Virus record (IMG/VR): IMGVR_UViG_3300046012_000093
Span: 1-62,871 of that record
Strand: one strand, 5' to 3'
Source of the DNA: a virus
Taxonomy: Duplodnaviria > Caudoviricetes
Length of the DNA: 62,871 nucleotides
The notes beneath the pieces are model-generated. The model searched no databases. It was given only the letters and a program-made list of their open reading frames with translations, and had not been told where the DNA came from. Shown here in pieces: positions 1 through 62,871 of this stretch; positions within the stretch are counted from its first letter, which is position 1, and each line of letters starts with the position of its first letter. The position numbers and the translations under genes were made by a program.

Positions 1-1
1 G

Positions 2-124
2 GATCCCTGATCCCCTGATGCATACGTTCGTCCTCATATTGACGATATTCACTTACGGTGTCCAAGAAGAAGGACCCCAGGTACTGACTGACGTCTTCAC
101 GACTAAAGAAGCCTGTCTCTCTGA
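2..124 (+). repeat. 123-bp terminal direct repeat (copy 1), probably assembly circularisation overlap
   Basis: 2-124 is identical to 62746-62868. Confidence 0.95.
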
Positions 125-218
125 AGCCTTGAGAGTCAAGACTGAGATAGAGAAGAACGACAAAGTCCGATACGTCTACAGTGACTGTATCGACATCCCC
201 CAGAGAGACAACATATGA
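18..218 (+). CDS. small hypothetical protein with hydrophobic N-terminus
   Basis: 66-aa ORF; ATGA overlap with terS. Confidence 0.6.
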   Translation: MHTFVLILTIFTYGVQEEGPQVLTDVFTTKEACLSEALRVKTEIEKNDKVRYVYSDCIDIPQRDNI

Positions 219-790
219 GATCAGACTATACTCAACCTCGGAATGCCCTAGGTAAGAAGGTCTTCGCCGAAGCCCGTGAAGCCTATAATCTAGGTCGTCC
301 TTACAAGAACCCACAGTCTCTCCTCCAGTATATGACAGAGTTCCAACGGAACTTCGTCATCGAGTATCTCGATTCTCTAGACGGGACGAAGTCAGTCGTC
401 AACGCAGGGTCGAAGTCAGAACACCCAGCCCAGATCGCCCACCAACTCCTCAAGAACGAGAACATCGTCCTCGCTATCGAGTTGATCCAGGGCGAGAGGG
501 CTAGGAAGTCTCAGATCACGAAGGACGTCGTCATCAAGCGCGTCATGAAGATCATCGACGACTGTGAGAAAGACGACACTTACAACCCTAACGCAGCCCT
601 CAGAGGTCTCGAACTCATCGCCAGACATCTAGGGATGTTCGTCGAGAAACATGAAATCTCAGGTAAAGACGGTGAAGCAATCAAGTATGAAAAAGTAGAA
701 GAAGATGCTCAAAAATTGGACGATGCAATTAATTCTCTCGTAGAACGTTCTAAACATCCACTAAAAATTGTTGGTGGAAAAGATGCATGA
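215..790 (+). CDS. terS: terminase small subunit
   Basis: FVIEYLDSLDGTKSVVNAG...ALRGLELIARHLGMF...EISGKDGEAI pattern; upstream of TerL. Confidence 0.85.
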   Translation: MRSDYTQPRNALGKKVFAEAREAYNLGRPYKNPQSLLQYMTEFQRNFVIEYLDSLDGTKSVVNAGSKSEHPAQIAHQLLKNENIVLAIELIQGERARKSQITKDVVIKRVMKIIDDCEKDDTYNPNAALRGLELIARHLGMFVEKHEISGKDGEAIKYEKVEEDAQKLDDAINSLVERSKHPLKIVGGKDA

Positions 791-1127
791 TACTTGGGAA
801 GAAGCAAAAGCTGCTGGTGAAAAGTATTACTATGGAAAACCTTGTAAAAACGGTCATCTTTCTATACGACGAGTAATAAGTGCTCATTGTATATTTTGTG
901 AAAGAGAAAGACATAATCGTGACTATGCATCAGGGAAATACCATTCTAGAGATCAAAATTTAATTGATCCAAAAAGGGTCTCTTGGAGACAGAAATACCC
1001 TGGAATGAAAGCCTTTAAACGAGAAATCGAAAAACTTAAAGAAAAAGAAAAACATTTCGATTATGTAAAACTAAATAAAGAGCTTTCAGCGTGGGTCCAT
1101 TCCATAGAAGAATATGTCAGAAATTAG
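783..1127 (+). CDS. AT-rich Zn-finger protein resembling the N-terminus of phage HNH endonucleases (no HNH core seen)
   Basis: EAKAAGEKYYYGKPCKNGH...CIFC; locally AT-rich; ATG at 783. Confidence 0.55.
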   Translation: MHDTWEEAKAAGEKYYYGKPCKNGHLSIRRVISAHCIFCERERHNRDYASGKYHSRDQNLIDPKRVSWRQKYPGMKAFKREIEKLKEKEKHFDYVKLNKELSAWVHSIEEYVRN

Positions 1128-2538
1128 TCCAGCTCAAATTCTTGTATTAGCTTCAGAAGAAGAGCGTGTTGAATTTTTTTCTAAACTCTCTATTGAAGAT
1201 AAAGCAAATTTAAATTACCACTGGCCGTTCTGGGCGAGACCTTCTCAACTCGAACCCGGTACAGAAGGCTCCGCCTCAGACAGGACTGACTGGGACACCT
1301 GGCTCATTCTATCGGGTCGGGGCTTCGGTAAGTCTAGAACTGGTTCAGAGACTATCCGTAAATGGGTCTGTGGAGACACACCACTCTCAGGGAACCAGTG
1401 TCAACACATCGCTCTCATCGCTGAGACTGCGTCAGACGCCAGAGACGTCATGGTCGAAGGACCTGCCGGTCTCCTAGCCTGCCACCCTAAAGACTTCCGT
1501 CCTATCTACGAACCTTCTAAACGTCGAGTCACCTGGAAGAACGGAGCTACGGCGACCCTCTTCAACGCGACCGAACCAGACCAACTCCGAGGACCTAACC
1601 ACGACGGAGCATGGTGGGACGAACTCGCGAAGTATCAATACGCCCAAGAGACTTGGGACCAAGGACAATTCGGTCTCCGCCTCGGGAAGCATCCACGACA
1701 AATAGTGACTACGACTCCTAGACCAATTCCTCTCATCAAGAAGTTGATCTCTGATCCTAGGACTGTCGTAACAAGAGGAAGTACGTTTGACAACAAGGCA
1801 AACCTCGCTGAACCATTTCTACGTCAAATACAAGAACGGTATGGTGGTACACGTCTCGGTCGTCAGGAACTCGAAGGTGAAGTCCTTGATGACATCCCAG
1901 GTTCACTATTCTCAAGAGAAGACATAGAAGTCACGAGAATACTTCCGAAAGACCTTCCTGACCTCGAACGTATCGTCGTAGCGATTGATCCGGCTGTCTC
2001 CTCTGAAGAAGACTCTGACGAGACAGGTATCATCGTCTGTGGGATAGCCAGAGACAACGACGGGTATATCCAAGGGTATATCCTCGAAGACGGTACGACT
2101 AAGGGGACTCCTGACGAGTGGGCAAGGAAGGCAGTCCATCTATATCGGAAGTACTCCGCCGACAGGATCATCGCAGAACGTAACAACGGCGGTGAGATGG
2201 TCGAATCAGTCATCCGTTCAGTCGACAGGTCTCTCCCGATTAAGACGGTCTTCGCCTCTAGAGGTAAGCACGTCCGGGCAGAACCTATCTCGGCATTATA
2301 CGAACAACACCGTATCCACCACGTCGGTCGACTAGACAAACTAGAAGACCAGATGGTGACTTTCTCGATAGACAATCTGAAGTCTTCTGCCTTCGGTTCA
2401 CCTGACAGAGTCGACGCTCTAGTCTGGGGACTGACAGACCTCTTCGGAAGAATCACGGGAAAGAGAAAAGCAGACACAGAAAAACCACCTAAGCCAGCGC
2501 CTGTCTTTTCAGGACAAGGTGCATGGTTAGGGCGATAA
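1114..2538 (+). CDS. terL: terminase large subunit
   Basis: Walker A GRGFGKS, Walker B WWDE, TTTP motif, nuclease AIDPA...DETG...PDRVDALVW. Confidence 0.97.
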   Translation: MSEISPAQILVLASEEERVEFFSKLSIEDKANLNYHWPFWARPSQLEPGTEGSASDRTDWDTWLILSGRGFGKSRTGSETIRKWVCGDTPLSGNQCQHIALIAETASDARDVMVEGPAGLLACHPKDFRPIYEPSKRRVTWKNGATATLFNATEPDQLRGPNHDGAWWDELAKYQYAQETWDQGQFGLRLGKHPRQIVTTTPRPIPLIKKLISDPRTVVTRGSTFDNKANLAEPFLRQIQERYGGTRLGRQELEGEVLDDIPGSLFSREDIEVTRILPKDLPDLERIVVAIDPAVSSEEDSDETGIIVCGIARDNDGYIQGYILEDGTTKGTPDEWARKAVHLYRKYSADRIIAERNNGGEMVESVIRSVDRSLPIKTVFASRGKHVRAEPISALYEQHRIHHVGRLDKLEDQMVTFSIDNLKSSAFGSPDRVDALVWGLTDLFGRITGKRKADTEKPPKPAPVFSGQGAWLGR

Positions 2539-2613
2539 GGCGATATAGTTCAACGGCAGAACGGGTGTTTTGTAATCATCAGATGACAGTTCGATTCTAG
2601 TCTTTCGCCTCCA
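2539..2613 (+). tRNA. tRNA-Thr(TGT), slightly degenerate
   Basis: GGCGATA/TTTCGCC acceptor, GTTC/GAAC D-stem, TT-TGT-AA loop, TTCGATT T-loop, encoded CCA. Confidence 0.75.
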
Positions 2614-2680
2614 ATACTACCAGAAAGCCGGTCACTGTTCTGGACTCATAGTAAATTGACCGACCAGAAAAGGAGGAGTA

Positions 2681-3262
2681 ATGGCATTCCCGCCTAATTA
2701 TACTCAATTCACGAACGGGTTCCGTCTCATCGCAGGCGATGCTCTCAATAACATCTTCAGCGGTCGCTGGGCTATTACTCCGGCAATCGCCGCAGGTAAT
2801 GGTGGTAGCACTATCAATCCTGAGGGGTTGCTTTCTGCTAACCTGACATCTACAGGTACAGCGGCAGGGACGGCCGAACAGACCCTCTTGACTTTCTCAC
2901 TTCCGGCTAAGACTCTGTCTGCCGCTAAGAAGGGCGTCAAGATCAAAGCCTGGGGCGTCACCGCTGCTAACGCTAACAACAAGACTATGAAGTTGTATTT
3001 CGGGGCCGCTGTAATTACGACCCTGACTGCCGCAACTAACAACAAAGGCTGGGAACTCGAACTTGAAGTCTATAAGACTGGTTCAAGTACTCAAGTCGTG
3101 TTCGGTAAAGGTCAAGTCGATACTACTAACGTCACCGCACTCGTGACGACTGGTACTGAGACTGATACGGCTGCCATCGTGATCAAGGTCACAGGAACTG
3201 ACGGGACTGACTCTGCCGGTGACATCGTCGCCAAGGGTCTGACTGTCGAGATGGTCAATTAA
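2681..3262 (+). CDS. putative virion (head decoration-like) protein
   Basis: Thr/Ala/Gly-rich; strong SD AGGAGG; between terL and portal. Confidence 0.5.
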   Translation: MAFPPNYTQFTNGFRLIAGDALNNIFSGRWAITPAIAAGNGGSTINPEGLLSANLTSTGTAAGTAEQTLLTFSLPAKTLSAAKKGVKIKAWGVTAANANNKTMKLYFGAAVITTLTAATNNKGWELELEVYKTGSSTQVVFGKGQVDTTNVTALVTTGTETDTAAIVIKVTGTDGTDSAGDIVAKGLTVEMVN

Positions 3263-3292
3263 CAACTTCAACCTAACAAAAGGAATCTATAC

Positions 3293-3928
3293 ATGCCCGG
3301 TTGGCTAACTAATGGTATTCAAAACGCTGCCGCATTCTACGGTGGTGAAGTCTTTCCTGCTGACACTCGCCTCTCAGGCGGTCAACAGCCTCAGTCTGAA
3401 AAGATCGGCATCCTCCCTCTCGCGGCTGCCATCAACTATTTCAACACGACATCCAGCAAGACTATGGTCGCCGGTACTCGGTACTACAGTTGGTTCGATG
3501 TCCTAGCGCCTAACCCGTCTGCCGCTGACGGTGGTGCCGTCGAGGCTGCTCCTGTAGCTCTCATTACCGGCGTCATGGTCAAGGTCGGTGGGACTGGTGG
3601 GACTGACAACTGGATCGTCGAACTCCACGACGTCAACGGTGTCCTCGTCGCTACGTCTGCCCTCGCCGGTACTCTCGCCGGTACTGCAAATACGTGGCAG
3701 CAAATCCCGTTCACCAGTACTGTCTCTCTCGTCCCTGGTGTCTACTTCTTGACTGTCCAGTCAAACGGTAACACCGCGACGTTCGCCGCCTATAACTTCC
3801 CTGCTCCTGCCTTTGCGACTACTCCGCTAGTCACAGGTTCGGTCACAGGGGTGTTCGGGACTTCGGCTAACTTCACTCCAGCTACGACCTATACCGTCAA
3901 CCTAGGTCCTATGGCTCTTCTCTACTAA
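3293..3928 (+). CDS. putative virion structural protein
   Basis: Thr/Ala/Gly-rich; SD AAGGA; followed by terminator. Confidence 0.5.
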   Translation: MPGWLTNGIQNAAAFYGGEVFPADTRLSGGQQPQSEKIGILPLAAAINYFNTTSSKTMVAGTRYYSWFDVLAPNPSAADGGAVEAAPVALITGVMVKVGGTGGTDNWIVELHDVNGVLVATSALAGTLAGTANTWQQIPFTSTVSLVPGVYFLTVQSNGNTATFAAYNFPAPAFATTPLVTGSVTGVFGTSANFTPATTYTVNLGPMALLY

Positions 3929-3937
3929 CGACAGATT

Positions 3938-3967
3938 CTGAGTCCTCTTCGGGGGACTCAGTTTCTT
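3938..3967 (+). terminator. intrinsic terminator-like hairpin
   Basis: CTGAGTCCTC-TTCG-GGGGACTCAG followed by TTTCTT. Confidence 0.75.
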
Positions 3968-4149
3968 AAAGATTTAGACAAAAGCTTTAGAGCCAGAGGA
4001 CTTCCACAGATGAATATTCTGATGCGCCAACGATATCTGGAACTAAAGAAGAGTGTCGATAAAGAAGACACGACGAAGTTCCAGACTAAGAATTCTCAAG
4101 ACGGTCTCCGTAGAACGCCTGCCAGACCACGTAGTACATAGGAAAATAT

Positions 4150-4854
4150 ATGAAAAACATCTCTGTTCTCTGTGGCGTTCTGGTGATACTCGGACTTCCA
4201 GTCGTCTCATTTGCTGCCCCTCCTAAATCCCCACCGCCTTATTACTCTGTAATTTGTGACGGGAATTCACCGACACACTGTACGGCCCCTAATTCTGACG
4301 GATCATTCAACGTTAAAGTAACCGGCGGAACTGGTGGTGCTATCAATCAAGGCACACCGAATGCCGGTGGATCGACTAGTTCTTGGTTCACGCAAGGTGC
4401 AGAAGTCCAAGGGGCTGCTGCGACTGGTGGTGTCACAAGAGACGGTTGTCGTGCAGCTACTGCAATTCCGACGGCTGTCGCCGATACTCAGGCTGTCGAT
4501 CCGATGTGTTCTAAGGAAGGTCGTGTCGTCACCGCTCCTTTTGCACCTACCGATCTTGCAGCTAAAGGCTATGCGACGACTAACGCTAACACAGCGACGA
4601 CTGTCATCGCTTCTCCAGGCGCTAGTGTCAAGTTGTACATCACTTCGATGCAATGTTTCAACACGAGTGCCGTCACTGTGACTGTAGCACTCAACGACAG
4701 TGTCGCGACAAGTCTGATTGTTCCTGCCGGTGGCGGAAACAACCCTTCCTTCTCTGTTCCTCTAGATGTCGCCGCTAATACTGCGTTGACATTTACTTCT
4801 TCGACGGCTCAGACTTCTGTCGCTTGTGCCGCACAAGGCTATAAAGGTTCATAA
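4150..4854 (+). CDS. signal-peptide-bearing Thr/Ala-rich protein
   Basis: MKNISVLCGVLVILGLPVVSFA|APP resembles a Sec signal; several Cys. Confidence 0.55.
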   Translation: MKNISVLCGVLVILGLPVVSFAAPPKSPPPYYSVICDGNSPTHCTAPNSDGSFNVKVTGGTGGAINQGTPNAGGSTSSWFTQGAEVQGAAATGGVTRDGCRAATAIPTAVADTQAVDPMCSKEGRVVTAPFAPTDLAAKGYATTNANTATTVIASPGASVKLYITSMQCFNTSAVTVTVALNDSVATSLIVPAGGGNNPSFSVPLDVAANTALTFTSSTAQTSVACAAQGYKGS

Positions 4855-5792
4855 TGAAACTCTCTAGAATCTTAAGTATAGTGGCTCTCTTGGTCTTTCC
4901 AAGTGTAGACGCTTACGCGAATTCTAGTAACTTTTCACTCCTCGGTGCGAGTTCGGCGACGTCTTCATATGTAGGTCCTGGGAATTTAGCTAGTTATAAA
5001 GCCTGGTACGGTCTCAGAGCCTATAACACTAACGTTGCCACGACAGGTAATATGCCTATCGCGAACTTCCTAAGAATCTCTGATTCACATACCTGTGACA
5101 TCACAGTAGCTCCAGACGGAAGTGGTGGTATCGGAAATACTGCGAACTGTTCAACTCCAGGAGATAACGGTCAGACTGCTTCTGCCTTCTGTAATGCGAC
5201 GACTTGTACTCTTGCGACACTCTATGACCAGACAGGCCATGGTTTTCCTATCGCGCAGACGACTGCCGCGAACCAACCTCCTATCGTCTTCAACTGTGTC
5301 GGAACGAAGCCTTGTTGGCAGATGACGAGTGCGACTATCGGTCTGATCACGGTAGGGACATACACTCCTGCTACAGGTGTCCTCACCTGGAGTATCATCG
5401 CTGATCGGACAGTCGGTACTGGAGTCGTTCGTTGGCTGCAAGCTAACACGACAGCCAACAGTATTTCTAGTGGTGGTGCGAACGTAGTCGTCCTAGAAGC
5501 TAATTCTGTTACTTTTTCTGCGGCTATGTCTGATAACCATCTTCATGCAATCACGGCAGTAGTTAACGGAGCTTCTTCAGTCATAAACATCGACGGTGTC
5601 GAAACTACAGGAACTGTCGGCGCGAGTACTACAGGAGCGGCTCTCCGTGATCTTGGTGCCGCTGCTACGACAGCCCACACTATCGAGATGGGAGTCGTAG
5701 ATAACGTCGCAGCGTCTTCGTCTCTACGTACTAGCCTTTGTCAGAATGAACAAGCTTTTTATATTTCGAGTAACTTCGGAGCTGTCTGCTAA
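4854..5792 (+). CDS. signal-peptide-bearing LamG/arabinofuranosidase-B-like lectin-fold protein
   Basis: MKLSRILSIVALLVFPSVDAYA|N; WYGLRAY...LYDQTGHG...QTTAANQP...INIDG motifs. Confidence 0.55.
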   Translation: MKLSRILSIVALLVFPSVDAYANSSNFSLLGASSATSSYVGPGNLASYKAWYGLRAYNTNVATTGNMPIANFLRISDSHTCDITVAPDGSGGIGNTANCSTPGDNGQTASAFCNATTCTLATLYDQTGHGFPIAQTTAANQPPIVFNCVGTKPCWQMTSATIGLITVGTYTPATGVLTWSIIADRTVGTGVVRWLQANTTANSISSGGANVVVLEANSVTFSAAMSDNHLHAITAVVNGASSVINIDGVETTGTVGASTTGAALRDLGAAATTAHTIEMGVVDNVAASSSLRTSLCQNEQAFYISSNFGAVC

Positions 5793-7933
5793 TGAGTGAA
5801 CTCTTTTTAGACGACGACTCAGAAACATCAGAAGAGCATTCTGATCTTATCCGTGAGGCCAAGCAGCGGTTCAAGCGTTCTGATCTCTGGGAATCTATCG
5901 CTCGGATGCGTTTCCTCGAAGATTTCAAGTTCTACAACGCCGACGCCTATAACATGTATCAATGGCCTGACACGGCCAGGAATGCCCGTGGTTTCGGTAC
6001 TGGTGACGAACGTCCTTGTCTGACTGTCAACAAGTCAGCCAAACACTGTGACATGGTCATCAACGACTCTCTCCAGAACAAGACTTCTATCCGTATCAAG
6101 CCTGTCGGAGACGAAGCGTCTTATGACGCTGCCGAGGTCCTAGAGGGTATCGTCCGTCATATTGAATATGCCTCGGACGCCCAGAGCCATTACAGTAACG
6201 CCTTCAAGACACAAGTCATCTCTGGATTCGGTGTCCTCCGTGTCACGACTGACTACGTCGACGACTCTTCGTTCGATCAAGACCTGAAGATCACATCTAT
6301 TCCTGATCCTTTGTCAGTCTATATCGATCCAGACTCTGTCGAACCAGACGGTTCAGACGCTCGATATGCCTTCGTCTTCACTGACATGCCTCGTGACGAA
6401 TTCGAGGTTCAATATCCTGAGTATAAAGACAGAATGATCCATACAGCGTTAGGCAATGACGACGGTTGGATCGCTGAGAAACATGTCCGTATCGCTGAGT
6501 ACTTCTACAAGAAGGAAATCCGAGACAAACTGATAGTCTTCACTGATCCTGTCTCTAAGGCTCAGACACCGATCTTCAAGTCAGACACTTCTGGTTGGAA
6601 GGGTGCTCTAAGGAAAGCCCTGAACGAACAACTAGACGATCCTATGACTAGGACTCGTGACGTCATCCGTAACCAGATCAAGTGGTGTAAGATCGTCGGT
6701 GACGACATCCACGAGATGAAAGACTGGGCAGGAGAGACCATTCCAATCGTCCCTGTCGTCGGTTACAAGACTGTCATCGAAGGTGAGATGGACCGGAAAG
6801 GTCACATCAGGGCGATGATCGATTCTCAACGGATGATCAACTATAACGCCTCTGCCGCCATCGAATACGGTGCTCTCCAGACTAAGACTCCTTGGGTCGC
6901 TCCTGCGGCTTCAATTGAGGGTCAAGACGCCTGGGGTAACGCTAACCTAGTGAATTATTCCGTCCTCGTCTGGAACCATATGGACGACGACGGCAATCCT
7001 ATCCCTCCTCCTATTCGACCGATGCCTCCGTCTGGAGCTCCGTTGTATCAAGAGGGTATGAAGAACGCCTCTGACGACATGATGATGGTCTCAGGACAGT
7101 ACGCTCCACTTCTGGGTCAACCTAGTAACGAACGTTCTGGGACTGCGATCAACGCGAGACAACGTCAAGGCGAGAACGCGACTTATCACTTCATCGATCA
7201 CCAAGCCAGAGCGATTCGTCGGTTAGGTAAAATCATCATCAACCTGATTCCGAAGATTTATGACACCCCTCGTGTCATCCACATCATGGCTGAAGACGGG
7301 ACACTCTCGACTGTCAAACTCGATCCTCAAGCTAAACAGGCTTTCGAACAGAAGAGAGCTGCCGCTGCCGACGTCATCGAACAGGTCATCCTGAACCCGA
7401 CTATCGGTAAGTATGAAGTCATCAGTGACGTCGGTCCTGACTATGCGACGAGGAGACAAGAGGCGTTCAACGCACTGTCTCAGATCGCTACTGTCAATCC
7501 GTCGTTGATGGCTGTCATCGGTGACCTAGTTCTACTCGCTGCCGACTTCCCGATGGCTGAACAAGCCGCCGAACGTCTGAAGAGAATGGTTCCTGCACAG
7601 GCACTAGGAGAAGAGAATCTCCAGGTCCAGCAACTCCAGCAAGAACTCCAGGCTTCACAAGCTCTGTCATCTTCTATGGCTGAGAAGTTGACTGAACTCC
7701 AGTCGAAGATCAGGAACAAGGACATCCAGAAAGACGTCGACGTCTATAAGGCTATCACTGACAGGATTGACGTCCTGCTTCAGACCCAACCTTCGAAGAC
7801 AGACATCCTCCAGTTCCAACATGATCTCGCTATGCAAGAACATGCCGGTAATTTGACGATGGCTTCTAAAGCTCTAGACAACGCCCTCGCACCAGAAGCT
7901 GCTGGTGAGATGGACAACGCGGATTCAGTTTGA
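5792..7933 (+). CDS. portal protein, P22 gp1-like
   Basis: 713 aa; QWP...RPCLTVN, QRMINY, SGTAINARQRQG, GKYEVISDVGPDYATRRQE. Confidence 0.93.
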   Translation: MSELFLDDDSETSEEHSDLIREAKQRFKRSDLWESIARMRFLEDFKFYNADAYNMYQWPDTARNARGFGTGDERPCLTVNKSAKHCDMVINDSLQNKTSIRIKPVGDEASYDAAEVLEGIVRHIEYASDAQSHYSNAFKTQVISGFGVLRVTTDYVDDSSFDQDLKITSIPDPLSVYIDPDSVEPDGSDARYAFVFTDMPRDEFEVQYPEYKDRMIHTALGNDDGWIAEKHVRIAEYFYKKEIRDKLIVFTDPVSKAQTPIFKSDTSGWKGALRKALNEQLDDPMTRTRDVIRNQIKWCKIVGDDIHEMKDWAGETIPIVPVVGYKTVIEGEMDRKGHIRAMIDSQRMINYNASAAIEYGALQTKTPWVAPAASIEGQDAWGNANLVNYSVLVWNHMDDDGNPIPPPIRPMPPSGAPLYQEGMKNASDDMMMVSGQYAPLLGQPSNERSGTAINARQRQGENATYHFIDHQARAIRRLGKIIINLIPKIYDTPRVIHIMAEDGTLSTVKLDPQAKQAFEQKRAAAADVIEQVILNPTIGKYEVISDVGPDYATRRQEAFNALSQIATVNPSLMAVIGDLVLLAADFPMAEQAAERLKRMVPAQALGEENLQVQQLQQELQASQALSSSMAEKLTELQSKIRNKDIQKDVDVYKAITDRIDVLLQTQPSKTDILQFQHDLAMQEHAGNLTMASKALDNALAPEAAGEMDNADSV

Positions 7934-8253
7934 TGCAAAAGATTTGTCACCGCCTCGTCGCTGAGACAGCGAAAGACATCGCTAGATCAGTCTACGAAGC
8001 CTGTGCCCCTAACAACGATTTCTATCGAGAATATCCAGACCAACAGACTTTTGTCAATCGACAATGGTCGTATTTCATCGGTGACGCCCGTCGTGCTCTT
8101 ACTACGATGTTGAAGCCTAAGTCAGATTCTGATCCGAGAAATCCAGAGTTCTACTACTCAGAACATATCAGAGACGAAATCTTCGAGGCTCTAGTAGCCG
8201 AAGGTGAGATGAAAGGACCCGCACCATTACCATCGTCAAGAGTCCTGAACTGA
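7930..8253 (+). CDS. hypothetical protein
   Basis: 107-aa ORF overlapping portal stop. Confidence 0.6.
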   Translation: MMQKICHRLVAETAKDIARSVYEACAPNNDFYREYPDQQTFVNRQWSYFIGDARRALTTMLKPKSDSDPRNPEFYYSEHIRDEIFEALVAEGEMKGPAPLPSSRVLN

Positions 8254-8407
8254 CTAAGAAGAGGACTTATTCAGACGAGGAAAAGAAATTGATCCGTCTG
8301 AAGATAGTCGAACAACAGTGGGGTCAATCTCCATACAATCAGAAAAACTTCCGGTCATAGTGACCGTGCAGCCCGTCAGTGCTAGAACTGACTAGAAGGA
8401 ACTAAAG

Positions 8408-9226
8408 ATGGGTATCGTCCCTAATCCAAATGAATCTGTCGAACAAATCGCTATAGATCAACGTGCTGTCGACCCTCGTCTTGAGAATCAAGAAGTAGTT
8501 GCTCCAGAGACCCCCGAGACTCCAGTAGAGGCTGTCGAAGGTGAAGAGCATCAAGAGGTTCCTGTACAGAAACCTCGTAAGACGGCCGAAGAAGTCCTCA
8601 AAGGTCGCGTCGGTCATCTGACTAAGACATTGTCTTCGAAGGATCAAGAACTCGTAGACGCGAGAAACCGTCTCGCTGCTGCTGAAGCTCTCCTCGCTTC
8701 TCGGACGAACGAAGACGGAACTCCTGTCACGCCTCCTGCTCCTGCGACGACTCCACACAGTTACAGCCCAGAAGAATTCGAAGCTGCCGTCGAGGCTCGT
8801 GCCCAGGCAGACGCCTTCAACCAGAAGGCTGACGACATGTACAACGAAGGTTCTGGAAAGTTTAACGACTGGAAGGACACCGTCGACACACTCGTCGCTT
8901 CAGGGTTTATGAACAAAGACCTCTTGGATGCAGCTATGGCTGTCGGTAACGGCGCTGAAGTTCTCCATCATCTCGGTTCTAATCTAGACGAAGCCGAACG
9001 GATCAACGCTTTGACACCGATCCATAAGGCAGCCGCTCTAGCTAAAATCTCTTCGACGTTGACAGTTCCAAGGACGACCCCGATTTCGAGTGCTCCTGCA
9101 CCGATCCAACCAGTCCATGGTTCTCCTTCTCCGACTATCGACCTCCAACGTGTCGCCGACACTGACGACATGAGTGCGTATATCGCCGCTCGTGCCAAGC
9201 AGGGTTCTCGCTGGGCGACTCGTTGA
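8408..9226 (+). CDS. scaffolding protein
   Basis: acidic coiled-coil protein between portal and coat; C-terminal SSAPAPI...MSAYIAAR. Confidence 0.8.
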   Translation: MGIVPNPNESVEQIAIDQRAVDPRLENQEVVAPETPETPVEAVEGEEHQEVPVQKPRKTAEEVLKGRVGHLTKTLSSKDQELVDARNRLAAAEALLASRTNEDGTPVTPPAPATTPHSYSPEEFEAAVEARAQADAFNQKADDMYNEGSGKFNDWKDTVDTLVASGFMNKDLLDAAMAVGNGAEVLHHLGSNLDEAERINALTPIHKAAALAKISSTLTVPRTTPISSAPAPIQPVHGSPSPTIDLQRVADTDDMSAYIAARAKQGSRWATR

Positions 9227-9411
9227 TAATAAAGTGTCCCGATCACACTAAAGATCGTGTAGAACGCCAGTTCTCTAACTGGCAGAGTCCGGCCTCTTGA
9301 TGTCCGTGCGTCGCCTGTATCTTAATCGGCCCTGGCACCGAACGTTCAACAAACTAAATGCAGTCTCGGCGATTGTATTTGAACCTCGCCAGAGCATGAA
9401 AGGACATTACT

Positions 9412-10641
9412 GTGGCTAACAGCCTTCTCACTATCTCCATGATCACGGCCGAAGCGGTCATGATCTTCAAGAACTCCAACGCATTCATGCAGAACCTAAG
9501 TACTCAGTACGATAGCTCTTTCGCTATCACTGGTGCTAAGATCGGTTCTCAACTGCGTGTCCGACTGCCCCTTGACTATACCGTCACCGACGGCCCAGGT
9601 CTCCAGGCACAGGACTCCCAAGAGCAACAACTCACACTGGCTCTTGCTACTCAACGTCACGTCGATCTGAGCTTCAGTTCGGCTGAACAGACATTGAGTG
9701 TCGACGACTACGCCGAACGCTTCCTCCTGCCCGCTATGAACAACCTCGCTGGTAACGTCGCCAGTACTATCATGGCTGGTTCTGAGGGTGGCATCGCTAA
9801 CCTCGTCGCTAACTTCGACGCAAGCAACAACATTCTGTCTCCTGGCCTTCAACAAGTCCTGGACTCTCGGGCTGTCCTTGCTGACAACTCTGCACCGTTG
9901 CTCGACCGGAAGATCGTCCTCGATCCTCACTCGATGGCTCGACTGACTGGTTCTCTGTCAGGTCTGCTGAACCCAGCGACTGACATCTCGAAGCAATATC
10001 GAGACGGTTCTGTCTACAACGCCGCAGGTTATACCTGGCTAGAAGACCAGACTGCTATCAAGCATGTCACTGGTACATTCTCTGCCGGTACTGTAAACGG
10101 TGCTGGTCAGACTGGTACGACTCTCGTGACAAACGCCATCACTGGTACTCTGAACGTCGGTGACATCATCACCATCGCCAGCGTCAACGCCGTCAACCGT
10201 GTGACTAAGCAGTCTCTCCAGACTGTCCGTCAGTTCGTCGTGACTGCCAACGTCCTGTCCGGTGCGACTTCTATTCCGATCTATCCTGCGATCACTCCTG
10301 GTGGTCTCGGTTATGTCGCGACTACAGGTCAAGGTGCCCAACAGTACCAGACTGTCGATGTCTCTCCGGCTAACTCGGCTGTGATTTCTCTAGTCACTAA
10401 CGCCTCTAGTACTTTCCGGAAGAACATCTCCTTCGCTCCTGAAGCGATCACCATGGTGACGGCTGACCTCGAAAAGCCGCCTATGACTGAGTGCTCTCGT
10501 AAGGAATACGACGGTGTGTCGATGCGTATCCTTCGTAGTTATGTCCCTGGTACTGACCAGACCGTGACTCGTTGTGACGTCCTCTTCGGATACCTCTACA
10601 TCCGACCTGAGTGGGGTGTCATCGTAGCCGACGCCATCTAA
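9412..10641 (+). CDS. major capsid protein, P22 coat (gp5) family
   Basis: MANSLLT...GAKIGSQLRVRLP...RCDVLFGYLYIRPEW. Confidence 0.93.
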   Translation: MANSLLTISMITAEAVMIFKNSNAFMQNLSTQYDSSFAITGAKIGSQLRVRLPLDYTVTDGPGLQAQDSQEQQLTLALATQRHVDLSFSSAEQTLSVDDYAERFLLPAMNNLAGNVASTIMAGSEGGIANLVANFDASNNILSPGLQQVLDSRAVLADNSAPLLDRKIVLDPHSMARLTGSLSGLLNPATDISKQYRDGSVYNAAGYTWLEDQTAIKHVTGTFSAGTVNGAGQTGTTLVTNAITGTLNVGDIITIASVNAVNRVTKQSLQTVRQFVVTANVLSGATSIPIYPAITPGGLGYVATTGQGAQQYQTVDVSPANSAVISLVTNASSTFRKNISFAPEAITMVTADLEKPPMTECSRKEYDGVSMRILRSYVPGTDQTVTRCDVLFGYLYIRPEWGVIVADAI

Positions 10642-10706
10642 GGAAACTACGCTCCGGGTAAGCCTCTGCCGAAAGGTATGCCCCCGGAGCAAGTTTTAGG
10701 TAAGAA

Positions 10707-11150
10707 ATGTCAGACGCTAAATCAAAATCTGGAACTGCCAAAGCCGTGTCTCGTGGAGGACATCCGTCTTCTGGAGGACATTTCGGTAAAGCAACACCCG
10801 GACGTGCTCTGAGACAAAACAACAACCCGATGTCTAGACTCAACAGAAGTCGTTGGGACTATGACCCCGGATCAAACGGAGGCGAAATGCCGTATCAATT
10901 CCAAGAATATCCTAAACACGTCTATCCCAATCCCCATAAGCTCAAGGAATATGTAGTCGTCAACAGCGAAGACGAAGAACGTCTAGCTCTACGTGGTGAA
11001 GAAATCGTCAGAGAAGACGAAGAACGTAAGAGACTAGTGACTCTCGCTGAAGTAAACCATGTCCAGGTAGACAAGCGTTGGGGCATCCATAAACTCACTA
11101 AGGCTCTAGACGACGCCGGTTTCGATTCTTCTGCTAATCCATTCGTATAG
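10707..11150 (+). CDS. hypothetical protein downstream of coat
   Basis: 147-aa ORF with EYPKHVY...VVNSEDEE motif. Confidence 0.6.
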   Translation: MSDAKSKSGTAKAVSRGGHPSSGGHFGKATPGRALRQNNNPMSRLNRSRWDYDPGSNGGEMPYQFQEYPKHVYPNPHKLKEYVVVNSEDEERLALRGEEIVREDEERKRLVTLAEVNHVQVDKRWGIHKLTKALDDAGFDSSANPFV

Positions 11151-11163
11151 ATAGGACACTCCC

Positions 11164-11886
11164 TTGACCACTGTCAACGACTTTCTGACACTTGCTCTGA
11201 TTGATGCTGGTATTCTAGGTCAGGGACAAATCGCCCAAGCCGAGGACCTCAACAACGCCTTCACTAGAGTCAACTGGATCATATCACAGTGGAACCGTCG
11301 TCGTTGGCTCCTCTATAATCTGACAGACGTCTCTGTAGTCACGACAGGTGCTGAGAGTTATACTATCGGTCCTGGACAGAATTTCAATACACCGAGACCA
11401 GATCGTCTAGAAGACGGAAGTTTCCTACGACAGTTGAATACCTCAGGCGGTCAACAAGTCGATTATCCTCTCCAGTTGCTGTCGTCTCACGAAGACTACA
11501 ACCGTATCAGATTGAAGACTATGGGTACTTGGCCTTCAATCATCTTCTATGACTCGAACTGGCCGACAGGGACGATCTTCGCGTGGCCTGTTCCTGCGTC
11601 TGGACTCTACGAACTCCACATCCTAGTCAAGCATCAACTGACGGCCTTTACTTCGTTGACACAGACGATCAACCTACCTCCTGAATACGAAGTCGCTCTG
11701 TCTTATAACCTTCAAGTCCGTCTCCGTGTCGCTTATAGGATGCCTGCCGATCCTGCTATGGTCCAACTAGCGAAAGACGGTCTGAATGTCATCCGTGGTG
11801 CGAACATCCAAGTCCCCTCAATGAAGATGCCCCCGGCAGTCATCGGTGCCCAACGGAGTTATAACGTCTACAGTGACGGTTACTGA
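11164..11886 (+). CDS. head-tail adaptor (P22 gp4-like)
   Basis: ALIDAGILGQGQ...LPPEYEVALSYNL; synteny. Confidence 0.75.
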   Translation: MTTVNDFLTLALIDAGILGQGQIAQAEDLNNAFTRVNWIISQWNRRRWLLYNLTDVSVVTTGAESYTIGPGQNFNTPRPDRLEDGSFLRQLNTSGGQQVDYPLQLLSSHEDYNRIRLKTMGTWPSIIFYDSNWPTGTIFAWPVPASGLYELHILVKHQLTAFTSLTQTINLPPEYEVALSYNLQVRLRVAYRMPADPAMVQLAKDGLNVIRGANIQVPSMKMPPAVIGAQRSYNVYSDGY

Positions 11887-13367
11887 TGTCTCTAGTAAAA
11901 GTCCCACTCACCGGAGGAATGTACCAAGCAAGAAGTGTTATCGCTTCTGCCCAGAGGTGTGTCAATCTCTATCCTGAGAAGAACGCCGAAGACGCTCCGT
12001 TTCCTGTGACGTGTCAATTGACACCAGGACTGACTAGACTCATCACCGGATCAGGTGGAGCTTGTCGTTGTGCCTTCACGGCATCTAACGGACAGCTATA
12101 TGAAGTCGTCGGCCCTAATGTCTATATGACTTCTTCTTCATGGGTCAGGACGGCTCTCGGGACTATCAGGGACGGAACGACACCTGTCTCTATGGCAGAC
12201 AACGGCCTCGTCGTTCTAATCGTAGACGGGACAGACCAAGGATATTGCATCGAACTGAGTTCTAACTCCTTCGGTGTCGTAGCCGGTCAAGCTGGTGCCT
12301 TCTACGGTGCTGACAGAGTCGACGTCGTAGATACGTTCTTTCTGTTGAATCGTCCTGGTACGAACCAATGGTACATCTCGTTGTCCAACGTGACCTTCGC
12401 TAATCTGACAGGGACTATCTCTATCGACGCGACGGCTGCTGCATTCGATCCGTTAGACATCGCAGCTAAGACAGGTAATCCTGATCCAATCCAAGGTGTC
12501 ATTGTCATGCACAGGGAACCTTGGTTAGTCGGGTCAGAGACTACAGAAGTCTGGTATGACTCTGGTAACGCCCAGTTCGCATTCTCTGAACTCCCAGGTG
12601 TCTTCATTGAACACGGGACTGTCGCTCCGTATTCACTCTGCAAACAAGACCTGTCTGTCTATTGGTTGAGCCAAGACCGTCAAGGAACCCGTATCGTCTT
12701 CGCTGGTAATCAGTATGCCGCTAAACGGATATCGACCCATTCCATCGAACAACAACTCTCGACATACTCTGACGTCTCTGACTGTATCGGATTCACTTAT
12801 CAACAGTTAGGTCACGTCTTTCTCGTCTTGATATTCCCGACTGCTAACGTGACTTGGGTCTATGACATCGCGGAAGAGTTATGGCATGAAAGAACCTGGA
12901 CAGACAACAACGGACAAGAGAACAGAATTCGTGCGAATACATGTGCTTCTGCTTATGGGACAGTCGTCGTAGGAGATTGGGAGAATGGAAATCTATACGA
13001 GTATGACTTGACCGCTTATACGGATGACGGTTCACCGATTGTCCGTCGTAGAGGATTTCCTGATATCCAACTCGAAAATCGTCGGACTGAACACGCAAGG
13101 ATTGTCTTTGACATGGACGTCGGAGACAGTGGAGATACATTGACGACTGACGGTCCTATGATTAATTTACGATACAGTGACAACCGTGGTGAGACCTTCG
13201 GTAATCCTCTCGTCTATTCTATAGGTTCCACGGGTCAGTTCGACAAATCCGTCCTATTTACTCGTCTAGGTCTGGCACGAAATCGTGTCTATGAAATATT
13301 CTGGGAATTCGATGCATTCACGGCATTGAACGGGGGAGACGTCTGGCTGGAGGCTTCTGAGACATGA
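11886..13367 (+). CDS. tail hub / DNA stabilisation protein (P22 gp10-like)
   Basis: QRCVNLYPE, TPGL, TTEVW, RISTHSIE, LRYSDNRGETF, RLGLARNRVYEI. Confidence 0.88.
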   Translation: MSLVKVPLTGGMYQARSVIASAQRCVNLYPEKNAEDAPFPVTCQLTPGLTRLITGSGGACRCAFTASNGQLYEVVGPNVYMTSSSWVRTALGTIRDGTTPVSMADNGLVVLIVDGTDQGYCIELSSNSFGVVAGQAGAFYGADRVDVVDTFFLLNRPGTNQWYISLSNVTFANLTGTISIDATAAAFDPLDIAAKTGNPDPIQGVIVMHREPWLVGSETTEVWYDSGNAQFAFSELPGVFIEHGTVAPYSLCKQDLSVYWLSQDRQGTRIVFAGNQYAAKRISTHSIEQQLSTYSDVSDCIGFTYQQLGHVFLVLIFPTANVTWVYDIAEELWHERTWTDNNGQENRIRANTCASAYGTVVVGDWENGNLYEYDLTAYTDDGSPIVRRRGFPDIQLENRRTEHARIVFDMDVGDSGDTLTTDGPMINLRYSDNRGETFGNPLVYSIGSTGQFDKSVLFTRLGLARNRVYEIFWEFDAFTALNGGDVWLEASET

Positions 13368-14662
13368 TTACTCAACAAGGTTTTCCTAACGTATCGTCAC
13401 AACTCGTCGACGGTAGTGGACAGATTCAACAGGCTTGGCTCCAACTCTTGATCCAACTCTGGAACAGGACTGGTGGCGCTTCGGGTGTCATTACTAGTGA
13501 TGCCGACATCCAAAATGCTATCCTATCTGCACGACCATTACCCGTCTTTGATGGTATCCCTCTAGATTTACCACCTATTGTTCAGACCCCTCTTATAGCG
13601 TCGGACGACGTCTCTCTAGGGTCTCTAGTTCTCCAGAAGCCACAGGGTAGTGCTGCTGTTGAGAACATAGGAGTCACTGGTCACTATGTACCGCTCTTAG
13701 ATGGTATCAATACCTGGAACGCCCTGAATACGTACAGTGCTGACGTCGCTGCAACTGTCACACCATATATGTCATGGAAGCCGACAGACTACGGAGTCGG
13801 AAAGACCCAACTCGAAATAATCAAACAGTCCGCTACGGATTGGCAGATTGCTATCTCTGACGGTTCTTCTGCGACAGGGACGATCAACTTCTCTTCTACA
13901 GGACTACAGTGGAGTGGTAACACTATCCTGACTGTCGCTGACACAGGGACGTCAGGACATAAGCTTCCGTATCTCGATGGAGCTAACACTTGGTCGACGA
14001 CTCAGACATTTACAGTCGCACCAGTATTTACTGCTCAAGCTGCTACAAGAACTGCCTTAGGGTTAGGTACTGCCGCGACCCAGAACACTGGCACCTCAGG
14101 AGCGAACGTCCCGTTATTGAACGGGGCTAACACCTGGAGTAGCACTCAGACGTTGACTGTCGCTCCGGTCTTTACAGACCAGTCAGGTTCAAGGACAGCT
14201 CTTGGACTAGGTACGACAGCCACTACAAATACCGGAACAACCAGCGGGACAGTCCCTCTGATTACTACTGGGTCATGGACACCGACACTCGTCTATGCGA
14301 CACCCGGATCAGGAACAGTAGCTTATACGACACAAGCCGGAAATTGGTTCAGGATAGGTAATCTGATTTTTATCGATTTCTTTCTAATCTTTACTCCGAC
14401 GAAAGGTACTGCCTCTGGTGTCTTGACTATGCCGACGTTACCTTTTGGTGTCACCGACGCCGGACGGATTGGTGGTACTCTAGCCTCTATGTCAGGAGGA
14501 TGGACTGGTCTGACTAATACAATCTTACTGTCTACAGGATCACCTAACACGACTCTAGCTATATTTACGACAAATGGTACGGCAACTACCCAAGCTACTG
14601 TGGCTAATCTCACGAATGCCGCTTCACATCTAATCTCTGGATCAATGATCTATAACATCTAA
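13364..14662 (+). CDS. tail needle/fibre protein with ~46-aa internal repeats
   Basis: gp26 position; repeated GTSG..(L/V)P.L.GANTWS..QT.TVAPVFT....RTALGLGT.AT.NT. Confidence 0.7.
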   Translation: MITQQGFPNVSSQLVDGSGQIQQAWLQLLIQLWNRTGGASGVITSDADIQNAILSARPLPVFDGIPLDLPPIVQTPLIASDDVSLGSLVLQKPQGSAAVENIGVTGHYVPLLDGINTWNALNTYSADVAATVTPYMSWKPTDYGVGKTQLEIIKQSATDWQIAISDGSSATGTINFSSTGLQWSGNTILTVADTGTSGHKLPYLDGANTWSTTQTFTVAPVFTAQAATRTALGLGTAATQNTGTSGANVPLLNGANTWSSTQTLTVAPVFTDQSGSRTALGLGTTATTNTGTTSGTVPLITTGSWTPTLVYATPGSGTVAYTTQAGNWFRIGNLIFIDFFLIFTPTKGTASGVLTMPTLPFGVTDAGRIGGTLASMSGGWTGLTNTILLSTGSPNTTLAIFTTNGTATTQATVANLTNAASHLISGSMIYNI

Positions 14663-14673
14663 AGGAGTCTGGA

Positions 14674-15021
14674 ATGGCTGTCACACCAGTCGTAATCTAT
14701 AGCGGCGGACAACTCTCTAATGTCGCAGCCGCAGTCGCTACTGCCAAGACAAACATCACGGCATTCATCGTGACGTCGGCTGTCTTCACTAATACCGACA
14801 GTGTTCCCCATACGTTTTCTGTCTGGGTCGTAAGATCAGGCGGAACGAATACTTCGGCGAACCAACTCGTCGTCAGTAAACAACTGACAGCTAACCAAGA
14901 CTACATCGCTGTCGATCTCCAGGGACAGATGCTCAGTCCAGGTGATGCGATTTGGCTCCAGGCTGACGCAGCTTCGAAGATCACCTGTGTCGGTATCTCA
15001 GGTTATCAGATAACTCAGTGA
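14674..15021 (+). CDS. putative small virion protein
   Basis: 115 aa, beta-rich; SD AAGGAG. Confidence 0.55.
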   Translation: MAVTPVVIYSGGQLSNVAAAVATAKTNITAFIVTSAVFTNTDSVPHTFSVWVVRSGGTNTSANQLVVSKQLTANQDYIAVDLQGQMLSPGDAIWLQADAASKITCVGISGYQITQ

Positions 15022-16055
15022 CACCTTTCGTTGTTTTCTCTCTTCCACGCTCTCGTTCTGCGTGGTTGTCGACTGTCCTCTGTTCCTCTGGAAGACTAGT
15101 CGGTCATGACATAGGAATAAATTGTAAGACACCTGAAGATTTTATTTCTGAGTTGACGTCTCGTGGTGGGACTTGTGAGACAGGTGCGTCATTTGCTTGG
15201 AGAGAAATTCGGAAAGTCTTTCCTTATGCTCCATTTGTCGTCATACTTAGAAATCCAAAAGACGTCGATGAGTCTCTACAGAAGTTTGGACTCGCCGGTT
15301 ATCTCCCAGAGTTAGAAAAAAGATACGAAGAACTCATTGAAATTTCTTCTCAACCGAATGTCTTTTCATGTCGTTATGAAGATTTGTCAAGTTCTGAAAT
15401 CATTTCCGATCTGTATAGACATTGCACCGGACAAGAATCTTCTTTAGATTGGATCAACAAATTACAAGACACGAATATCCAAGTCGATATGGGGAGACGA
15501 ATCTCTACATTGTCTCAGAACAAGACCCAGATCGATCTATTGAAACAACAAATCAACGAACGAATCTCACGGGATTCATATGACATCAAAGTCGAAACAT
15601 GGTCGTCTGATCTTTGGAGAGACGCCAAACAATCTGCTGAATCTCATTTCGTTGAAGTCGATGGTGGTATAGAGCCTAATCGGAAATTCGTACTAGACGA
15701 AGACTTGATGCAAAACCTCCAAGACGCTGGACTTCTTCTTATCGTGACGGCCAGAAAGAACGGACAATTCATCGGGTACTTCACTTGGCAGATATCTCCC
15801 GATATTGAATCTAAAGGACTCTTGATTGCTCAACAAGGTGCGTGGTATGTCAATCCAGGGCACCCAAGAATTGCTTTCAAGATGTTTGATAAATCTGTCG
15901 ATGAACTAAAGAGACGTGGTGTCAAGTGTATCTTCCCACATCATAGGACACAGGGTCGTGGTGCTAATATTGGAAAATTCTTTGAAAAACGTGGGGCTAA
16001 ATTAATCCAACATACTTATAGTTTGTGGATTGGAGAAGACGAATGCCGAGTATAA
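15018..16055 (+). CDS. sulfotransferase-like P-loop domain fused to GNAT domain (P22 gp14 position)
   Basis: SLPRSRSAWL, LRNPKDVDESL, RYEDL; C-terminal WYVNPGH...FFEKRGAK. Confidence 0.6.
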   Translation: MTPFVVFSLPRSRSAWLSTVLCSSGRLVGHDIGINCKTPEDFISELTSRGGTCETGASFAWREIRKVFPYAPFVVILRNPKDVDESLQKFGLAGYLPELEKRYEELIEISSQPNVFSCRYEDLSSSEIISDLYRHCTGQESSLDWINKLQDTNIQVDMGRRISTLSQNKTQIDLLKQQINERISRDSYDIKVETWSSDLWRDAKQSAESHFVEVDGGIEPNRKFVLDEDLMQNLQDAGLLLIVTARKNGQFIGYFTWQISPDIESKGLLIAQQGAWYVNPGHPRIAFKMFDKSVDELKRRGVKCIFPHHRTQGRGANIGKFFEKRGAKLIQHTYSLWIGEDECRV

Positions 16056-16792
16056 GTATCCCATCCGCCGTGGTCGGTGCAGCAGTATTAGGTAGCGCAG
16101 GTATTGCTGGTGCGGCTATCTCTAGTTCGGCTGCGAAGAGTGCATCTAAGACACAAGCCGCCGCAGAGACACAAGCCGCTGATACTATGCATCAACAGTA
16201 TCTCCAGACTCGGGCAGACCTTCTTCCGTATAACACGGCCGGACAGACAGCGACGACCCAACTCCAAGGCATGTCTCCGTTCAGTTTCCAACCGACACAG
16301 GCTCAACTCGAAGCGACACCCGGTTATCAGTTCAACCTGTCACAGGGTCTGAAGTCTACACAGAATGGTTATGCTGCTCAAGGACTAGGTACGTCAGGAG
16401 CAGCCCTGAAGGGCGCTGCGACGTATGCCAGTGGTCTTGCTGACACTACGTACCAGAACCAGTTCAAGAATGCCCTAGACAGCTATACGACTAACGTCAG
16501 TCGTCTACAAAACATTGCCAGCCTCGGTGAGAACGCCGGTGCTAACACAGGGAACTTCGGGACACAGACTGCCGCTAACATCGGTCAGACTGCCGTCGGA
16601 GCGGCTAACGCTTCTGCTGCGGGGACTATCGGTTCTGCGAATGCCATCACTGGTGGTATCAACAGCTTGTCTAACGCTTATCTGTTCAACCAGTTCTATG
16701 GTAATCCGGGTGGTGGTTCTGGTATGTTCCAAGTAGGAGGACCTTCTTCTGACTTAGGTCACGCAAATGACGCTCTAGGAGGGCTTTATTGA
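16043..16792 (+). CDS. DNA ejection protein (P22 gp7-like)
   Basis: Gly/Ala-rich hydrophobic N-terminus; PGYQF..QG...SGAALK motif. Confidence 0.75.
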   Translation: MPSISIPSAVVGAAVLGSAGIAGAAISSSAAKSASKTQAAAETQAADTMHQQYLQTRADLLPYNTAGQTATTQLQGMSPFSFQPTQAQLEATPGYQFNLSQGLKSTQNGYAAQGLGTSGAALKGAATYASGLADTTYQNQFKNALDSYTTNVSRLQNIASLGENAGANTGNFGTQTAANIGQTAVGAANASAAGTIGSANAITGGINSLSNAYLFNQFYGNPGGGSGMFQVGGPSSDLGHANDALGGLY

Positions 16793-17190
16793 TGGGTTTC
16801 CCCAATCTTACACAACCTCAAGCTCAGCCTCAACCTCAACAAGCTCAGCCTGAGTACCAGACCTCTCCTGAAGAGATCAACCAAGGTCATCAACAAATCG
16901 ACGCTGTGATGGATGGCTTGATCAAACTCGTCAGTAAGCCTAAAGGACATCTGACTAAGAAAGACGTCTTCGACGAGACTTCTGAGATGATTGCCCGTGG
17001 AGCTTTTCCGACGGCTGAGGCGAAGCAACAACTCATCGGACAACTAGCGAAGCTTCCTAACGATGAAGAGAGTATTCGAAGAGGACTAGGGACTCAACTT
17101 CTTAATTTGTCTCAATTTAGGAATCACTTCCATAACGCCTTCGGGGCACCACCTGATCCGACAGAAGCTCTTAAACAGGGTAATCAATAA
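16789..17190 (+). CDS. hypothetical protein in ejection module
   Basis: 133 aa; QP-rich N-terminus. Confidence 0.6.
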   Translation: MMGFPNLTQPQAQPQPQQAQPEYQTSPEEINQGHQQIDAVMDGLIKLVSKPKGHLTKKDVFDETSEMIARGAFPTAEAKQQLIGQLAKLPNDEESIRRGLGTQLLNLSQFRNHFHNAFGAPPDPTEALKQGNQ

Positions 17191-18764
17191 TGGCTGGTTT
17201 TGACACGACGTCAGTCGCCGCTGACGTAAATACGAAGGGTCCTAATGCAATCGAGACTTTCACAGGTCTCGCTCAGATGCAGAACGCCCTCAATCAGAAC
17301 AGGCTGTTCCAAGCTAAGACTCTGGCTGGTCAATATCTAGAACAATCTATTGGTCCTGACGGTCAACCAGACCTCGGTCAATTCAGTGCAGCACTTCGCG
17401 GTGACAAGAGAACGGCGTCGTTCGCTCCTGAGATTCTCCAAGACGTCGCGACTCTTCGTGGTACTGGTATCTCTAACGTCCAGGCTGGGACAAACCTTGC
17501 TCAGTCACAGATGTTGAACTATCAACGTGATCTTGCGACAGCCGGGAACTCTAGTAAGGCTTCAGACCCTCAAGTCCGTCAACTCGAAAACCAACGAGCA
17601 GTAGCTTCTACGCTTGCTAACGGTGTCGCTAACGGAAGATATTCTCCTGAGATCGCTTCTGCTAAACTCGGTAACGGCGATGCGTTCCAAGATGCTGTCA
17701 GGACGGCCGCTATCTCTGGCGCTGGTGGTGCTGGAGCACAGGAAGCTCTGACTGGTACACCGACTCCTATCCAGACTGGTGAAGGCACTCAATTCGAGAA
17801 TGTCAACAGATTTGACAACACTTCCGCTCCTATGGGAGGCCAGGGGGCTTTCGTCCCGCAGGTCATTCCGACTACTGTCCAAACTGGTGGAGGGACACAA
17901 TTCGTCAACGTCCATCCGTCAGAAAATAAAGTCACGCCTACCGGATTCATAGCTAACGAGTTGTCACCACAAGACCTATCGACACAAGTCGAGACTATCG
18001 ACGCAGATGGTAACAAGTCAATGCATGTTCTAGGAGATTTCATCGATCAGAAGACACATACATGGAAAGACGGTGTCGCTCCTCCTATGACGGCTCTAGG
18101 CCCGTTGTCTAACACAGCTAAGGCTGCTCTAGGGTCTGCCTACGGCCCACAGATCGCACGGTTCGAGCAAGTCGCTGGTAATGCTCCGACTCAGAAACAA
18201 GTCATCGACATCATGCGGAAGTCTGGTGACGACTTCGACGCCGGTCCACATAGTAAGTTCTGGCAGAACTTCGGTGAAATCGCGAGTCAGTATCATGTCA
18301 AAGTCCCTGACGTCCCTGTTCTCAAGAACGGACAGATCGACCAAGTCCAGGCCAGAGAAGTCTTCGAGAAGACGGTCTCTATGGTCCTGTCTCAACAGGC
18401 TGCGGCGCTCCATCTAGACGACACTAACGAAGCTCGTCAGATGGCTCTCGCTTCTGTCCCGACGTCTTCGACTACACCACAAGGACGACGTAAGATTCTT
18501 GGACTCCTCGAAGGTAACGCCGACGCCCTAGATGCTATGGGTAAGGCATGGCTCCAACAGAAAGCCAAGGGTGGTGAAGGAACTTGGGGTCAATTCCAGA
18601 TCGAATTCCCCAATCGTGTCCCTCCGACGATCTTCCAGGCACAATATATGACACCTTCCGAGAAGGCTGATCTCATGAAAGGTTGGTCTGCACAGAAGAA
18701 GACACATTGGCAAGCGACTTATAACAAAGCAAAAGAACTCGGTTGGCTACCTAACGCAGAGTAA
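17190..18764 (+). CDS. DNA ejection protein (gp20 position)
   Basis: 524 aa, Gln/Ala-rich; synteny. Confidence 0.65.
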   Translation: MAGFDTTSVAADVNTKGPNAIETFTGLAQMQNALNQNRLFQAKTLAGQYLEQSIGPDGQPDLGQFSAALRGDKRTASFAPEILQDVATLRGTGISNVQAGTNLAQSQMLNYQRDLATAGNSSKASDPQVRQLENQRAVASTLANGVANGRYSPEIASAKLGNGDAFQDAVRTAAISGAGGAGAQEALTGTPTPIQTGEGTQFENVNRFDNTSAPMGGQGAFVPQVIPTTVQTGGGTQFVNVHPSENKVTPTGFIANELSPQDLSTQVETIDADGNKSMHVLGDFIDQKTHTWKDGVAPPMTALGPLSNTAKAALGSAYGPQIARFEQVAGNAPTQKQVIDIMRKSGDDFDAGPHSKFWQNFGEIASQYHVKVPDVPVLKNGQIDQVQAREVFEKTVSMVLSQQAAALHLDDTNEARQMALASVPTSSTTPQGRRKILGLLEGNADALDAMGKAWLQQKAKGGEGTWGQFQIEFPNRVPPTIFQAQYMTPSEKADLMKGWSAQKKTHWQATYNKAKELGWLPNAE

Positions 18765-18768
18765 ATGA

Positions 18769-21474
18769 ATGAACAGTGTTCTTGACGATTTAGGTTTCGA
18801 CGATACTCCGGAGACATCTACAAATGTCTCTAAGGGTGATCCTGCTGTTTGGACTGTTCTTGGTGAAGCCGGGACACATCCTGACGGTATGATTGCTGCT
18901 GCGTCGACCCTGTATAACCGTGCGAAGACATCTAAGACTAGGATGACAGACGTCGCTGTCGATCCAGGTCAAGGCTATGAAGCATGGCAAAATACAGACG
19001 CCCGTAAGAAAGTCCAACAACTCTATCCTGTCAATTCCCCCTCGTATAAGAAAGCCGCTGACGTACTGAAGCGTCTGGAGACGGGTGACATTGATCCGTT
19101 ACCATATACCCACTTCTATAGTCCGACTGCCCAGGCTTCTCTGTCGAAGATAGACGGTCGTCCTGTGAAGCCGTCATTCGATGACGGGACTGGTGTAGAC
19201 ATCGGTGGAAATCGTTTCTTCACTCATGGATCAGGTCCGGCTAGTCCAACATTTAACATCTTGAACGATCTAGGTTTCAACAATACAGCCGAAGCTGCTC
19301 CTACCCCTGCTCTCGCCCCTGACGATCCTCCTGCTCCCGCTCCTAAGCCAGGAGAACCTGGGTTCGTCGATCCGGCTGCTGCTGCTGACACTACAGTCAA
19401 GGCTAATGCTGCTGGGGACAATCCTTCCTGGCCTGTCTATGACCAGTACAACAAAGTCGGTCGTAACGCAGACGGAAGTATCGCCTATATCGGTGATTTA
19501 GGTTCTCAGTCTGTCGAACAACAGAAGCTCGACGCTGAGAGAAAGCCAGGTGGTCCTAAAGAGATCGCACTAGGGACGTCGTCTCATCCTGACGCGATTG
19601 CGGCATGGCTGAAGGCACACCCTCTCGATCCTGCCAACGCCGTCCAGAAGCCTCAGAAAGACACACCGTCTAGTGATAATCTCCTGACCCCTGAGGGACA
19701 GGCTGCGTTGTCTGGTGTCGGACAAGGGTTGAGTAACGTTTCTCACTCTGTCGAGGGTCTTGAGTCTGTCGTCAGATCGAATCCTATAGGTGACTTCGTC
19801 GCTGGTATGACGACTGGTCGTAGCCGTGATCAAGTCATGGCTGATCTAGCCTCTGCTGTGACGAACCGAAATAGGAATGACGTCAAGTACTCTGGTAGTA
19901 CAGACTACGGTCTCGGTAAGTTCGGTGGAGAGATGGCTGCGACTGTCCCGTTGATGGCCGCAGGTGACGAAGCTGCCGGTGCCATTCCTTTGGGTCGTTT
20001 CGGAAAGTTCCTCGCAGGGACTCAACCAGGAAATCTTCTAGTCCGTGGTGCTTCTCTAGGTGCCCGTGGAGCTATTCAGGGTACTGAAGCCGCAGGACTG
20101 ACGTCTGCCGGAAACTCTGAGAGTATTCCGTCACAACTCGCCAGGGGTGCGATGACTGGTGCTGTAGTGAACCCTCTCCTCGCGACAGGTGTCGGTGCGG
20201 TCAATTCTGTCAAACCTACACTGGGTCTGTTCACACAGAAAGGTCGTGACAAGATTCTCGACAACAACATCTCGGCTGTTCTCGGTGGAAAATCCTTAAA
20301 CGCCGATCTGACAGAATATGTCTCTGGGTCGAGACCTACACTACCTGAAGCGACTCAGAACCCTGCTCTCGCTGTGACACAGAGGACACTAAAAGCCGAA
20401 GGTGGTCCTGCGATTTCGAATGCTTTCGGAGCCAGGGCTGACGCCAATCAAGTGGCTCGTGAAGCTCATGTCGAAAAACTTCTTGGGACACCAGAAGACA
20501 TCAAAGACCTCGACGCTGCTCGTGAATCTACGACGTCTCAACTTCGAGACGTCGCGTTTGCAAACAAGACACCGACAGATTCCTCTCCTGTCATCAAGAA
20601 GATCGACGAAATATTGAAGAGTCCTGCCGGACAACGAGGGGCTGTCAGGTCAAATCTCATGGCTATCAGAGAGAAGATCGCCAAAGACATCGATCTAGGT
20701 AAGGGTAAGGTCGTGACCCAACTAGAGAATGACCCAGAACAACTCTACGGTATCAGGAAAGACATCAACGACAGACTGTCTCCGTTGGCTTCTAGGGACA
20801 AGGACAACGCCCAACTCGCTGCCCATGAGTTGACTGAAGTCAAGAAGGTCCTAGACCAATCTATCACGAACGGCGCTCCTGGGTTTGACAAGTATATAAA
20901 AGCTTACAGTGAGGCGTCAAAGCCTATCAATGCTCTGAGTTCGTTACAGTCTCTTGGCTTGACCGATATGAGAGGTAACCTGACACTCGGTAAAGTCAAC
21001 TCCGCTATCACTCGTCTCGAAAAAGCACGAGCCTCTTCTGGTGTCGATCCTGCGAAAGACATCACAGACGACCAGATGAAAGCTTTATATAATCTCCGTG
21101 AAGACATGAGACGTTCTGATCTGACTGTCCCTTTGGGTCATGCTTCTAGATCGGCTAACGTCACAGGTAATCTTGATAACCAAGGCTTCATGGAGAATCT
21201 GATGAATCCTTATACTACGGCAGTCCTAGGTGCGATTTCACATCACCCTGTCGGTGCGTTTGCCGTAGGTGCCGGACGTATGGCAGTCAAGACACAGAAG
21301 AATCAAATCACCAGGGCTCTCGCAGACAGGATGTTAAACCCAGACATGAACGTCGTACCATTGAGACCAGTCCAAGTCCAGACGCAGTCTCCGATTCCAA
21401 AGGTCAACCCATTTATCACGGGACCTGTCATCCTAGGTAACCAACAAGACAAGAACAAATTTAACGTCCGTTAA
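18769..21474 (+). CDS. large ejection protein with N-terminal SleB/Hydrolase_2-like cell-wall hydrolase domain
   Basis: TVLGEA...LYNR...YEAW...THFYSP...IGGNRFF; 901 aa; gp16 position. Confidence 0.7.
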   Translation: MNSVLDDLGFDDTPETSTNVSKGDPAVWTVLGEAGTHPDGMIAAASTLYNRAKTSKTRMTDVAVDPGQGYEAWQNTDARKKVQQLYPVNSPSYKKAADVLKRLETGDIDPLPYTHFYSPTAQASLSKIDGRPVKPSFDDGTGVDIGGNRFFTHGSGPASPTFNILNDLGFNNTAEAAPTPALAPDDPPAPAPKPGEPGFVDPAAAADTTVKANAAGDNPSWPVYDQYNKVGRNADGSIAYIGDLGSQSVEQQKLDAERKPGGPKEIALGTSSHPDAIAAWLKAHPLDPANAVQKPQKDTPSSDNLLTPEGQAALSGVGQGLSNVSHSVEGLESVVRSNPIGDFVAGMTTGRSRDQVMADLASAVTNRNRNDVKYSGSTDYGLGKFGGEMAATVPLMAAGDEAAGAIPLGRFGKFLAGTQPGNLLVRGASLGARGAIQGTEAAGLTSAGNSESIPSQLARGAMTGAVVNPLLATGVGAVNSVKPTLGLFTQKGRDKILDNNISAVLGGKSLNADLTEYVSGSRPTLPEATQNPALAVTQRTLKAEGGPAISNAFGARADANQVAREAHVEKLLGTPEDIKDLDAARESTTSQLRDVAFANKTPTDSSPVIKKIDEILKSPAGQRGAVRSNLMAIREKIAKDIDLGKGKVVTQLENDPEQLYGIRKDINDRLSPLASRDKDNAQLAAHELTEVKKVLDQSITNGAPGFDKYIKAYSEASKPINALSSLQSLGLTDMRGNLTLGKVNSAITRLEKARASSGVDPAKDITDDQMKALYNLREDMRRSDLTVPLGHASRSANVTGNLDNQGFMENLMNPYTTAVLGAISHHPVGAFAVGAGRMAVKTQKNQITRALADRMLNPDMNVVPLRPVQVQTQSPIPKVNPFITGPVILGNQQDKNKFNVR

Positions 21475-21488
21475 GAGAGGATCATCCT

Positions 21489-23468
21489 TTGACTAATATC
21501 GTAGCACAAGTCCCCCCCGGACGTGTCCAATTCTTTGATAGCAACGGCAACCCTCTAGTAGGTGGAACCGTTGCCTTCTATATCCCGACGACACTGACAC
21601 CGAAGACGACTTGGCAAGACAGTGGCGGTGTGACTTCGAATGCCAATCCGCTCACTCTAGACGCCCTAGGATCGGCTGTTATCTGGGGCGATGGTTCTTA
21701 CCGTCAGATCGTCAAAGACGCCTCAGGGAACGTCGTCTGGGACGCTGTGACATCTTCTGTCAATACGACAGTCGGAAACGTCTATAACACTGTAGCAGCC
21801 TTCGAAGCCGCTCTAATCCCTAGTTCTCTGACGGCTGTCCAAGTCTTAGGATATTTCAACGCCAACGACGGCGGTGGTGCGACATACGTCCACTCAGGAG
21901 TCTCTGGTCCTGGTCCTGGTCTTGTCCAGAATTCGAATGACGCGATCTGGTGGGTCCTAGCTAATTCACCGTTGAATGTCCTTCAGTTCGGTGCTGATCC
22001 GACAGGAACGGCGTCTTCAGTGGCGGCGTTCAACAACGCCATCGCCTGGGCGAATGCCAAGTCTACTACTGACAGTGGTGTCAACATCGGTATCCCTCCT
22101 GGTCAATACAAGATAGACTCTTCGTTGACAGCGATCACTTCTAACAACGTCTGGTTCACAGGGAGTCGGGCGTCTGTCCTTATGCTGAGTGCTTCAGGCT
22201 CGACGTTTACCTATTCTGGTGGAGCGACTTATTGTGGCATCAGAGGGGCTTCTCTTATTTATCCGGCGACTCCAGCCAGTACGGCTATCGTCATCACCGT
22301 GTCGAATGCCGGTAATCTGACGTTTGAAGGGTTTCAAGTCCAGAATGTAAACACTCTGGCAGTCCTCGGGACAGACGTCAGCCATACGGCTCACTCTGTC
22401 GAGTTCCGTAATATCCAAGGCGGCTTCTATAACTCTGGCAAACCGTCGTTTGATTTCCGTTGGGGTGCTGACGCTGTTCTTGACAATGTCAATATCTTTG
22501 TCGATGGTATCGCTGTTCCGACGTTCAACCGGACGTCTACGATGACGACAGTCGCTAACACGAACTGTCTGAATTTCACTAACGGTGGCTGGGACGATCT
22601 CCATTGTACGAACGTCCAGACTAACCGTTATTGGCACGCCGTCTGTGTCAAGATGACAGCCGCCGGAAGTGTGACAAATCTCTGGCTGAGTGAATGCGTC
22701 TGGGATTTCAATTCCGACGATGCGATCTCTTTCGATACGACGACTAGTACTAATACGATAGCAAACATCTTCATTAATAACTCATACATCGCTTCATGGA
22801 GTGGTAACGGTATTGCCGTCTATGGTGATAATCTAGGTGTGAGTGAGTTCTTAGACTTCTCAGGAACACACGTCTATATCGCAGGTAAGGACGGAGTTTT
22901 CCTACAGGGAGTGAATACGAATAACGTCCGTCTAGACGGGATGCGGTTTAATGCAGTCAACCGTCTGAACGGTGGGACAAATTCCGGTATTAACATCTCT
23001 AACGTCCTCGGTGGATATTGGACAGTCATCGGAGCACAGTGTCACCAAGACGCGACACTCATCGCTTCATTAGGCCCTGGTGCTTATAACGGGATTAGTG
23101 TCGCAGCCAGTAATTTCAACTGGACTGTCACTAATTGTGGTATGGTCGGAAGTAACAAGAACTATAACGTCACACTTGATTCGAGCTTTACTTCTTTCAT
23201 CACCAAACGCATCATGACGAATAACATGAACTCAGACTATCAAGGTCTCCAGACATCTGCACCATTCGTCATCCCGGCTACGACTGTCGCTTGGCAGAAC
23301 AACACTCCATGGGTCGTGATGGTGAGTTTTTCTGGAATGACAGACATGGGTATGGATACAACAGGACAGATGTTCACTACTAGTGGACAAGTCCTCGTCC
23401 AACCAGGACATACTCTCGAACCTATCTATAGCGGGACACCCCACGCAGTCTTTCTGGTGATGGCGTGA
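21489..23468 (+). CDS. tailspike (beta-helix depolymerase-like)
   Basis: N-terminal QFFDSNGNPLVGG head-binding motif; NVLQFGADPTG...IPPGQYKI; Asn-rich beta-helix. Confidence 0.85.
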   Translation: MTNIVAQVPPGRVQFFDSNGNPLVGGTVAFYIPTTLTPKTTWQDSGGVTSNANPLTLDALGSAVIWGDGSYRQIVKDASGNVVWDAVTSSVNTTVGNVYNTVAAFEAALIPSSLTAVQVLGYFNANDGGGATYVHSGVSGPGPGLVQNSNDAIWWVLANSPLNVLQFGADPTGTASSVAAFNNAIAWANAKSTTDSGVNIGIPPGQYKIDSSLTAITSNNVWFTGSRASVLMLSASGSTFTYSGGATYCGIRGASLIYPATPASTAIVITVSNAGNLTFEGFQVQNVNTLAVLGTDVSHTAHSVEFRNIQGGFYNSGKPSFDFRWGADAVLDNVNIFVDGIAVPTFNRTSTMTTVANTNCLNFTNGGWDDLHCTNVQTNRYWHAVCVKMTAAGSVTNLWLSECVWDFNSDDAISFDTTTSTNTIANIFINNSYIASWSGNGIAVYGDNLGVSEFLDFSGTHVYIAGKDGVFLQGVNTNNVRLDGMRFNAVNRLNGGTNSGINISNVLGGYWTVIGAQCHQDATLIASLGPGAYNGISVAASNFNWTVTNCGMVGSNKNYNVTLDSSFTSFITKRIMTNNMNSDYQGLQTSAPFVIPATTVAWQNNTPWVVMVSFSGMTDMGMDTTGQMFTTSGQVLVQPGHTLEPIYSGTPHAVFLVMA

Positions 23469-23908
23469 TCACAGAAGAAGTCATCAAAGCTGCTCAGGAT
23501 GCCGAGAAGAACTGGAAAGTCCCGGCTTCGGTGACTATCGCTCAATACGGTTTGGAGTCTGGTTGGGGGAAGCACATGCCATCAGGGAGTAACAACCCGT
23601 TTGGTATCAAAGCTTCTAAGGGAATACCGTCAGTCCTCGTCAGTACTCATGAGTTCATCCATGGAAGATTCGTCGTCGTCAAAGCTCCGTTCAGAGTCTT
23701 CAAAGACTTGTCAGAAGCTTTCGACTATCATGCGAAACTTCTCGCGACCGGAACAGTCTATAAACCAGCGATGTCAGTTCTTCCTGACGCCGATCTTTTC
23801 GTGACTAAGATGGCTAAAGTCTACGCGACTGATCCTAATTATGCGAAGACACTTCTAGAAATTATCAATGAAGATAATCTCAATCAATATAACATAGGTG
23901 CCAAATGA
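23465..23908 (+). CDS. endolysin, GH73 glucosaminidase/FlgJ-like
   Basis: AQYGLESGWG, NNPFGIK, YATDPNY. Confidence 0.9.
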   Translation: MITEEVIKAAQDAEKNWKVPASVTIAQYGLESGWGKHMPSGSNNPFGIKASKGIPSVLVSTHEFIHGRFVVVKAPFRVFKDLSEAFDYHAKLLATGTVYKPAMSVLPDADLFVTKMAKVYATDPNYAKTLLEIINEDNLNQYNIGAK

Positions 23909-24102
23909 ACAGTTTCTTATCAGCCTTGAAGTCAGAGCCTAACGTCGTCTTCGCTTTCGTCCAGTCGTTGATCGGACTAGGAACGGCCTTCGGGCTCCAT
24001 TGGTCTGCCGAACAAGTCGCGGCAGTCCTCGTAGTGACTCAGATCGGATTGTCTCTAGTGACTCGCCAGATGGTGACACCAAACGTCAAACCAGTAGCTT
24101 AA
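23905..24102 (+). CDS. putative holin
   Basis: 65 aa with two hydrophobic segments, directly after endolysin. Confidence 0.6.
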   Translation: MNSFLSALKSEPNVVFAFVQSLIGLGTAFGLHWSAEQVAAVLVVTQIGLSLVTRQMVTPNVKPVA

Positions 24103-24112
24103 GGAGGTCTTA

Positions 24113-24334
24113 GTGAATGAGATTATATTCAGATCAGACGCAGAAAGACTCGCCGGTCTAGAAGCTAGAATGCATACATTAGAAGGTTATTACGGAGAGA
24201 TCAACGGAAAACTCGACAGCCTTATGGAATTGAAGAATAAGGGGGCTGGAATTTTCTGGCTTGCGAGTGCTCTTTTCGGGACGTTGATTGTCTTAGCCGG
24301 AACTAACATAATGAATTGGTTCAAACACCTATGA
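24113..24334 (+). CDS. membrane protein with coiled coil (lysis-associated?)
   Basis: N-terminal coiled coil plus C-terminal TM segment. Confidence 0.55.
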   Translation: MNEIIFRSDAERLAGLEARMHTLEGYYGEINGKLDSLMELKNKGAGIFWLASALFGTLIVLAGTNIMNWFKHL

Positions 24335-24480
24335 GACATCCTTTACTTCGTATGGTCAGGAAGTGTCTAGACCAAGGAATGTACGATCCTGACGAAATCT
24401 TCTTGAAGATAGCTAGTCAGAGAATCGGTGTCCATTACTCAGTAATTCGTAAAGCGATACATCTGGAGAAATGTCGATAA
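24331..24480 (+). CDS. 49-aa hypothetical protein
   Basis: ATGA overlap with previous stop; ends before terminator. Confidence 0.4.
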   Translation: MRHPLLRMVRKCLDQGMYDPDEIFLKIASQRIGVHYSVIRKAIHLEKCR

Positions 24481-24510
24481 CAGGCCAGAGAATCTCAGAG
24501 TCCAGATACA

Positions 24511-24547
24511 AAGAAGCCCGCCGGAGAAACACTCTAGCGGGCTTTTT
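24511..24547. terminator. bidirectional terminator at convergence of the two arms
   Basis: AAGAAGCCCGCCGGAG-AAACA-CTCTAGCGGGCTTTTT. Confidence 0.85.
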
Positions 24548-24562
24548 GCTGTCTCAGTCTAA

Positions 24563-24754
24563 TCAGATATGAGGAAGTCTCGGCTGACTCTGCCATTCTT
24601 TGAGTCCGAAATCAATCGACCGAATTGCACCTTCGATGATATATGCTTCGTCAGTCGTAGTCAACTTACCCTCCTTGACTGCTTGGTTCAGGAAGGTCGT
24701 CAACTCTGCGCGGACGAAAGCTTCCGCACCGGCCTTGAGTAGTTCATTCAGCAT
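24563..24754 (-). CDS. hypothetical protein
   Basis: 63 aa; SD AAGGAG. Confidence 0.6.
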   Translation of the reverse strand: MLNELLKAGAEAFVRAELTTFLNQAVKEGKLTTTDEAYIIEGAIRSIDFGLKEWQSQPRLPHI

Positions 24755-24763
24755 TTCTTCTCC

Positions 24764-25671
24764 TTAGATTTCACAATATCCAGCGACACAGGCGAGTTCT
24801 TGTGTGCCTGTCGTAGTATCTTCAAACTCATATTCACTCAGTCTCGACCAGTCGATATTCTGGGGCATTCTCAAGACAGCGAGATCATATTCTTCTTTCG
24901 TACACTCTTGATACGGAGCTTGTCGATAAGAGTGTTCTGAGTATGGCAAGAATGACACACCCGACAAGACGTCGAAGTTGTCAAAGACCCAGGCCCCGAC
25001 AGAGAGCCATTCGTCTTCTTTTACGTTGACGGTGATGCTCGGCTTATGTTCACACCAAGCGTTCTGTACATTTTTCCAAATCTCCAAGTGATCCAGAGAC
25101 CCGAGCTGTTCTCGAACCATAGCCTTCTCAGGCGCTTTCTGAGGAAAGTAAAACACGACCGTATCTTGCGGCTTTGTGACGTCAGGCTCATTAGGAATTC
25201 CTTCATCGATCATGAGTTGTGTCAATGGGTCTTTACGATCCATCCTGACAGAACGAATATAATACTCAGACCAGCGAGGATGAATCCCACTAGCTGAATC
25301 GACCAACTGAGACACCGTCCCTGACGGTTTGACACAAGTGATAGCAGTAGATACAGGGATACCAAGAATAGAAGCATATTCTTGATTCGTCTCTATCGCG
25401 ACTTCCTTGAGTCTTTGCAACAGACCCATATCTCGGCTGAGGTCGTCATGATCAAGAATACCAGTAAGAGATACACCTAGTAGTCTTTCTTCTTCTGTGT
25501 TGGTTTTCCAGATTCTACGGAGATACTTAAAGTCCGTAAGAGTCGATTGGAGCGTTCCAAGGATTGTAGCCAGACGAACTTTTCGTCGTAGGTCGTCTTC
25601 TGTATCTCCGGCTCGGACAACGACTTCGGACAGATTGCACATTTGGAAATTTCGAAGAATTATTTCGCTAC
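24764..25671 (-). CDS. nrdJ: class II (B12-dependent) ribonucleotide reductase, exon 2
   Basis: (C)SEIILR..CNLSEV, TCVKPSGTVS, C-terminal ACVAGYCEI. Confidence 0.92.
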
Positions 25672-26445
25672 CCCACACAACAAGTATCAATAACTTTCTT
25701 GTCGTGCGCTGGACTATCGCATATATTAAATATGTTTCCAGTTCTTTCCACTACGGATAAAACCAATAACATATGGCTTGACATTAAACTTTACTGAAAT
25801 TTCTTCATTTGATAGACCTAATGGTAATAATTCGTATTTTATGATACGGACATTTTCATTTGTTAAGATAGCACGAGGATTCTTGTCCCCTTGAACTTTA
25901 CCGAGATAAGAATCTTTATGTTTTTGAAAGGCTATCTTTTGTCTTAATGATCGTTTTTCAGTAGAGTCTTTAATCCCTATAGCGATCTTAGTTGCTATAG
26001 ATGTCGCCTGTTTGTGTTTATTCGAATTCTCTAATAAATGGTACCACTCTGAATTTACACCCAGATAACCACCGCGTTGAGAATTCCATCCAATATTCTC
26101 ATCAGGACGAATATTGTTCTCAATCATGAGTGCGTCTTCTAAAGATAGATTTTCACATAAAATCTCTTTAATCAAGCTATCCCAACCATATTTATTTATG
26201 GCGTACTTGAAATGGGATTTTTGTTTATTAGACTTATGTGCGTATAACCTATTTCTGAAGTTCTTAGTGATTCCAATATATCCTGATTCATATGGATCAT
26301 TATGATCTTCTAAATGAATCCAGTAAACACAATACAATAATATCCCTCTCGCTTAGTCTCTCACGCTGGCATTACCCTTGCGCCCTGTCGGTTTGTTATT
26401 ACCTTCCAAGTCAATCAGAGAGGGTTTTAAATCCCCATAGTGTTT
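25672..26445 (-). mobile_element. group I intron in nrdJ (774 nt)
   Basis: P1 ATCCCT/GGGGAT with U.G at the 5' site; GAGACTAAG and GATAGTCC (P7); P9 GCACGACAAG/CTTGTTGTGT; terminal G; splicing restores GTNP-C-SEI. Confidence 0.9.
25726..26337 (-). CDS. intron-encoded GIY-YIG homing endonuclease with C-terminal HTH
   Basis: CVYWI...YIGIT...R; AT-rich; C-terminal NPRAILT...KNWKHI. Confidence 0.85.
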   Translation of the reverse strand: MYCVYWIHLEDHNDPYESGYIGITKNFRNRLYAHKSNKQKSHFKYAINKYGWDSLIKEILCENLSLEDALMIENNIRPDENIGWNSQRGGYLGVNSEWYHLLENSNKHKQATSIATKIAIGIKDSTEKRSLRQKIAFQKHKDSYLGKVQGDKNPRAILTNENVRIIKYELLPLGLSNEEISVKFNVKPYVIGFIRSGKNWKHI

Positions 26446-27403
26446 AGGGATTAGTTCCAAACTCGTGCTCTACGTCACGTCTTCCATTCAATCCTGCTTG
26501 TCGCTGGCTTGCGGCACGAGAGAATAGACCCCGTTCTCCCGATCTACTAGCGTATATAGATTTCCACTCATCAAGAAATAGTCCGACAGATGGACGTTCT
26601 TCATAGACGGCCGAGTTGTTACTGAGGGCTCTTTGGACGTCTTCTTCCCACCACGCACCTTGCTTCGCATCACGCATCCTTTGATCTGATAAATCCGAAA
26701 GAGAAATCATCGCAGAACGACGAACACCGCCGACTACTACTACCTCAGCGATTTTACATAAGATGTCGTGGCATTCTAATGTATTGAGACGACGTCCTGC
26801 GGCTTTTCTAAATGCCGCAACAGTGAATCCAAAGAGTGCGTCAAGGGGGCCAGGTCCACTAGAACGACCTCCAAAAGTCTTAAGTCTTGACCCGGCTGGC
26901 CTGAGGCAACTAAGGTCCCATGAAGGTTCTTGGCCTGCATAAAGAAGCGAGATAAGCTCTCGAAAAGCTCGGCACCATCCTGCCTTACTGTCTTCGACGG
27001 AAATGACAGTTCCGGATTTTTCGAAGTGTTCATTTACGACAGGCAGCCTTTCGACGTACTTACTTTCTACCGAAAAACCTACCCCACTACCATTCATCAA
27101 GATGTGCATCGTCTCGTCGAATGAGCGGGGTGAGTCTATTGGTAGATAAGAACAATTATAGGCACAGCCATGATCACGAGTCAATCCTGGTCCGGCAGAC
27201 ATTAGAATTCTCATCGACGGCATGACTTCTAGATTATAGATAGCCTGTCGAAGTTCATCAAATGGAATATCTTGCCCTTGGAATCTATCTCGAAACCAAT
27301 CAATCGTTCGATCTACAGTTTCATCCCAAGTTTCCCTACGGTTGTATTTGTCGATCCATCGTGAGTACCGACTAAGGTGTATAAATTTCTGGTAGTCGTT
27401 CAA
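26446..27403 (-). CDS. nrdJ: class II ribonucleotide reductase, exon 1
   Basis: SRYSRW, PSMR, YNCSY, GSGVGFS, VVVGGVRRSAMI, FGTNP. Confidence 0.92.
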
Positions 27404-27579
27404 TCGTTCTCCTCATAATTTTTATATCTCCGGAGTCTTCGCTCCGCTTCTTCTTCATGTCTCAGACTCGGAACGATCTGATGACGATACTTAGGGCTTC
27501 TTAAGTCCCTCGCGACGTGGTTCCGACGACGTTGCTCTCGCCTGTCTTTAGGTTGGAGAGACTTGATTCCTTTTACCAT
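27400..27579 (-). CDS. 59-aa basic protein
   Basis: RNHVARDLRSPKYRHQIV; stop overlaps nrdJ start. Confidence 0.5.
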   Translation of the reverse strand: MVKGIKSLQPKDRREQRRRNHVARDLRSPKYRHQIVPSLRHEEEAERRLRRYKNYEEND

Positions 27580-27826
27580 AATACCAAACTAGATAAAGCC
27601 ATAGAAGATTGACACAGACGATAGACAATCCACCTACGAATGACAAAGGTTGATTCAGGCTCGGATAGTAGAACAGATTCCAGAGACCCCAGAGACTAAA
27701 GAAGACCGTAGGTATCCAGGAGACACCGTCTAACTTCTTGTCTTTCAAGATACGTCTGACGTTCAAGAGGTTGAACAGTCCTGCTCCGAACTCGAAGGTT
27801 CCGTTGACGACGTCATTCAGTTGCAT
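27548..27826 (-). CDS. PQ-loop/SemiSWEET-like three-TM membrane protein
   Basis: ILKDKKLDGVSW loop between hydrophobic helices. Confidence 0.5.
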   Translation of the reverse strand: MQLNDVVNGTFEFGAGLFNLLNVRRILKDKKLDGVSWIPTVFFSLWGLWNLFYYPSLNQPLSFVGGLSIVCVNLLWLYLVWYYGKRNQVSPT

Positions 27827-28455
27827 AGGATTTTCTTCAGGACTGGATATTCCGACAGGACTATCTCTCGTATCTCTTCTGCGATGTCTCGGTGTTCCTT
27901 CTGAGTGTGTTCGTCACAGCGGACTTCCCAGTAATGAATCCAGGAACGTAGAGAACCGTTCATGTACATCCTCGTAGGCGTCAAACCCTCGGGGAGGACG
28001 ACACGGGCGACTTCGGCTGCTATGCCGTTGTCTATCGCATGTCGATAAGCACGACGAGCTACGAAGCTGACTTCGTCTTGGAGACCTTCCCAATCTAGGA
28101 CTGTGTCTTCTTCGTCGCTTGTTTCAGGAAGTCTAGAAGACTGTCGATTTGTCGTCCCTCGAAAGCGACATTGTCGCAAGGGCAGAGGTTCCGAAGTGTC
28201 AACGTCAGCGTACCGTTGAGAGAACTCTTGAAAAGAGAAGCTTCTGTGCCGTAGTATTTGCCTTCCAACGTCTCTCGTCGTATTAATTTCCACACAGGCG
28301 TTAACCATTTCAAATGGAGAGAAGTGTTTGTTATCGAGTAGATATTTGATGAGTCTTTCATAGTCAGGATTGTCTTGATTATTCGAAGACACCCTAGCCA
28401 TGTATGCTATGAGTCCTTCACCGTCAGGTGTCGACCAGACTAGTTTGACTGTCAT
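27817..28455 (-). CDS. thyX: flavin-dependent thymidylate synthase
   Basis: HFSPFE, RHRSFSFQEFSQRY, EVARVVLP, TQKEHR. Confidence 0.95.
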   Translation of the reverse strand: MTVKLVWSTPDGEGLIAYMARVSSNNQDNPDYERLIKYLLDNKHFSPFEMVNACVEINTTRDVGRQILRHRSFSFQEFSQRYADVDTSEPLPLRQCRFRGTTNRQSSRLPETSDEEDTVLDWEGLQDEVSFVARRAYRHAIDNGIAAEVARVVLPEGLTPTRMYMNGSLRSWIHYWEVRCDEHTQKEHRDIAEEIREIVLSEYPVLKKILCN

Positions 28456-28679
28456 AGGTTGTTCAAGAAATCCCTCAACGCTGTCACTTCTTTAGAATTC
28501 AACGTTATCGAAGAACCCATGATGAAATGGAGGTCTCGCCATAGAGATAAAGAAGGAGGCTGACATTTATTGTCAGTTGTGACGATACTATAGTCAACTA
28601 CAAGATCACCGATACGGATAGACGTTGTCTCTTTGGTCGTTGTCTTAGTCGTAGTCATTTTCTTAGGTTCTTTCGTCAT
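28452..28679 (-). CDS. hypothetical protein
   Basis: 75 aa; ATGA-coupled on both sides. Confidence 0.5.
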   Translation of the reverse strand: MTKEPKKMTTTKTTTKETTSIRIGDLVVDYSIVTTDNKCQPPSLSLWRDLHFIMGSSITLNSKEVTALRDFLNNL

Positions 28680-29011
28680 AGCTTTACCCTGTCATCAAAA
28701 GACGTCATCTTTCGTTTCTGATACGTCATCAGAGAGAAAGCACCCCAGGCTACGGATGACATATGGTTCAGTCCGTGTTCTGGGTCGTTGTCTTCACCTC
28801 GGAACCACGCCCAGGCGTGTCGCATCATAGCTCCAAAGATACGGGAGAAAGACAGGCCCTTCTCCCAATTCCTGTCTGCGTACTTTCTCGCACCGAAGGT
28901 GTAGACACGGGCGAGTTCTTCTAGAGCTTCTGGAGGAATCAGATCATATCTGATCTTACCTCCGTCGTCTTTCGTACCCATCTTAGTAGTCAAGTCAATC
29001 TTGTCGTTCAT
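28676..29011 (-). CDS. dATP/dGTP diphosphohydrolase domain protein (DUF5664-like)
   Basis: KDDGGKIRYDLIP...FGARKYADRNWEKG...DPEHGLNH. Confidence 0.8.
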   Translation of the reverse strand: MNDKIDLTTKMGTKDDGGKIRYDLIPPEALEELARVYTFGARKYADRNWEKGLSFSRIFGAMMRHAWAWFRGEDNDPEHGLNHMSSVAWGAFSLMTYQKRKMTSFDDRVKL

Positions 29012-29550
29012 GACGTGAGCCTATAGAAGTTCGTCAGCCACTCTTTAGAGGCTTCATTGAACCGTAGAATCTTGACGTCACGACGATCTTCAGGACCACC
29101 CCGGATGATATGGTTTCGTTCCCAGAAGTACTGTTCGGCGTCTGCCTGCTTGACTTCCTTAGGCCACGGATAGATAGCCCCGAACTGTTCTGCAATCGCG
29201 GAAGACACACGGTCTTCTATGACTCGATATTCAGGAATCAGACTCTTCAGTGGGGACGGAACGTCACACATGAAAGCCTCAGAAGCGTCATGGAGGAGAG
29301 CTTCGAGGGGATACTTCTCGCACCTCTCCATGACATGGAGACAATGTTGTGCGACTGAGAAGAACACAGGAGATTGTCCTGCAAATCGACACGCATGGGA
29401 TAGTCCGATTGCGATGTCTTCAGGACTGAAGTCCTTCGGATCAGAGAAGATCAGATACCTTCCACTGACTGTCCTGATATGTGGATCGGCTTCAAGAGGT
29501 TGATCGATTGCCGTTCCGTCGTCGTCAAATAGACGTGATAGATTATTCAA
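29008..29550 (-). CDS. HD-domain deoxynucleotide phosphohydrolase (YfbR-like)
   Basis: CRFAG...SVAQH...LLHDASEAFMCDVPSPLK. Confidence 0.85.
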   Translation of the reverse strand: MNNLSRLFDDDGTAIDQPLEADPHIRTVSGRYLIFSDPKDFSPEDIAIGLSHACRFAGQSPVFFSVAQHCLHVMERCEKYPLEALLHDASEAFMCDVPSPLKSLIPEYRVIEDRVSSAIAEQFGAIYPWPKEVKQADAEQYFWERNHIIRGGPEDRRDVKILRFNEASKEWLTNFYRLTS

Positions 29551-29705
29551 TTCTTATCCCAAGTTCTAATGATGAAAGTTGGCCGTTCTTTGAGTTTTGA
29601 ACACTCCTCACAACGAAACAACTGTTTCAGTTCTCGATAGTTATATGTATAACCGATAATCTTGACCCAATACTCTTTCTCTAGTTTCCACTTATGGAAG
29701 TGCAT
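29547..29705 (-). CDS. 52-aa hypothetical protein
   Basis: MHFHKW...CEEC; coupled to neighbours. Confidence 0.4.
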   Translation of the reverse strand: MHFHKWKLEKEYWVKIIGYTYNYRELKQLFRCEECSKLKERPTFIIRTWDKN

Positions 29706-29859
29706 CTAGATTCTCAAGGAGTTCTTTGTTGTTGATCCACTTGTATTCGAATGCGTCTAGAATTTCGAAAGCAGTCAGACCTAGAATTTCACACAATTCT
29801 TCTGCTGTGTATCTCAGTTCAATCTTTTCCATCAATGCATAAGTCCGGTCGTATTCCAT
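29692..29859 (-). CDS. 55-aa acidic hypothetical protein
   Basis: ELCEILGLTAFEILDAF; TGATG coupling. Confidence 0.5.
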   Translation of the reverse strand: MEYDRTYALMEKIELRYTAEELCEILGLTAFEILDAFEYKWINNKELLENLDALP

Positions 29860-30563
29860 CAGACTTTGGCTCTCTTGCCAGTCGACCAAGAATGACAGAC
29901 TTGGCACTGAAGACGTTGGACCTTGAAGTACTTCGTCCTCCGATAGCCCCGTTGTTGGACATGGTCTGATCCACAAGAACCACAGAGACCCTTGTTGTCT
30001 CCGAGATGTGGGTGGTCAAGAATATAAGGCTGAATCTTCTTATAGAGTGCAGCCGTGACCTTGACGTCTTTGATACAGTACCGCTGCATCCTCTTCTGGG
30101 CTGCTTGATTCCCTTCGAGTACAGATCGCCAGAGATTGAACCCTTCATGCTTCATCTTCGATCCGACTTCAAGAAGTGGTGCGATGTAAGCGAGTCGGTT
30201 CATGACGAAGCCGAGCCCCTTGACTGTCTTGATCAGATCGATAGATGTCGGAGGGGCGAAAGGTGGGATGCCCTCTAGGAGAAGGTGTCCCTTGATCTTA
30301 GGAAGATCATACTTGTTAGAGTTGTACCCGATGACGGCGTCTGCCTCGTCGAGGAGTTCTCGTAGAGCCAGAGCCATCGTATGCTTACCATGTTCCCATT
30401 CTGAATAGAAGATGTAATCCTTCGATCCGATCCAATGGGCACAAAAACATAATAGACCACCAGGATCGATCAGTTGGGCCGGAGAAATGTTCTCGTCCCA
30501 CATCCGCCAGACATAGGCGACAGCAGGCGACCATTCAATGTCTATAACGAGGAGCTTACTCAA
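29859..30563 (-). CDS. RNase H-fold (DnaQ-like) exonuclease with C-terminal Zn ribbon
   Basis: LVIDIE, GYNSNKYD, YCIKDV, CGSC...CQVC. Confidence 0.8.
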   Translation of the reverse strand: MSKLLVIDIEWSPAVAYVWRMWDENISPAQLIDPGGLLCFCAHWIGSKDYIFYSEWEHGKHTMALALRELLDEADAVIGYNSNKYDLPKIKGHLLLEGIPPFAPPTSIDLIKTVKGLGFVMNRLAYIAPLLEVGSKMKHEGFNLWRSVLEGNQAAQKRMQRYCIKDVKVTAALYKKIQPYILDHPHLGDNKGLCGSCGSDHVQQRGYRRTKYFKVQRLQCQVCHSWSTGKRAKV

Positions 30564-30791
30564 TCAGATATCCTCGATGACACGACCGTGCTCAGACTGG
30601 AGAGCCCCGATGACATCGATGTCTTCTTCGTCGAAGAACCCTTGTTCACGGGCTAGGTCACAGGCGTAGTCATAGCCGTCCCAGTTGTCGACACCGGCTT
30701 CTTCGAGATACTCTAGCCATTCGGCCCTGACGAGCAGGTTGTTATACTCTTCGGCTGAGATAGTTACAGTTTCTTGTTCTTGATTTTCCAT
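30564..30791 (-). CDS. acidic protein of the GVDNWxGY family (possible RecBCD inhibitor)
   Basis: VTISAEEY...LEEAGVDNWDGY; function from recall only. Confidence 0.45.
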   Translation of the reverse strand: MENQEQETVTISAEEYNNLLVRAEWLEYLEEAGVDNWDGYDYACDLAREQGFFDEEDIDVIGALQSEHGRVIEDI

Positions 30792-30792
30792 A

Positions 30793-31137
30793 TCAGTTCT
30801 CAAATGCTTTCAACAGTTCTAGAGCTTCATCTGCATCCCCTAGGATCAACTGATCCAGAAGATTTTGGTATCCAAGTCGAAGTTCTTCTAATTCCTTGTC
30901 AAGTCTAACGGTGTCTTGTTGTGACATATCGCTGAAGACGACATATTGATACCAATAGTGAGAGTTTTGGTCGTCTCGTCCGCGATTATTAATAGAGAAG
31001 CGACCATTTTCGAGAGCTTGTAGTCGTTCTCCACAAGTCATCGGAGTGATCTTGTACTTGTCATTGACGGCAGTACGTCTCTTACTATAGATCGCAGTAG
31101 CTCGTTCACGAGCATACTTCAATTGTGTTCCGTTCAC
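30793..31137 (-). CDS. hypothetical protein
   Basis: 114 aa; coupled operon. Confidence 0.55.
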   Translation of the reverse strand: MNGTQLKYARERATAIYSKRRTAVNDKYKITPMTCGERLQALENGRFSINNRGRDDQNSHYWYQYVVFSDMSQQDTVRLDKELEELRLGYQNLLDQLILGDADEALELLKAFEN

Positions 31138-31322
31138 TTTACCACCCTCACAATAGTAGGATTATTTGGATTCTTTTCTGGATTAAACTTATATAAATCT
31201 GCCAGAGCACTTTTTTCTTTGGAGTATGATCCTATATTTGAATCTCTCCATTCGTCTTGACGAAGACCCTCGACTTGAAGATAGAATCTTCCGTCTGACT
31301 TTTCTACTACACGATAGTTCAT
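31134..31322 (-). CDS. hypothetical protein
   Basis: MNYRVVEK...; ATGA overlap with upstream stop. Confidence 0.5.
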   Translation of the reverse strand: MNYRVVEKSDGRFYLQVEGLRQDEWRDSNIGSYSKEKSALADLYKFNPEKNPNNPTIVRVVK

Positions 31323-32029
31323 GGATTGATCTCGATAGTCAGTGGTTTCCAATCAGGATTCTCACGAGGATAACCACGAGGATTACAGACGGTCCTTACA
31401 CCGTCGACGATTTGATCGGCTGGCGCATGGGTATGTCCGTGGTTCCAGACGAGAATGGTGTCGTGGAATTCTTTCCGGAGGTTTGCCATACGTGGATTCA
31501 TGTACCAGACGTTTGAGAAATGACCGTCGAAATCTTTGTTCAACGTGTCTTCAGACGGTGCTGTATGAGTAGTAATGACTACCTTCTGATTGGCCTGTCG
31601 TGCGAACAGGAGTTGGTCATAGACGAACATCGCGTCTAGTTCAGCCTGAGTGTTGACATCTTCAGAAGGACCGACTAAGCCTCCGTCTGTCATGTAACCA
31701 GCCCAGAGACCCTCATCTTCGACGTAGTACCATCCGTTGACCTGGATGAACCGCAATCCGTCGATGTCTACGACACTTGGGAATTCCGAATTGAACCTCT
31801 CTGTCGTCTCTCTGATCGAACGTCCTTTATTCTTGTTCGAATAGTGTTCATGATTACCGTCACAGGCTATCACGACATGTCCAGAGCGTCTGAGCTTGTT
31901 CATGTACTTCAGACCTGCAAGACCATTAGCAGAGTCACCGGCGACTACGACGACATCTTCATAAGCTTCGACAGGGATATGTACCTGTGGATGATCTAAA
32001 TGAAGATCGGACACGAGTGAGTACTTCAC
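31319..32029 (-). CDS. calcineurin-like metallophosphoesterase
   Basis: SDLH, AGD, GNHE, HTAP, HGHTH; GTG start overlapping upstream TGA. Confidence 0.85.
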   Translation of the reverse strand: MKYSLVSDLHLDHPQVHIPVEAYEDVVVVAGDSANGLAGLKYMNKLRRSGHVVIACDGNHEHYSNKNKGRSIRETTERFNSEFPSVVDIDGLRFIQVNGWYYVEDEGLWAGYMTDGGLVGPSEDVNTQAELDAMFVYDQLLFARQANQKVVITTHTAPSEDTLNKDFDGHFSNVWYMNPRMANLRKEFHDTILVWNHGHTHAPADQIVDGVRTVCNPRGYPRENPDWKPLTIEINP

Positions 32030-32508
32030 TTCTTTTTCTTTCGTTTCTTGGGTTTCTTCTTCGGGACGAACCATCCCGTATGTGGACCGTCGATGTAATC
32101 AGCTACCTTACGAAGCAATATCGGATCAGTATGTTTTCCAACAACTCTATGATTATGATATGAACATAGAATGCCCCGAATCTCACCAACATTAGAACCC
32201 GAATGAATATGGTCTACGGCTAGATTTTTACCTTCTTGTTCTGGTGTTTTACCACAGATAGCACAACCACCACCTTGTCGTTGAAGAAGTTCATCATATT
32301 GATTTTGCGTAATACCGTAACGATTTAACAGATAATAATTTCTTGTCGCAATCATTTCTCTCCAACGTTTCTTATGTCCTTGTCTTTCAGGACTTTTCTC
32401 TATACTTCGACCACAACAATACTTAGAACAAAATCGTTGAAAAGCTCGATAGGCTTGAAATTCTATACCACACTCTTCACAAATTTTATGAATATTTTGA
32501 GATTTCAA
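32026..32508 (-). CDS. endonuclease VII-like (Holliday junction resolvase/HNH)
   Basis: YGIT...CAIC...LAVDHIH...RGILCSYHN. Confidence 0.85.
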   Translation of the reverse strand: MKSQNIHKICEECGIEFQAYRAFQRFCSKYCCGRSIEKSPERQGHKKRWREMIATRNYYLLNRYGITQNQYDELLQRQGGGCAICGKTPEQEGKNLAVDHIHSGSNVGEIRGILCSYHNHRVVGKHTDPILLRKVADYIDGPHTGWFVPKKKPKKRKKKK

Positions 32509-33326
32509 GATCGGGTCTCAAAGACGTCCGGTTCACGGATAATTCTCGTCATGTACCTAGGACCAGTTGAATACTGAAATACACGGAGATTATCCCAACA
32601 GACGAATTTGTGGTTGCAGTAACTGCACCCTACTCCGAGTTTACGATTTCCAGATTTTCCATCTGGTTCATCTGAATAACAACGTTCAGGAGGTGTCTCT
32701 TGTGCTACGACTTTCTTGAGGTGTTCAATCCGAGATTTGACATCAGGGAGGTCTTTCTTGTCCTTGATGAACAACGCTATGTGTCCGAGCTGTTTGTCAA
32801 TAACTAAAAGACCCCCACGTCCAGTCTCTGTGCCCTCTACATAACCAGACACCTGATAAGAATAAGAGAACAAACCAGGAGTAAGCTTATCAGAAAAGTT
32901 CTTAAAGGATTGGCTTGAAGCAGATTTACAATCGACCAACACGCCATCAACAGTACAATCAATACTGCCTCTGATACCGTCAACGACGATTTCTTTTTGT
33001 CGATCAAAAACATCGTGCCCTGCTTCTACCGCGAGGAAGAGGAGGAGTTCTTCGAGGATGTCTCCGAACAGAAATTTGATCTTAGCGGAGGGTGGAAGAT
33101 CGTCCGTTGATTCAGTCCTGATCTCGTACCAGAGTTGTCGGTCTGGCTTGTCGAGGTTGGACATTCTAAGAGAGCCCTTCCCGGACCTGACCTCAGAGAG
33201 CCGTCGCCCAACCATGTCAGATATCCCTCTTCCGAGGATTTCGAGATTTGCTTCGTCACAGACATGAGGTTCCTTTCCAAAGAGAGCATAAATATCTTGC
33301 GTCAGAGTTTCAATCGTCTTAACCAA
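32505..33326 (-). CDS. PD-(D/E)XK exonuclease
   Basis: LRMSNL, KFLFGD, GSID...DCKSAS, Q..GY, CSYC. Confidence 0.8.
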   Translation of the reverse strand: MVKTIETLTQDIYALFGKEPHVCDEANLEILGRGISDMVGRRLSEVRSGKGSLRMSNLDKPDRQLWYEIRTESTDDLPPSAKIKFLFGDILEELLLFLAVEAGHDVFDRQKEIVVDGIRGSIDCTVDGVLVDCKSASSQSFKNFSDKLTPGLFSYSYQVSGYVEGTETGRGGLLVIDKQLGHIALFIKDKKDLPDVKSRIEHLKKVVAQETPPERCYSDEPDGKSGNRKLGVGCSYCNHKFVCWDNLRVFQYSTGPRYMTRIIREPDVFETRS

Positions 33327-33748
33327 CTACAGACCTTTTCTAATTCTTCTAAAGAAGCGTCGTTCTTTATTCTATTAGCTTTCATAGAAATAACTGCGAC
33401 GTTATCCTTAGTATATCCTTTTGATGGATCAATTTTATCTATAGAGGGGCTATTATCTTTATTAGAAATGTTATAGTTTATTTGTAATGGAATTCCTAAC
33501 ACAGGACATTTATCAGGAATCTGTAAATCATCTTCTGTCAAATCAAAAGACCATCCCCTCTTTTTTGATGCATATCTTTTTTGACTGACTTGTGATCTAG
33601 CCCAATTACTACGATAAGCTCTCTGTGTATATGTCAATCCTGATCCAGTTGAACAAAATGCACAATACCAATATCTTTTATTTTGTGCTACAAACTGAAG
33701 TTTACAAGAGCGACAGATACGATTTTGTGTAGGAGCCTTAGGCGTCAT
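33302..33748 (-). CDS. free-standing HNH-type homing endonuclease
   Basis: CPVLGIP...SPSIDKIDPSKGYTKDNV..IS..ANRIK; AT-rich. Confidence 0.75.
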   Translation of the reverse strand: MTPKAPTQNRICRSCKLQFVAQNKRYWYCAFCSTGSGLTYTQRAYRSNWARSQVSQKRYASKKRGWSFDLTEDDLQIPDKCPVLGIPLQINYNISNKDNSPSIDKIDPSKGYTKDNVAVISMKANRIKNDASLEELEKVCSWLRRLKL

Positions 33749-33753
33749 AAATG

Positions 33754-33966
33754 TCAGACAACGTCAAAAGCCCCTGTATCTTCGACGATCTCGAAACTGT
33801 CTTCGATTGGAGATTCTACGAGGACCTGTTCAGTCACGAGATATCTCTCGTAATGCTTCTCGGAGAAGAGCCTCTTGGCATGTGCTTCGTTGTCTGCGAG
33901 GACTTGTGCAGACACAGTCCTTATACCTTGGACTTCAGTCTTAAATCTGATTTTGTAATGTCTCAT
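33754..33966 (-). CDS. hypothetical protein
   Basis: SD GAGG before ATG 33966. Confidence 0.5.
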   Translation of the reverse strand: MRHYKIRFKTEVQGIRTVSAQVLADNEAHAKRLFSEKHYERYLVTEQVLVESPIEDSFEIVEDTGAFDVV

Positions 33967-34105
33967 TATGCCTCTAAGAATAAAATTGGGGACACCTGAC
34001 AAGTCCTACGTCTGCAATTCGTCTGCTTATATGGGAAAGTAGGAAAATCATATAATTGACTCTGAGGTGTGTGCCTACTTGACAACCCCAATTCTTCTAG
34101 TTAAT

Positions 34106-34273
34106 CACGACCTGTGGGGGACCGTTGATGATGAAGTTATAGAAGACAGCAGCAGCGTTAGTGATCTCAGGAACAGTCTTGAGTACGCCGTTCTCTCCAG
34201 AGAGACCAATGGCCCAATTCAGCGCCGTATAACGACGTTGAGCTTCTTCATACACTACTTGATTTTCTTCCAT
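34106..34273 (-). CDS. 55-aa hypothetical protein
   Basis: TAATG coupling to SSB stop; SD GAGG. Confidence 0.45.
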
Positions 34274-34746
34274 TAAGCTACCTCTTCTAGTCCTTCAGGT
34301 TCATCCCAAGCTTCTTGTTTAGTCTCGGCTTGGTTCTTTACAGGGAAATCTTCTTCACGTCCGGCGTATTCGACTAGGTCCCAGACTTGAATCTTGTTGA
34401 CCCAGACAGACGTGTTCTTGAACTTGTTCTCGAAGATAGACAACGAGACGTTCAGAGTACTGCCGTTACCGATCTTGTCACGACCCCAGGGTTGACCATG
34501 ATGGTCGATGATTTCGATGGGGGCGTTTCGTTCACCCTTACCGTTCAGTTCCTTCCGACGTAGACGGATAAAAGTCTCACCGTCCTTCGTCTGCTTGAAC
34601 GTCCCGGTGAAACCGGCCTTCGTAAGAGCTTCTTGGGTCTTCTTGTCGACGACTAGATCGACCGTCCATTCGTTATATGTGTTGCCATATCCGGCTACGG
34701 GCGAGCCAGTAATTTTCGCCCAAAGACTCTTGCCTTGAATTAGCAT
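34273..34746 (-). CDS. single-stranded DNA-binding protein (T7 gp2.5-like)
   Basis: WAK...IGNGSTLNV...IQVWDLVEY; acidic tail. Confidence 0.75.
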   Translation of the reverse strand: MLIQGKSLWAKITGSPVAGYGNTYNEWTVDLVVDKKTQEALTKAGFTGTFKQTKDGETFIRLRRKELNGKGERNAPIEIIDHHGQPWGRDKIGNGSTLNVSLSIFENKFKNTSVWVNKIQVWDLVEYAGREEDFPVKNQAETKQEAWDEPEGLEEVA

Positions 34747-34771
34747 TGTTTTTCCTTGGTTACTTACTTAA

Positions 34772-34987
34772 TCAGTTGCCTAGTAGTGTCTGTACTGCCT
34801 TCAGGGCGTTCGTAGCCTGGATAGACAGCTTCTGTTGGACTTCGGCCTCATGGGCATGGAAGTCAGCCAGTTCGGAGTGAAAATCCAAGACGTCTTCTAG
34901 ATCACTCTGGAGCTTTGAAAACTTCAGGAGGACAGAAGTTACCGTCTTCGTACCGAAGAGATTCTTAAACATAGTCAGTAGATTCAT
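34772..34987 (-). CDS. hypothetical helical protein
   Basis: 71 aa; first gene after the sigma70 promoter. Confidence 0.55.
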   Translation of the reverse strand: MNLLTMFKNLFGTKTVTSVLLKFSKLQSDLEDVLDFHSELADFHAHEAEVQQKLSIQATNALKAVQTLLGN

Positions 34988-35003
34988 TTTCTTTCCTATT
35001 ATT

Positions 35004-35032
35004 ATTATATCAAATTATACGCTTGTCGTCAA
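35004..35032 (-). promoter_or_regulatory. sigma70-type promoter
   Basis: TTGACG-N17-TATAAT with TG extension. Confidence 0.85.
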
Positions 35033-35073
35033 CTACTTTTTAATAACCAGCTAACCAAGATCGAATACCCCAT

Positions 35074-37659
35074 CTAGTGTGTCTCTGCCCACGTAGGCCC
35101 GATCTTGAATGATCCGGCGAGTGGGACACGGAAATTGAGTTCCTCACCGGCGTCTCTGATTGCGTCCTCGGTGATCTTTCCGAGTTCTTCTGCATCTCTA
35201 TGGATGACTTGATGTTGTCCTTCGTCATGGACATCAGCGACCTTCCTGTGTTCGATTCCCTTCTCACGACCCTTTTGATCTATCATGACTGAGGCGGTCT
35301 TCATGACGATGGCTTCTGCGGGTTGAATCTTATAGTTGAGCGCAGCAGACCTGTTAGGGCACCTGACGTACCCTCCGTCAGGACAGAGTAGAAACCCTCC
35401 GTTCCTATCGAACTCGGCCTGTGCGGCCTCTGTAGCCTCTTTAAGACCAGGACAGACTAGATACATCTGTTCCTGAATCCAAGTCCCGTAAGTTTCTATT
35501 TCTTGTCTAGTACCAACCATACCCGCTGTTGACGCCAGTTTCGGAGGATACGCACCGAAGAGGTTAGCAAAGAAGACATTCTTGACAGGTTTTCGAGCGA
35601 TACCAATGATGTCAGCATTCTCTTGATGTGGGTCTGGGCAGAATTCTGTGTCGTAATATCTTCGACCTGTTGAAGGGTCAGGTAGAACGTTAGCGAAACA
35701 TCGCATCTGAATTGACTTGGCGTCGTACCCAAGGAGCGTCCATACGGAGTGATCCGGAACTGTCCAAAGGCGGCGGCATTCTTGTCCATATTCTGCCTCG
35801 GTGCTTGGTATGTTAGCTGTGTTACCCGTTATGGTAATGAAGTCATCTTGTTTCATTACCCATGTACCAAATTCTGTCGTAGGACACCAGACAGGTTCAA
35901 TTCCCTCATAACGGAGAGACATGTCCTTCGTCCGCATGAAGACACTTTTCGTTTGGACTACGTTATAACCCATCCGTTGATTCAAACCCTTGAGTTTTCT
36001 TTTCTGACAAGCAGAAATTCGTGTCTCTGAAATAAGATATAAGCATGTCAGAAACGCATCTAACAACGATCCTTCAGCTTGTGCAAAAGTCCAGGTTTCA
36101 CGTCCTCTAGGACGACACCCATCAGCTAATAAGAACCCTTGCATCATAGCTTTGAGTTCTGGATCAGAGAGTTTACAAATCTCCGATGTCCAGTCTCTTT
36201 CATATTTCTCTTGGATTAATTCAAAGTCAGACTCTTTGACATCATTATCGAAAGGAGCATTAATTCTAATTCGAGCGTTATGTCGAAGTTTGTGTGCTTC
36301 GACTAGTTTTTCTTTAAGATCATTTTTGTGACCAGAACTATCTCTAGCTGTATTGACCCACGAATGGTTTCGCGTACAAAAGAATCTTTTATCAGGATGT
36401 TTCTGACCGAAACTATATATTTCTGCTTGATCAAAAGTTGAGACGTCAAGTAGTGGCGTCCACTTTTTAGTCTTAGTGTTTAAGTCATATGCTAGAATAT
36501 CTTCACCGACAACTAACTCATTATAATATCTCCAACCATTTCGAGTAAGTGCTTGAGAATACAACGGTACACAATTCGGTCCCGTGTGAGTCATCCGTCT
36601 TGAAGCTGCTCCACAAGAGAAGACCTTGCCGTGAATCCTCGAATCTCCAGAGACGTGATTCAGCCAAGTGTCGATCATGTTAGCTCGACCGAAGACTACG
36701 AGATAGTCAGCGATGGCGGTGATCTTTTCGCCCGTCTCTCCTTGGAGAGTCTTCGCGAAGTCCTTCAGAGAATCTTCGTCGACTTGGGGATTACCTTTCT
36801 TGGTGAACTTCTTAGGTTCCCAGCCCAGATCAGTGAGACGACGGAGACGCTGGAGAGGAGACGCGATGTTAAAATCTTGGTGTTCATAGACTGAGTATGT
36901 TCCGTCATTGTTGTGCTCTACTTTGTCATATTCTTCAAGGTGTCGTACATAACTGCTATATGGTCGTCCATCTCTTGTAACCCGATACTGATAGTCGCCA
37001 GCTCTGACGAGTTCAGCCGGGAAGATTTCGCGGATAGACTCTTCAAGACTTTGCTGGCGTGTTCTAAGCGAGGCGTACAGAGACTTAGCTGCGCCTGTAT
37101 CAAAGTGAAATCCATTCCGTTGTTGCTTGTCGATGACGTGGCGAATTCTATGTTCGAGGTAGCAACTCTTTTCCGAGAAACCGACATGACGCATCTTCCT
37201 CGTTAGAATTTCCAACAGCTTGAAATTAATCCTAGCATCAGAAACACAACGCTCCAGTAGAGCAGGCGTGTATCGTGTAAAGTCTTCAATACCTACACCT
37301 TCTTTTTTAATCCCAAGACGCTCTCCATAAGACTCCAGACTATGACCACCGGGAAGACGAGGATGATATAGATAACTAAGTACAAGAGTGTCCAGAATAC
37401 GACTAACGGGAATAGAAGTCCCCAACAGACGATTAATCGTAGGAATGTCGAAAGAGAGAGCATTATGGCCTACCCATATCGTGTCTCGATCCGCTTCTTG
37501 AATGAACTTAAGAACGGCGTCTCGACCGACCAAGCGATGGACAACACCGTCATGGCAAGATATAACAACCGCACAATGAATAACGGTAGCTTTGAGATCA
37601 TCTGTTTCAATGTCTATGATCTTGTATTTAGATTTGTTCTGTTCCCAATTTAGATACAT
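35074..37659 (-). CDS. polA: family A DNA polymerase (T7-like) containing an intein
   Basis: DIETD exonuclease, GHN..FD, motif A YDAKSIQMR, motif B RKPVKNVFFANLFG, motif C VHDE. Confidence 0.95.
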   Translation of the reverse strand: MYLNWEQNKSKYKIIDIETDDLKATVIHCAVVISCHDGVVHRLVGRDAVLKFIQEADRDTIWVGHNALSFDIPTINRLLGTSIPVSRILDTLVLSYLYHPRLPGGHSLESYGERLGIKKEGVGIEDFTRYTPALLERCVSDARINFKLLEILTRKMRHVGFSEKSCYLEHRIRHVIDKQQRNGFHFDTGAAKSLYASLRTRQQSLEESIREIFPAELVRAGDYQYRVTRDGRPYSSYVRHLEEYDKVEHNNDGTYSVYEHQDFNIASPLQRLRRLTDLGWEPKKFTKKGNPQVDEDSLKDFAKTLQGETGEKITAIADYLVVFGRANMIDTWLNHVSGDSRIHGKVFSCGAASRRMTHTGPNCVPLYSQALTRNGWRYYNELVVGEDILAYDLNTKTKKWTPLLDVSTFDQAEIYSFGQKHPDKRFFCTRNHSWVNTARDSSGHKNDLKEKLVEAHKLRHNARIRINAPFDNDVKESDFELIQEKYERDWTSEICKLSDPELKAMMQGFLLADGCRPRGRETWTFAQAEGSLLDAFLTCLYLISETRISACQKRKLKGLNQRMGYNVVQTKSVFMRTKDMSLRYEGIEPVWCPTTEFGTWVMKQDDFITITGNTANIPSTEAEYGQECRRLWTVPDHSVWTLLGYDAKSIQMRCFANVLPDPSTGRRYYDTEFCPDPHQENADIIGIARKPVKNVFFANLFGAYPPKLASTAGMVGTRQEIETYGTWIQEQMYLVCPGLKEATEAAQAEFDRNGGFLLCPDGGYVRCPNRSAALNYKIQPAEAIVMKTASVMIDQKGREKGIEHRKVADVHDEGQHQVIHRDAEELGKITEDAIRDAGEELNFRVPLAGSFKIGPTWAETH
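35821..36573 (-). mobile_element. 251-aa intein in PolA
   Basis: GPN|CVPLYSQALTRNGW...CTRNHSW...GFLLADG...VWCPTT...ITGN|TANIP; removal restores HTGPNTANIP. Confidence 0.9.
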
Positions 37660-37800
37660 TCGTTTCCTTGTCCTGTTCAGTCAGGATTCTATTTATAGTT
37701 TGTGAAGCTTCATCAAGTAACTTACAAACGGCCATCGATGCGTTACAAACTCTCACCATCATCATACAATCATCTGCAACATCTGACGGAGTTCTCATTG

Positions 37801-38022
37801 TCATGGTGTCTCAAATGAATGAGTCGGATCGGACTTTCCGAAATCCTCAGACAGATAAGGCCACAGATGACGTGTCAGAAAGTTCTGTAATTCTTCTCCA
37901 TCTGTAATGACTTGACCATCATTACTACTAGTCCATTTAAGAATCAAACTTTCTAAACTCTTCTTGAGACCTTCTTTAGTGGATACATCGAGCCAGAATT
38001 CTGCTGATTTACTCACGCCCAT
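37801..38022 (-). CDS. hypothetical protein
   Basis: 73 aa; SD AGGAG. Confidence 0.55.
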   Translation of the reverse strand: MGVSKSAEFWLDVSTKEGLKKSLESLILKWTSSNDGQVITDGEELQNFLTRHLWPYLSEDFGKSDPTHSFETP

Positions 38023-39653
38023 ATCTCCTGTGACGTCTTTTGTTCGTAGTTCATCGCCTGTTCTTTCGAGAGTTCGACGAGACGACCAGTCATCGAGTCA
38101 TAGAAGAGGTGACAAGCTGGACCTGTCCGACCTGTAAACCTGTTCTTCTGTACCATCAACTTAGTCGTGTTCCTCCGAGTCTCGTCGGCGTCTTCCTTGT
38201 CTCTGACACATTTGAGAACTAGATTACCTAATTGTTCGACACCGGCAGAACCTCTGATCTTACCCTCACGATTCAGGTGGATCACAGCTAGGACAAAGAT
38301 CGACAACTCCATACAGAGTGTCTTGATCTTAGTGGCGATCTCGTCTAGTTGCTTTCGCTCGTCTCCACTTTGATCAGAGACGACAATGCTAAGGTGGTCC
38401 AGGAAAACATATTTGCACCCCATGGCCACCATATGGCGGATTTTGGCAAGAACTTCATGTACACTGTTAGACCCGAAGTGATCCCAAACGACAACCCTGT
38501 CACTGTCAAGAGTATCAGTAAAGTACTTACGTAGTTCTTCTGTACTAACGGAGGATCGGACATCAGGAAGATGCAGAGGACGATTAGCTGTAATAGACAT
38601 GAGCCCGAGAGCAGTATCATAGTTCGGTTCCTCCAACATCATGAAACCGACACCATAGTCTTTCTTCTCTCGCTTGAGTTCTTCGAGGAAGTGGTGTCCA
38701 ATTTCTTTGAGAATAGTCGTCTTACCGTCACCAGTCTCAGCCGTCAGGATTACTAGTTCTGTCAGCCTAGCGCCGTAAGTCTTTTCATTCAGTCCTGCCC
38801 AAGGATAAGAGATCGTCTCGACTTCACGAGGCTTCGACACTTCGTCCCAGAGATCACGTCCTAGCTTCAGACCAGAAGGTGTGTAGACCGGAGCCTGCCA
38901 CCACTCTTGGATATAGCCTTGGGCTTTCCCATGAAGGAGATAGTCGTTAGGGTCTTTGTACTCCTTCAGTGTGAGGACATGGACCTTTCCGAGTGGGAAC
39001 AGCGCAGCGACAGCCAGAGCGGCTTCCTGACCGGGATAGCGGACTTCTCCGGTAGTCGGGTTGACCTTTGCGTCATCCTTGTCTAGGGCGACGACAATCC
39101 TGTCAAAGGAGTTCAGCCATTCGAAGTTATTCGCACACTGTCTGGCAGCCCCGTCAGCACTCTTGACGGCGACACAAGGAAATCGACTACCTGACATCTC
39201 GAAGGCTGCCATGGCGTCGCAGGCACCTTCTGTGATCGTCACAGCCCTGGCAGAACCAGGTTCGAAGAGTTGTTGGCCGAAGAGTTGACAGTCTGCACCG
39301 ACCTTACCTTCGGTGAAGAAGTCCTTCGTATTGATGATACGATATTGATTACCTGCGTGGATGCCGTCTCGATACCAAGGATATTGGTGTCGTTCACCGT
39401 CAGTCCACACACCATATTTAGCCGCCGTAGCGGCAGAGATTCCCCTGTCTTTCAACTCTGAGAAATCTTGAGCGACAGGTCTGATGCCTGTCTTAGTTTT
39501 GAATTCGTCCACTTGTTGTGGTTTCTTCTTTCTTTGAGTAGTTGTAGAACACGAGAAACAATGAGTATGACCGTCGTCATACACGGCTAGGGCGTCAGAA
39601 CTTCCACAAGTCGGGCAAGACTGATGCCCACGAAATCGACTCTCTGTCCTCAA
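38013..39653 (-). CDS. primase-helicase (T7 gp4-like)
   Basis: CPTC...CFSC Zn finger, TOPRIM ITEG..D/DKDD, AETGDGKT, FLDHLS, KNRFTG. Confidence 0.95.
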   Translation of the reverse strand: MRTESRFRGHQSCPTCGSSDALAVYDDGHTHCFSCSTTTQRKKKPQQVDEFKTKTGIRPVAQDFSELKDRGISAATAAKYGVWTDGERHQYPWYRDGIHAGNQYRIINTKDFFTEGKVGADCQLFGQQLFEPGSARAVTITEGACDAMAAFEMSGSRFPCVAVKSADGAARQCANNFEWLNSFDRIVVALDKDDAKVNPTTGEVRYPGQEAALAVAALFPLGKVHVLTLKEYKDPNDYLLHGKAQGYIQEWWQAPVYTPSGLKLGRDLWDEVSKPREVETISYPWAGLNEKTYGARLTELVILTAETGDGKTTILKEIGHHFLEELKREKKDYGVGFMMLEEPNYDTALGLMSITANRPLHLPDVRSSVSTEELRKYFTDTLDSDRVVVWDHFGSNSVHEVLAKIRHMVAMGCKYVFLDHLSIVVSDQSGDERKQLDEIATKIKTLCMELSIFVLAVIHLNREGKIRGSAGVEQLGNLVLKCVRDKEDADETRRNTTKLMVQKNRFTGRTGPACHLFYDSMTGRLVELSKEQAMNYEQKTSQEIWA

Positions 39654-39799
39654 ATGTCTTGCGTATAATCGTCTTGTAGGACCCTGTTGATGTCTAGTTC
39701 ATGTAGATCGTCATCAAAGAAGTCCTTCTGGTCGTCTAGGAAGTCTCCGTCGACTTCGATGTAATCGGATTGGTTCTCTGGTGTTTCATTCTCTAGCAT
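39650..39799 (-). CDS. 49-aa highly acidic peptide
   Basis: SD AAGGA; 18 D/E versus 2 K/R. Confidence 0.55.
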   Translation of the reverse strand: MLENETPENQSDYIEVDGDFLDDQKDFFDDDLHELDINRVLQDDYTQDI

Positions 39800-39810
39800 C
39801 GTCTTTCCTT

Positions 39811-41280
39811 TCAGGAGAATAACCTGTTACGAATCTGTTCTAGCGTCTGATAGTTCTCGATCTGACCGTTCCGGAAGACTTCTTTCAGAAGGCCCGACTT
39901 TTCTTGTTCGTGTGTCTGTTGGTCGTAGAGGATGAACTTTCCGTCTTCTTCTTCGACACGGAGGAGACCACGGGCAGATTTCTTCAGCCCTGAGTCTGTC
40001 TTCGGGTCTTTGAAGAGTTCTCTGTCTTGCCCGTCGACGACACCGAACGTCGCCTTGATCGCGGTTCCGAAGTTGTCCCTCGTGACGTGTTGGTACGTAT
40101 AACTTCCGATACCGAAGACGACATTCCCAGACGAGAAGCCCTTCTGCTTCAGACCTTCGAGGATTGCAGTAGCACGTTCAAGCGTGATCGAATCTCCGTA
40201 GATCAGTCCGACGTGACTGTCGAGCGTCCTGTGACCGTTCTCAGTGACAGTCCCACCAAAGACGTCCCAGAGACATTCGACTGCACCCTTGTAAGCAGGA
40301 GAACCTTCTTCTGCATCAGGATCACCGACGATGATCTTCACAGGATCACCAGAGTCAGGACGGAAGACTACCTTACCAGTCCTAGAAAGGATTTCTTCCT
40401 TCAACTCGACAGTGAATTCTGTCAATACTTGCCAGAAATCCCAGGTGTCAGACACGATGCTGACTATCCCTTCTGGGTAGGTCTCAGTCACTAGACGTCT
40501 GAACGTCTCGATTTCGTCGTCTTGTCCGCCCATACACATCACTGAGTGTTCTGTAGCAGGGACTGAGCCACCGACGAACGTCTCTCCACCGGCGTAGTAG
40601 TCTTCGAGGTAGTCAATCGCGGAGACTGTGTCTGTTCCTGTGAATGACAGGAGATGTCCTGCACCAGACTGAGCGGCGTCGTAGATACCCGACTGACCTC
40701 TCATAGAGAAGTCATGTCCCTGCCAAGGAACGAAACCTTCGTCTGCTCCAGTCGCCTTCGTGTACTTCTCGATCAGACGACGATATTCATAGGCTGTCGT
40801 CGCCGACGTGATAGATTTCCAGATCGAGGCGGATAGTTGTGTCTCGACGTAGTTCGTCAACCAGAAGAAACGAGGGTCTGTGTTCTTGATCGTAAACAAC
40901 GGGACACGGATGTCGACTCGACTACCTTCTGGGAGGGCCTTGATCGACAACGGGAGGAATCCTAGATCGTGAAGTTCCTCGATGTGTGAGACATCGACGT
41001 TCTTCAGTCCGAGCGATTGTTCTAACCGACGTCGATAACGACTGACGATCTCTTTCTTCGGTCTGTCGAAGAACTCCTTGTTCCATAGGTCTGTCAGCAA
41101 CCACTGACAAACACCTTGGAGTCCGAAGAACACGACCTTGTGATCGAAGTCAGGAAGGACACTCGCGAACTTGTCAGAACGACAGGTGAAGTTCGAGTAG
41201 ACGAGTTCAGTCCCCGGAGGGTACTGTTGTCTGTGTCCTGTCTTGTAGAAGTCTGTCGCATGTAGTGGAGAGAGTTTCAT
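39811..41280 (-). CDS. nadV: nicotinamide phosphoribosyltransferase family (Namat-like)
   Basis: TDFYKTGH, HDFSMRG, GTDT, PATEHSVM, VSDTWD, RPDSGDP, IYGDSIT, KKSARG. Confidence 0.92.
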   Translation of the reverse strand: MKLSPLHATDFYKTGHRQQYPPGTELVYSNFTCRSDKFASVLPDFDHKVVFFGLQGVCQWLLTDLWNKEFFDRPKKEIVSRYRRRLEQSLGLKNVDVSHIEELHDLGFLPLSIKALPEGSRVDIRVPLFTIKNTDPRFFWLTNYVETQLSASIWKSITSATTAYEYRRLIEKYTKATGADEGFVPWQGHDFSMRGQSGIYDAAQSGAGHLLSFTGTDTVSAIDYLEDYYAGGETFVGGSVPATEHSVMCMGGQDDEIETFRRLVTETYPEGIVSIVSDTWDFWQVLTEFTVELKEEILSRTGKVVFRPDSGDPVKIIVGDPDAEEGSPAYKGAVECLWDVFGGTVTENGHRTLDSHVGLIYGDSITLERATAILEGLKQKGFSSGNVVFGIGSYTYQHVTRDNFGTAIKATFGVVDGQDRELFKDPKTDSGLKKSARGLLRVEEEDGKFILYDQQTHEQEKSGLLKEVFRNGQIENYQTLEQIRNRLFS

Positions 41281-41282
41281 GA

Positions 41283-42086
41283 TCAGATTCTTTCTAGTTT
41301 CCAGTCTGATACGTCACCGAAGACGTTCGGACAATAAATCTTGTCGATAAGATCATCGAAGACGTTGAACCCTTTACTGAAGATACCGTGAGTCACATAG
41401 AGAGAGACTGATCCAGAACCATTTCGCTTCAACTCTTTAGCGAGTTCGATGAACGTCCGACCTCCGTCACAGATGTCGTCGACTATCAGACAAGGTTCGT
41501 CTGACAAGCGACCGTTGATATGGAGGACTGTACCAGTGATCTCACCTGTGTCGACGTCTCGTTTCTTGTCGGCGTTCAGGACATCGAGACCTAAGACCTT
41601 CGAGACTGCGTTGATCTTCTTCAACGCTCCGGCGTCAGGCGAGACGATGACAGTACGCTTCGGGAGGTTTCTGATTCCCTTGACGAAGGATTCTTGTCTG
41701 ACATTGTACGAACGGTCGAGTAGAGCCATAGCGACTTCACTGTGGATGTCCCAGACTTCGACTGAGTCATACTTCTGAGCGTTAATCAGATCAGCGAAGA
41801 CCTTCAACGACAGACTCTCACCAGGAGCACAGACTCTGTCCTGTCTGGCATACGGGACATACGGACAGACGAGGTTGATCGGGATGTATCCGTATGTCCG
41901 CCGGAGAGAGTCTGTCATGACGAGCAACTCCATGACGTCCGCCGAATTCCTCAGATCAGCCCTGATCAGAATACGACTAAGAGACTTCGGAATCTTATCT
42001 GTGTATAACTTGACGTGGATTTCTCCACCTGGAAAGATAAATGATTCGAACGAAATCTCAGTATCAGACGAGACTCGAAGTGACAT
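41283..42086 (-). CDS. prs: ribose-phosphate pyrophosphokinase family (Adps-like)
   Basis: FPGGE, PYARQDR, DIHS, SPDAGA, VDDICDGGRTF, THG; SD GAGG before ATG 42086. Confidence 0.92.
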   Translation of the reverse strand: MSLRVSSDTEISFESFIFPGGEIHVKLYTDKIPKSLSRILIRADLRNSADVMELLVMTDSLRRTYGYIPINLVCPYVPYARQDRVCAPGESLSLKVFADLINAQKYDSVEVWDIHSEVAMALLDRSYNVRQESFVKGIRNLPKRTVIVSPDAGALKKINAVSKVLGLDVLNADKKRDVDTGEITGTVLHINGRLSDEPCLIVDDICDGGRTFIELAKELKRNGSGSVSLYVTHGIFSKGFNVFDDLIDKIYCPNVFGDVSDWKLERI

Positions 42087-42088
42087 AG

Positions 42089-42313
42089 TTACCTCTTCAT
42101 GAAACTCGGCGTCCCCCAACGACCGAAACCTACTTCGATCTCTTCGTCGTATTCGGACAGTGAACTCTCGATAGAGTTGATCTTTGCTTCCTTGTCGTAA
42201 TCCTGGAGCGTTTCTTGGACTACAGAGAGACACTCAGTACACGGCATGATTTTCTTGTCTCGTGGATCGAGACGGACTTCGTTCATCTCGGCGTTACAGA
42301 TATGGCACTTAAT
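42089..42313 (-). CDS. Zn-finger protein, probable ATT start
   Basis: GAGGAAGACTCCA-ATT AAG TGC CAT ATC TGT gives CHIC...CTEC. Confidence 0.6.
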   Translation of the reverse strand: MKCHICNAEMNEVRLDPRDKKIMPCTECLSVVQETLQDYDKEAKINSIESSLSEYDEEIEVGFGRWGTPSFMKR

Positions 42314-42332
42314 TGGAGTCTTCCTCTTCTTT

Positions 42333-42551
42333 TTATACTGAAGCTAATGTGAAAGCCAGACAGAGAAGAAATGACACGATTCCGATTCGGAGTGTCACTT
42401 TCTTGACCTGTCGATTCCGTAGAGTCGTGTCGTCGTCATCCCATGAATAGTGTTTCATGTCTGTACACGACCAACCTACCCACGAGACTATACAGACTAT
42501 TCCGGAGAATGCTGCCAAGATTATTGCGTATATCTGTGCTTTGTCAGTCAT
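42333..42551 (-). CDS. two-TM membrane protein
   Basis: two hydrophobic segments. Confidence 0.6.
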   Translation of the reverse strand: MTDKAQIYAIILAAFSGIVCIVSWVGWSCTDMKHYSWDDDDTTLRNRQVKKVTLRIGIVSFLLCLAFTLASV

Positions 42552-42861
42552 TTCTCTTCCTCACACACGACCAGAGTTCGACAGTATGTCCTGTCTTTCG
42601 TGAATCAAACGCTTCACAGAGTTTCCAGCCTGTAGAAGCTAGGAGATGTCGTTGAGCGACATTCTCACGATCTACGGTACAGATCATCATGTCATAGCCG
42701 AATTCGTCGAAGACTATCCTCTGACGTTCCAGATTGGCCTTCGTCCCAACACCGTTACCCCTGTGGTCTTTAGGAACGTAGACCGAATGTGAGACGACGA
42801 CTTGTGAACATCCAGGGAGGCTGGTGAGTTCACCTATGACATCTTCGATGTTCATTCTCAT
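42544..42861 (-). CDS. GNAT acetyltransferase
   Basis: VYVPKDHRGNGVGT acetyl-CoA motif; N...LL..TGW. Confidence 0.8.
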   Translation of the reverse strand: MRMNIEDVIGELTSLPGCSQVVVSHSVYVPKDHRGNGVGTKANLERQRIVFDEFGYDMMICTVDRENVAQRHLLASTGWKLCEAFDSRKTGHTVELWSCVRKRND

Positions 42862-43607
42862 GAGTAGTGTTTCCTGAATGCTTCTGCGTACTTTTGGATC
42901 GTCTGGCCTTCGAGACCGGGACCTGTGTTGATCTCTAGGCAGTAGGCGGAGGCTTGCTTGCGATTATAAATAACATCGACAGCACCAAAATCAAGACCAG
43001 AAGCATCGAAGATCAACTTCGCTTGGTCGTTGACATCGTCTGGAACAACGACACCGTCTCTCGCAAAGATAAACCCGTTAACGTGAGATCGAACCTTCCA
43101 GTCTGTGGGTTCTTTCTCAGGGTCACGGATTTTTCTCTGGACGTCAATGCATTCCCCTCCGACAAAATGCAGACGGTATTCAGAGTCCTTTTTAATGTAT
43201 TTCGTATAGAGCGGCGCCTGTGGTAACTCGGTCTCATCTTCGTCTCCACATATAATTATACCATTACCAGAATGGCCTGTCAAGACCTTTCTGGCGACGA
43301 CGACATGTCCTTCTCTCCGCCATTCTTCGGCGGCTTCTTTCTCGTCTGTCCAAGGAACGCAACGACCACTGTCATGCATATGATCGAAGAACTCAAGCTT
43401 GTTGGCCATCCGACCGACGCACTCAGGACTATTGATGACACGACAACCAAACAGAGAGTCAGGAAGATGAGAACAACCCCAATTGATGACCGTTCTGCCG
43501 GACCGAGGTCTGAATGCTGATCCTTCACGTCGTATTCTCCTGAAGCCTCCGGCGACAGCCAGGGCTTTCATTCCGTTGCTTGGTCTCGATGAATAGAGAT
43601 ATAACAC
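42858..43607 (-). CDS. ATP-grasp peptide ligase (RimK/glutathione synthetase-like)
   Basis: INWG, NKL, GHSGNGI, EYR, LDFGAVD, LEINTGPG. Confidence 0.88.
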   Translation of the reverse strand: MLYLYSSRPSNGMKALAVAGGFRRIRREGSAFRPRSGRTVINWGCSHLPDSLFGCRVINSPECVGRMANKLEFFDHMHDSGRCVPWTDEKEAAEEWRREGHVVVARKVLTGHSGNGIIICGDEDETELPQAPLYTKYIKKDSEYRLHFVGGECIDVQRKIRDPEKEPTDWKVRSHVNGFIFARDGVVVPDDVNDQAKLIFDASGLDFGAVDVIYNRKQASAYCLEINTGPGLEGQTIQKYAEAFRKHYS

Positions 43608-43615
43608 CTGATCTC

Positions 43616-44812
43616 CTATAGGTTGTCGTCGAATATCCGACGCGGTCGAGCAGCACGACGACGAGGTGGTTGGGGCTGAGGTTGTGGAGCAGGTTCAGGT
43701 GCTCGTGGACCGTTCGGATTGAGACCAATACCAGCAAGGAGTTCCGCGGCCCTAATCCTCTCCCTGAGTCTGTCATGTTCGCGGACTCTGATTTCTTCTT
43801 CGACTGGTGCGGGAGGGACTAGATCATGAATATCTACAAACCTATGCCTAAGTGGCATCGGACGTTGCGCCTGTATATCTAGTCGGCCAGCAGCGAGAGC
43901 ACCATCGAATTCAGCATCCCATCCACCAGGTTCACGTTCTTTCTTCTCCTCGATCTTCCCTTCTCCTTTCGGAGCCCAGACTGGGATCGCATAGGCTAGG
44001 TCCTGAGCTAACCTGAGACCTTCCCAGAGCTTTGCCTGGAAGTCTGGAATACGCCAGAGGAGATAGTTGAAATCACGGAAGACATTCTGACAGAAGACTT
44101 GGAGACCTTTCTGAGAGAACTCTCTGACGACGTCTTGAGGGTTGTCATATTCGAGTGAGGCGTCCTTCAACCGAAGAAGTATCGAGACCCAACGGCTTAT
44201 ATCAGTCGGATTGTCACATCCTCGGTGCTGTCTGAATTCGAGCGATCCGAAACTAGCGAGAGCGGCGACGTTACACGCATGATACTTCAGGTGTTCAGGG
44301 TCGTTCAGATAACCGACATTCTGGTTCTTCAACGACTGACCCAGAAGATTCAAGACGTTCTCGGCGTCCTTCAACCTCAGACAGAAGAGGTTACCAGAAC
44401 GGAGCTTACCTCCGACGTAGTCCGTCAAGACCTCTTCGAAGATGTAATACAACGTCAGCCATGTCATGACTTGACGGAACGACAACTCCTGGGCGTTGAC
44501 GTGGACATGGACAGACGTCCTCTGTGACAACTGGACTTCAGCGAAAGACGACGTCAGTTTCTTCTTCAGATATTCGAGTGACTTCAAGACGTCGTCACGG
44601 GAGATTGCCCGCTTCAACGTATATTCTTGAGGGTTATGACCTTGGAACGGACGGAGTGATCCGTCGTTGTGGGCGTTCCAGTAATACTGCATCGCCCCGG
44701 CAGGAAGATTCAATCCTTCGAGTTCGATCTCGATTCCGACTTCACCTTCTACCTTATGTCCGACATTTCTAAGACCGAAGAGATCATAGATTGTCTTGTC
44801 GTACCAAGTCAT
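43616..44812 (-). CDS. putative amidoligase (COOH-NH2 ligase)
   Basis: GIEIELEG, DGSLR, SVHVHVN, LEFRQH; low-complexity Pro/Arg tail. Confidence 0.85.
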   Translation of the reverse strand: MTWYDKTIYDLFGLRNVGHKVEGEVGIEIELEGLNLPAGAMQYYWNAHNDGSLRPFQGHNPQEYTLKRAISRDDVLKSLEYLKKKLTSSFAEVQLSQRTSVHVHVNAQELSFRQVMTWLTLYYIFEEVLTDYVGGKLRSGNLFCLRLKDAENVLNLLGQSLKNQNVGYLNDPEHLKYHACNVAALASFGSLEFRQHRGCDNPTDISRWVSILLRLKDASLEYDNPQDVVREFSQKGLQVFCQNVFRDFNYLLWRIPDFQAKLWEGLRLAQDLAYAIPVWAPKGEGKIEEKKEREPGGWDAEFDGALAAGRLDIQAQRPMPLRHRFVDIHDLVPPAPVEEEIRVREHDRLRERIRAAELLAGIGLNPNGPRAPEPAPQPQPQPPRRRAARPRRIFDDNL

Positions 44813-45450
44813 TTCACAGGGACTCCGATTTCATTCAGTGATTCGAGGAGATGTCGACACCGTTCAGGAAGGACGAACTGTTGACTCTCATGACGACGAG
44901 CGACGGGGCTTCCTTTGTAATAGAGGTTCTGACTTCCGAATCCGTCTACGGCGACTGAGAACCTCCGATGGACCGCCCAAGGACGGACGAATTCATGCGT
45001 CTTGTAATGATCAGAAGACTTCTTGACGGCTTCTTCCATCGACGGATATTTGTTTGACACGAGGTCATTCAGATAGTCTGTCTGAAGGATGTTGTTCCAC
45101 GAGAAGTGTGACGGGTACGTCTGTTCGTCGTCTTGATACACGACGTTACGTTGGTTCACACCTTGCTGTCGTCCTCTCATCGCGACACGACGGAGATAAG
45201 TCGCTCCCCGGTCTCCGTAGTTGATGTAACCCAACGGGAAGACCGTATAGATGAGTCGCTCGTCTTCTAACGGTACGATGAAGAATTTAGACTCGCTGTA
45301 CGGAAGTCTGGACAATCTGACAGCTACCTTCCGTTCACCGCCGACCTCGACAGTAGTTTCTCTGTCGACGAACGCAGCCTGTCCGTCATAGATGACGTAA
45401 GTATGACGGAGACGATAGTTGCATTCTTCTATGTTGTCATACGCAGGCAT
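44809..45450 (-). CDS. conserved-position hypothetical protein in amidoligase cluster
   Basis: PLGYIN...YLRR...RQQG; between the two ligases. Confidence 0.6.
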   Translation of the reverse strand: MPAYDNIEECNYRLRHTYVIYDGQAAFVDRETTVEVGGERKVAVRLSRLPYSESKFFIVPLEDERLIYTVFPLGYINYGDRGATYLRRVAMRGRQQGVNQRNVVYQDDEQTYPSHFSWNNILQTDYLNDLVSNKYPSMEEAVKKSSDHYKTHEFVRPWAVHRRFSVAVDGFGSQNLYYKGSPVARRHESQQFVLPERCRHLLESLNEIGVPVK

Positions 45451-45453
45451 GTC

Positions 45454-46287
45454 TTACCCCTGAAGAACCGACAGATCAAGTCCGACGGCTTGTGATAGAT
45501 TCTTTCCGTGGACCGTCGTGTGCCAGTCGATGACGTTACAGTTGATGATGTCTTGGGCATGGTTCTGGTACATGCTCTCGGCTGACTTACCGTCGAAGAG
45601 ATCACGAGTCGCCTTGACCGAGTTATCGAAGACGAACTTCATCAATTTCTCAGACCTCAACCAGGCGTTACTCGGAACCCTGTACTCGACACCGTACGGC
45701 TTGATCCGACACGCTCCGGCTCGACCGTACATCGTCCGACGACGGTTATCGTGGTCCCATATCAGAGATGGCATCCCGACGTAATAGTCGAGTTGTCGAG
45801 CGACAGCCATACAGTCCATGACGTGGGCGACGTCAGTCACTTCATGGTTCTCTGTCCATCCGATGTGGATGTGACCTGCGGCAGTCCTCATCGGTTGAGA
45901 ACAGTCAGGGGGAACGTTCGGTTGTTGCATCCAGGCGTCGAAGTCTGGATTACACCCGAGTTCCTTCGCGAAGTCTGGGATGGTCTCGAAATATGTCTCG
46001 TCGAAGACTGCGACAGGAAAGTCCGAGAAGACATACCCTGGAGTCGTCTCTGCTGTCATTTCTCGGAGAGTCTTCATGACAGACTGGATATTTCGGATGA
46101 ACTCGTGTGACGTCACCGCAGGGTTGATGTTGAATTCGACGGCCGTTCCGTCTACTTGGACAGCACCGTATGGGACGTTGAAGGGCTTCTCCTTCGTCCC
46201 AGGTACTGCCATGTGAGCCGAGATTGGTGCTCCGCTGTTAGGGTTATAAAGGAAAATCTCGGGATCACAACCGATCTTGATTTGCAT
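45454..46287 (-). CDS. phiEco32-like COOH-NH2 ligase type 2
   Basis: IGCDPEIF, GTKEKP, QVDGTAVEFN, GCNPD, GHIHIG, RRTMYG.AG, GVEYR.PSN. Confidence 0.9.
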   Translation of the reverse strand: MQIKIGCDPEIFLYNPNSGAPISAHMAVPGTKEKPFNVPYGAVQVDGTAVEFNINPAVTSHEFIRNIQSVMKTLREMTAETTPGYVFSDFPVAVFDETYFETIPDFAKELGCNPDFDAWMQQPNVPPDCSQPMRTAAGHIHIGWTENHEVTDVAHVMDCMAVARQLDYYVGMPSLIWDHDNRRRTMYGRAGACRIKPYGVEYRVPSNAWLRSEKLMKFVFDNSVKATRDLFDGKSAESMYQNHAQDIINCNVIDWHTTVHGKNLSQAVGLDLSVLQG

Positions 46288-46316
46288 CTCTGTCCTGTCC
46301 TAGTTTGATGCGATTA

Positions 46317-47825
46317 TTACTTGATGATTCGTCCGCCCTGCTTCAACATGGCAGCGACGTTCTCGTCTACGTCGTCTAGATGATCGATACAATAGACTTG
46401 ACCCAGATAGAAGACACAAGGGTCTTGCCAACTGATGTCGTCTCCACACCAGTTACAACCTTCGACGGTGCGATCTTCGAACTGCTTCTTAGATAACTTG
46501 TCGCCGTGCTCGTCGATGTACGTCAGTTGACGATTCTTCTTGTTGTCGTGAGCATGGATGTGACGGTGCTTCTGCTTCCTGTTCTCACGGACACGATCAG
46601 CGAGACTGATCACTTCATGGGCTTCGTTCTTTTCGTGGGTCTCGTTGACTTTCTCAGTGATTTCTCGCGCTTGTTCTAGAATCGTATCAGTCTGATTCTC
46701 GATAGTCTGTGCGAATTCTTCTCGGAGTTCTTCCGGTGTCTTTCCTCCGAAGAGACGCTCACCGACTGTCGTCGGTACTGCCGTAGTCGAGACAGGGATC
46801 ACGATAGGTTTACACCTAGGACAGATACATTCCTTCCGGTGTGGGATGTTTGGATTCGGAGGAATCAGAACGGTAGTGGACACCGCAGTCGACGTCGTTC
46901 CTGCTTGAGCAATAGCCTTTCTCTCTTCCGCTCTCTCCTTGAGAGCCTCGTCGAAGGGAATCCAACGCTTCCTGTTGTTACAGTAGTATCCGTTCTGTCG
47001 TTTGGGGTCCCAGTTAAAAGGAGGTGCTCCGTATCCTGCCGAGACTTGTCCGTACTCAAATTCCGAACTGCTCGTCGATCCACTCTCGTAGGTTGGGCTG
47101 ATGCGAAAAAAATCGTCCTTCCTACCCTCCAGCTTTTCCCTCTCTGGAGCTTCGAAGACGCCACTACCCTTCGGAATCTCCCAAGAGAGAACCGTGTTCG
47201 CCGGGACTTCATAGACCTTGTCGTACTTGATCGCATTCCGAAGAAGTGCGGCGTGGAGCATCGGAATCTCAGACGCCCAGAAAATCTTCTGTCGGTTCTC
47301 AGAGAACGCATAGAAGAGAGGACGCTGATGATTCCTCAAGAAATTCAATCGCTTGTAAGTCTTGTCGTACCACGTCAGAGCCCAAGCTCCGAACATCAGC
47401 TTCAACGTCTCGTCGTAACCGATGTCTTCGAACGCATGAAAGATGCTCTCAGAGTCTGTGTCGAAGTGTGTGTTACCGGGTAGGGCGTTCTTACTCGACC
47501 TAGACAGGGTCCCGTTATGACATCCGACTAGACTCTTGAACTCGAACGGATGGGCGTTGTCGTAGTTGATCTTTCCTTGTGTCGCCTTCCGACAATGTCC
47601 GATGATGACACGATCACTCGGGTTGACTAGTTGATGGAAGCCCTTCGTGTTGACGAAGTCGTATGATGGAATAGTCGCCTTGAACAACCTCGTGTTGAAT
47701 CCGCCATCGACGGCGGCGATACCAGTGCTGTCATCACCTCGGAGAGCCGTCATGTATAGAAGGTCTCGAAATGCGTCACAGTCCGGTGAATAGAGGTTTC
47801 CGGCGATTCCTGCTAAGCCGCAGAT
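46317..47825 (-). CDS. class II (Ntn) glutamine amidotransferase with long C-terminal extension; ATC start
   Basis: AGGAG-N8-ATC TGC GGC gives (M)CGLAG; RGDDSTG, GHCRKAT, NAHPF, HNGT, TDSE. Confidence 0.88.
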   Translation of the reverse strand: MCGLAGIAGNLYSPDCDAFRDLLYMTALRGDDSTGIAAVDGGFNTRLFKATIPSYDFVNTKGFHQLVNPSDRVIIGHCRKATQGKINYDNAHPFEFKSLVGCHNGTLSRSSKNALPGNTHFDTDSESIFHAFEDIGYDETLKLMFGAWALTWYDKTYKRLNFLRNHQRPLFYAFSENRQKIFWASEIPMLHAALLRNAIKYDKVYEVPANTVLSWEIPKGSGVFEAPEREKLEGRKDDFFRISPTYESGSTSSSEFEYGQVSAGYGAPPFNWDPKRQNGYYCNNRKRWIPFDEALKERAEERKAIAQAGTTSTAVSTTVLIPPNPNIPHRKECICPRCKPIVIPVSTTAVPTTVGERLFGGKTPEELREEFAQTIENQTDTILEQAREITEKVNETHEKNEAHEVISLADRVRENRKQKHRHIHAHDNKKNRQLTYIDEHGDKLSKKQFEDRTVEGCNWCGDDISWQDPCVFYLGQVYCIDHLDDVDENVAAMLKQGGRIIK

Positions 47826-47843
47826 TGTAGTCTCTCCTGGGTT

Positions 47844-48185
47844 TTAGATTCGGGTGAACGTCTCGTTCCAACGGTCGATGGATGTCGGCGCTGGGTGACT
47901 CTTCAATAGAACACCACCGTTATAAGATAACGAGAAGACGTAACCCTCTTCGATGGCGACGATTTTTCTAGTCCAATTAGGGAGAGTACTTCCCTTGAAT
48001 ATGAATGTCTGGCCGACCTCTGGTGGTTCAGGCAGAGGGGGAAGGACTTCCTTTATGTCCTCTGGTGTGAGATAACAAAAACGACCACCCGAAGTGAGAG
48101 CATTCCAGTATTTAACACCGGAAAAATTCACACTGTCACCCAGAGTGAGTTTGACGAGGACTCGACACTTAGGGGCTGGGGTCAT
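47844..48185 (-). CDS. tandem SH3/KOW-like paralog
   Basis: DIKEVLPPLPEPPEVGQTF...KIVAIEEGYVF. Confidence 0.55.
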   Translation of the reverse strand: MTPAPKCRVLVKLTLGDSVNFSGVKYWNALTSGGRFCYLTPEDIKEVLPPLPEPPEVGQTFIFKGSTLPNWTRKIVAIEEGYVFSLSYNGGVLLKSHPAPTSIDRWNETFTRI

Positions 48186-48862
48186 TGTTCGTCCTTCCGA
48201 TCAAAGAAACGGTCGAGTAGTTCGAAGAAGTACTTCGTACACTCAGGGTAACCGTCATATTCAGGATGTGGTTGGAAACACAGAGACCTGTTATTCGGAT
48301 ACCAGAGGACTTCGTCGTCGAAGAGGATTTCTTTCAGTCCGAACTTCGGGTCTGTTATGGCGTCCCAGCCACAATTCGATCCACGTTTGAACCGGGCTTG
48401 ATTCGTCGCCGCTACTCGGATGAGATCACCCTTCGAATTCGGCATCATCATCTGGTGGTGTGTGCTAGACACCGGAATGACCCGACCAGACTTGATGTCG
48501 ACGACAGGATGGTCGATAGTGTGTTGGCCGACGTGTTGCCACAGACGGCCGCCGTTCATGACGTTCAGAAACTGAGCGCCGCGACACACACCGACAAGAA
48601 ACTTATGACGGCGTGTCGAATTCTCGAATACAGAGACATCTTGTCGGTCCCTTTCTGGATCGAATCTCGTAGTGCCTAACGGCTTCTCACCGTACAATTC
48701 AGGGTTGATGTCGAGTCCGCCGGTGAAGAGGACGATGTCGGCTTCGGCGGCTGTTTTGACACCGTAGTATTCGTCTTTCTTCTGGGCGAACATCTGGACG
48801 AAGCCGAACTGTCCAGGCCCCTGGATGAAGACAGACAGTTTGTCGTTATTCTGGGTCGTCAT
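48182..48862 (-). CDS. class I glutamine amidotransferase / peptidase C26 (PuuD-like)
   Basis: FTGGLDINP.LYG, GVCRGAQ, STHHQ, QPHPE. Confidence 0.88.
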   Translation of the reverse strand: MTTQNNDKLSVFIQGPGQFGFVQMFAQKKDEYYGVKTAAEADIVLFTGGLDINPELYGEKPLGTTRFDPERDRQDVSVFENSTRRHKFLVGVCRGAQFLNVMNGGRLWQHVGQHTIDHPVVDIKSGRVIPVSSTHHQMMMPNSKGDLIRVAATNQARFKRGSNCGWDAITDPKFGLKEILFDDEVLWYPNNRSLCFQPHPEYDGYPECTKYFFELLDRFFDRKDEQ

Positions 48863-49208
48863 CGTTGAATGTGTTCTCCGAGGCTGGGTTGTTCTTCAGG
48901 AAGTATAGATAAATCCTGTGGTCGTGGTTCTTGTTGACAGAAGGCTTCGTACACTGGAAGCCTTGTTCTTTCAGAAGACGACCGAATCGTTGATGTTGGT
49001 ATCCGTTCAGGAAAGCCACCGAGAACGCCAGATGCTTTCCGGCTGCGACTTGGTCTTTCAGACCCTGGGCATACTTTTCCTTGACGTATTCAAACGCTTC
49101 TTCATTGAGTTCGTCGTCTTCACCTTCTGTATCGTCAGAATCACGAAAACCGAAACCATGGATGATTTGTGCGCCGCAACAATCGACGACACCAGACCGT
49201 TGAAACAT
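48846..49208 (-). CDS. divergent GNAT-like paralog
   Basis: DCCGAQIIHGF...Q..LLKEQGF..N.N..IYLY. Confidence 0.5.
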   Translation of the reverse strand: MFQRSGVVDCCGAQIIHGFGFRDSDDTEGEDDELNEEAFEYVKEKYAQGLKDQVAAGKHLAFSVAFLNGYQHQRFGRLLKEQGFQCTKPSVNKNHDHRIYLYFLKNNPASENTFNDDDPE

Positions 49209-49708
49209 CAGACTTCCTCTTCTTGGAACGCGGCTTTATATTGAGGTTGTTGGAGTTCTTTGAGACTACCCTTCTCACCTTTTTCCAGAGGTGGTAAATA
49301 AGGTGATCTAGGCATCTCTGAATTGACGGGGCATGGATATGGATTGATCCAGAGGTAATAGCCGAGATTTGATCCCGGAGGGTGTGCCGGATTAGGACGT
49401 TGTCCGACCTTGATGAATCCTACGTCTAGAAATAGGTCCTCGTACTTCAACATCTGGGAACCCATCAAGACGGCATAGACGAACGCCTTCTTGTACATCG
49501 GATAATGTGGAGGGGCTATTACACCCTTTTTTCCTTGTTCAGTATAGTGATCTTGATTCTCGGGTTCTCCTGGAAGTCCTGAGAATTGGAAGTCTTTACT
49601 CGCCAACCTCTTGAGTTCATTTCCGACTGCTTCTCTAGAGAGGCCGGCGATTTGAGAATAGACACCACAGTCCCCACAGCCGGTGCCACGGACATACGTA
49701 AACATCAC
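49208..49708 (-). CDS. divergent GNAT-like paralog
   Basis: DCG...YAVL..SQ...FLDVGF..NP.H...YLW. Confidence 0.5.
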   Translation of the reverse strand: MMFTYVRGTGCGDCGVYSQIAGLSREAVGNELKRLASKDFQFSGLPGEPENQDHYTEQGKKGVIAPPHYPMYKKAFVYAVLMGSQMLKYEDLFLDVGFIKVGQRPNPAHPPGSNLGYYLWINPYPCPVNSEMPRSPYLPPLEKGEKGSLKELQQPQYKAAFQEEEV

Positions 49709-50085
49709 TCAGTCCATTCGATCCTTTTTATGTCAAACGCATCAAGGGCAGCCATACAGCCCAGGCATGGTCTTGCGAGGGCAGGCTGTCCGTTTTTAAG
49801 AACACGGGCGATTGCGACACGATCTATCGTAATCCCTTTCTGGAATGCCCGCGCGAGCCCGTGAATCTCGGCGTGGAGATAGAGTCTGTCAGGGTGTGTG
49901 CAGAAACGAGCCTGAAGAGGATGGGTCTTGAATTGGTTCAGACCGACAGTGAAATCTCGGCCGTTACTGAAGACGGCCGCCATCCTAGGGAGTTTCTGTA
50001 TCGGGTTCCGTCTGGCGTGGAAGACGGCAGTATCAAGGAACGAGGACAAATTCTCTGTCGAAGTCCTTTCTCGGCCAAGAGACAT
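49705..50085 (-). CDS. cytidine/dCMP deaminase-fold protein
   Basis: HAE and PCLGC Zn motifs. Confidence 0.8.
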   Translation of the reverse strand: MSLGRERTSTENLSSFLDTAVFHARRNPIQKLPRMAAVFSNGRDFTVGLNQFKTHPLQARFCTHPDRLYLHAEIHGLARAFQKGITIDRVAIARVLKNGQPALARPCLGCMAALDAFDIKRIEWTE

Positions 50086-50398
50086 AGCCGGACAAATCAG
50101 ACTCAGACAAGTCTTTCCGTCTCGTCATGACGATGATGTCATTCATAAAGACGATGATTCGAATAGGGTCTGACGGTATATTCATATTACGGATGACAGT
50201 GTCACCGACCTTCAGGGGTCGTGGAAGGACCGTATGGACCTTGTCAGTGAAGAACAACATTCCGTTGGACGATACCATTGAGCCGTCTGGTTTACAGAGA
50301 TAAGCTTTGAAAGTGCTCCTCGATGCCTCAGAGGTGTTCTCCGCCACTTCAGAGACGAGCATCCGAACAAGGATATGGTCACCGATCTTGATTTTCAT
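50033..50398 (-). CDS. tandem SH3/KOW-like paralog
   Basis: MKIKIGDHILV...PRPLKVGDTV. Confidence 0.55.
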   Translation of the reverse strand: MKIKIGDHILVRMLVSEVAENTSEASRSTFKAYLCKPDGSMVSSNGMLFFTDKVHTVLPRPLKVGDTVIRNMNIPSDPIRIIVFMNDIIVMTRRKDLSESDLSGYVSWPRKDFDREFVLVP

Positions 50399-50730
50399 GT
50401 TTTCCTCTTATATGTATTCAGGAATGATCTTAATTGGGTCGCCTTCGCTGGCATCCAGTGATCACTCTTGTTTCGTAAACTATAGAAATAGAAGACATAG
50501 TCGTCTTGTACAGAGACGATCTTTGTCTCATAATCCCAACAGAACCAGATTTCCCCTGGATTCGGTGGTTCAGGAGGCTTGGGAATGACCTCCTTGATGT
50601 CGTCATTCATGACAGACAATTCATGAATCATCCCATGTATTCCCTTGAGATGGACTGTCGTCCATGTCTCAGGATTGTATCTATGGGTTGTCACATGGAG
50701 GACGACAGTGTCACCAGGATTAGATTTCAT
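50395..50730 (-). CDS. tandem SH3/KOW-like paralog
   Basis: PGDTVVL...DIKEVIPKPPEPPNPGEIW. Confidence 0.55.
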   Translation of the reverse strand: MKSNPGDTVVLHVTTHRYNPETWTTVHLKGIHGMIHELSVMNDDIKEVIPKPPEPPNPGEIWFCWDYETKIVSVQDDYVFYFYSLRNKSDHWMPAKATQLRSFLNTYKRKT

Positions 50731-51059
50731 TTTTCCACCAACATGAAAGAAGACAGAAAGAGTCTGCGATTCATAGATTGATAAGACTTGACATCACTAC
50801 CAACCCTAAAGACTACGTCGTCTTTGTCAATTCCAAAGACGCTGACGATTTCTCCGTCTCGGAGTCTTTGAAATTTGTCGTCGACTTTTATTACCCTCTC
50901 TAAGAGAGTCGTCTTGTCTGCCTCGACAAAGTAGTTCACCGTCTGTGAATATCTGTCATACCGACGATTGAGGGGGCTGATTATGAGTTCTTTCTCATCC
51001 TCGACTCTATCAACACGAGCTTCAATCAGGACGGTGTCTCCGACACGGAATTTCATCAT
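50727..51059 (-). CDS. tandem SH3/KOW-like paralog
   Basis: FRVGDTVLI...IKVDDKF. Confidence 0.55.
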   Translation of the reverse strand: MMKFRVGDTVLIEARVDRVEDEKELIISPLNRRYDRYSQTVNYFVEADKTTLLERVIKVDDKFQRLRDGEIVSVFGIDKDDVVFRVGSDVKSYQSMNRRLFLSSFMLVEK

Positions 51060-51409
51060 AACACCCTAGTCTTGAGTCCCATGAAATGAGCGACTGTACA
51101 AGGACACATACCAGGACGCCAGTCATCGGACGGATTATTTTTATAGAAAGAGAAGACGACACCGTCGACGATTGCAGCAATCTTCCATCGTCCGTCAGAC
51201 TCTTCTTTGTTCTTCCAGATTTCTCCGGGGACAGGAGGTTTCGGTGGACCCTTCTCATGATGACGGATGTCTGTCGAATCGAAATAGACGTGTTGAGTCG
51301 TCTTCTGCTCGTCTTTATTCAGAATTCGACCACAATGGAACTTATTGTTCTCACCCACATAGACAATCTCGATGCCCAGAGTGACGACATCACCCATTTC
51401 TAACTTCAT
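51056..51409 (-). CDS. tandem SH3/KOW-like paralog
   Basis: LEMGDVVTL...GPPKPPVPGEIW...WKIAAIVDGVVF. Confidence 0.55.
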   Translation of the reverse strand: MKLEMGDVVTLGIEIVYVGENNKFHCGRILNKDEQKTTQHVYFDSTDIRHHEKGPPKPPVPGEIWKNKEESDGRWKIAAIVDGVVFSFYKNNPSDDWRPGMCPCTVAHFMGLKTRVL

Positions 51410-51439
51410 GTCTTATCCCTCTCTAAACTCAATTCTGCC

Positions 51440-51823
51440 TCAGCGATTCTTCCAATCCCCAGAACGGATCGGCGACGCCGCGATGTCTCTGTTGAATTCG
51501 TAGACGTAGGCTGGAGTCCCGTGGACGTCGATGACCTTACGGAGATATAGACTTCCGGCGTGGTCATCTTCACGATAACCTTCGTATCCGTCAAGGGCTT
51601 GTAGGACATCTTCGTCTTTGATCTTGAAGAGATCACCACAAAAAGTAAAAACACCGGGACTATCAAGCCGTATGCCGGGAAAAGAACCAAGATTGAAAAT
51701 ACGACCAGGGACTCGATAGTTTCCCACATATTCCGTCCTATTTTCTAGTTTTTGGTACGCTCTCTCGCCGAGGCGGAGCGTACCATAGACGAATACGTGG
51801 TTGACTTCGGTCTTGGGGCTGAT
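51440..51823 (-). CDS. gamma-glutamylcyclotransferase (AIG2-like); start uncertain (ATC 51823 or ATG 51901)
   Basis: VFVYGTLR, FPG, LDGYEG...Y.R, AYVY, SGDW. Confidence 0.88.
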   Translation of the reverse strand: MSPKTEVNHVFVYGTLRLGERAYQKLENRTEYVGNYRVPGRIFNLGSFPGIRLDSPGVFTFCGDLFKIKDEDVLQALDGYEGYREDDHAGSLYLRKVIDVHGTPAYVYEFNRDIAASPIRSGDWKNR

Positions 51824-51824
51824 C

Positions 51825-52427
51825 TCAATCCTTAGGTCCCCAGTCTTGGCTTGATCTAAGTTCTTCGAGAGTTGAGAGTCGTTCGAAAGTCTGTCGTTCA
51901 TCTTCTGTCATCCATGTGTGTTTACACTTGTTGAAGACCCGACCGTAGAGTCGGACGTCGTTGGTTGAGTTTCCGTTCTTCGCCGTCATCAACGGGAAGA
52001 ATCCACAGTCCAGAAGTATCGGTTCTAGTGGGACGTATAGTGGAAGGCCCGGCGAACCGTATGCCTGTGTCTGAGTCAGAGACGCGAAGACCATACCAGC
52101 CTTCTCGACGTAACTACTCCCCATCAACGCCGGATTCCACATCAACGTCGGTTCGTTACAGAATGACAGGAGTTGTTCCGTCATTTCTTTCTTGTAGTTC
52201 TCTACGGCCCGGTCTTTTCGTTCTTGATCTTTCTTGTAATATTCCCAGACGTTCGTCAGAGGTGAGAAACCATGGATACATATGATTCCACAGTCAGACG
52301 GCATCTTAGCCGCCACGAAATAATTATCAGCATGACGGCTCTGACGTCCGTTAGCATCCACGGTCTGTCCCCGGAACGGATACGTCTTGAAAGACGAGTC
52401 GTCTAGATCAAGAATCTTAGTCGTCAT
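51825..52427 (-). CDS. divergent GNAT-like paralog
   Basis: DCGIICIHGF...FASL..TQ...LLDCGF..NGNS..VRLY. Confidence 0.5.
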   Translation of the reverse strand: MTTKILDLDDSSFKTYPFRGQTVDANGRQSRHADNYFVAAKMPSDCGIICIHGFSPLTNVWEYYKKDQERKDRAVENYKKEMTEQLLSFCNEPTLMWNPALMGSSYVEKAGMVFASLTQTQAYGSPGLPLYVPLEPILLDCGFFPLMTAKNGNSTNDVRLYGRVFNKCKHTWMTEDERQTFERLSTLEELRSSQDWGPKD

Positions 52428-52468
52428 AGGTGCCTCTATCTTTAGGTATATACCGAACCGGCTTAGAT

Positions 52469-52497
52469 ATTATATCACCGAATCCGAGAGTCGTCAA
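52469..52497 (-). promoter_or_regulatory. sigma70-type promoter driving the ligase module
   Basis: TTGACG-N17-TATAAT with TG extension; same TTGACGAC...TGATATAATA as 35004-35032. Confidence 0.85.
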
Positions 52498-52675
52498 GCG
52501 AAATCTTAGACTCTGGTATTGATGGTGAGCCTTTTACTGTCATGCTCAGGACGCACGTTTTAACGTCTTGCTCGTGACGGCACCGATCTCACGCCATCTG
52601 GTGCGACTGCCGGCTCGCTTGACCTACACGGCACAAGGCCGCCGGGATGTTGCCCGCTGCGAGCGGAGGTTCTTT

Positions 52676-53296
52676 CTAGTCTAATAGCGGAAGATACTTC
52701 ACCGCCGGGACTTTCATCTCGATGAGAATTCTCGCGACGTCTTCTGCGAAATCTGCCAGAACTTTGTCGTGAGCGAGACGGCCTGATTCGAGAGGCCACG
52801 TCACATCCTTTATAAACGCAGCGACGAATTTGGCAGAATACCTGACAGACCCGACGGCTTTCTTGATGGCGAGATCGAGTCGATAATCGTCAGTGGCATA
52901 CGCGGCAGACCTACCTGCTTCATAGACAGCCATGGAGTTGTCATCTGGGTTGATCTGTTTCGCATATTTCATCGAAAGTACGGACACCTTCTTAGCGAAG
53001 AGTTTACTGTCAAAGTCAGTAATTGTGCCGAGTTGGAGAACTGCAAGCTTCCGCAGACCTTTCGCCCGAGATGCATTCGAAGACCAGGTAGAGTCGTTCA
53101 AGGCAATCTTGAGCAACATGATTGTGTAGTCTACGCACTCTGGATCGTCTCCGTGTTCTAACCCGAGGGCGTAACAAACGGCGGCTTCGACACACATCCT
53201 TCCCGGAAAGGGTATTCCGAGTCCTCGGACGAGCCCGGCATCGACAGTCTCGATGATCTTCTTGACTTGCTTCCTCGACGGTAACATCGACATCAC
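52676..53296 (-). CDS. hypothetical protein
   Basis: 206 aa; MCVEAAVC...HGDDPECV. Confidence 0.65.
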   Translation of the reverse strand: MMSMLPSRKQVKKIIETVDAGLVRGLGIPFPGRMCVEAAVCYALGLEHGDDPECVDYTIMLLKIALNDSTWSSNASRAKGLRKLAVLQLGTITDFDSKLFAKKVSVLSMKYAKQINPDDNSMAVYEAGRSAAYATDDYRLDLAIKKAVGSVRYSAKFVAAFIKDVTWPLESGRLAHDKVLADFAEDVARILIEMKVPAVKYLPLLD

Positions 53297-53317
53297 GACC
53301 TCATGTCTTAAGTTGTT

Positions 53318-53527
53318 TCACGCCTGGAATGGTCTAGGACGTGTTCTAGGCGGACAGTCAAAGACTTCCTCGTCTCTTGGAAGGCTTGGTTGTACAGGGG
53401 GTTGTCTTGGGTAGTCTGACTGAGGGACCGTCGCCGGTGCTGGATTTGTGACAAGGTACCGATCAGCAGCATGTTCCCTCCACTTGATGAAACGCGGGCC
53501 GTCACAGAGGTTGGTTCGTCGAAGCAT
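53318..53527 (-). CDS. hypothetical Pro-rich protein
   Basis: SD AAGGTG; 69 aa. Confidence 0.45.
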   Translation of the reverse strand: MLRRTNLCDGPRFIKWREHAADRYLVTNPAPATVPQSDYPRQPPVQPSLPRDEEVFDCPPRTRPRPFQA

Positions 53528-53935
53528 GATAGATCACCTTGGATACGACATGTAGAGTCTATACCCGATGTAGAAGAGAATTCCGTAGGTCATCGCGAGG
53601 AGAACAATCGACAAGACGAGGACCTGGAGTCTAGACCTGACTCGATGGCGTGACTTCGCGCTCATATATAGTCGATCCTGTAACAGACTTGGGTGTTCTC
53701 GTCACCCCGATGGAACCACAGACAGGCCCAACGCTCGACGGCGTGTCCCTTACCGTCCCGGACCTTGAAGACTTCGCCCTTCTCGACGGGGAATGTCTTA
53801 CTAGCCTTGAATATCTTTCTCATTTCATCCCCGATGGTGGTTGTTACTTCGCTAGAATTCGTACCAGACCCGCCGCGAAATACATCACGACAGACGAGAC
53901 GAATATGATCTTCCAGAAGACTAATTTATTCGTAG

Positions 53936-54319
53936 TCATCTCGTCAGGTGATCCAGGACCTTCGCGGCGAGAGCCATTTTAGGCTCGTAGATCGCCATCC
54001 AAAGATCAGCATCACATAGACTGAGGGTGACCGGAATGAAGATGACGAGTCCGACGATGATACTGATTACCCCTAAGACCACCCAGCCCTCACAATCGTC
54101 GTTTTGCTTTGCTCGATACAAGCCACGACAAAACGAAAACACCCCGATCAAGACACAGGCAGAGGCGAGAGCGAAGAACGCGACGACTTCCATCAACGCC
54201 CAGACAGCCCTGTAGTGGACGATCCTCGCGGCTTCTTCGACAGCCGGTGGACCGTACTTCACGGCGTACTGTTCAATACTGTGCATGACAGTCGTGATTT
54301 GATCGGCGGCGTCAGACAT
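53936..54319 (-). CDS. two-TM membrane protein
   Basis: SD AGGGG; two hydrophobic helices. Confidence 0.65.
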   Translation of the reverse strand: MSDAADQITTVMHSIEQYAVKYGPPAVEEAARIVHYRAVWALMEVVAFFALASACVLIGVFSFCRGLYRAKQNDDCEGWVVLGVISIIVGLVIFIPVTLSLCDADLWMAIYEPKMALAAKVLDHLTR

Positions 54320-54361
54320 TTTGTTCCCCTTGAGTCCGTAAGAATCTGAATAGTTGGATCG

Positions 54362-54565
54362 TCATATGAATGACGTAGACGAGACCCAACATACAAGAAA
54401 TATCGGCCATATCAGACCCCCGAAGACGAACGGAAGTGCTGTCAGTTCGGCTGGTAACAGTCCATTTGAATCCTTAGGGTTTTCCTCAGATGCGATGTAA
54501 CACCCGAAGATACACACCAAGAACCAACCCGTCAGCCAAATCCAGAAGACGTCTAGGAGTGTCAT
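54362..54565 (-). CDS. two-TM membrane protein
   Basis: hydrophobic, 67 aa. Confidence 0.6.
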   Translation of the reverse strand: MTLLDVFWIWLTGWFLVCIFGCYIASEENPKDSNGLLPAELTALPFVFGGLIWPIFLVCWVSSTSFI

Positions 54566-54783
54566 GACTTCACCAGGGTTATCGTCGTCTTGATGTCGTC
54601 AGTTGGGACAGCCGTCCCTTTGTATTCGATGAAGCATCCAGCCCCTAGGACGTACTTCGATTCCATCCCGAGTGCCACTCCAGTCTGATGACACCTGTAA
54701 CGACTCCCGGCATAGAGAATACCGAAGCCAAGGCCGAGCGCGAAGGCATAGATGCCTAAGATGACTAGGACGGTCTTTCGCAT
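54562..54783 (-). CDS. membrane-anchored protein
   Basis: MRKTVLVILGIYAFALG; SD GGGG. Confidence 0.55.
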   Translation of the reverse strand: MRKTVLVILGIYAFALGLGFGILYAGSRYRCHQTGVALGMESKYVLGAGCFIEYKGTAVPTDDIKTTITLVKS

Positions 54784-54795
54784 GTCATTCCCCGA

Positions 54796-54887
54796 TCTGA
54801 AAGGACACACAGTCGCGCGTCTACTAGGATTCGAACCTACCGAGTACCGTGATTAACTCGGGGTCGTAGCCTGTGTGTCCATTTAGA
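54796..54887 (-). ncRNA. candidate tRNA-like (T-loop) ncRNA in a processing stem
   Basis: GGACACACAG/CTGTGTGTCC stem, CCGAGT/ACTCGG hairpin, TAGG-TTCGAAT-CCTA T-arm. Confidence 0.6.
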
Positions 54888-55041
54888 AAGTACCGGGTGA
54901 TTTCTACTGTTGGCTCACCCGGCGAAGCCTCACCACATCTGCCGATCTATGCCCGGCTTGCTTCCGACAAGTCGGAGGACTCCGCTGGCGTCTCGACAGG
55001 TATGGAATAAACCCCGCAAGGGGGTGTCTTAGGAGACCCTC

Positions 55042-55236
55042 TCAGGGCTTCCAATTCTTTCTCAGTAGGCCGTCAGACATCGGCTGGGACGGTGCTCTCA
55101 CCGTCAGTCGATTCAGTTCGTCCAGCATACCGCCGGATATCTTATAGAGTGTGCAGAGTGAGTCCATCGTCGGTCCCATCTCTTCAACTTCATCGGCGAG
55201 CAGCTTTAACGCGGAAACTATATCTGCCCGGTTCAT
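55042..55236 (-). CDS. hypothetical protein
   Basis: 64 aa; SD AGGTG. Confidence 0.55.
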   Translation of the reverse strand: MNRADIVSALKLLADEVEEMGPTMDSLCTLYKISGGMLDELNRLTVRAPSQPMSDGLLRKNWKP

Positions 55237-55239
55237 AAA

Positions 55240-55416
55240 TCACCTACGAAGAAAAAGGAGTACTTGAGTCACGGTATATGACGTCAGTCCGGCGAGCATC
55301 ATCAACCAGAATGAGCCCCCGGATACCGACGATATCACTAGGAGGATGACTGCCATGACAGCGACGCAAAACAAGTGAGAAACTACGAAGAATACCAAAA
55401 TGTCGATGATCCGCAT
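55240..55416 (-). CDS. 58-aa membrane protein
   Basis: MRIIDILVFFVVSHLF...LLFLRR; below ORF-track cutoff. Confidence 0.5.
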   Translation of the reverse strand: MRIIDILVFFVVSHLFCVAVMAVILLVISSVSGGSFWLMMLAGLTSYTVTQVLLFLRR

Positions 55417-55419
55417 CGT

Positions 55420-55584
55420 CTACCCGATCTGGAAATGAATATAGAACGCCGGTTGATAGTCGTCTAGGCAGTATCTCCCCCGCCCTATGACGAAAGCCCA
55501 CGGTCCCCATGAGACCTGGAAGTCCCACGAGTCCTCGCCGACTAGGTTCCGATACCGTCCGTGGCGGATTCTTGGGAGGCCCAT
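55420..55584 (-). CDS. 54-aa hypothetical protein
   Basis: SD AGGGA; MGLPRIRHG... Confidence 0.45.
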   Translation of the reverse strand: MGLPRIRHGRYRNLVGEDSWDFQVSWGPWAFVIGRGRYCLDDYQPAFYIHFQIG

Positions 55585-55718
55585 GTCTGTCCCTGTTCCC
55601 TATGACGATCTATCATGATTTCTTTTTGAGCGGGCTTCTCACCCGCACGGACAGACTGTCCGACCTGTCTGTCCCCTGACTAGTACTCAGGGACGCTCCT
55701 AGTTGCGTGGATTCTGAT

Positions 55719-55809
55719 TGAGTGTATCGAAAGGACGGACCAAGCCGGACATTCGTGGGGGGCGGGAAGTCTAGTTAAAGACAGCCGATCCGTCCATTTG
55801 ATACACTCA
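55719..55809 (-). ncRNA. candidate small RNA in 21-bp processing stem
   Basis: TGAGTGTATC-A-AA-T-GGACGGA / TCCGTCC-T-TT-C-GATACACTCA. Confidence 0.55.
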
Positions 55810-55813
55810 CTAC

Positions 55814-55923
55814 CTGTAAGAGAGAGCACAGAGGGTCTGCCTTATCCCCTGTCTAGACGAGGTCGGGCTGCGCTGGCAATGCGTTTAAGACGGGTTCTAG
55901 ACAGTCTGTGCTCACTGTTACAG
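55814..55923 (-). ncRNA. candidate small RNA directly 3' of tRNA-Tyr
   Basis: CTGTAA-C-AG-T-GAGCACAGA / TCTGTGCTC-T-CT-C-TTACAG plus CTGTCTAGA/TCTAGACAG. Confidence 0.55.
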
Positions 55924-55924
55924 A

Positions 55925-56010
55925 TGGTGGGAGGGTGTGGAGTTGAACCACTCCGAGAGACTCGGCGACAGATTTACAGTCTGTCTGCTAGACCGCCAGC
56001 TTTCCCCGCC
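55925..56010 (-). tRNA. tRNA-Tyr(GTA)
   Basis: ACAGA-CT-GTA-AA-TCTGT anticodon arm, long variable arm, GGTTCAACTCC T-arm, ACCA end. Confidence 0.88.
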
Positions 56011-56191
56011 CATAGTTAGTGAAAGGACAGTTTCACGCCATGTCCAGGGCGATGCGATGCACACTTGGGGCTCTGCCTTTCCCTAGTGAGTTGTCCTTTA
56101 AGCCGGACCGGCTATGATCCTAACGCATGACGACTCTCCCTCTTCAAGAGTATGCCTAGCCCCAACGCCAGACATACACTAGAAGAGGGAC

Positions 56192-56365
56192 CTAGTAGGG
56201 TTCGCTGATATAACAGCCCTGATTCAAAGGCTTTGCGGGGACATACCGGCTAAGCATAATGGTAGGAATCCAGCCACTCGCCCTAACGAGTGTATACCAT
56301 TGTCCCTTGTTCCTGTCAGTGACTCTGACAATAGGACAGATGTCGCCGTCAGACGCTCTGATCAT
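56192..56365 (-). CDS. 57-aa hypothetical protein
   Basis: perfect SD TAAGGAGG before ATG 56365. Confidence 0.6.
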   Translation of the reverse strand: MIRASDGDICPIVRVTDRNKGQWYTLVRASGWIPTIMLSRYVPAKPLNQGCYISEPY

Positions 56366-56465
56366 AGCCGCCTCCTTAGAAGAAAAGGTGGACAGTTTAC
56401 CGCCGTGTCCAGGGCTTCCACCGGGGCTAGTGGGCGAGCCCCGGCTTAAGGTCGGCCGTGATAGA

Positions 56466-57548
56466 TCAGGCGGCGGCTTCCTCACCTTCGCCTTCGGCTT
56501 GGTTGATGTCGGCTTGTTGAAGTTCAGCCGGAGTTTCCACGTCAGTCTCCGGTTCGGGAGTCGCCTCGGCCGTCGGGGCGTCCTGGACGTCAGGATGCGG
56601 GAGAGCCTTGCCGTCACGAGCGGCAATCTCATTCTCCCCGCGCTTCCTCGCCAGTTCCCGGGCGGCTTGCGCCTTGGCGGCGATAGTCGATTGTTCGGCC
56701 ATCAACGCCTTGACTTCGACGGGATTCGCCATAGCGAACATGAACGCCCTTCTCGCCCAATGGATGGCGTTCAGGAGGGTTTCCGGATCACCTTCGACGC
56801 CCTTGAACTGACGGGACTCCTCTCGGGAAGGGTTGCCGTTGTTCTTCATGGCGTTACCCATGATGGCGAGGGCTCCTCCGTTGCCGACTCCAAGGAGAGT
56901 CATCACGGCTTCACTGGAGAACGGCTTCCGGTTGTCGGTATTGTTACCGGGATTCGCCCTCTCGGCCTTCGCCCCGGCGAGGTACTCAGTCACCGGCTTT
57001 GCCGTGGTGAGCCCTTGCCACGCGTCATCCTTGTTCCAGCCCTCTTTCATGGTGAGCTTGGCGACGCCACCGGCCTTGACCCTGTCGGTCTCCACCTTGA
57101 ACGGAAGCTTCGCCTCACGGAGCCACGTCTTCAGGCCGTCCAGATGGTAGCCGGACGGAATCGACTGGAGCAGCCGAAGCATCAAGGACGTATCGCCGTA
57201 GAGCTTGGCGTGGACAGCCGATTGGACTGCGTTTTCCAGGATCATGGAGTCGAGCGTCTTACCCGTCGCCTTGATCTTGTCCTGGTGAGCCTTGACAAGC
57301 TTGGCATTGCCTTTCTTGTCCTCACCCCAAGGCTTGGTGGAGATTTTCTGCCCGTTGATGGTCAGCGTCTCGGGCAGAGTGAAAGCTTGGGGAGTCGCCG
57401 TGGCGACTTGCTGGCCCTCGGCTTGACCTTCCGGCTGGCCTTCGACGTTGGCGTCGATGACAGTAGCCGTACCTTCGATGGTCGAAGGATCATCGGCGGC
57501 CCCGGCGAGTTCCCTTGCCAGTTCAGATTGCGACTTTTGGCGTTCCAT
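56466..57548 (-). CDS. conserved-type early phage protein with acidic disordered termini
   Basis: HAKLYGDTSL..L...P.G....LKTW motif; GC-rich codons; SD GGAG before ATG 57548. Confidence 0.75.
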   Translation of the reverse strand: MERQKSQSELARELAGAADDPSTIEGTATVIDANVEGQPEGQAEGQQVATATPQAFTLPETLTINGQKISTKPWGEDKKGNAKLVKAHQDKIKATGKTLDSMILENAVQSAVHAKLYGDTSLMLRLLQSIPSGYHLDGLKTWLREAKLPFKVETDRVKAGGVAKLTMKEGWNKDDAWQGLTTAKPVTEYLAGAKAERANPGNNTDNRKPFSSEAVMTLLGVGNGGALAIMGNAMKNNGNPSREESRQFKGVEGDPETLLNAIHWARRAFMFAMANPVEVKALMAEQSTIAAKAQAARELARKRGENEIAARDGKALPHPDVQDAPTAEATPEPETDVETPAELQQADINQAEGEGEEAAA

Positions 57549-57598
57549 TTCAACTATCTCCGTTTTCATGGTGACACGGTATGTGTCATGCCTAAGCG

Positions 57599-57768
57599 AA
57601 TGCCTAGGGGAGACTAGATCAAGTTGGAGAATGTAACGGGGTTTTCAAACGCTATTCGCTCGGGGATTATGCCGACTAACGTTGCGGCTACCTTCTGAAT
57701 CTAACGTTTCCCGACGCCCACCTAGACACGTTCTGGACGTATAAATGATCTAGTCACCTCTAGGCATT
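57599..57768 (-). ncRNA. candidate ncRNA enclosed by 23-bp stem
   Basis: AATGCCTAG-A-GG-T-GACTAGATCA / TGATCTAGTC-T-CC-C-CTAGGCATT. Confidence 0.6.
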
Positions 57769-58142
57769 ACCTAGAGTGAGACTTGTTTACCCTTGGGCTT
57801 ACGCCTGTAGTAATACGAGTCTCTGGCCTGTTTTGCTGCACCCGCCTCTTATGGCGTCCTGATAGTGGCATCCGTGAGGCCATTTCAAGTTCTCACGGCT
57901 ATCAGCTTTGACAGCGTCCCTAGGATTCCGTCCTAGTAGGATTTACGGATTGTCTCACCATTTCGCATCACTGGCGCACCGTTTAAGGATTTGCCAGTGA
58001 CCTAAGGTAAGGTCCCACCACGATGGCAAGAGGGTAACACTTGAGCCCTTGCCCGGCCCCCCGATAGGAACGGCCTCAATTCCGTTCCCCTTACTCACCC
58101 CTCCTAAAGGGTGTATCTCAGACTGTCAACACCCCTTGAAAA

Positions 58143-58628
58143 TTAATCTTCAAAGGACGGAAGGTCGCGGCGACGGTTCCAAGTTGTCGGCCCGCGCGTC
58201 TTATCGTTAGGGTCCGACCGACCATCACGATAGAGCGTAGCCTTTCCAGCGTTGAAACCGGCTTGCGAAAACCTCTCGATTCCAGGGCGAGACCGTTCGG
58301 AACCGCTCGCCATTCCAGGGCCGTGAAAGCCCCTTGTGTGAGTGTTCCCTAACAGCCTCTCTTGCGTCACATAAGGTCGAATAGGCGCGAGAGTCAGTGC
58401 TTGCGAGTGGCGGACAGCCCCGGCGACGATTGCCGCCTTCATGGCCTCGCGTTCTCGCTTCCCGAGTCTCTGCGACTTGACCTTAGAGACCTTGCTGAGA
58501 GCATCGCCTAGGACGTCGCGCTTAGGGACAGGCCCCTTGCCTTGACGTTCAGCGGCGGATTTCCCGGCAAGGTTTACTAGCCCGATACGCCCGGTAGGGC
58601 GCTTAGCGACTTCGTCGCGTCTGGACAT
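58143..58628 (-). CDS. basic hypothetical protein
   Basis: SD AGGGG before ATG 58628; Arg/Lys-rich. Confidence 0.6.
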   Translation of the reverse strand: MSRRDEVAKRPTGRIGLVNLAGKSAAERQGKGPVPKRDVLGDALSKVSKVKSQRLGKREREAMKAAIVAGAVRHSQALTLAPIRPYVTQERLLGNTHTRGFHGPGMASGSERSRPGIERFSQAGFNAGKATLYRDGRSDPNDKTRGPTTWNRRRDLPSFED

Positions 58629-58773
58629 AGTTATCCCCTGAAAGGTTGACATGTTCACGGTTAGGCCGAGACGAGTCAGACCACCGGAGCTAAAAGTCCC
58701 GAGGGAGAGGCCCGTCGCGGGATACACCGCCTAGCTGGCATATGACGCCAGCAAACCCCTTATCGGCTCAGAC

Positions 58774-58955
58774 TGTGGCGGGAATGTGGCAAGAATGAGG
58801 TATTTTTGCCTTAATTCAGGGTCTCTCGCGTCATTATAATGAGTGGAACAGAAGTTGGCCTTTTGTTCGCTGTTTGTTCACCTTAGCACATGATTGTGGC
58901 GAGAATGAGGCAGAATTGTGGCAGAAATAAGGTCATATTGTGTCCAAATTATGTC
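58774..58955. repeat. two arrays of phased 11-bp direct repeats (TGTGGC-like)
   Basis: units at 58774/785/796 and 58895/906/917/928/939/950. Confidence 0.75.
58865..58879. promoter_or_regulatory. alphaproteobacterial LexA (SOS) box
   Basis: GTTC-GCTGTTT-GTTC (GTTC-N7-GTTC). Confidence 0.6.
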
Positions 58956-58966
58956 ATAGAGTAGAC

Positions 58967-58991
58967 AAAGAAAAAGCCCCACTAGGGGGCT
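58967..58991 (-). terminator. intrinsic terminator
   Basis: AGCCCC-CTAGT-GGGGCT-TTTTCTTT. Confidence 0.8.
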
Positions 58992-59079
58992 CGGCTGTCA
59001 GTCTAAGGAACGATCTATCATGAATGGTCTAGTAGAGACAAGAGAGAGGACAGTTTAGAGCCATGTCCAGGGCTTCCGT

Positions 59080-59286
59080 TTACTGTGAGACATGATGGCT
59101 GTAATCGAAGTCCGAGCTTAGAGACATCACTAGAGGTAGATGAACCTTGAGGAATTCGTGGATATGCTTACGAGTCCCTGTCCCTTCAATGACCGTCAAA
59201 GGGATAGGTTCGAACGGAAAGGATATCCACTCCTTTCCTACTTTGACGCGAATATCCGTGTAGATGATTGTCACAGTCTTAGACAT
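59080..59286 (-). CDS. early hypothetical protein
   Basis: 68 aa; coupled. Confidence 0.6.
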   Translation of the reverse strand: MSKTVTIIYTDIRVKVGKEWISFPFEPIPLTVIEGTGTRKHIHEFLKVHLPLVMSLSSDFDYSHHVSQ

Positions 59287-59494
59287 CGGCCCTGTCCTTT
59301 ACTTGCTCGTCAATCCAGAGTCTTGCGTGGATTATGTTGTCACCTCGCCAGACTAGTTCGGAAAGCTCACCTTCATAGACTATGACAGAGAGTCCGCCAT
59401 GTCCTGATAGGTGAGCCGAGATTTCATATCCCCTGTAGTCTTGCTGATAGCAGTTGATGACTTCAAGGGCTGAGTCGTAAGGCCGCCTCTTCAT
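59279..59494 (-). CDS. early hypothetical protein
   Basis: 71 aa; ATGA coupling. Confidence 0.6.
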   Translation of the reverse strand: MKRRPYDSALEVINCYQQDYRGYEISAHLSGHGGLSVIVYEGELSELVWRGDNIIHARLWIDEQVKDRADV

Positions 59495-59619
59495 GGCCTG
59501 TCCAGTATGAGACAGACGAGGTTGAAGAGTAAGTGTAGTGCAATCCTGATAATCGCATAGGCGACATACAAGATGACTACAGCCGCGACTAACAGAATCA
59601 TAGTCAAGATTAAGAACAT
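59491..59619 (-). CDS. 42-aa hydrophobic peptide
   Basis: SD AAGGAG; MFLILTMILLVAAVVILYV... Confidence 0.55.
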   Translation of the reverse strand: MFLILTMILLVAAVVILYVAYAIIRIALHLLFNLVCLILDRP

Positions 59620-59678
59620 ATCTTTCTCCTTTTACTTACTAGTTCGGAACACAAGGAAGGGGACTCTATTGTTTTAGA

Positions 59679-59852
59679 TTAGTGTCTGAACGTGTATTTC
59701 CACCATCCCCCGGTATCCTTACAGTAACCGAAGTGTAACAGTGCGCCTAGACAGACTAGGAGTTGTAAGTCTCCGGCTTTGTTACGCCAGAGACCGAATT
59801 CGATGAAGATGTCCGGTGAGAAAGTCTTAAAGGCGTGGATTATCTTAGTCAT
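59679..59852 (-). CDS. early hypothetical protein (stem-enclosed cassette 3)
   Basis: SD AAAGG before ATG 59852. Confidence 0.6.
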   Translation of the reverse strand: MTKIIHAFKTFSPDIFIEFGLWRNKAGDLQLLVCLGALLHFGYCKDTGGWWKYTFRH

Positions 59853-59936
59853 TGGGAGCCTTTCTATTGAAGAGAGAGTCCCCTTGCTAGTGTTCCGTCC
59901 CGGAATGCTGGAGTAATAGGGAGTCATGATAGATCG

Positions 59937-60128
59937 TTAGTTCAAGTCTTCTATTTCTGAGATTAGCCAGCCGTTGACAGTCAAGAATTGACAGGCGTCT
60001 GCGTCATAAGCTTTGAACGCATCGTCAAAGTCTGTGTCTGGCTTGACAAATAGGTGTAGGTCATAAGTAGAGATATAGACCATGACCTCTTTAGTGTAGC
60101 CTTGGAGTAGTGCTTTGTTGTCTGACAT
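59937..60128 (-). CDS. early acidic hypothetical protein (cassette 2)
   Basis: SD AAGGA; 63 aa. Confidence 0.65.
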   Translation of the reverse strand: MSDNKALLQGYTKEVMVYISTYDLHLFVKPDTDFDDAFKAYDADACQFLTVNGWLISEIEDLN

Positions 60129-60218
60129 AGGATGTCCTTTCTAGTTCTAGTCTAGGAAGACCCCCTATTGCTTCAACATTCCGGGGGGATGCGCTGGAGT
60201 AACGAGGCTGATAGGTGA

Positions 60219-60443
60219 TTAGTGACTTTCGGCGAAGTCTGAGACTTCACGTCCTGTAGGTTCGTGGTCGAATGTCTTACGATAGACCTTGATCTTGTAA
60301 TCTTCACGGTCGGCTTGGTCTCTCCAGCCTTCAATCTCGGCTGATACGTCAGTCTTGTCTGTAGAACCGAACGTCTCAGTCCAGAGGTATTCTTTCGACG
60401 GCCCGGACTCTTCGGCGAAGCATAGAGCGAGATAGTATTTCAT
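60219..60443 (-). CDS. early acidic hypothetical protein (cassette 1)
   Basis: SD AAGGA; 74 aa. Confidence 0.65.
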   Translation of the reverse strand: MKYYLALCFAEESGPSKEYLWTETFGSTDKTDVSAEIEGWRDQADREDYKIKVYRKTFDHEPTGREVSDFAESH

Positions 60444-61248
60444 GGGGAGTTTCCTTCTAGTCTCAGTGGCTCTCTAGAGCCTGTCTGAGCGTCTGACATA
60501 GAGAACAGCCCCGTTGCTTCAACGCATCCCTTGAGAGACCTAGAAGAGGCTTAGAACTGGCCTTTCAGCCATAGCTTCGCCCGAGGTCTCTCAGTAGCTT
60601 CACGATGAGAAAGAACGAAATCCTTCCGTTCACCTTGTCGTTAGTTCTGTCAACCCCTTTCCGTCAAGGAAGCTTTACTTTACATGACAGAGTCGATCAC
60701 GATTGAGTTACTTAACGTATGAGTTAACTAACCCCGGAAAGAACTGTCTCTCGATGTTAGCGACGTAACATGAAAGAGCTATTTAACCAACACGTTAACT
60801 GTTCACATGGGATGAAACGAGAGAGCATTCGCAGCTTGATTGAGCCTTGAAAGTGTATGGATACTCTCTCGCTACCTCAGATTCCCCAGCGAATACCGTC
60901 TAGAAGACACAGAGAGCAGGCTACAGAGGCTTTGACTGATTTCGGGTACTCTCCCCTATGAACAGACCAAACAACGTCAGTGAGCTTCTACTGAAGACTA
61001 CTCATAGTTAACAGTTGAGTCAACTATATCGAAGTCTAGACCGACCAAGGGGAAGTAATTCTTTACTTGGGATGACTTCAGTTTACTTGAGGGGGAGGGG
61101 AGGGGCCTTGGCAGGGGGGATTGACGGTGATATGCACCACCCTCTTGACCTATATAAAATTTCAGGAATAAAAAATAAGAAAATTCTATAAAAATACAGA
61201 AATATCCATAAAAATACACAAATATACACAAAATACCCGTCTTAGGGG

Positions 61249-61277
61249 TTGACTTCATCTCCGTTTTATGGTATAAT
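61249..61277 (+). promoter_or_regulatory. sigma70-type promoter with upstream phased A-tracts
   Basis: TTGACT-N17-TATAAT with TG extension; AAAATACA-like ~10-bp repeats at 61190-61236. Confidence 0.75.
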
Positions 61278-61706
61278 AGTGTTATACACGAGAGAGTGTT
61301 AAGACACCCTCGAATGACTAAGTCTACTGAAGACAATCATCTAATAAATACTTCAGTCTATTATTTAATAAATCACTTAGTCAATCTTAAGTCATTCATT
61401 TATAGATTTATTTAGACCTTAACTTCATCAACTAAGGTTTTTCTTCTCTCTGATGAACAAACAGGCGTACTATGCCTGTCTACGACCAGGCCCCTTAGGT
61501 ATAAGAGGTCCTTGGGTCGCCTCTAAGAGGTTCAGTCCTTTGGTCCTGACATTCTTCAAGAGACGTCTTCTCTTCCAGACATGGAAGAACGCCAACAGGA
61601 CGTGGTCTGTCCTCAGGGTCTCAGATTACAGTTCTTTCGGACAAGCTGTCTACGTCTCGACTCCTCTCTCTGTCTTTCTATTAATCTTTCCAAAGAAGTT
61701 CTCTTT

Positions 61707-61970
61707 ATGGTAGAATCAGCAGCCCGTCGAAAAGCCCAGTACAAGTACAACCAGAAGCCTGAACAAGTCAAGAAGCGTGAGGCCAGGAATAAGGCCCGCT
61801 ATCAGATGGAGAAGGCCGGAAAAGTCCATAAGGGTGACGGAAAGGACGTCGAACACATCGACGGCCATGCACTCAATAACAAGCCTTCGAACTGGCGAGT
61901 CGGGACTAAAGCACATAACAGGTCGTATGCAAGAACTTCCAAAGCTCACAAGAAGAATCCTTCCGACTAG
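61707..61970 (+). CDS. small HNH endonuclease
   Basis: GKDVEHIDG...NN...NWRV...HNRS. Confidence 0.75.
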   Translation: MVESAARRKAQYKYNQKPEQVKKREARNKARYQMEKAGKVHKGDGKDVEHIDGHALNNKPSNWRVGTKAHNRSYARTSKAHKKNPSD

Positions 61971-62310
61971 TCTTTTAATCCTTCTGTCTTTCTTTCTCTC
62001 TGGTTGTGCCCTAGTCATAGTATCGACGTCAGACGGAAGACCTTCCCTCCATCCTTATCTTCTTGGTGTCAGCGTCTCACGAGGTACTTCAGACGCCCTG
62101 TCAGTCAAGACGATAGGGATCGGACTCCTGAAGTCCTGTTACGACGTAGGTCTCGGTGTCTATTCTTCGAAGTGTGTCGTCATAGACGACGAGTCATGTA
62201 CAGCCATCATAGTAGACAAGGCTTCTGAGCCTGTCAAGAATATCCTCAGAAACATAGCGAGACAGGCAGAGTCAGACTGTCTTTCCAAAGAAATCAAGGA
62301 AACCAAATGA
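61927..62310 (+). CDS. putative lipoprotein
   Basis: RRILPTSLLILLSFF-LSG|C lipobox. Confidence 0.55.
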   Translation: MQELPKLTRRILPTSLLILLSFFLSGCALVIVSTSDGRPSLHPYLLGVSVSRGTSDALSVKTIGIGLLKSCYDVGLGVYSSKCVVIDDESCTAIIVDKASEPVKNILRNIARQAESDCLSKEIKETK

Positions 62311-62747
62311 TCTCTAAGTCAATTCTAATCCTTCTCTCTGGTCTATCTCTAGTCGGATGTACCTCAGTCATGAAGAATAACATCATCACTGGTAAGACTA
62401 CAGGTGGAGGTGTCGCTATTACGGGTGCTCCTACTCCTGGTATCCAGGCTGGTTATATCCAAGGTTCGTTCGCGTCTGTCCCTGCTCTCGACAGCAAGGG
62501 TCTCCCGATCTCGAACGAAGACCTCTGCGGTGTCAAGTCTGGTCTGAACGCCTTCTCGATCCAGAACGGCAACGCGACCTCAGCCTCGAACACGACTTCT
62601 GGTCCTGCGACTTCTATCGCGATCAACGAAGGTACGATCACCGGACGGGCAGCCGAACTAGCCGCTCTAGGTGGTGGCCAGGCTCCGACTCCTGCGGCTA
62701 TCGCCGCCGACAAGGACTGCACGAAGGCCGGTCCGACAGCTCCCTGA
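62307..62747 (+). CDS. putative lipoprotein
   Basis: MISKSILILLSGLS-LVG|C lipobox; SD AAGGA. Confidence 0.65.
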   Translation: MISKSILILLSGLSLVGCTSVMKNNIITGKTTGGGVAITGAPTPGIQAGYIQGSFASVPALDSKGLPISNEDLCGVKSGLNAFSIQNGNATSASNTTSGPATSIAINEGTITGRAAELAALGGGQAPTPAAIAADKDCTKAGPTAP

Positions 62748-62868
62748 TCCCTGATCCCCTGATGCATACGTTCGTCCTCATATTGACGATATTCACTTAC
62801 GGTGTCCAAGAAGAAGGACCCCAGGTACTGACTGACGTCTTCACGACTAAAGAAGCCTGTCTCTCTGA
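62746..62868 (+). repeat. 123-bp terminal direct repeat (copy 2)
   Basis: identical to 2-124. Confidence 0.95.
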
Positions 62869-62871
62869 TCT

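Follow-up and report, generated by a model that had tools for sequence, protein, structure and literature searches.

What are the long inverted repeats that surround, one after another, the small genes and noncoding segments in the early region of an uncultivated tailed soil phage? We analysed the whole record (IMGVR_UViG_3300046012_000093), a window of 62,871 nt. When all inverted repeats with arms no more than 600 nt apart were ranked across the window, 8 of the 10 longest fell in 55.7–60.5 kb, and 6 of these 8 were arm pairs that had been named in a sequence-only reading of this DNA. That reading had proposed seven pairs of mostly different sequence, all folding on the minus strand into a helix, a 1x1 mismatch, two base pairs, a second 1x1 mismatch and a helix. 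All seven were found at the positions given, six of them strong and one (54871–87/54796–812) weak, with an outer helix of 3 bp. Gapless duplex alignment of the minus strand recovered the geometry in 7 of 7 pairs, and the central dinucleotide of the 5' arm is AG in four, GG in one and AA in two. The arms do differ between cassettes, apart from a 10-nt central stretch that cassettes 1 and 2 have in common. In the six strong pairs the outer helices measure 8–12 bp and the inner helices 9–11 bp. With two newly found stems, the region reads as follows.

60648..60653, minus strand: putative −35 box TTGACA of a host-type early promoter, upstream of the array
60186..60530, minus strand: cassette 1, arms 60506–60530 and 60186–60210; 11 bp, A.C, AG, C.A, 10 bp
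60219..60443, minus strand: ORF of 74 aa, cargo of cassette 1, with homologues in relatives G001 and G002
59899..60185, minus strand: cassette 2, arms 60159–60185 and 59899–59925; 12 bp, A.C, AG, C.A, 11 bp; abuts cassette 1
59937..60128, minus strand: ORF of 63 aa, cargo of cassette 2, with a 67% identical ORF in relative G003
59645..59897, minus strand: cassette 3, arms 59875–59897 and 59645–59667; 8 bp, U.U, AG, C.C, 11 bp
59679..59852, minus strand: ORF of 57 aa, cargo of cassette 3
58974..58992, minus strand: intrinsic-terminator-like hairpin and T run, closing the first early unit
58124..58129, minus strand: second putative −35 box TTGACA, past ORF 58143–58628 and ahead of about 550 nt of noncoding sequence
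57599..57768, minus strand: stem 4; 9 bp, A.C, GG, U.U, 10 bp; insert a 124-nt noncoding RNA
56109..56370, minus strand: stem 9, long-range, arms 56347–70 and 56109–32, with a 2x2 internal loop; newly found
56137..56190, minus strand: hairpin 8, local, 6-nt loop; 9 bp, U.U, AG, U.U, 11 bp; newly found
55925..56010, minus strand: tRNA-Tyr (GTA), whose 3' CCA end enters the outer helix of stem 5
55808..55929, minus strand: stem 5; 8–12 bp, C.C, AG, U.U, 9 bp; insert a 72-nt noncoding RNA
55719..55809, minus strand: stem 6; 10 bp, A.C, AA, U.U, 7–11 bp; insert of 49 nt with a C-rich loop
54796..54887, minus strand: stem 7, weak; 3 bp, A.C, AA, U.U, 10 bp; insert of 58 nt

As had been proposed, three pairs each loop out one ORF with its Shine–Dalgarno sequence and four enclose noncoding inserts (124, 72, 49 and 58 nt). 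The Shine–Dalgarno sequences (AAGGA or AAAGG) lie 22–62 nt past the 5' arm, and the stop codons 8–11 nt ahead of the 3' arm. The cassettes stand back-to-back, although the spacing, earlier given as 1–2 nt, becomes 0–1 nt once the arms are extended. Stem 4 lies directly upstream of ORF 56466–57569, and relatives have a long-range stem in the same place. The 5' arm of stem 9 overlies the ATG of ORF 56192–56365 (57 aa), and its duplex is more stable on the minus strand (−43.2 kcal/mol) than on the plus strand (−31.7 kcal/mol). Against Rfam 15, the tRNA was the sole match at gathering score in 54500–60800; the other four hits had E-values of 0.57–4.5.

The stem array is real and non-random. Matches to the motif with at least 19 helix base pairs numbered 7 in the window, against a mean of 0.35 and a maximum of 2 in 40 dinucleotide shuffles, and a stricter stem finder placed the mismatch, two pairs, mismatch pattern in 7/7 minus-strand stems of the region and in 0/4 stems elsewhere in the window; stem 7 falls under the thresholds of both scans. 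Seven stems of the window span 21–27 positions with 19–25 pairs each, or about two helical turns, stem 7 being shorter, and the core sits mid-helix, about 10 bp from either helix end. When the 906-nt RNA 60540–59635 was folded as a whole, all three long-range stems were retained in both the minimum-energy and the centroid folds; the folding z score was −5.71, and none of 20 shuffles was as stable.

We asked whether these repeats act as RNA or as DNA by comparing the two strands. In the stems of the window, G001 and 80 related loci, with the cores excluded, the early strand carries 58 G:U pairs and 14 A.C positions, the latter counted as G:U pairs of the opposite strand. This excess favours the transcribed strand and thus a function of the stems as RNA. 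Stem inserts contain CCCC 31 times and GGGG 3 times.

Relatives with no DNA-level similarity to the window that we could find have the same architecture. Homologues of the first cassette ORF in G001 and G002, and the 67% identical homologue of the second in G003, all sit inside arms of unrelated sequence that form the same core. In G002 and G003, cassettes around early ORFs stand back-to-back with 2 nt between them. Cassette order varies, with ORF1 first in the window and G001 and ORF2 first in G003. Another ORF2 homologue, 73% identical and carried by a metagenome contig, lacks enclosing arms. Across the 80 loci, the 345,004 nt that precede terL contain 68 long stems, and terL with the sequence downstream of it (576,585 nt) contains none. 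A strand-symmetric finder run on the window, G001 and the 80 loci placed 71 of 73 distinct stems in early regions. The earlier reading had named compensatory change in related phages as a check, and this was run: arms are replaced while pairing and core are kept, and in one sequence-related family of 14 stems the inner-helix columns are almost always paired, with 3–5 kinds of Watson–Crick pair (the 5' word of this family has a called stem at 13 of 18 occurrences). As judged from these comparisons, the stem architecture is common to an uncultivated phage clade, in which arm sequence is replaced and pairing and core are retained. Together, the strand asymmetry and the comparison with relatives show that pairing takes place on the sense strand.

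The core has a narrow composition. It is present in 25 of the 71 early stems and missing in 46; 10 of the 71 are perfect helices of 19–44 bp, and another 19 contain one mismatch. Successive mismatches lie two paired positions apart in 25 of 58 gaps (runner-up spacing, 7). Both flanking positions are mismatched in 25/25 cores, and all 50 of these mismatches are of six types: UU, UC, CU, CC, CA and AC. The two central base pairs include a G–C pair in 19/25 cores; the centre of the core is purine–purine on the 5' arm in 17/25, and the core on the 3' arm is all-pyrimidine.

How well does this core fit RNase III? At RNase III sites of E. coli, pairing of the two central positions is about 90%, with a preference for G–C, and the adjoining positions B and B' have 18 and 14 mismatches of 86 (about 80% paired; Table S4), all UU, UC, CU, CC, CA or AC except one A.A, with G absent (PMC6212723). 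The mismatch types that flank our cores are therefore those of published in vivo E. coli sites at B and B'. A doubly mismatched core is nevertheless atypical, because most E. coli sites are paired beside the cut, as are those of B. subtilis, which a second study gives as more than 90% paired at −2/+2 (PMC11780869). We also scored the stems with the E. coli in vivo pair-frequency matrix, with position B put on the loop side because 2-nt 3' overhangs imply that placement. Among 13 registers per stem (11 for one short hairpin), the core register had the best score in 8 of 25 stems and one of the three best in 18; 17 stems had a better register elsewhere. Of the published thresholds, −25.5 was reached by 17 of 25 cores and −33.8 by all 25. 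The score does not discriminate, because random perfect 24-bp helices (−19.7 ± 1.0) always pass −25.5.

Processing of the early RNA by host RNase III is the best reading of these data, and we give it roughly even odds (about 0.5). Gene order, small ORFs with Shine–Dalgarno sequences, the TTGACA boxes, the terminator and the absence of a phage-encoded RNA polymerase point to an early transcript, in which host RNA polymerase would read the minus strand of 54.8–60.6 kb as one polycistronic RNA. The box at 60648..60653 has no good −10 match, and a promoter consensus scan also missed it. In the transcript, three small ORFs and several small noncoding RNAs each have flanks that pair over 21–27 bp. 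Host RNase III, a two-fold symmetric dimer spanning about two helical turns, would bind each helix and cut on both strands, 3' to the central dinucleotide. None of the 88 phage proteins scanned was an RNase III, dsRBD protein, RNA ligase or RNA polymerase, which makes the host enzyme the natural candidate. Cleavage would yield monocistronic mRNAs with ends held by a 9–11-bp inner helix and a 2-nt 3' overhang, as well as stem-capped small RNAs, many with C-rich loops, and would also liberate tRNA-Tyr on its 3' side. Ribosomes could still translate a closed cassette, because its arms keep away from the ribosome site (no closer than 22 nt upstream of the start codon and 8–11 nt beyond the stop), whereas stem 9, which overlies a start codon, would instead be opened through cleavage. 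That cutting occurs, where it falls and what it does to RNA stability are all inferred.

The same stems could be functional RNA structures that stay uncut at the core, the mismatches serving to halve a 25-bp helix into pieces of 8–12 bp that evade RNase III or dsRNA sensing. Such stems would insulate cistrons, slow 5'-end-dependent or 3' exonucleolytic decay, or juxtapose stop and start codons for re-initiation. A review states that mismatches at the target site can limit RNase III or confine its cleavage to one strand (PMC3867540), and the pairing beside the cut at most known sites, the arm placement that permits translation with the stem closed, and the helix centre, which is also the best point for halving, all agree with this. 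Yet the 10 perfect and 19 singly mismatched early stems would not evade RNase III, breaking a helix requires neither a spacing of exactly 2 bp nor mismatches confined to pyrimidine and A.C types, and real E. coli cleavage sites carry the same mismatch types at the same positions, so we regard uncut stems as unlikely. It is rather improbable that the core is instead bound or cut by a different protein of two-fold symmetry, whether an RNA-binding protein or an endonuclease. Such a protein could come from the host or be an unrecognised early product of the phage, for instance the basic 161-aa protein at 58143–58628. Most early proteins have no family match, and the contrast between a purine-rich 5' core and an all-pyrimidine 3' core is an asymmetry beyond what a fully symmetric RNase III site calls for; but a phage enzyme would first have to be made from unprocessed RNA, given that the earliest ORFs themselves lie inside stems, no nuclease or dsRNA-binding domain was detected among the 88 proteins, and a literature search found no known family with such a site.

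A role of the repeats as DNA, either as ends of mobile cassettes or as inversion or recombination sites with a 2-bp crossover core, is highly improbable. The 2-bp core recalls serine-invertase crossover sites, cassette content varies between relatives, and the stretch common to the arms of cassettes 1 and 2 would fit. However, the arms are otherwise too different for any one transposase or recombinase to recognise, and neither enzyme was found among the phage proteins scanned; arms 200–400 bp apart make ready extrusion unlikely, and a DNA-level function does not predict the 58 to 14 asymmetry for the transcribed strand. That asymmetry and the lack of a common arm sequence also led us to reject MITE- or Correia-type mobile elements with terminal inverted repeats.

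Early mRNA of phage T7 is the nearest precedent for RNase III processing of the array: host polymerase makes a polycistronic early transcript with double-stranded elements between cistrons, as we propose here, and this is processed to separate mRNAs with paired ends. When folded at what we take to be the RNase III sites (the T7 record does not annotate them), the T7 intergenic elements form local hairpins with 4–5-nt loops and larger asymmetric internal loops. T7 is described in a review as a heavy user of RNase III (PMC3867540). Our long-stem finder called no stems in T7 400–8000, whereas the arms here lie 200–300 nt apart around whole ORFs and the core consists of two symmetric 1x1 mismatches. 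A T7-type local hairpin was rejected as a description, since only hairpin 8 is local and its internal loop is symmetric (1x1, 2 bp, 1x1). In pre-rRNA, the flanks pair over long range and RNase III cuts in the stem to release a functional RNA; here the stems carry small ORFs and small RNAs instead, and they follow one another in tandem with 0–2 nt between helices. The tRNA cluster of T4 offers a further likeness, its tRNAs being co-transcribed with small structured RNAs of unassigned role and RNase III being involved in their processing; to our knowledge no common stem core has been described there. The archaeal bulge-helix-bulge has two 3-nt bulges on opposite strands with 4 bp between them, and we rejected identity with it, the arms here being gapless with 1x1 mismatches 2 bp apart; promoters, Shine–Dalgarno sites and phage type are also bacterial. 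That motif, like the core here, interrupts a long-range processing stem symmetrically, and a dimeric endonuclease cuts it and releases rRNA, according to the same review (PMC3867540).

Neisseria Correia repeat-enclosed elements are transcribed as stems that RNase III binds or cuts, altering the expression of neighbours, as one report describes (PMC2649163). They are one repeated family of mobile DNA, whereas each cassette here has its own arm sequence. Intramolecular RNase III sites of E. coli have C1–C2 distances of 16 to 1080 nt (PMC6212723), and long-range RNase III stems in mRNAs are known in B. subtilis too (PMC11780869). These bacterial sites resemble the array in their paired, G–C-rich central 2 bp and in having pyrimidine or A.C mismatches at the flanks, but they are scattered, mostly start decay, form no cistron-bracketing arrays and do not have double flanking mismatches as a rule.

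That RNase III processes polycistronic early RNA of phages, as in T7, is already known, and so are long-range RNase III stems in mRNAs. The earlier claim of an undescribed system fails for both of these and holds for phage arrays of ORF-enclosing stems with this core, of which a full-text literature search found no description; to call it a delivery system goes beyond the data. Should the cores be cut, over 25 natural stems that have one geometry but unrelated sequences would be a test set for RNase III site selection, and could show whether flanking pyrimidine mismatches fix or speed cleavage. The array would be a second phage route from one early transcript to separately stabilised messages, with both mRNA ends paired by long-range stems rather than by the 3' hairpins of T7, and small RNAs capped by a stem and bearing a C-rich loop would be candidate phage regulators of host translation. 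If the stems are uncut, they are still an RNA architecture that is strand-specific and conserved across a large soil-phage group without a cultured member. The design, with arms off the ribosome site and abutting helices, could also insulate cistrons in synthetic operons.

More speculatively, and with considerable doubt on our part, this clade of podophages may excise every early ORF and small, often C-rich, regulatory RNA from one precursor at a dedicated, sequence-independent signal, much as clustered pri-miRNAs are processed. The signal would be two paired bases with pyrimidine mismatches on either side, in the middle of a two-turn helix. Were this true, the mRNAs would have self-paired ends, the small RNAs may mask host Shine–Dalgarno sequences, and the stems would form a natural library defining how RNase III chooses its cut site.

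The promoter-like boxes have counterparts in G001. A similar TTGACA lies upstream of its own array, and the place equivalent to the box at 58124..58129 reads TTGACT.

Eight of the ten longest inverted repeats in the entire window (arms within 600 nt) fall at 55.7-60.5 kb. The sequence-only reading had described seven inverted arm pairs at 54796-60530, and all seven were recovered in place; when each was aligned without gaps on the minus strand, the geometry claimed for it, helix / 1x1 mismatch / 2 bp / 1x1 mismatch / helix, was present every time. We refer to the mismatch / 2 bp / mismatch element as the core. It is flanked by outer helices of 8-12 bp and inner helices of 9-11 bp in six of the seven pairs, and the pair at 54796-54887 is a weak member with an outer helix of only 3 bp. 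We found two further elements, a local hairpin with the same core and a long-range pair (56347-70/56109-32) that has a 2x2 loop and covers the start codon of ORF 56192-56365 with its 5' arm. The region also contains small ORFs with Shine-Dalgarno sites, one tRNA-Tyr, a terminator-like hairpin and two TTGACA boxes.

60653-60648 and 58129-58124, minus strand: TTGACA boxes, read from the sequence
60186..60530, minus strand: cassette 1, enclosing ORF1 (60219-60443)
59899..60185, minus strand: cassette 2, enclosing ORF2 (59937-60128)
59645..59897, minus strand: cassette 3, enclosing ORF3 (59679-59852)
58992-58974, minus strand: terminator-like hairpin
57599..57768, minus strand: stem 4, around a noncoding insert
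56109..56370, minus strand: stem 9, the long-range pair with the 2x2 loop
56137-56190, minus strand: hairpin 8, the local hairpin with the core
55925-56010, minus strand: tRNA-Tyr, the CCA end of which runs into stem 5
55808..55929, minus strand: stem 5, around a noncoding insert
55719..55809, minus strand: stem 6, around a noncoding insert
54796..54887, minus strand: stem 7, around a noncoding insert

An exact-geometry scan returned seven matches with at least 19 helix pairs, against a mean of 0.35 and a maximum of 2 in 40 dinucleotide shuffles, and chance was rejected as the origin of the stems. An initial permissive finder that asked for 17 pairs and accepted three mismatches as well as G:U returned background hits by the hundred and was abandoned. 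A stricter finder (at least 19 pairs, at most two mismatches and three G:U; both strands scanned) gave 15 hits in the window, and the core was present in all seven minus-strand hits of the region and in none of the four hits elsewhere. Each ORF cassette encloses one ORF, with 22, 30 and 62 nt between the 5' arm and the Shine-Dalgarno/start and with the stop codon 8-11 nt ahead of the 3' arm. All three long-range stems were retained in both the minimum-energy and the centroid folds of the 906-nt RNA 60540-59635 (z = -5.71). Readings as K-turns (no G.A pairs) and as CRISPR or a retron (no repeats or reverse transcriptase) were rejected. Ahead of cassette 1 lies a structured leader (60534-60631, minus strand), with an 8-bp hairpin at 60631-60613 directly following the TTGACA box and, at about 60534-60592, a short ~8-9-bp stem around ~40 nt.

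The array sits where the minus-strand block begins: structural genes occupy the plus strand at 0.2-24 kb and everything at 24.5-60.5 kb is on the minus strand, a layout from which we infer the label 'early'. A sigma-70 consensus scan called no promoters at the TTGACA boxes. The 62,871-base IMG/VR record, estimated to be 74% complete, has genes for both terminase subunits (small and large), a P22-type portal and coat, a family A DNA polymerase and a primase-helicase, along with ribonucleotide reductase, ThyX, NAMPT, PRPP synthetase and an amidoligase/glutamine-amidotransferase cluster. The 88 window ORF products scanned (21 + 67) gave no Pfam match to an RNA polymerase, RNase III domain, double-strand RNA-binding domain or RNA ligase. 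Of 50,697 phage records, none matched the region in a nucleotide search, and the closest cultured phages by TerL are Brevundimonas phages at 54% identity. Bacterial genomes yielded 223 TerL relatives, mostly in Alphaproteobacteria MAGs or prophages at no more than 63% identity, along with short contigs that could be mis-binned; the stem architecture was absent from all 223, and in the more distant of them the finder gave only host-repeat-like stems. No RNA sequencing run containing the region is listed, the sole run being soil metagenome DNA, possibly from the source sample. A homologue of the T7 gp5.9 RecBCD inhibitor (30564-30803, minus strand; Pfam E = 3.6e-18) hints at a RecBCD-bearing host. 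A GIY-YIG homing-endonuclease gene (25726-26337) interrupts the ribonucleotide reductase (24764-27403, minus strand), which is thereby divided into two ORFs, and a second tRNA-like match, without an ARAGORN call, lies directly 3' of the large terminase gene (2539-2609, plus strand; Rfam tRNA, 38.1 bits).

A search with the portal protein identified four related contigs at 73-78% identity (G001-G004). The architecture is common to relatives despite the lack of DNA similarity, which in the early regions of five relatives was nowhere above chance; protein-anchored searches with ORF1 and with the 367-aa protein (ORF 56466-57569) returned no loci. ORF1 homologues are present in G001 (31% identity) and, by eye from its translation, in G002, inside arms of unrelated sequence that form 11-12 bp / C.C or C.U / CG / C.C or C.U / helix; G002 also carries two cassettes 2 nt apart. 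In G003 an ORF2 homologue (67% identical) lies within unrelated arms of 13 bp / U.U / GU / C.U / 11 bp and is followed, at 2-nt spacing each, by two more ORF cassettes whose arms pair perfectly over 26 and 25 bp. G004, a contig ending in terL, has no stems. By alignment, ORF2 matched G003 alone among viral contigs, plus two short metagenome contigs. One is cut off at its 5' end; the other (L197) carries the homologue at 496-684 (73% identity) without enclosing arms and overlapping the next ORF, so stems have been gained or lost within the wider group.

From at least 572 relatives found by TerL alignment we took 80 loci and searched them with a strand-symmetric finder that was seeded on Watson-Crick pairs, required at least 18 of them and tolerated at most four other positions, with arms at most 800 nt apart. 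It detected 68 stems in 345,004 nt upstream of terL versus none in 576,585 nt of terL and downstream sequence, and none in the T7 early region as a control. At least one stem was present in 34 of the 80 loci, 53 of which have at least 2 kb of upstream sequence. With identical arms removed, the window, G001 and the 80 loci hold 73 distinct stems. Early regions account for 71, of which 25 contain the core and 46 lack it.

Because the finder is strand-symmetric, it detects G:U pairs on the early strand as readily as A.C oppositions, which correspond to G:U on the opposite strand, and outside the cores we counted 58 of the former versus 14 of the latter. The inserts are also biased: small inserts contain CCCC 31 times versus GGGG 3 times at near-equal C and G content (CCCC in 14 of 33 elements versus GGGG in 3), and their predicted unpaired positions comprise 292 C versus 156 G. 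Covariation was observed among 14 related stems with a 5' word in common, which surround a conserved small ORF with the motif YFGPFVS: inner-helix columns show three to five types of Watson-Crick pair and are seldom unpaired. These 14 stems were chosen for pairing, a bias that we gauged by listing every occurrence of the 5' word; 13 of 18 belong to a called stem, one more forms a G:U-rich stem (L082) and another is cut by a contig end. A long-range stem around this ORF family lies upstream of terL in L058, L060, L062, L065, L066, L068, L074, L078, L081, L082, L085, L086, L089, L090, L093, L096 and L109. Together, the G:U asymmetry, the insert bias and the covariation demonstrate that sense-strand RNA structure is under selection and conserved. 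The sequence-conserved 5' arm of the YFGPFVS stem has an alternative local fold, a 7-bp hairpin whose loop is GTTA; this hairpin likewise shows covariation, and the two folds may compete.

Successive mismatches are separated by two paired positions in 25 of 58 gaps, the next commonest spacing accounting for 7 gaps. Not one of the 100 mismatch nucleotides in the 25 cores is a G, and the central dinucleotide is followed on its 3' side by a pyrimidine, on the 5' arm in every one of the 25 cores and on the 3' arm in 24 of them. On the 5' arm the dinucleotide is purine-purine in 17 cores; 19 cores have a G-C pair in it. Cores lie 7-14 bp from the helix end in either direction, with one outlier (L053) 2 bp from the inner end.

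According to PMC6212723, 85 Escherichia coli sites of in vivo double cleavage show ~90% pairing, rich in G-C, at the two positions that lie between the cuts, and Table S4 gives 18 and 14 mismatches of 86 at the flanking positions B and B'. Apart from one A.A, the mismatches given there are UU, UC, CU, CC, CA or AC, none with G, the same spectrum as in the phage cores. We placed B on the loop side, following the geometry of 2-nt 3' overhangs, and scored the 25 stems against the E. coli matrix in 13 registers each, or 11 in the case of one short hairpin. First place went to the core register in 8 stems and a place among the top three in 18, a weak test as any long helix passes. The -25.5 threshold of PMC6212723 was reached by 17 of 25 cores, but random perfect helices (-19.7 +/- 1.0) always pass, so the score mainly reports long helices and the fact that such mismatches are best tolerated by the matrix at B/B'; we rejected it as an uninformative classifier.

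We consider it most likely that the stems serve the processing of an early precursor RNA transcribed by the host, with host RNase III as the probable enzyme and the central dinucleotide as the probable cut site. The products would be three monocistronic mRNAs, each with its ends paired to one another, together with several small RNAs capped by stems; tRNA-Tyr, the CCA end of which runs into stem 5, would have its 3' side freed. Several points stand against RNase III. The phage core is mismatched where most known sites (PMC6212723, PMC11780869) are paired beside the cut, and target-site mismatches are described in PMC3867540 as able to confine cleavage to one strand; the core-less majority of early stems and the arm-free ORF2 homologue weigh in the same direction. 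Two rival readings are stems that stay uncut and insulate or stabilise the RNA, and stems on which a different symmetric RNA-binding factor acts. A third, that the arms are cassette ends at the DNA level, is disfavoured by the strand asymmetry and by arm sequences that are unrelated between cassettes.

As for the novelty claimed by the sequence-only reading, precedents exist for phage early RNA being processed by RNase III, for processing stems of long range and for mRNAs with long-range RNase III sites. A full-text literature search found no array, conserved across an uncultivated clade, in which abutting helices with a shared pyrimidine-mismatch core individually enclose each early cistron and small RNA, and to that extent the claim stands.

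Stem-enclosed small inserts (n = 33) comprise three in the window (55719-55809, 57599-57768 and 54796-54887) and others in relatives including L044, L051, L052, L060, L068, L082, L092 and L110. The single-stranded loops of many are C-rich and G-poor, some resembling the anti-Shine-Dalgarno sequence, which makes the inserts candidate phage small RNAs that could pair with G-rich ribosome sites. A tRNA search of 16 related loci, run to see if the inserts might be tRNAs, found none, a T-loop-like stretch in the stem 7 insert gave no tRNA call, and Rfam at a permissive threshold found only the tRNA in the early region.

Other elements recur in the early region. A 25-nt motif, absent from 100 shuffles, has three copies there only (59048-59072, 56390-56414 and 56025-56049, minus strand), after ORF 59080-59286, before ORF 56192-56365 and 14 nt before tRNA-Tyr; it can fold into a 5-bp hairpin with an 11-nt loop and could be a promoter, antitermination site or processing signal. 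The exact 12-mer ATGATAGATCGT also occurs three times (59010-59021 and 55605-55616, minus strand; 59926-59937, plus strand), and its 12 copies at up to two mismatches are not above the shuffle mean of 7.4. A hairpin-rich noncoding stretch of ~550 nt (57570-58120, minus strand), without Rfam match, separates the second TTGACA box from the 367-aa ORF. It has counterparts in the equivalent place in L026 (3880-4460) and L197 (1020-1667) and is possibly a leader or a large structured RNA. Several copies of the short word GCCACAAT and its variants, possibly operator sites, lie at 58780-58960 (minus strand) between the terminator and ORF 58143-58628.
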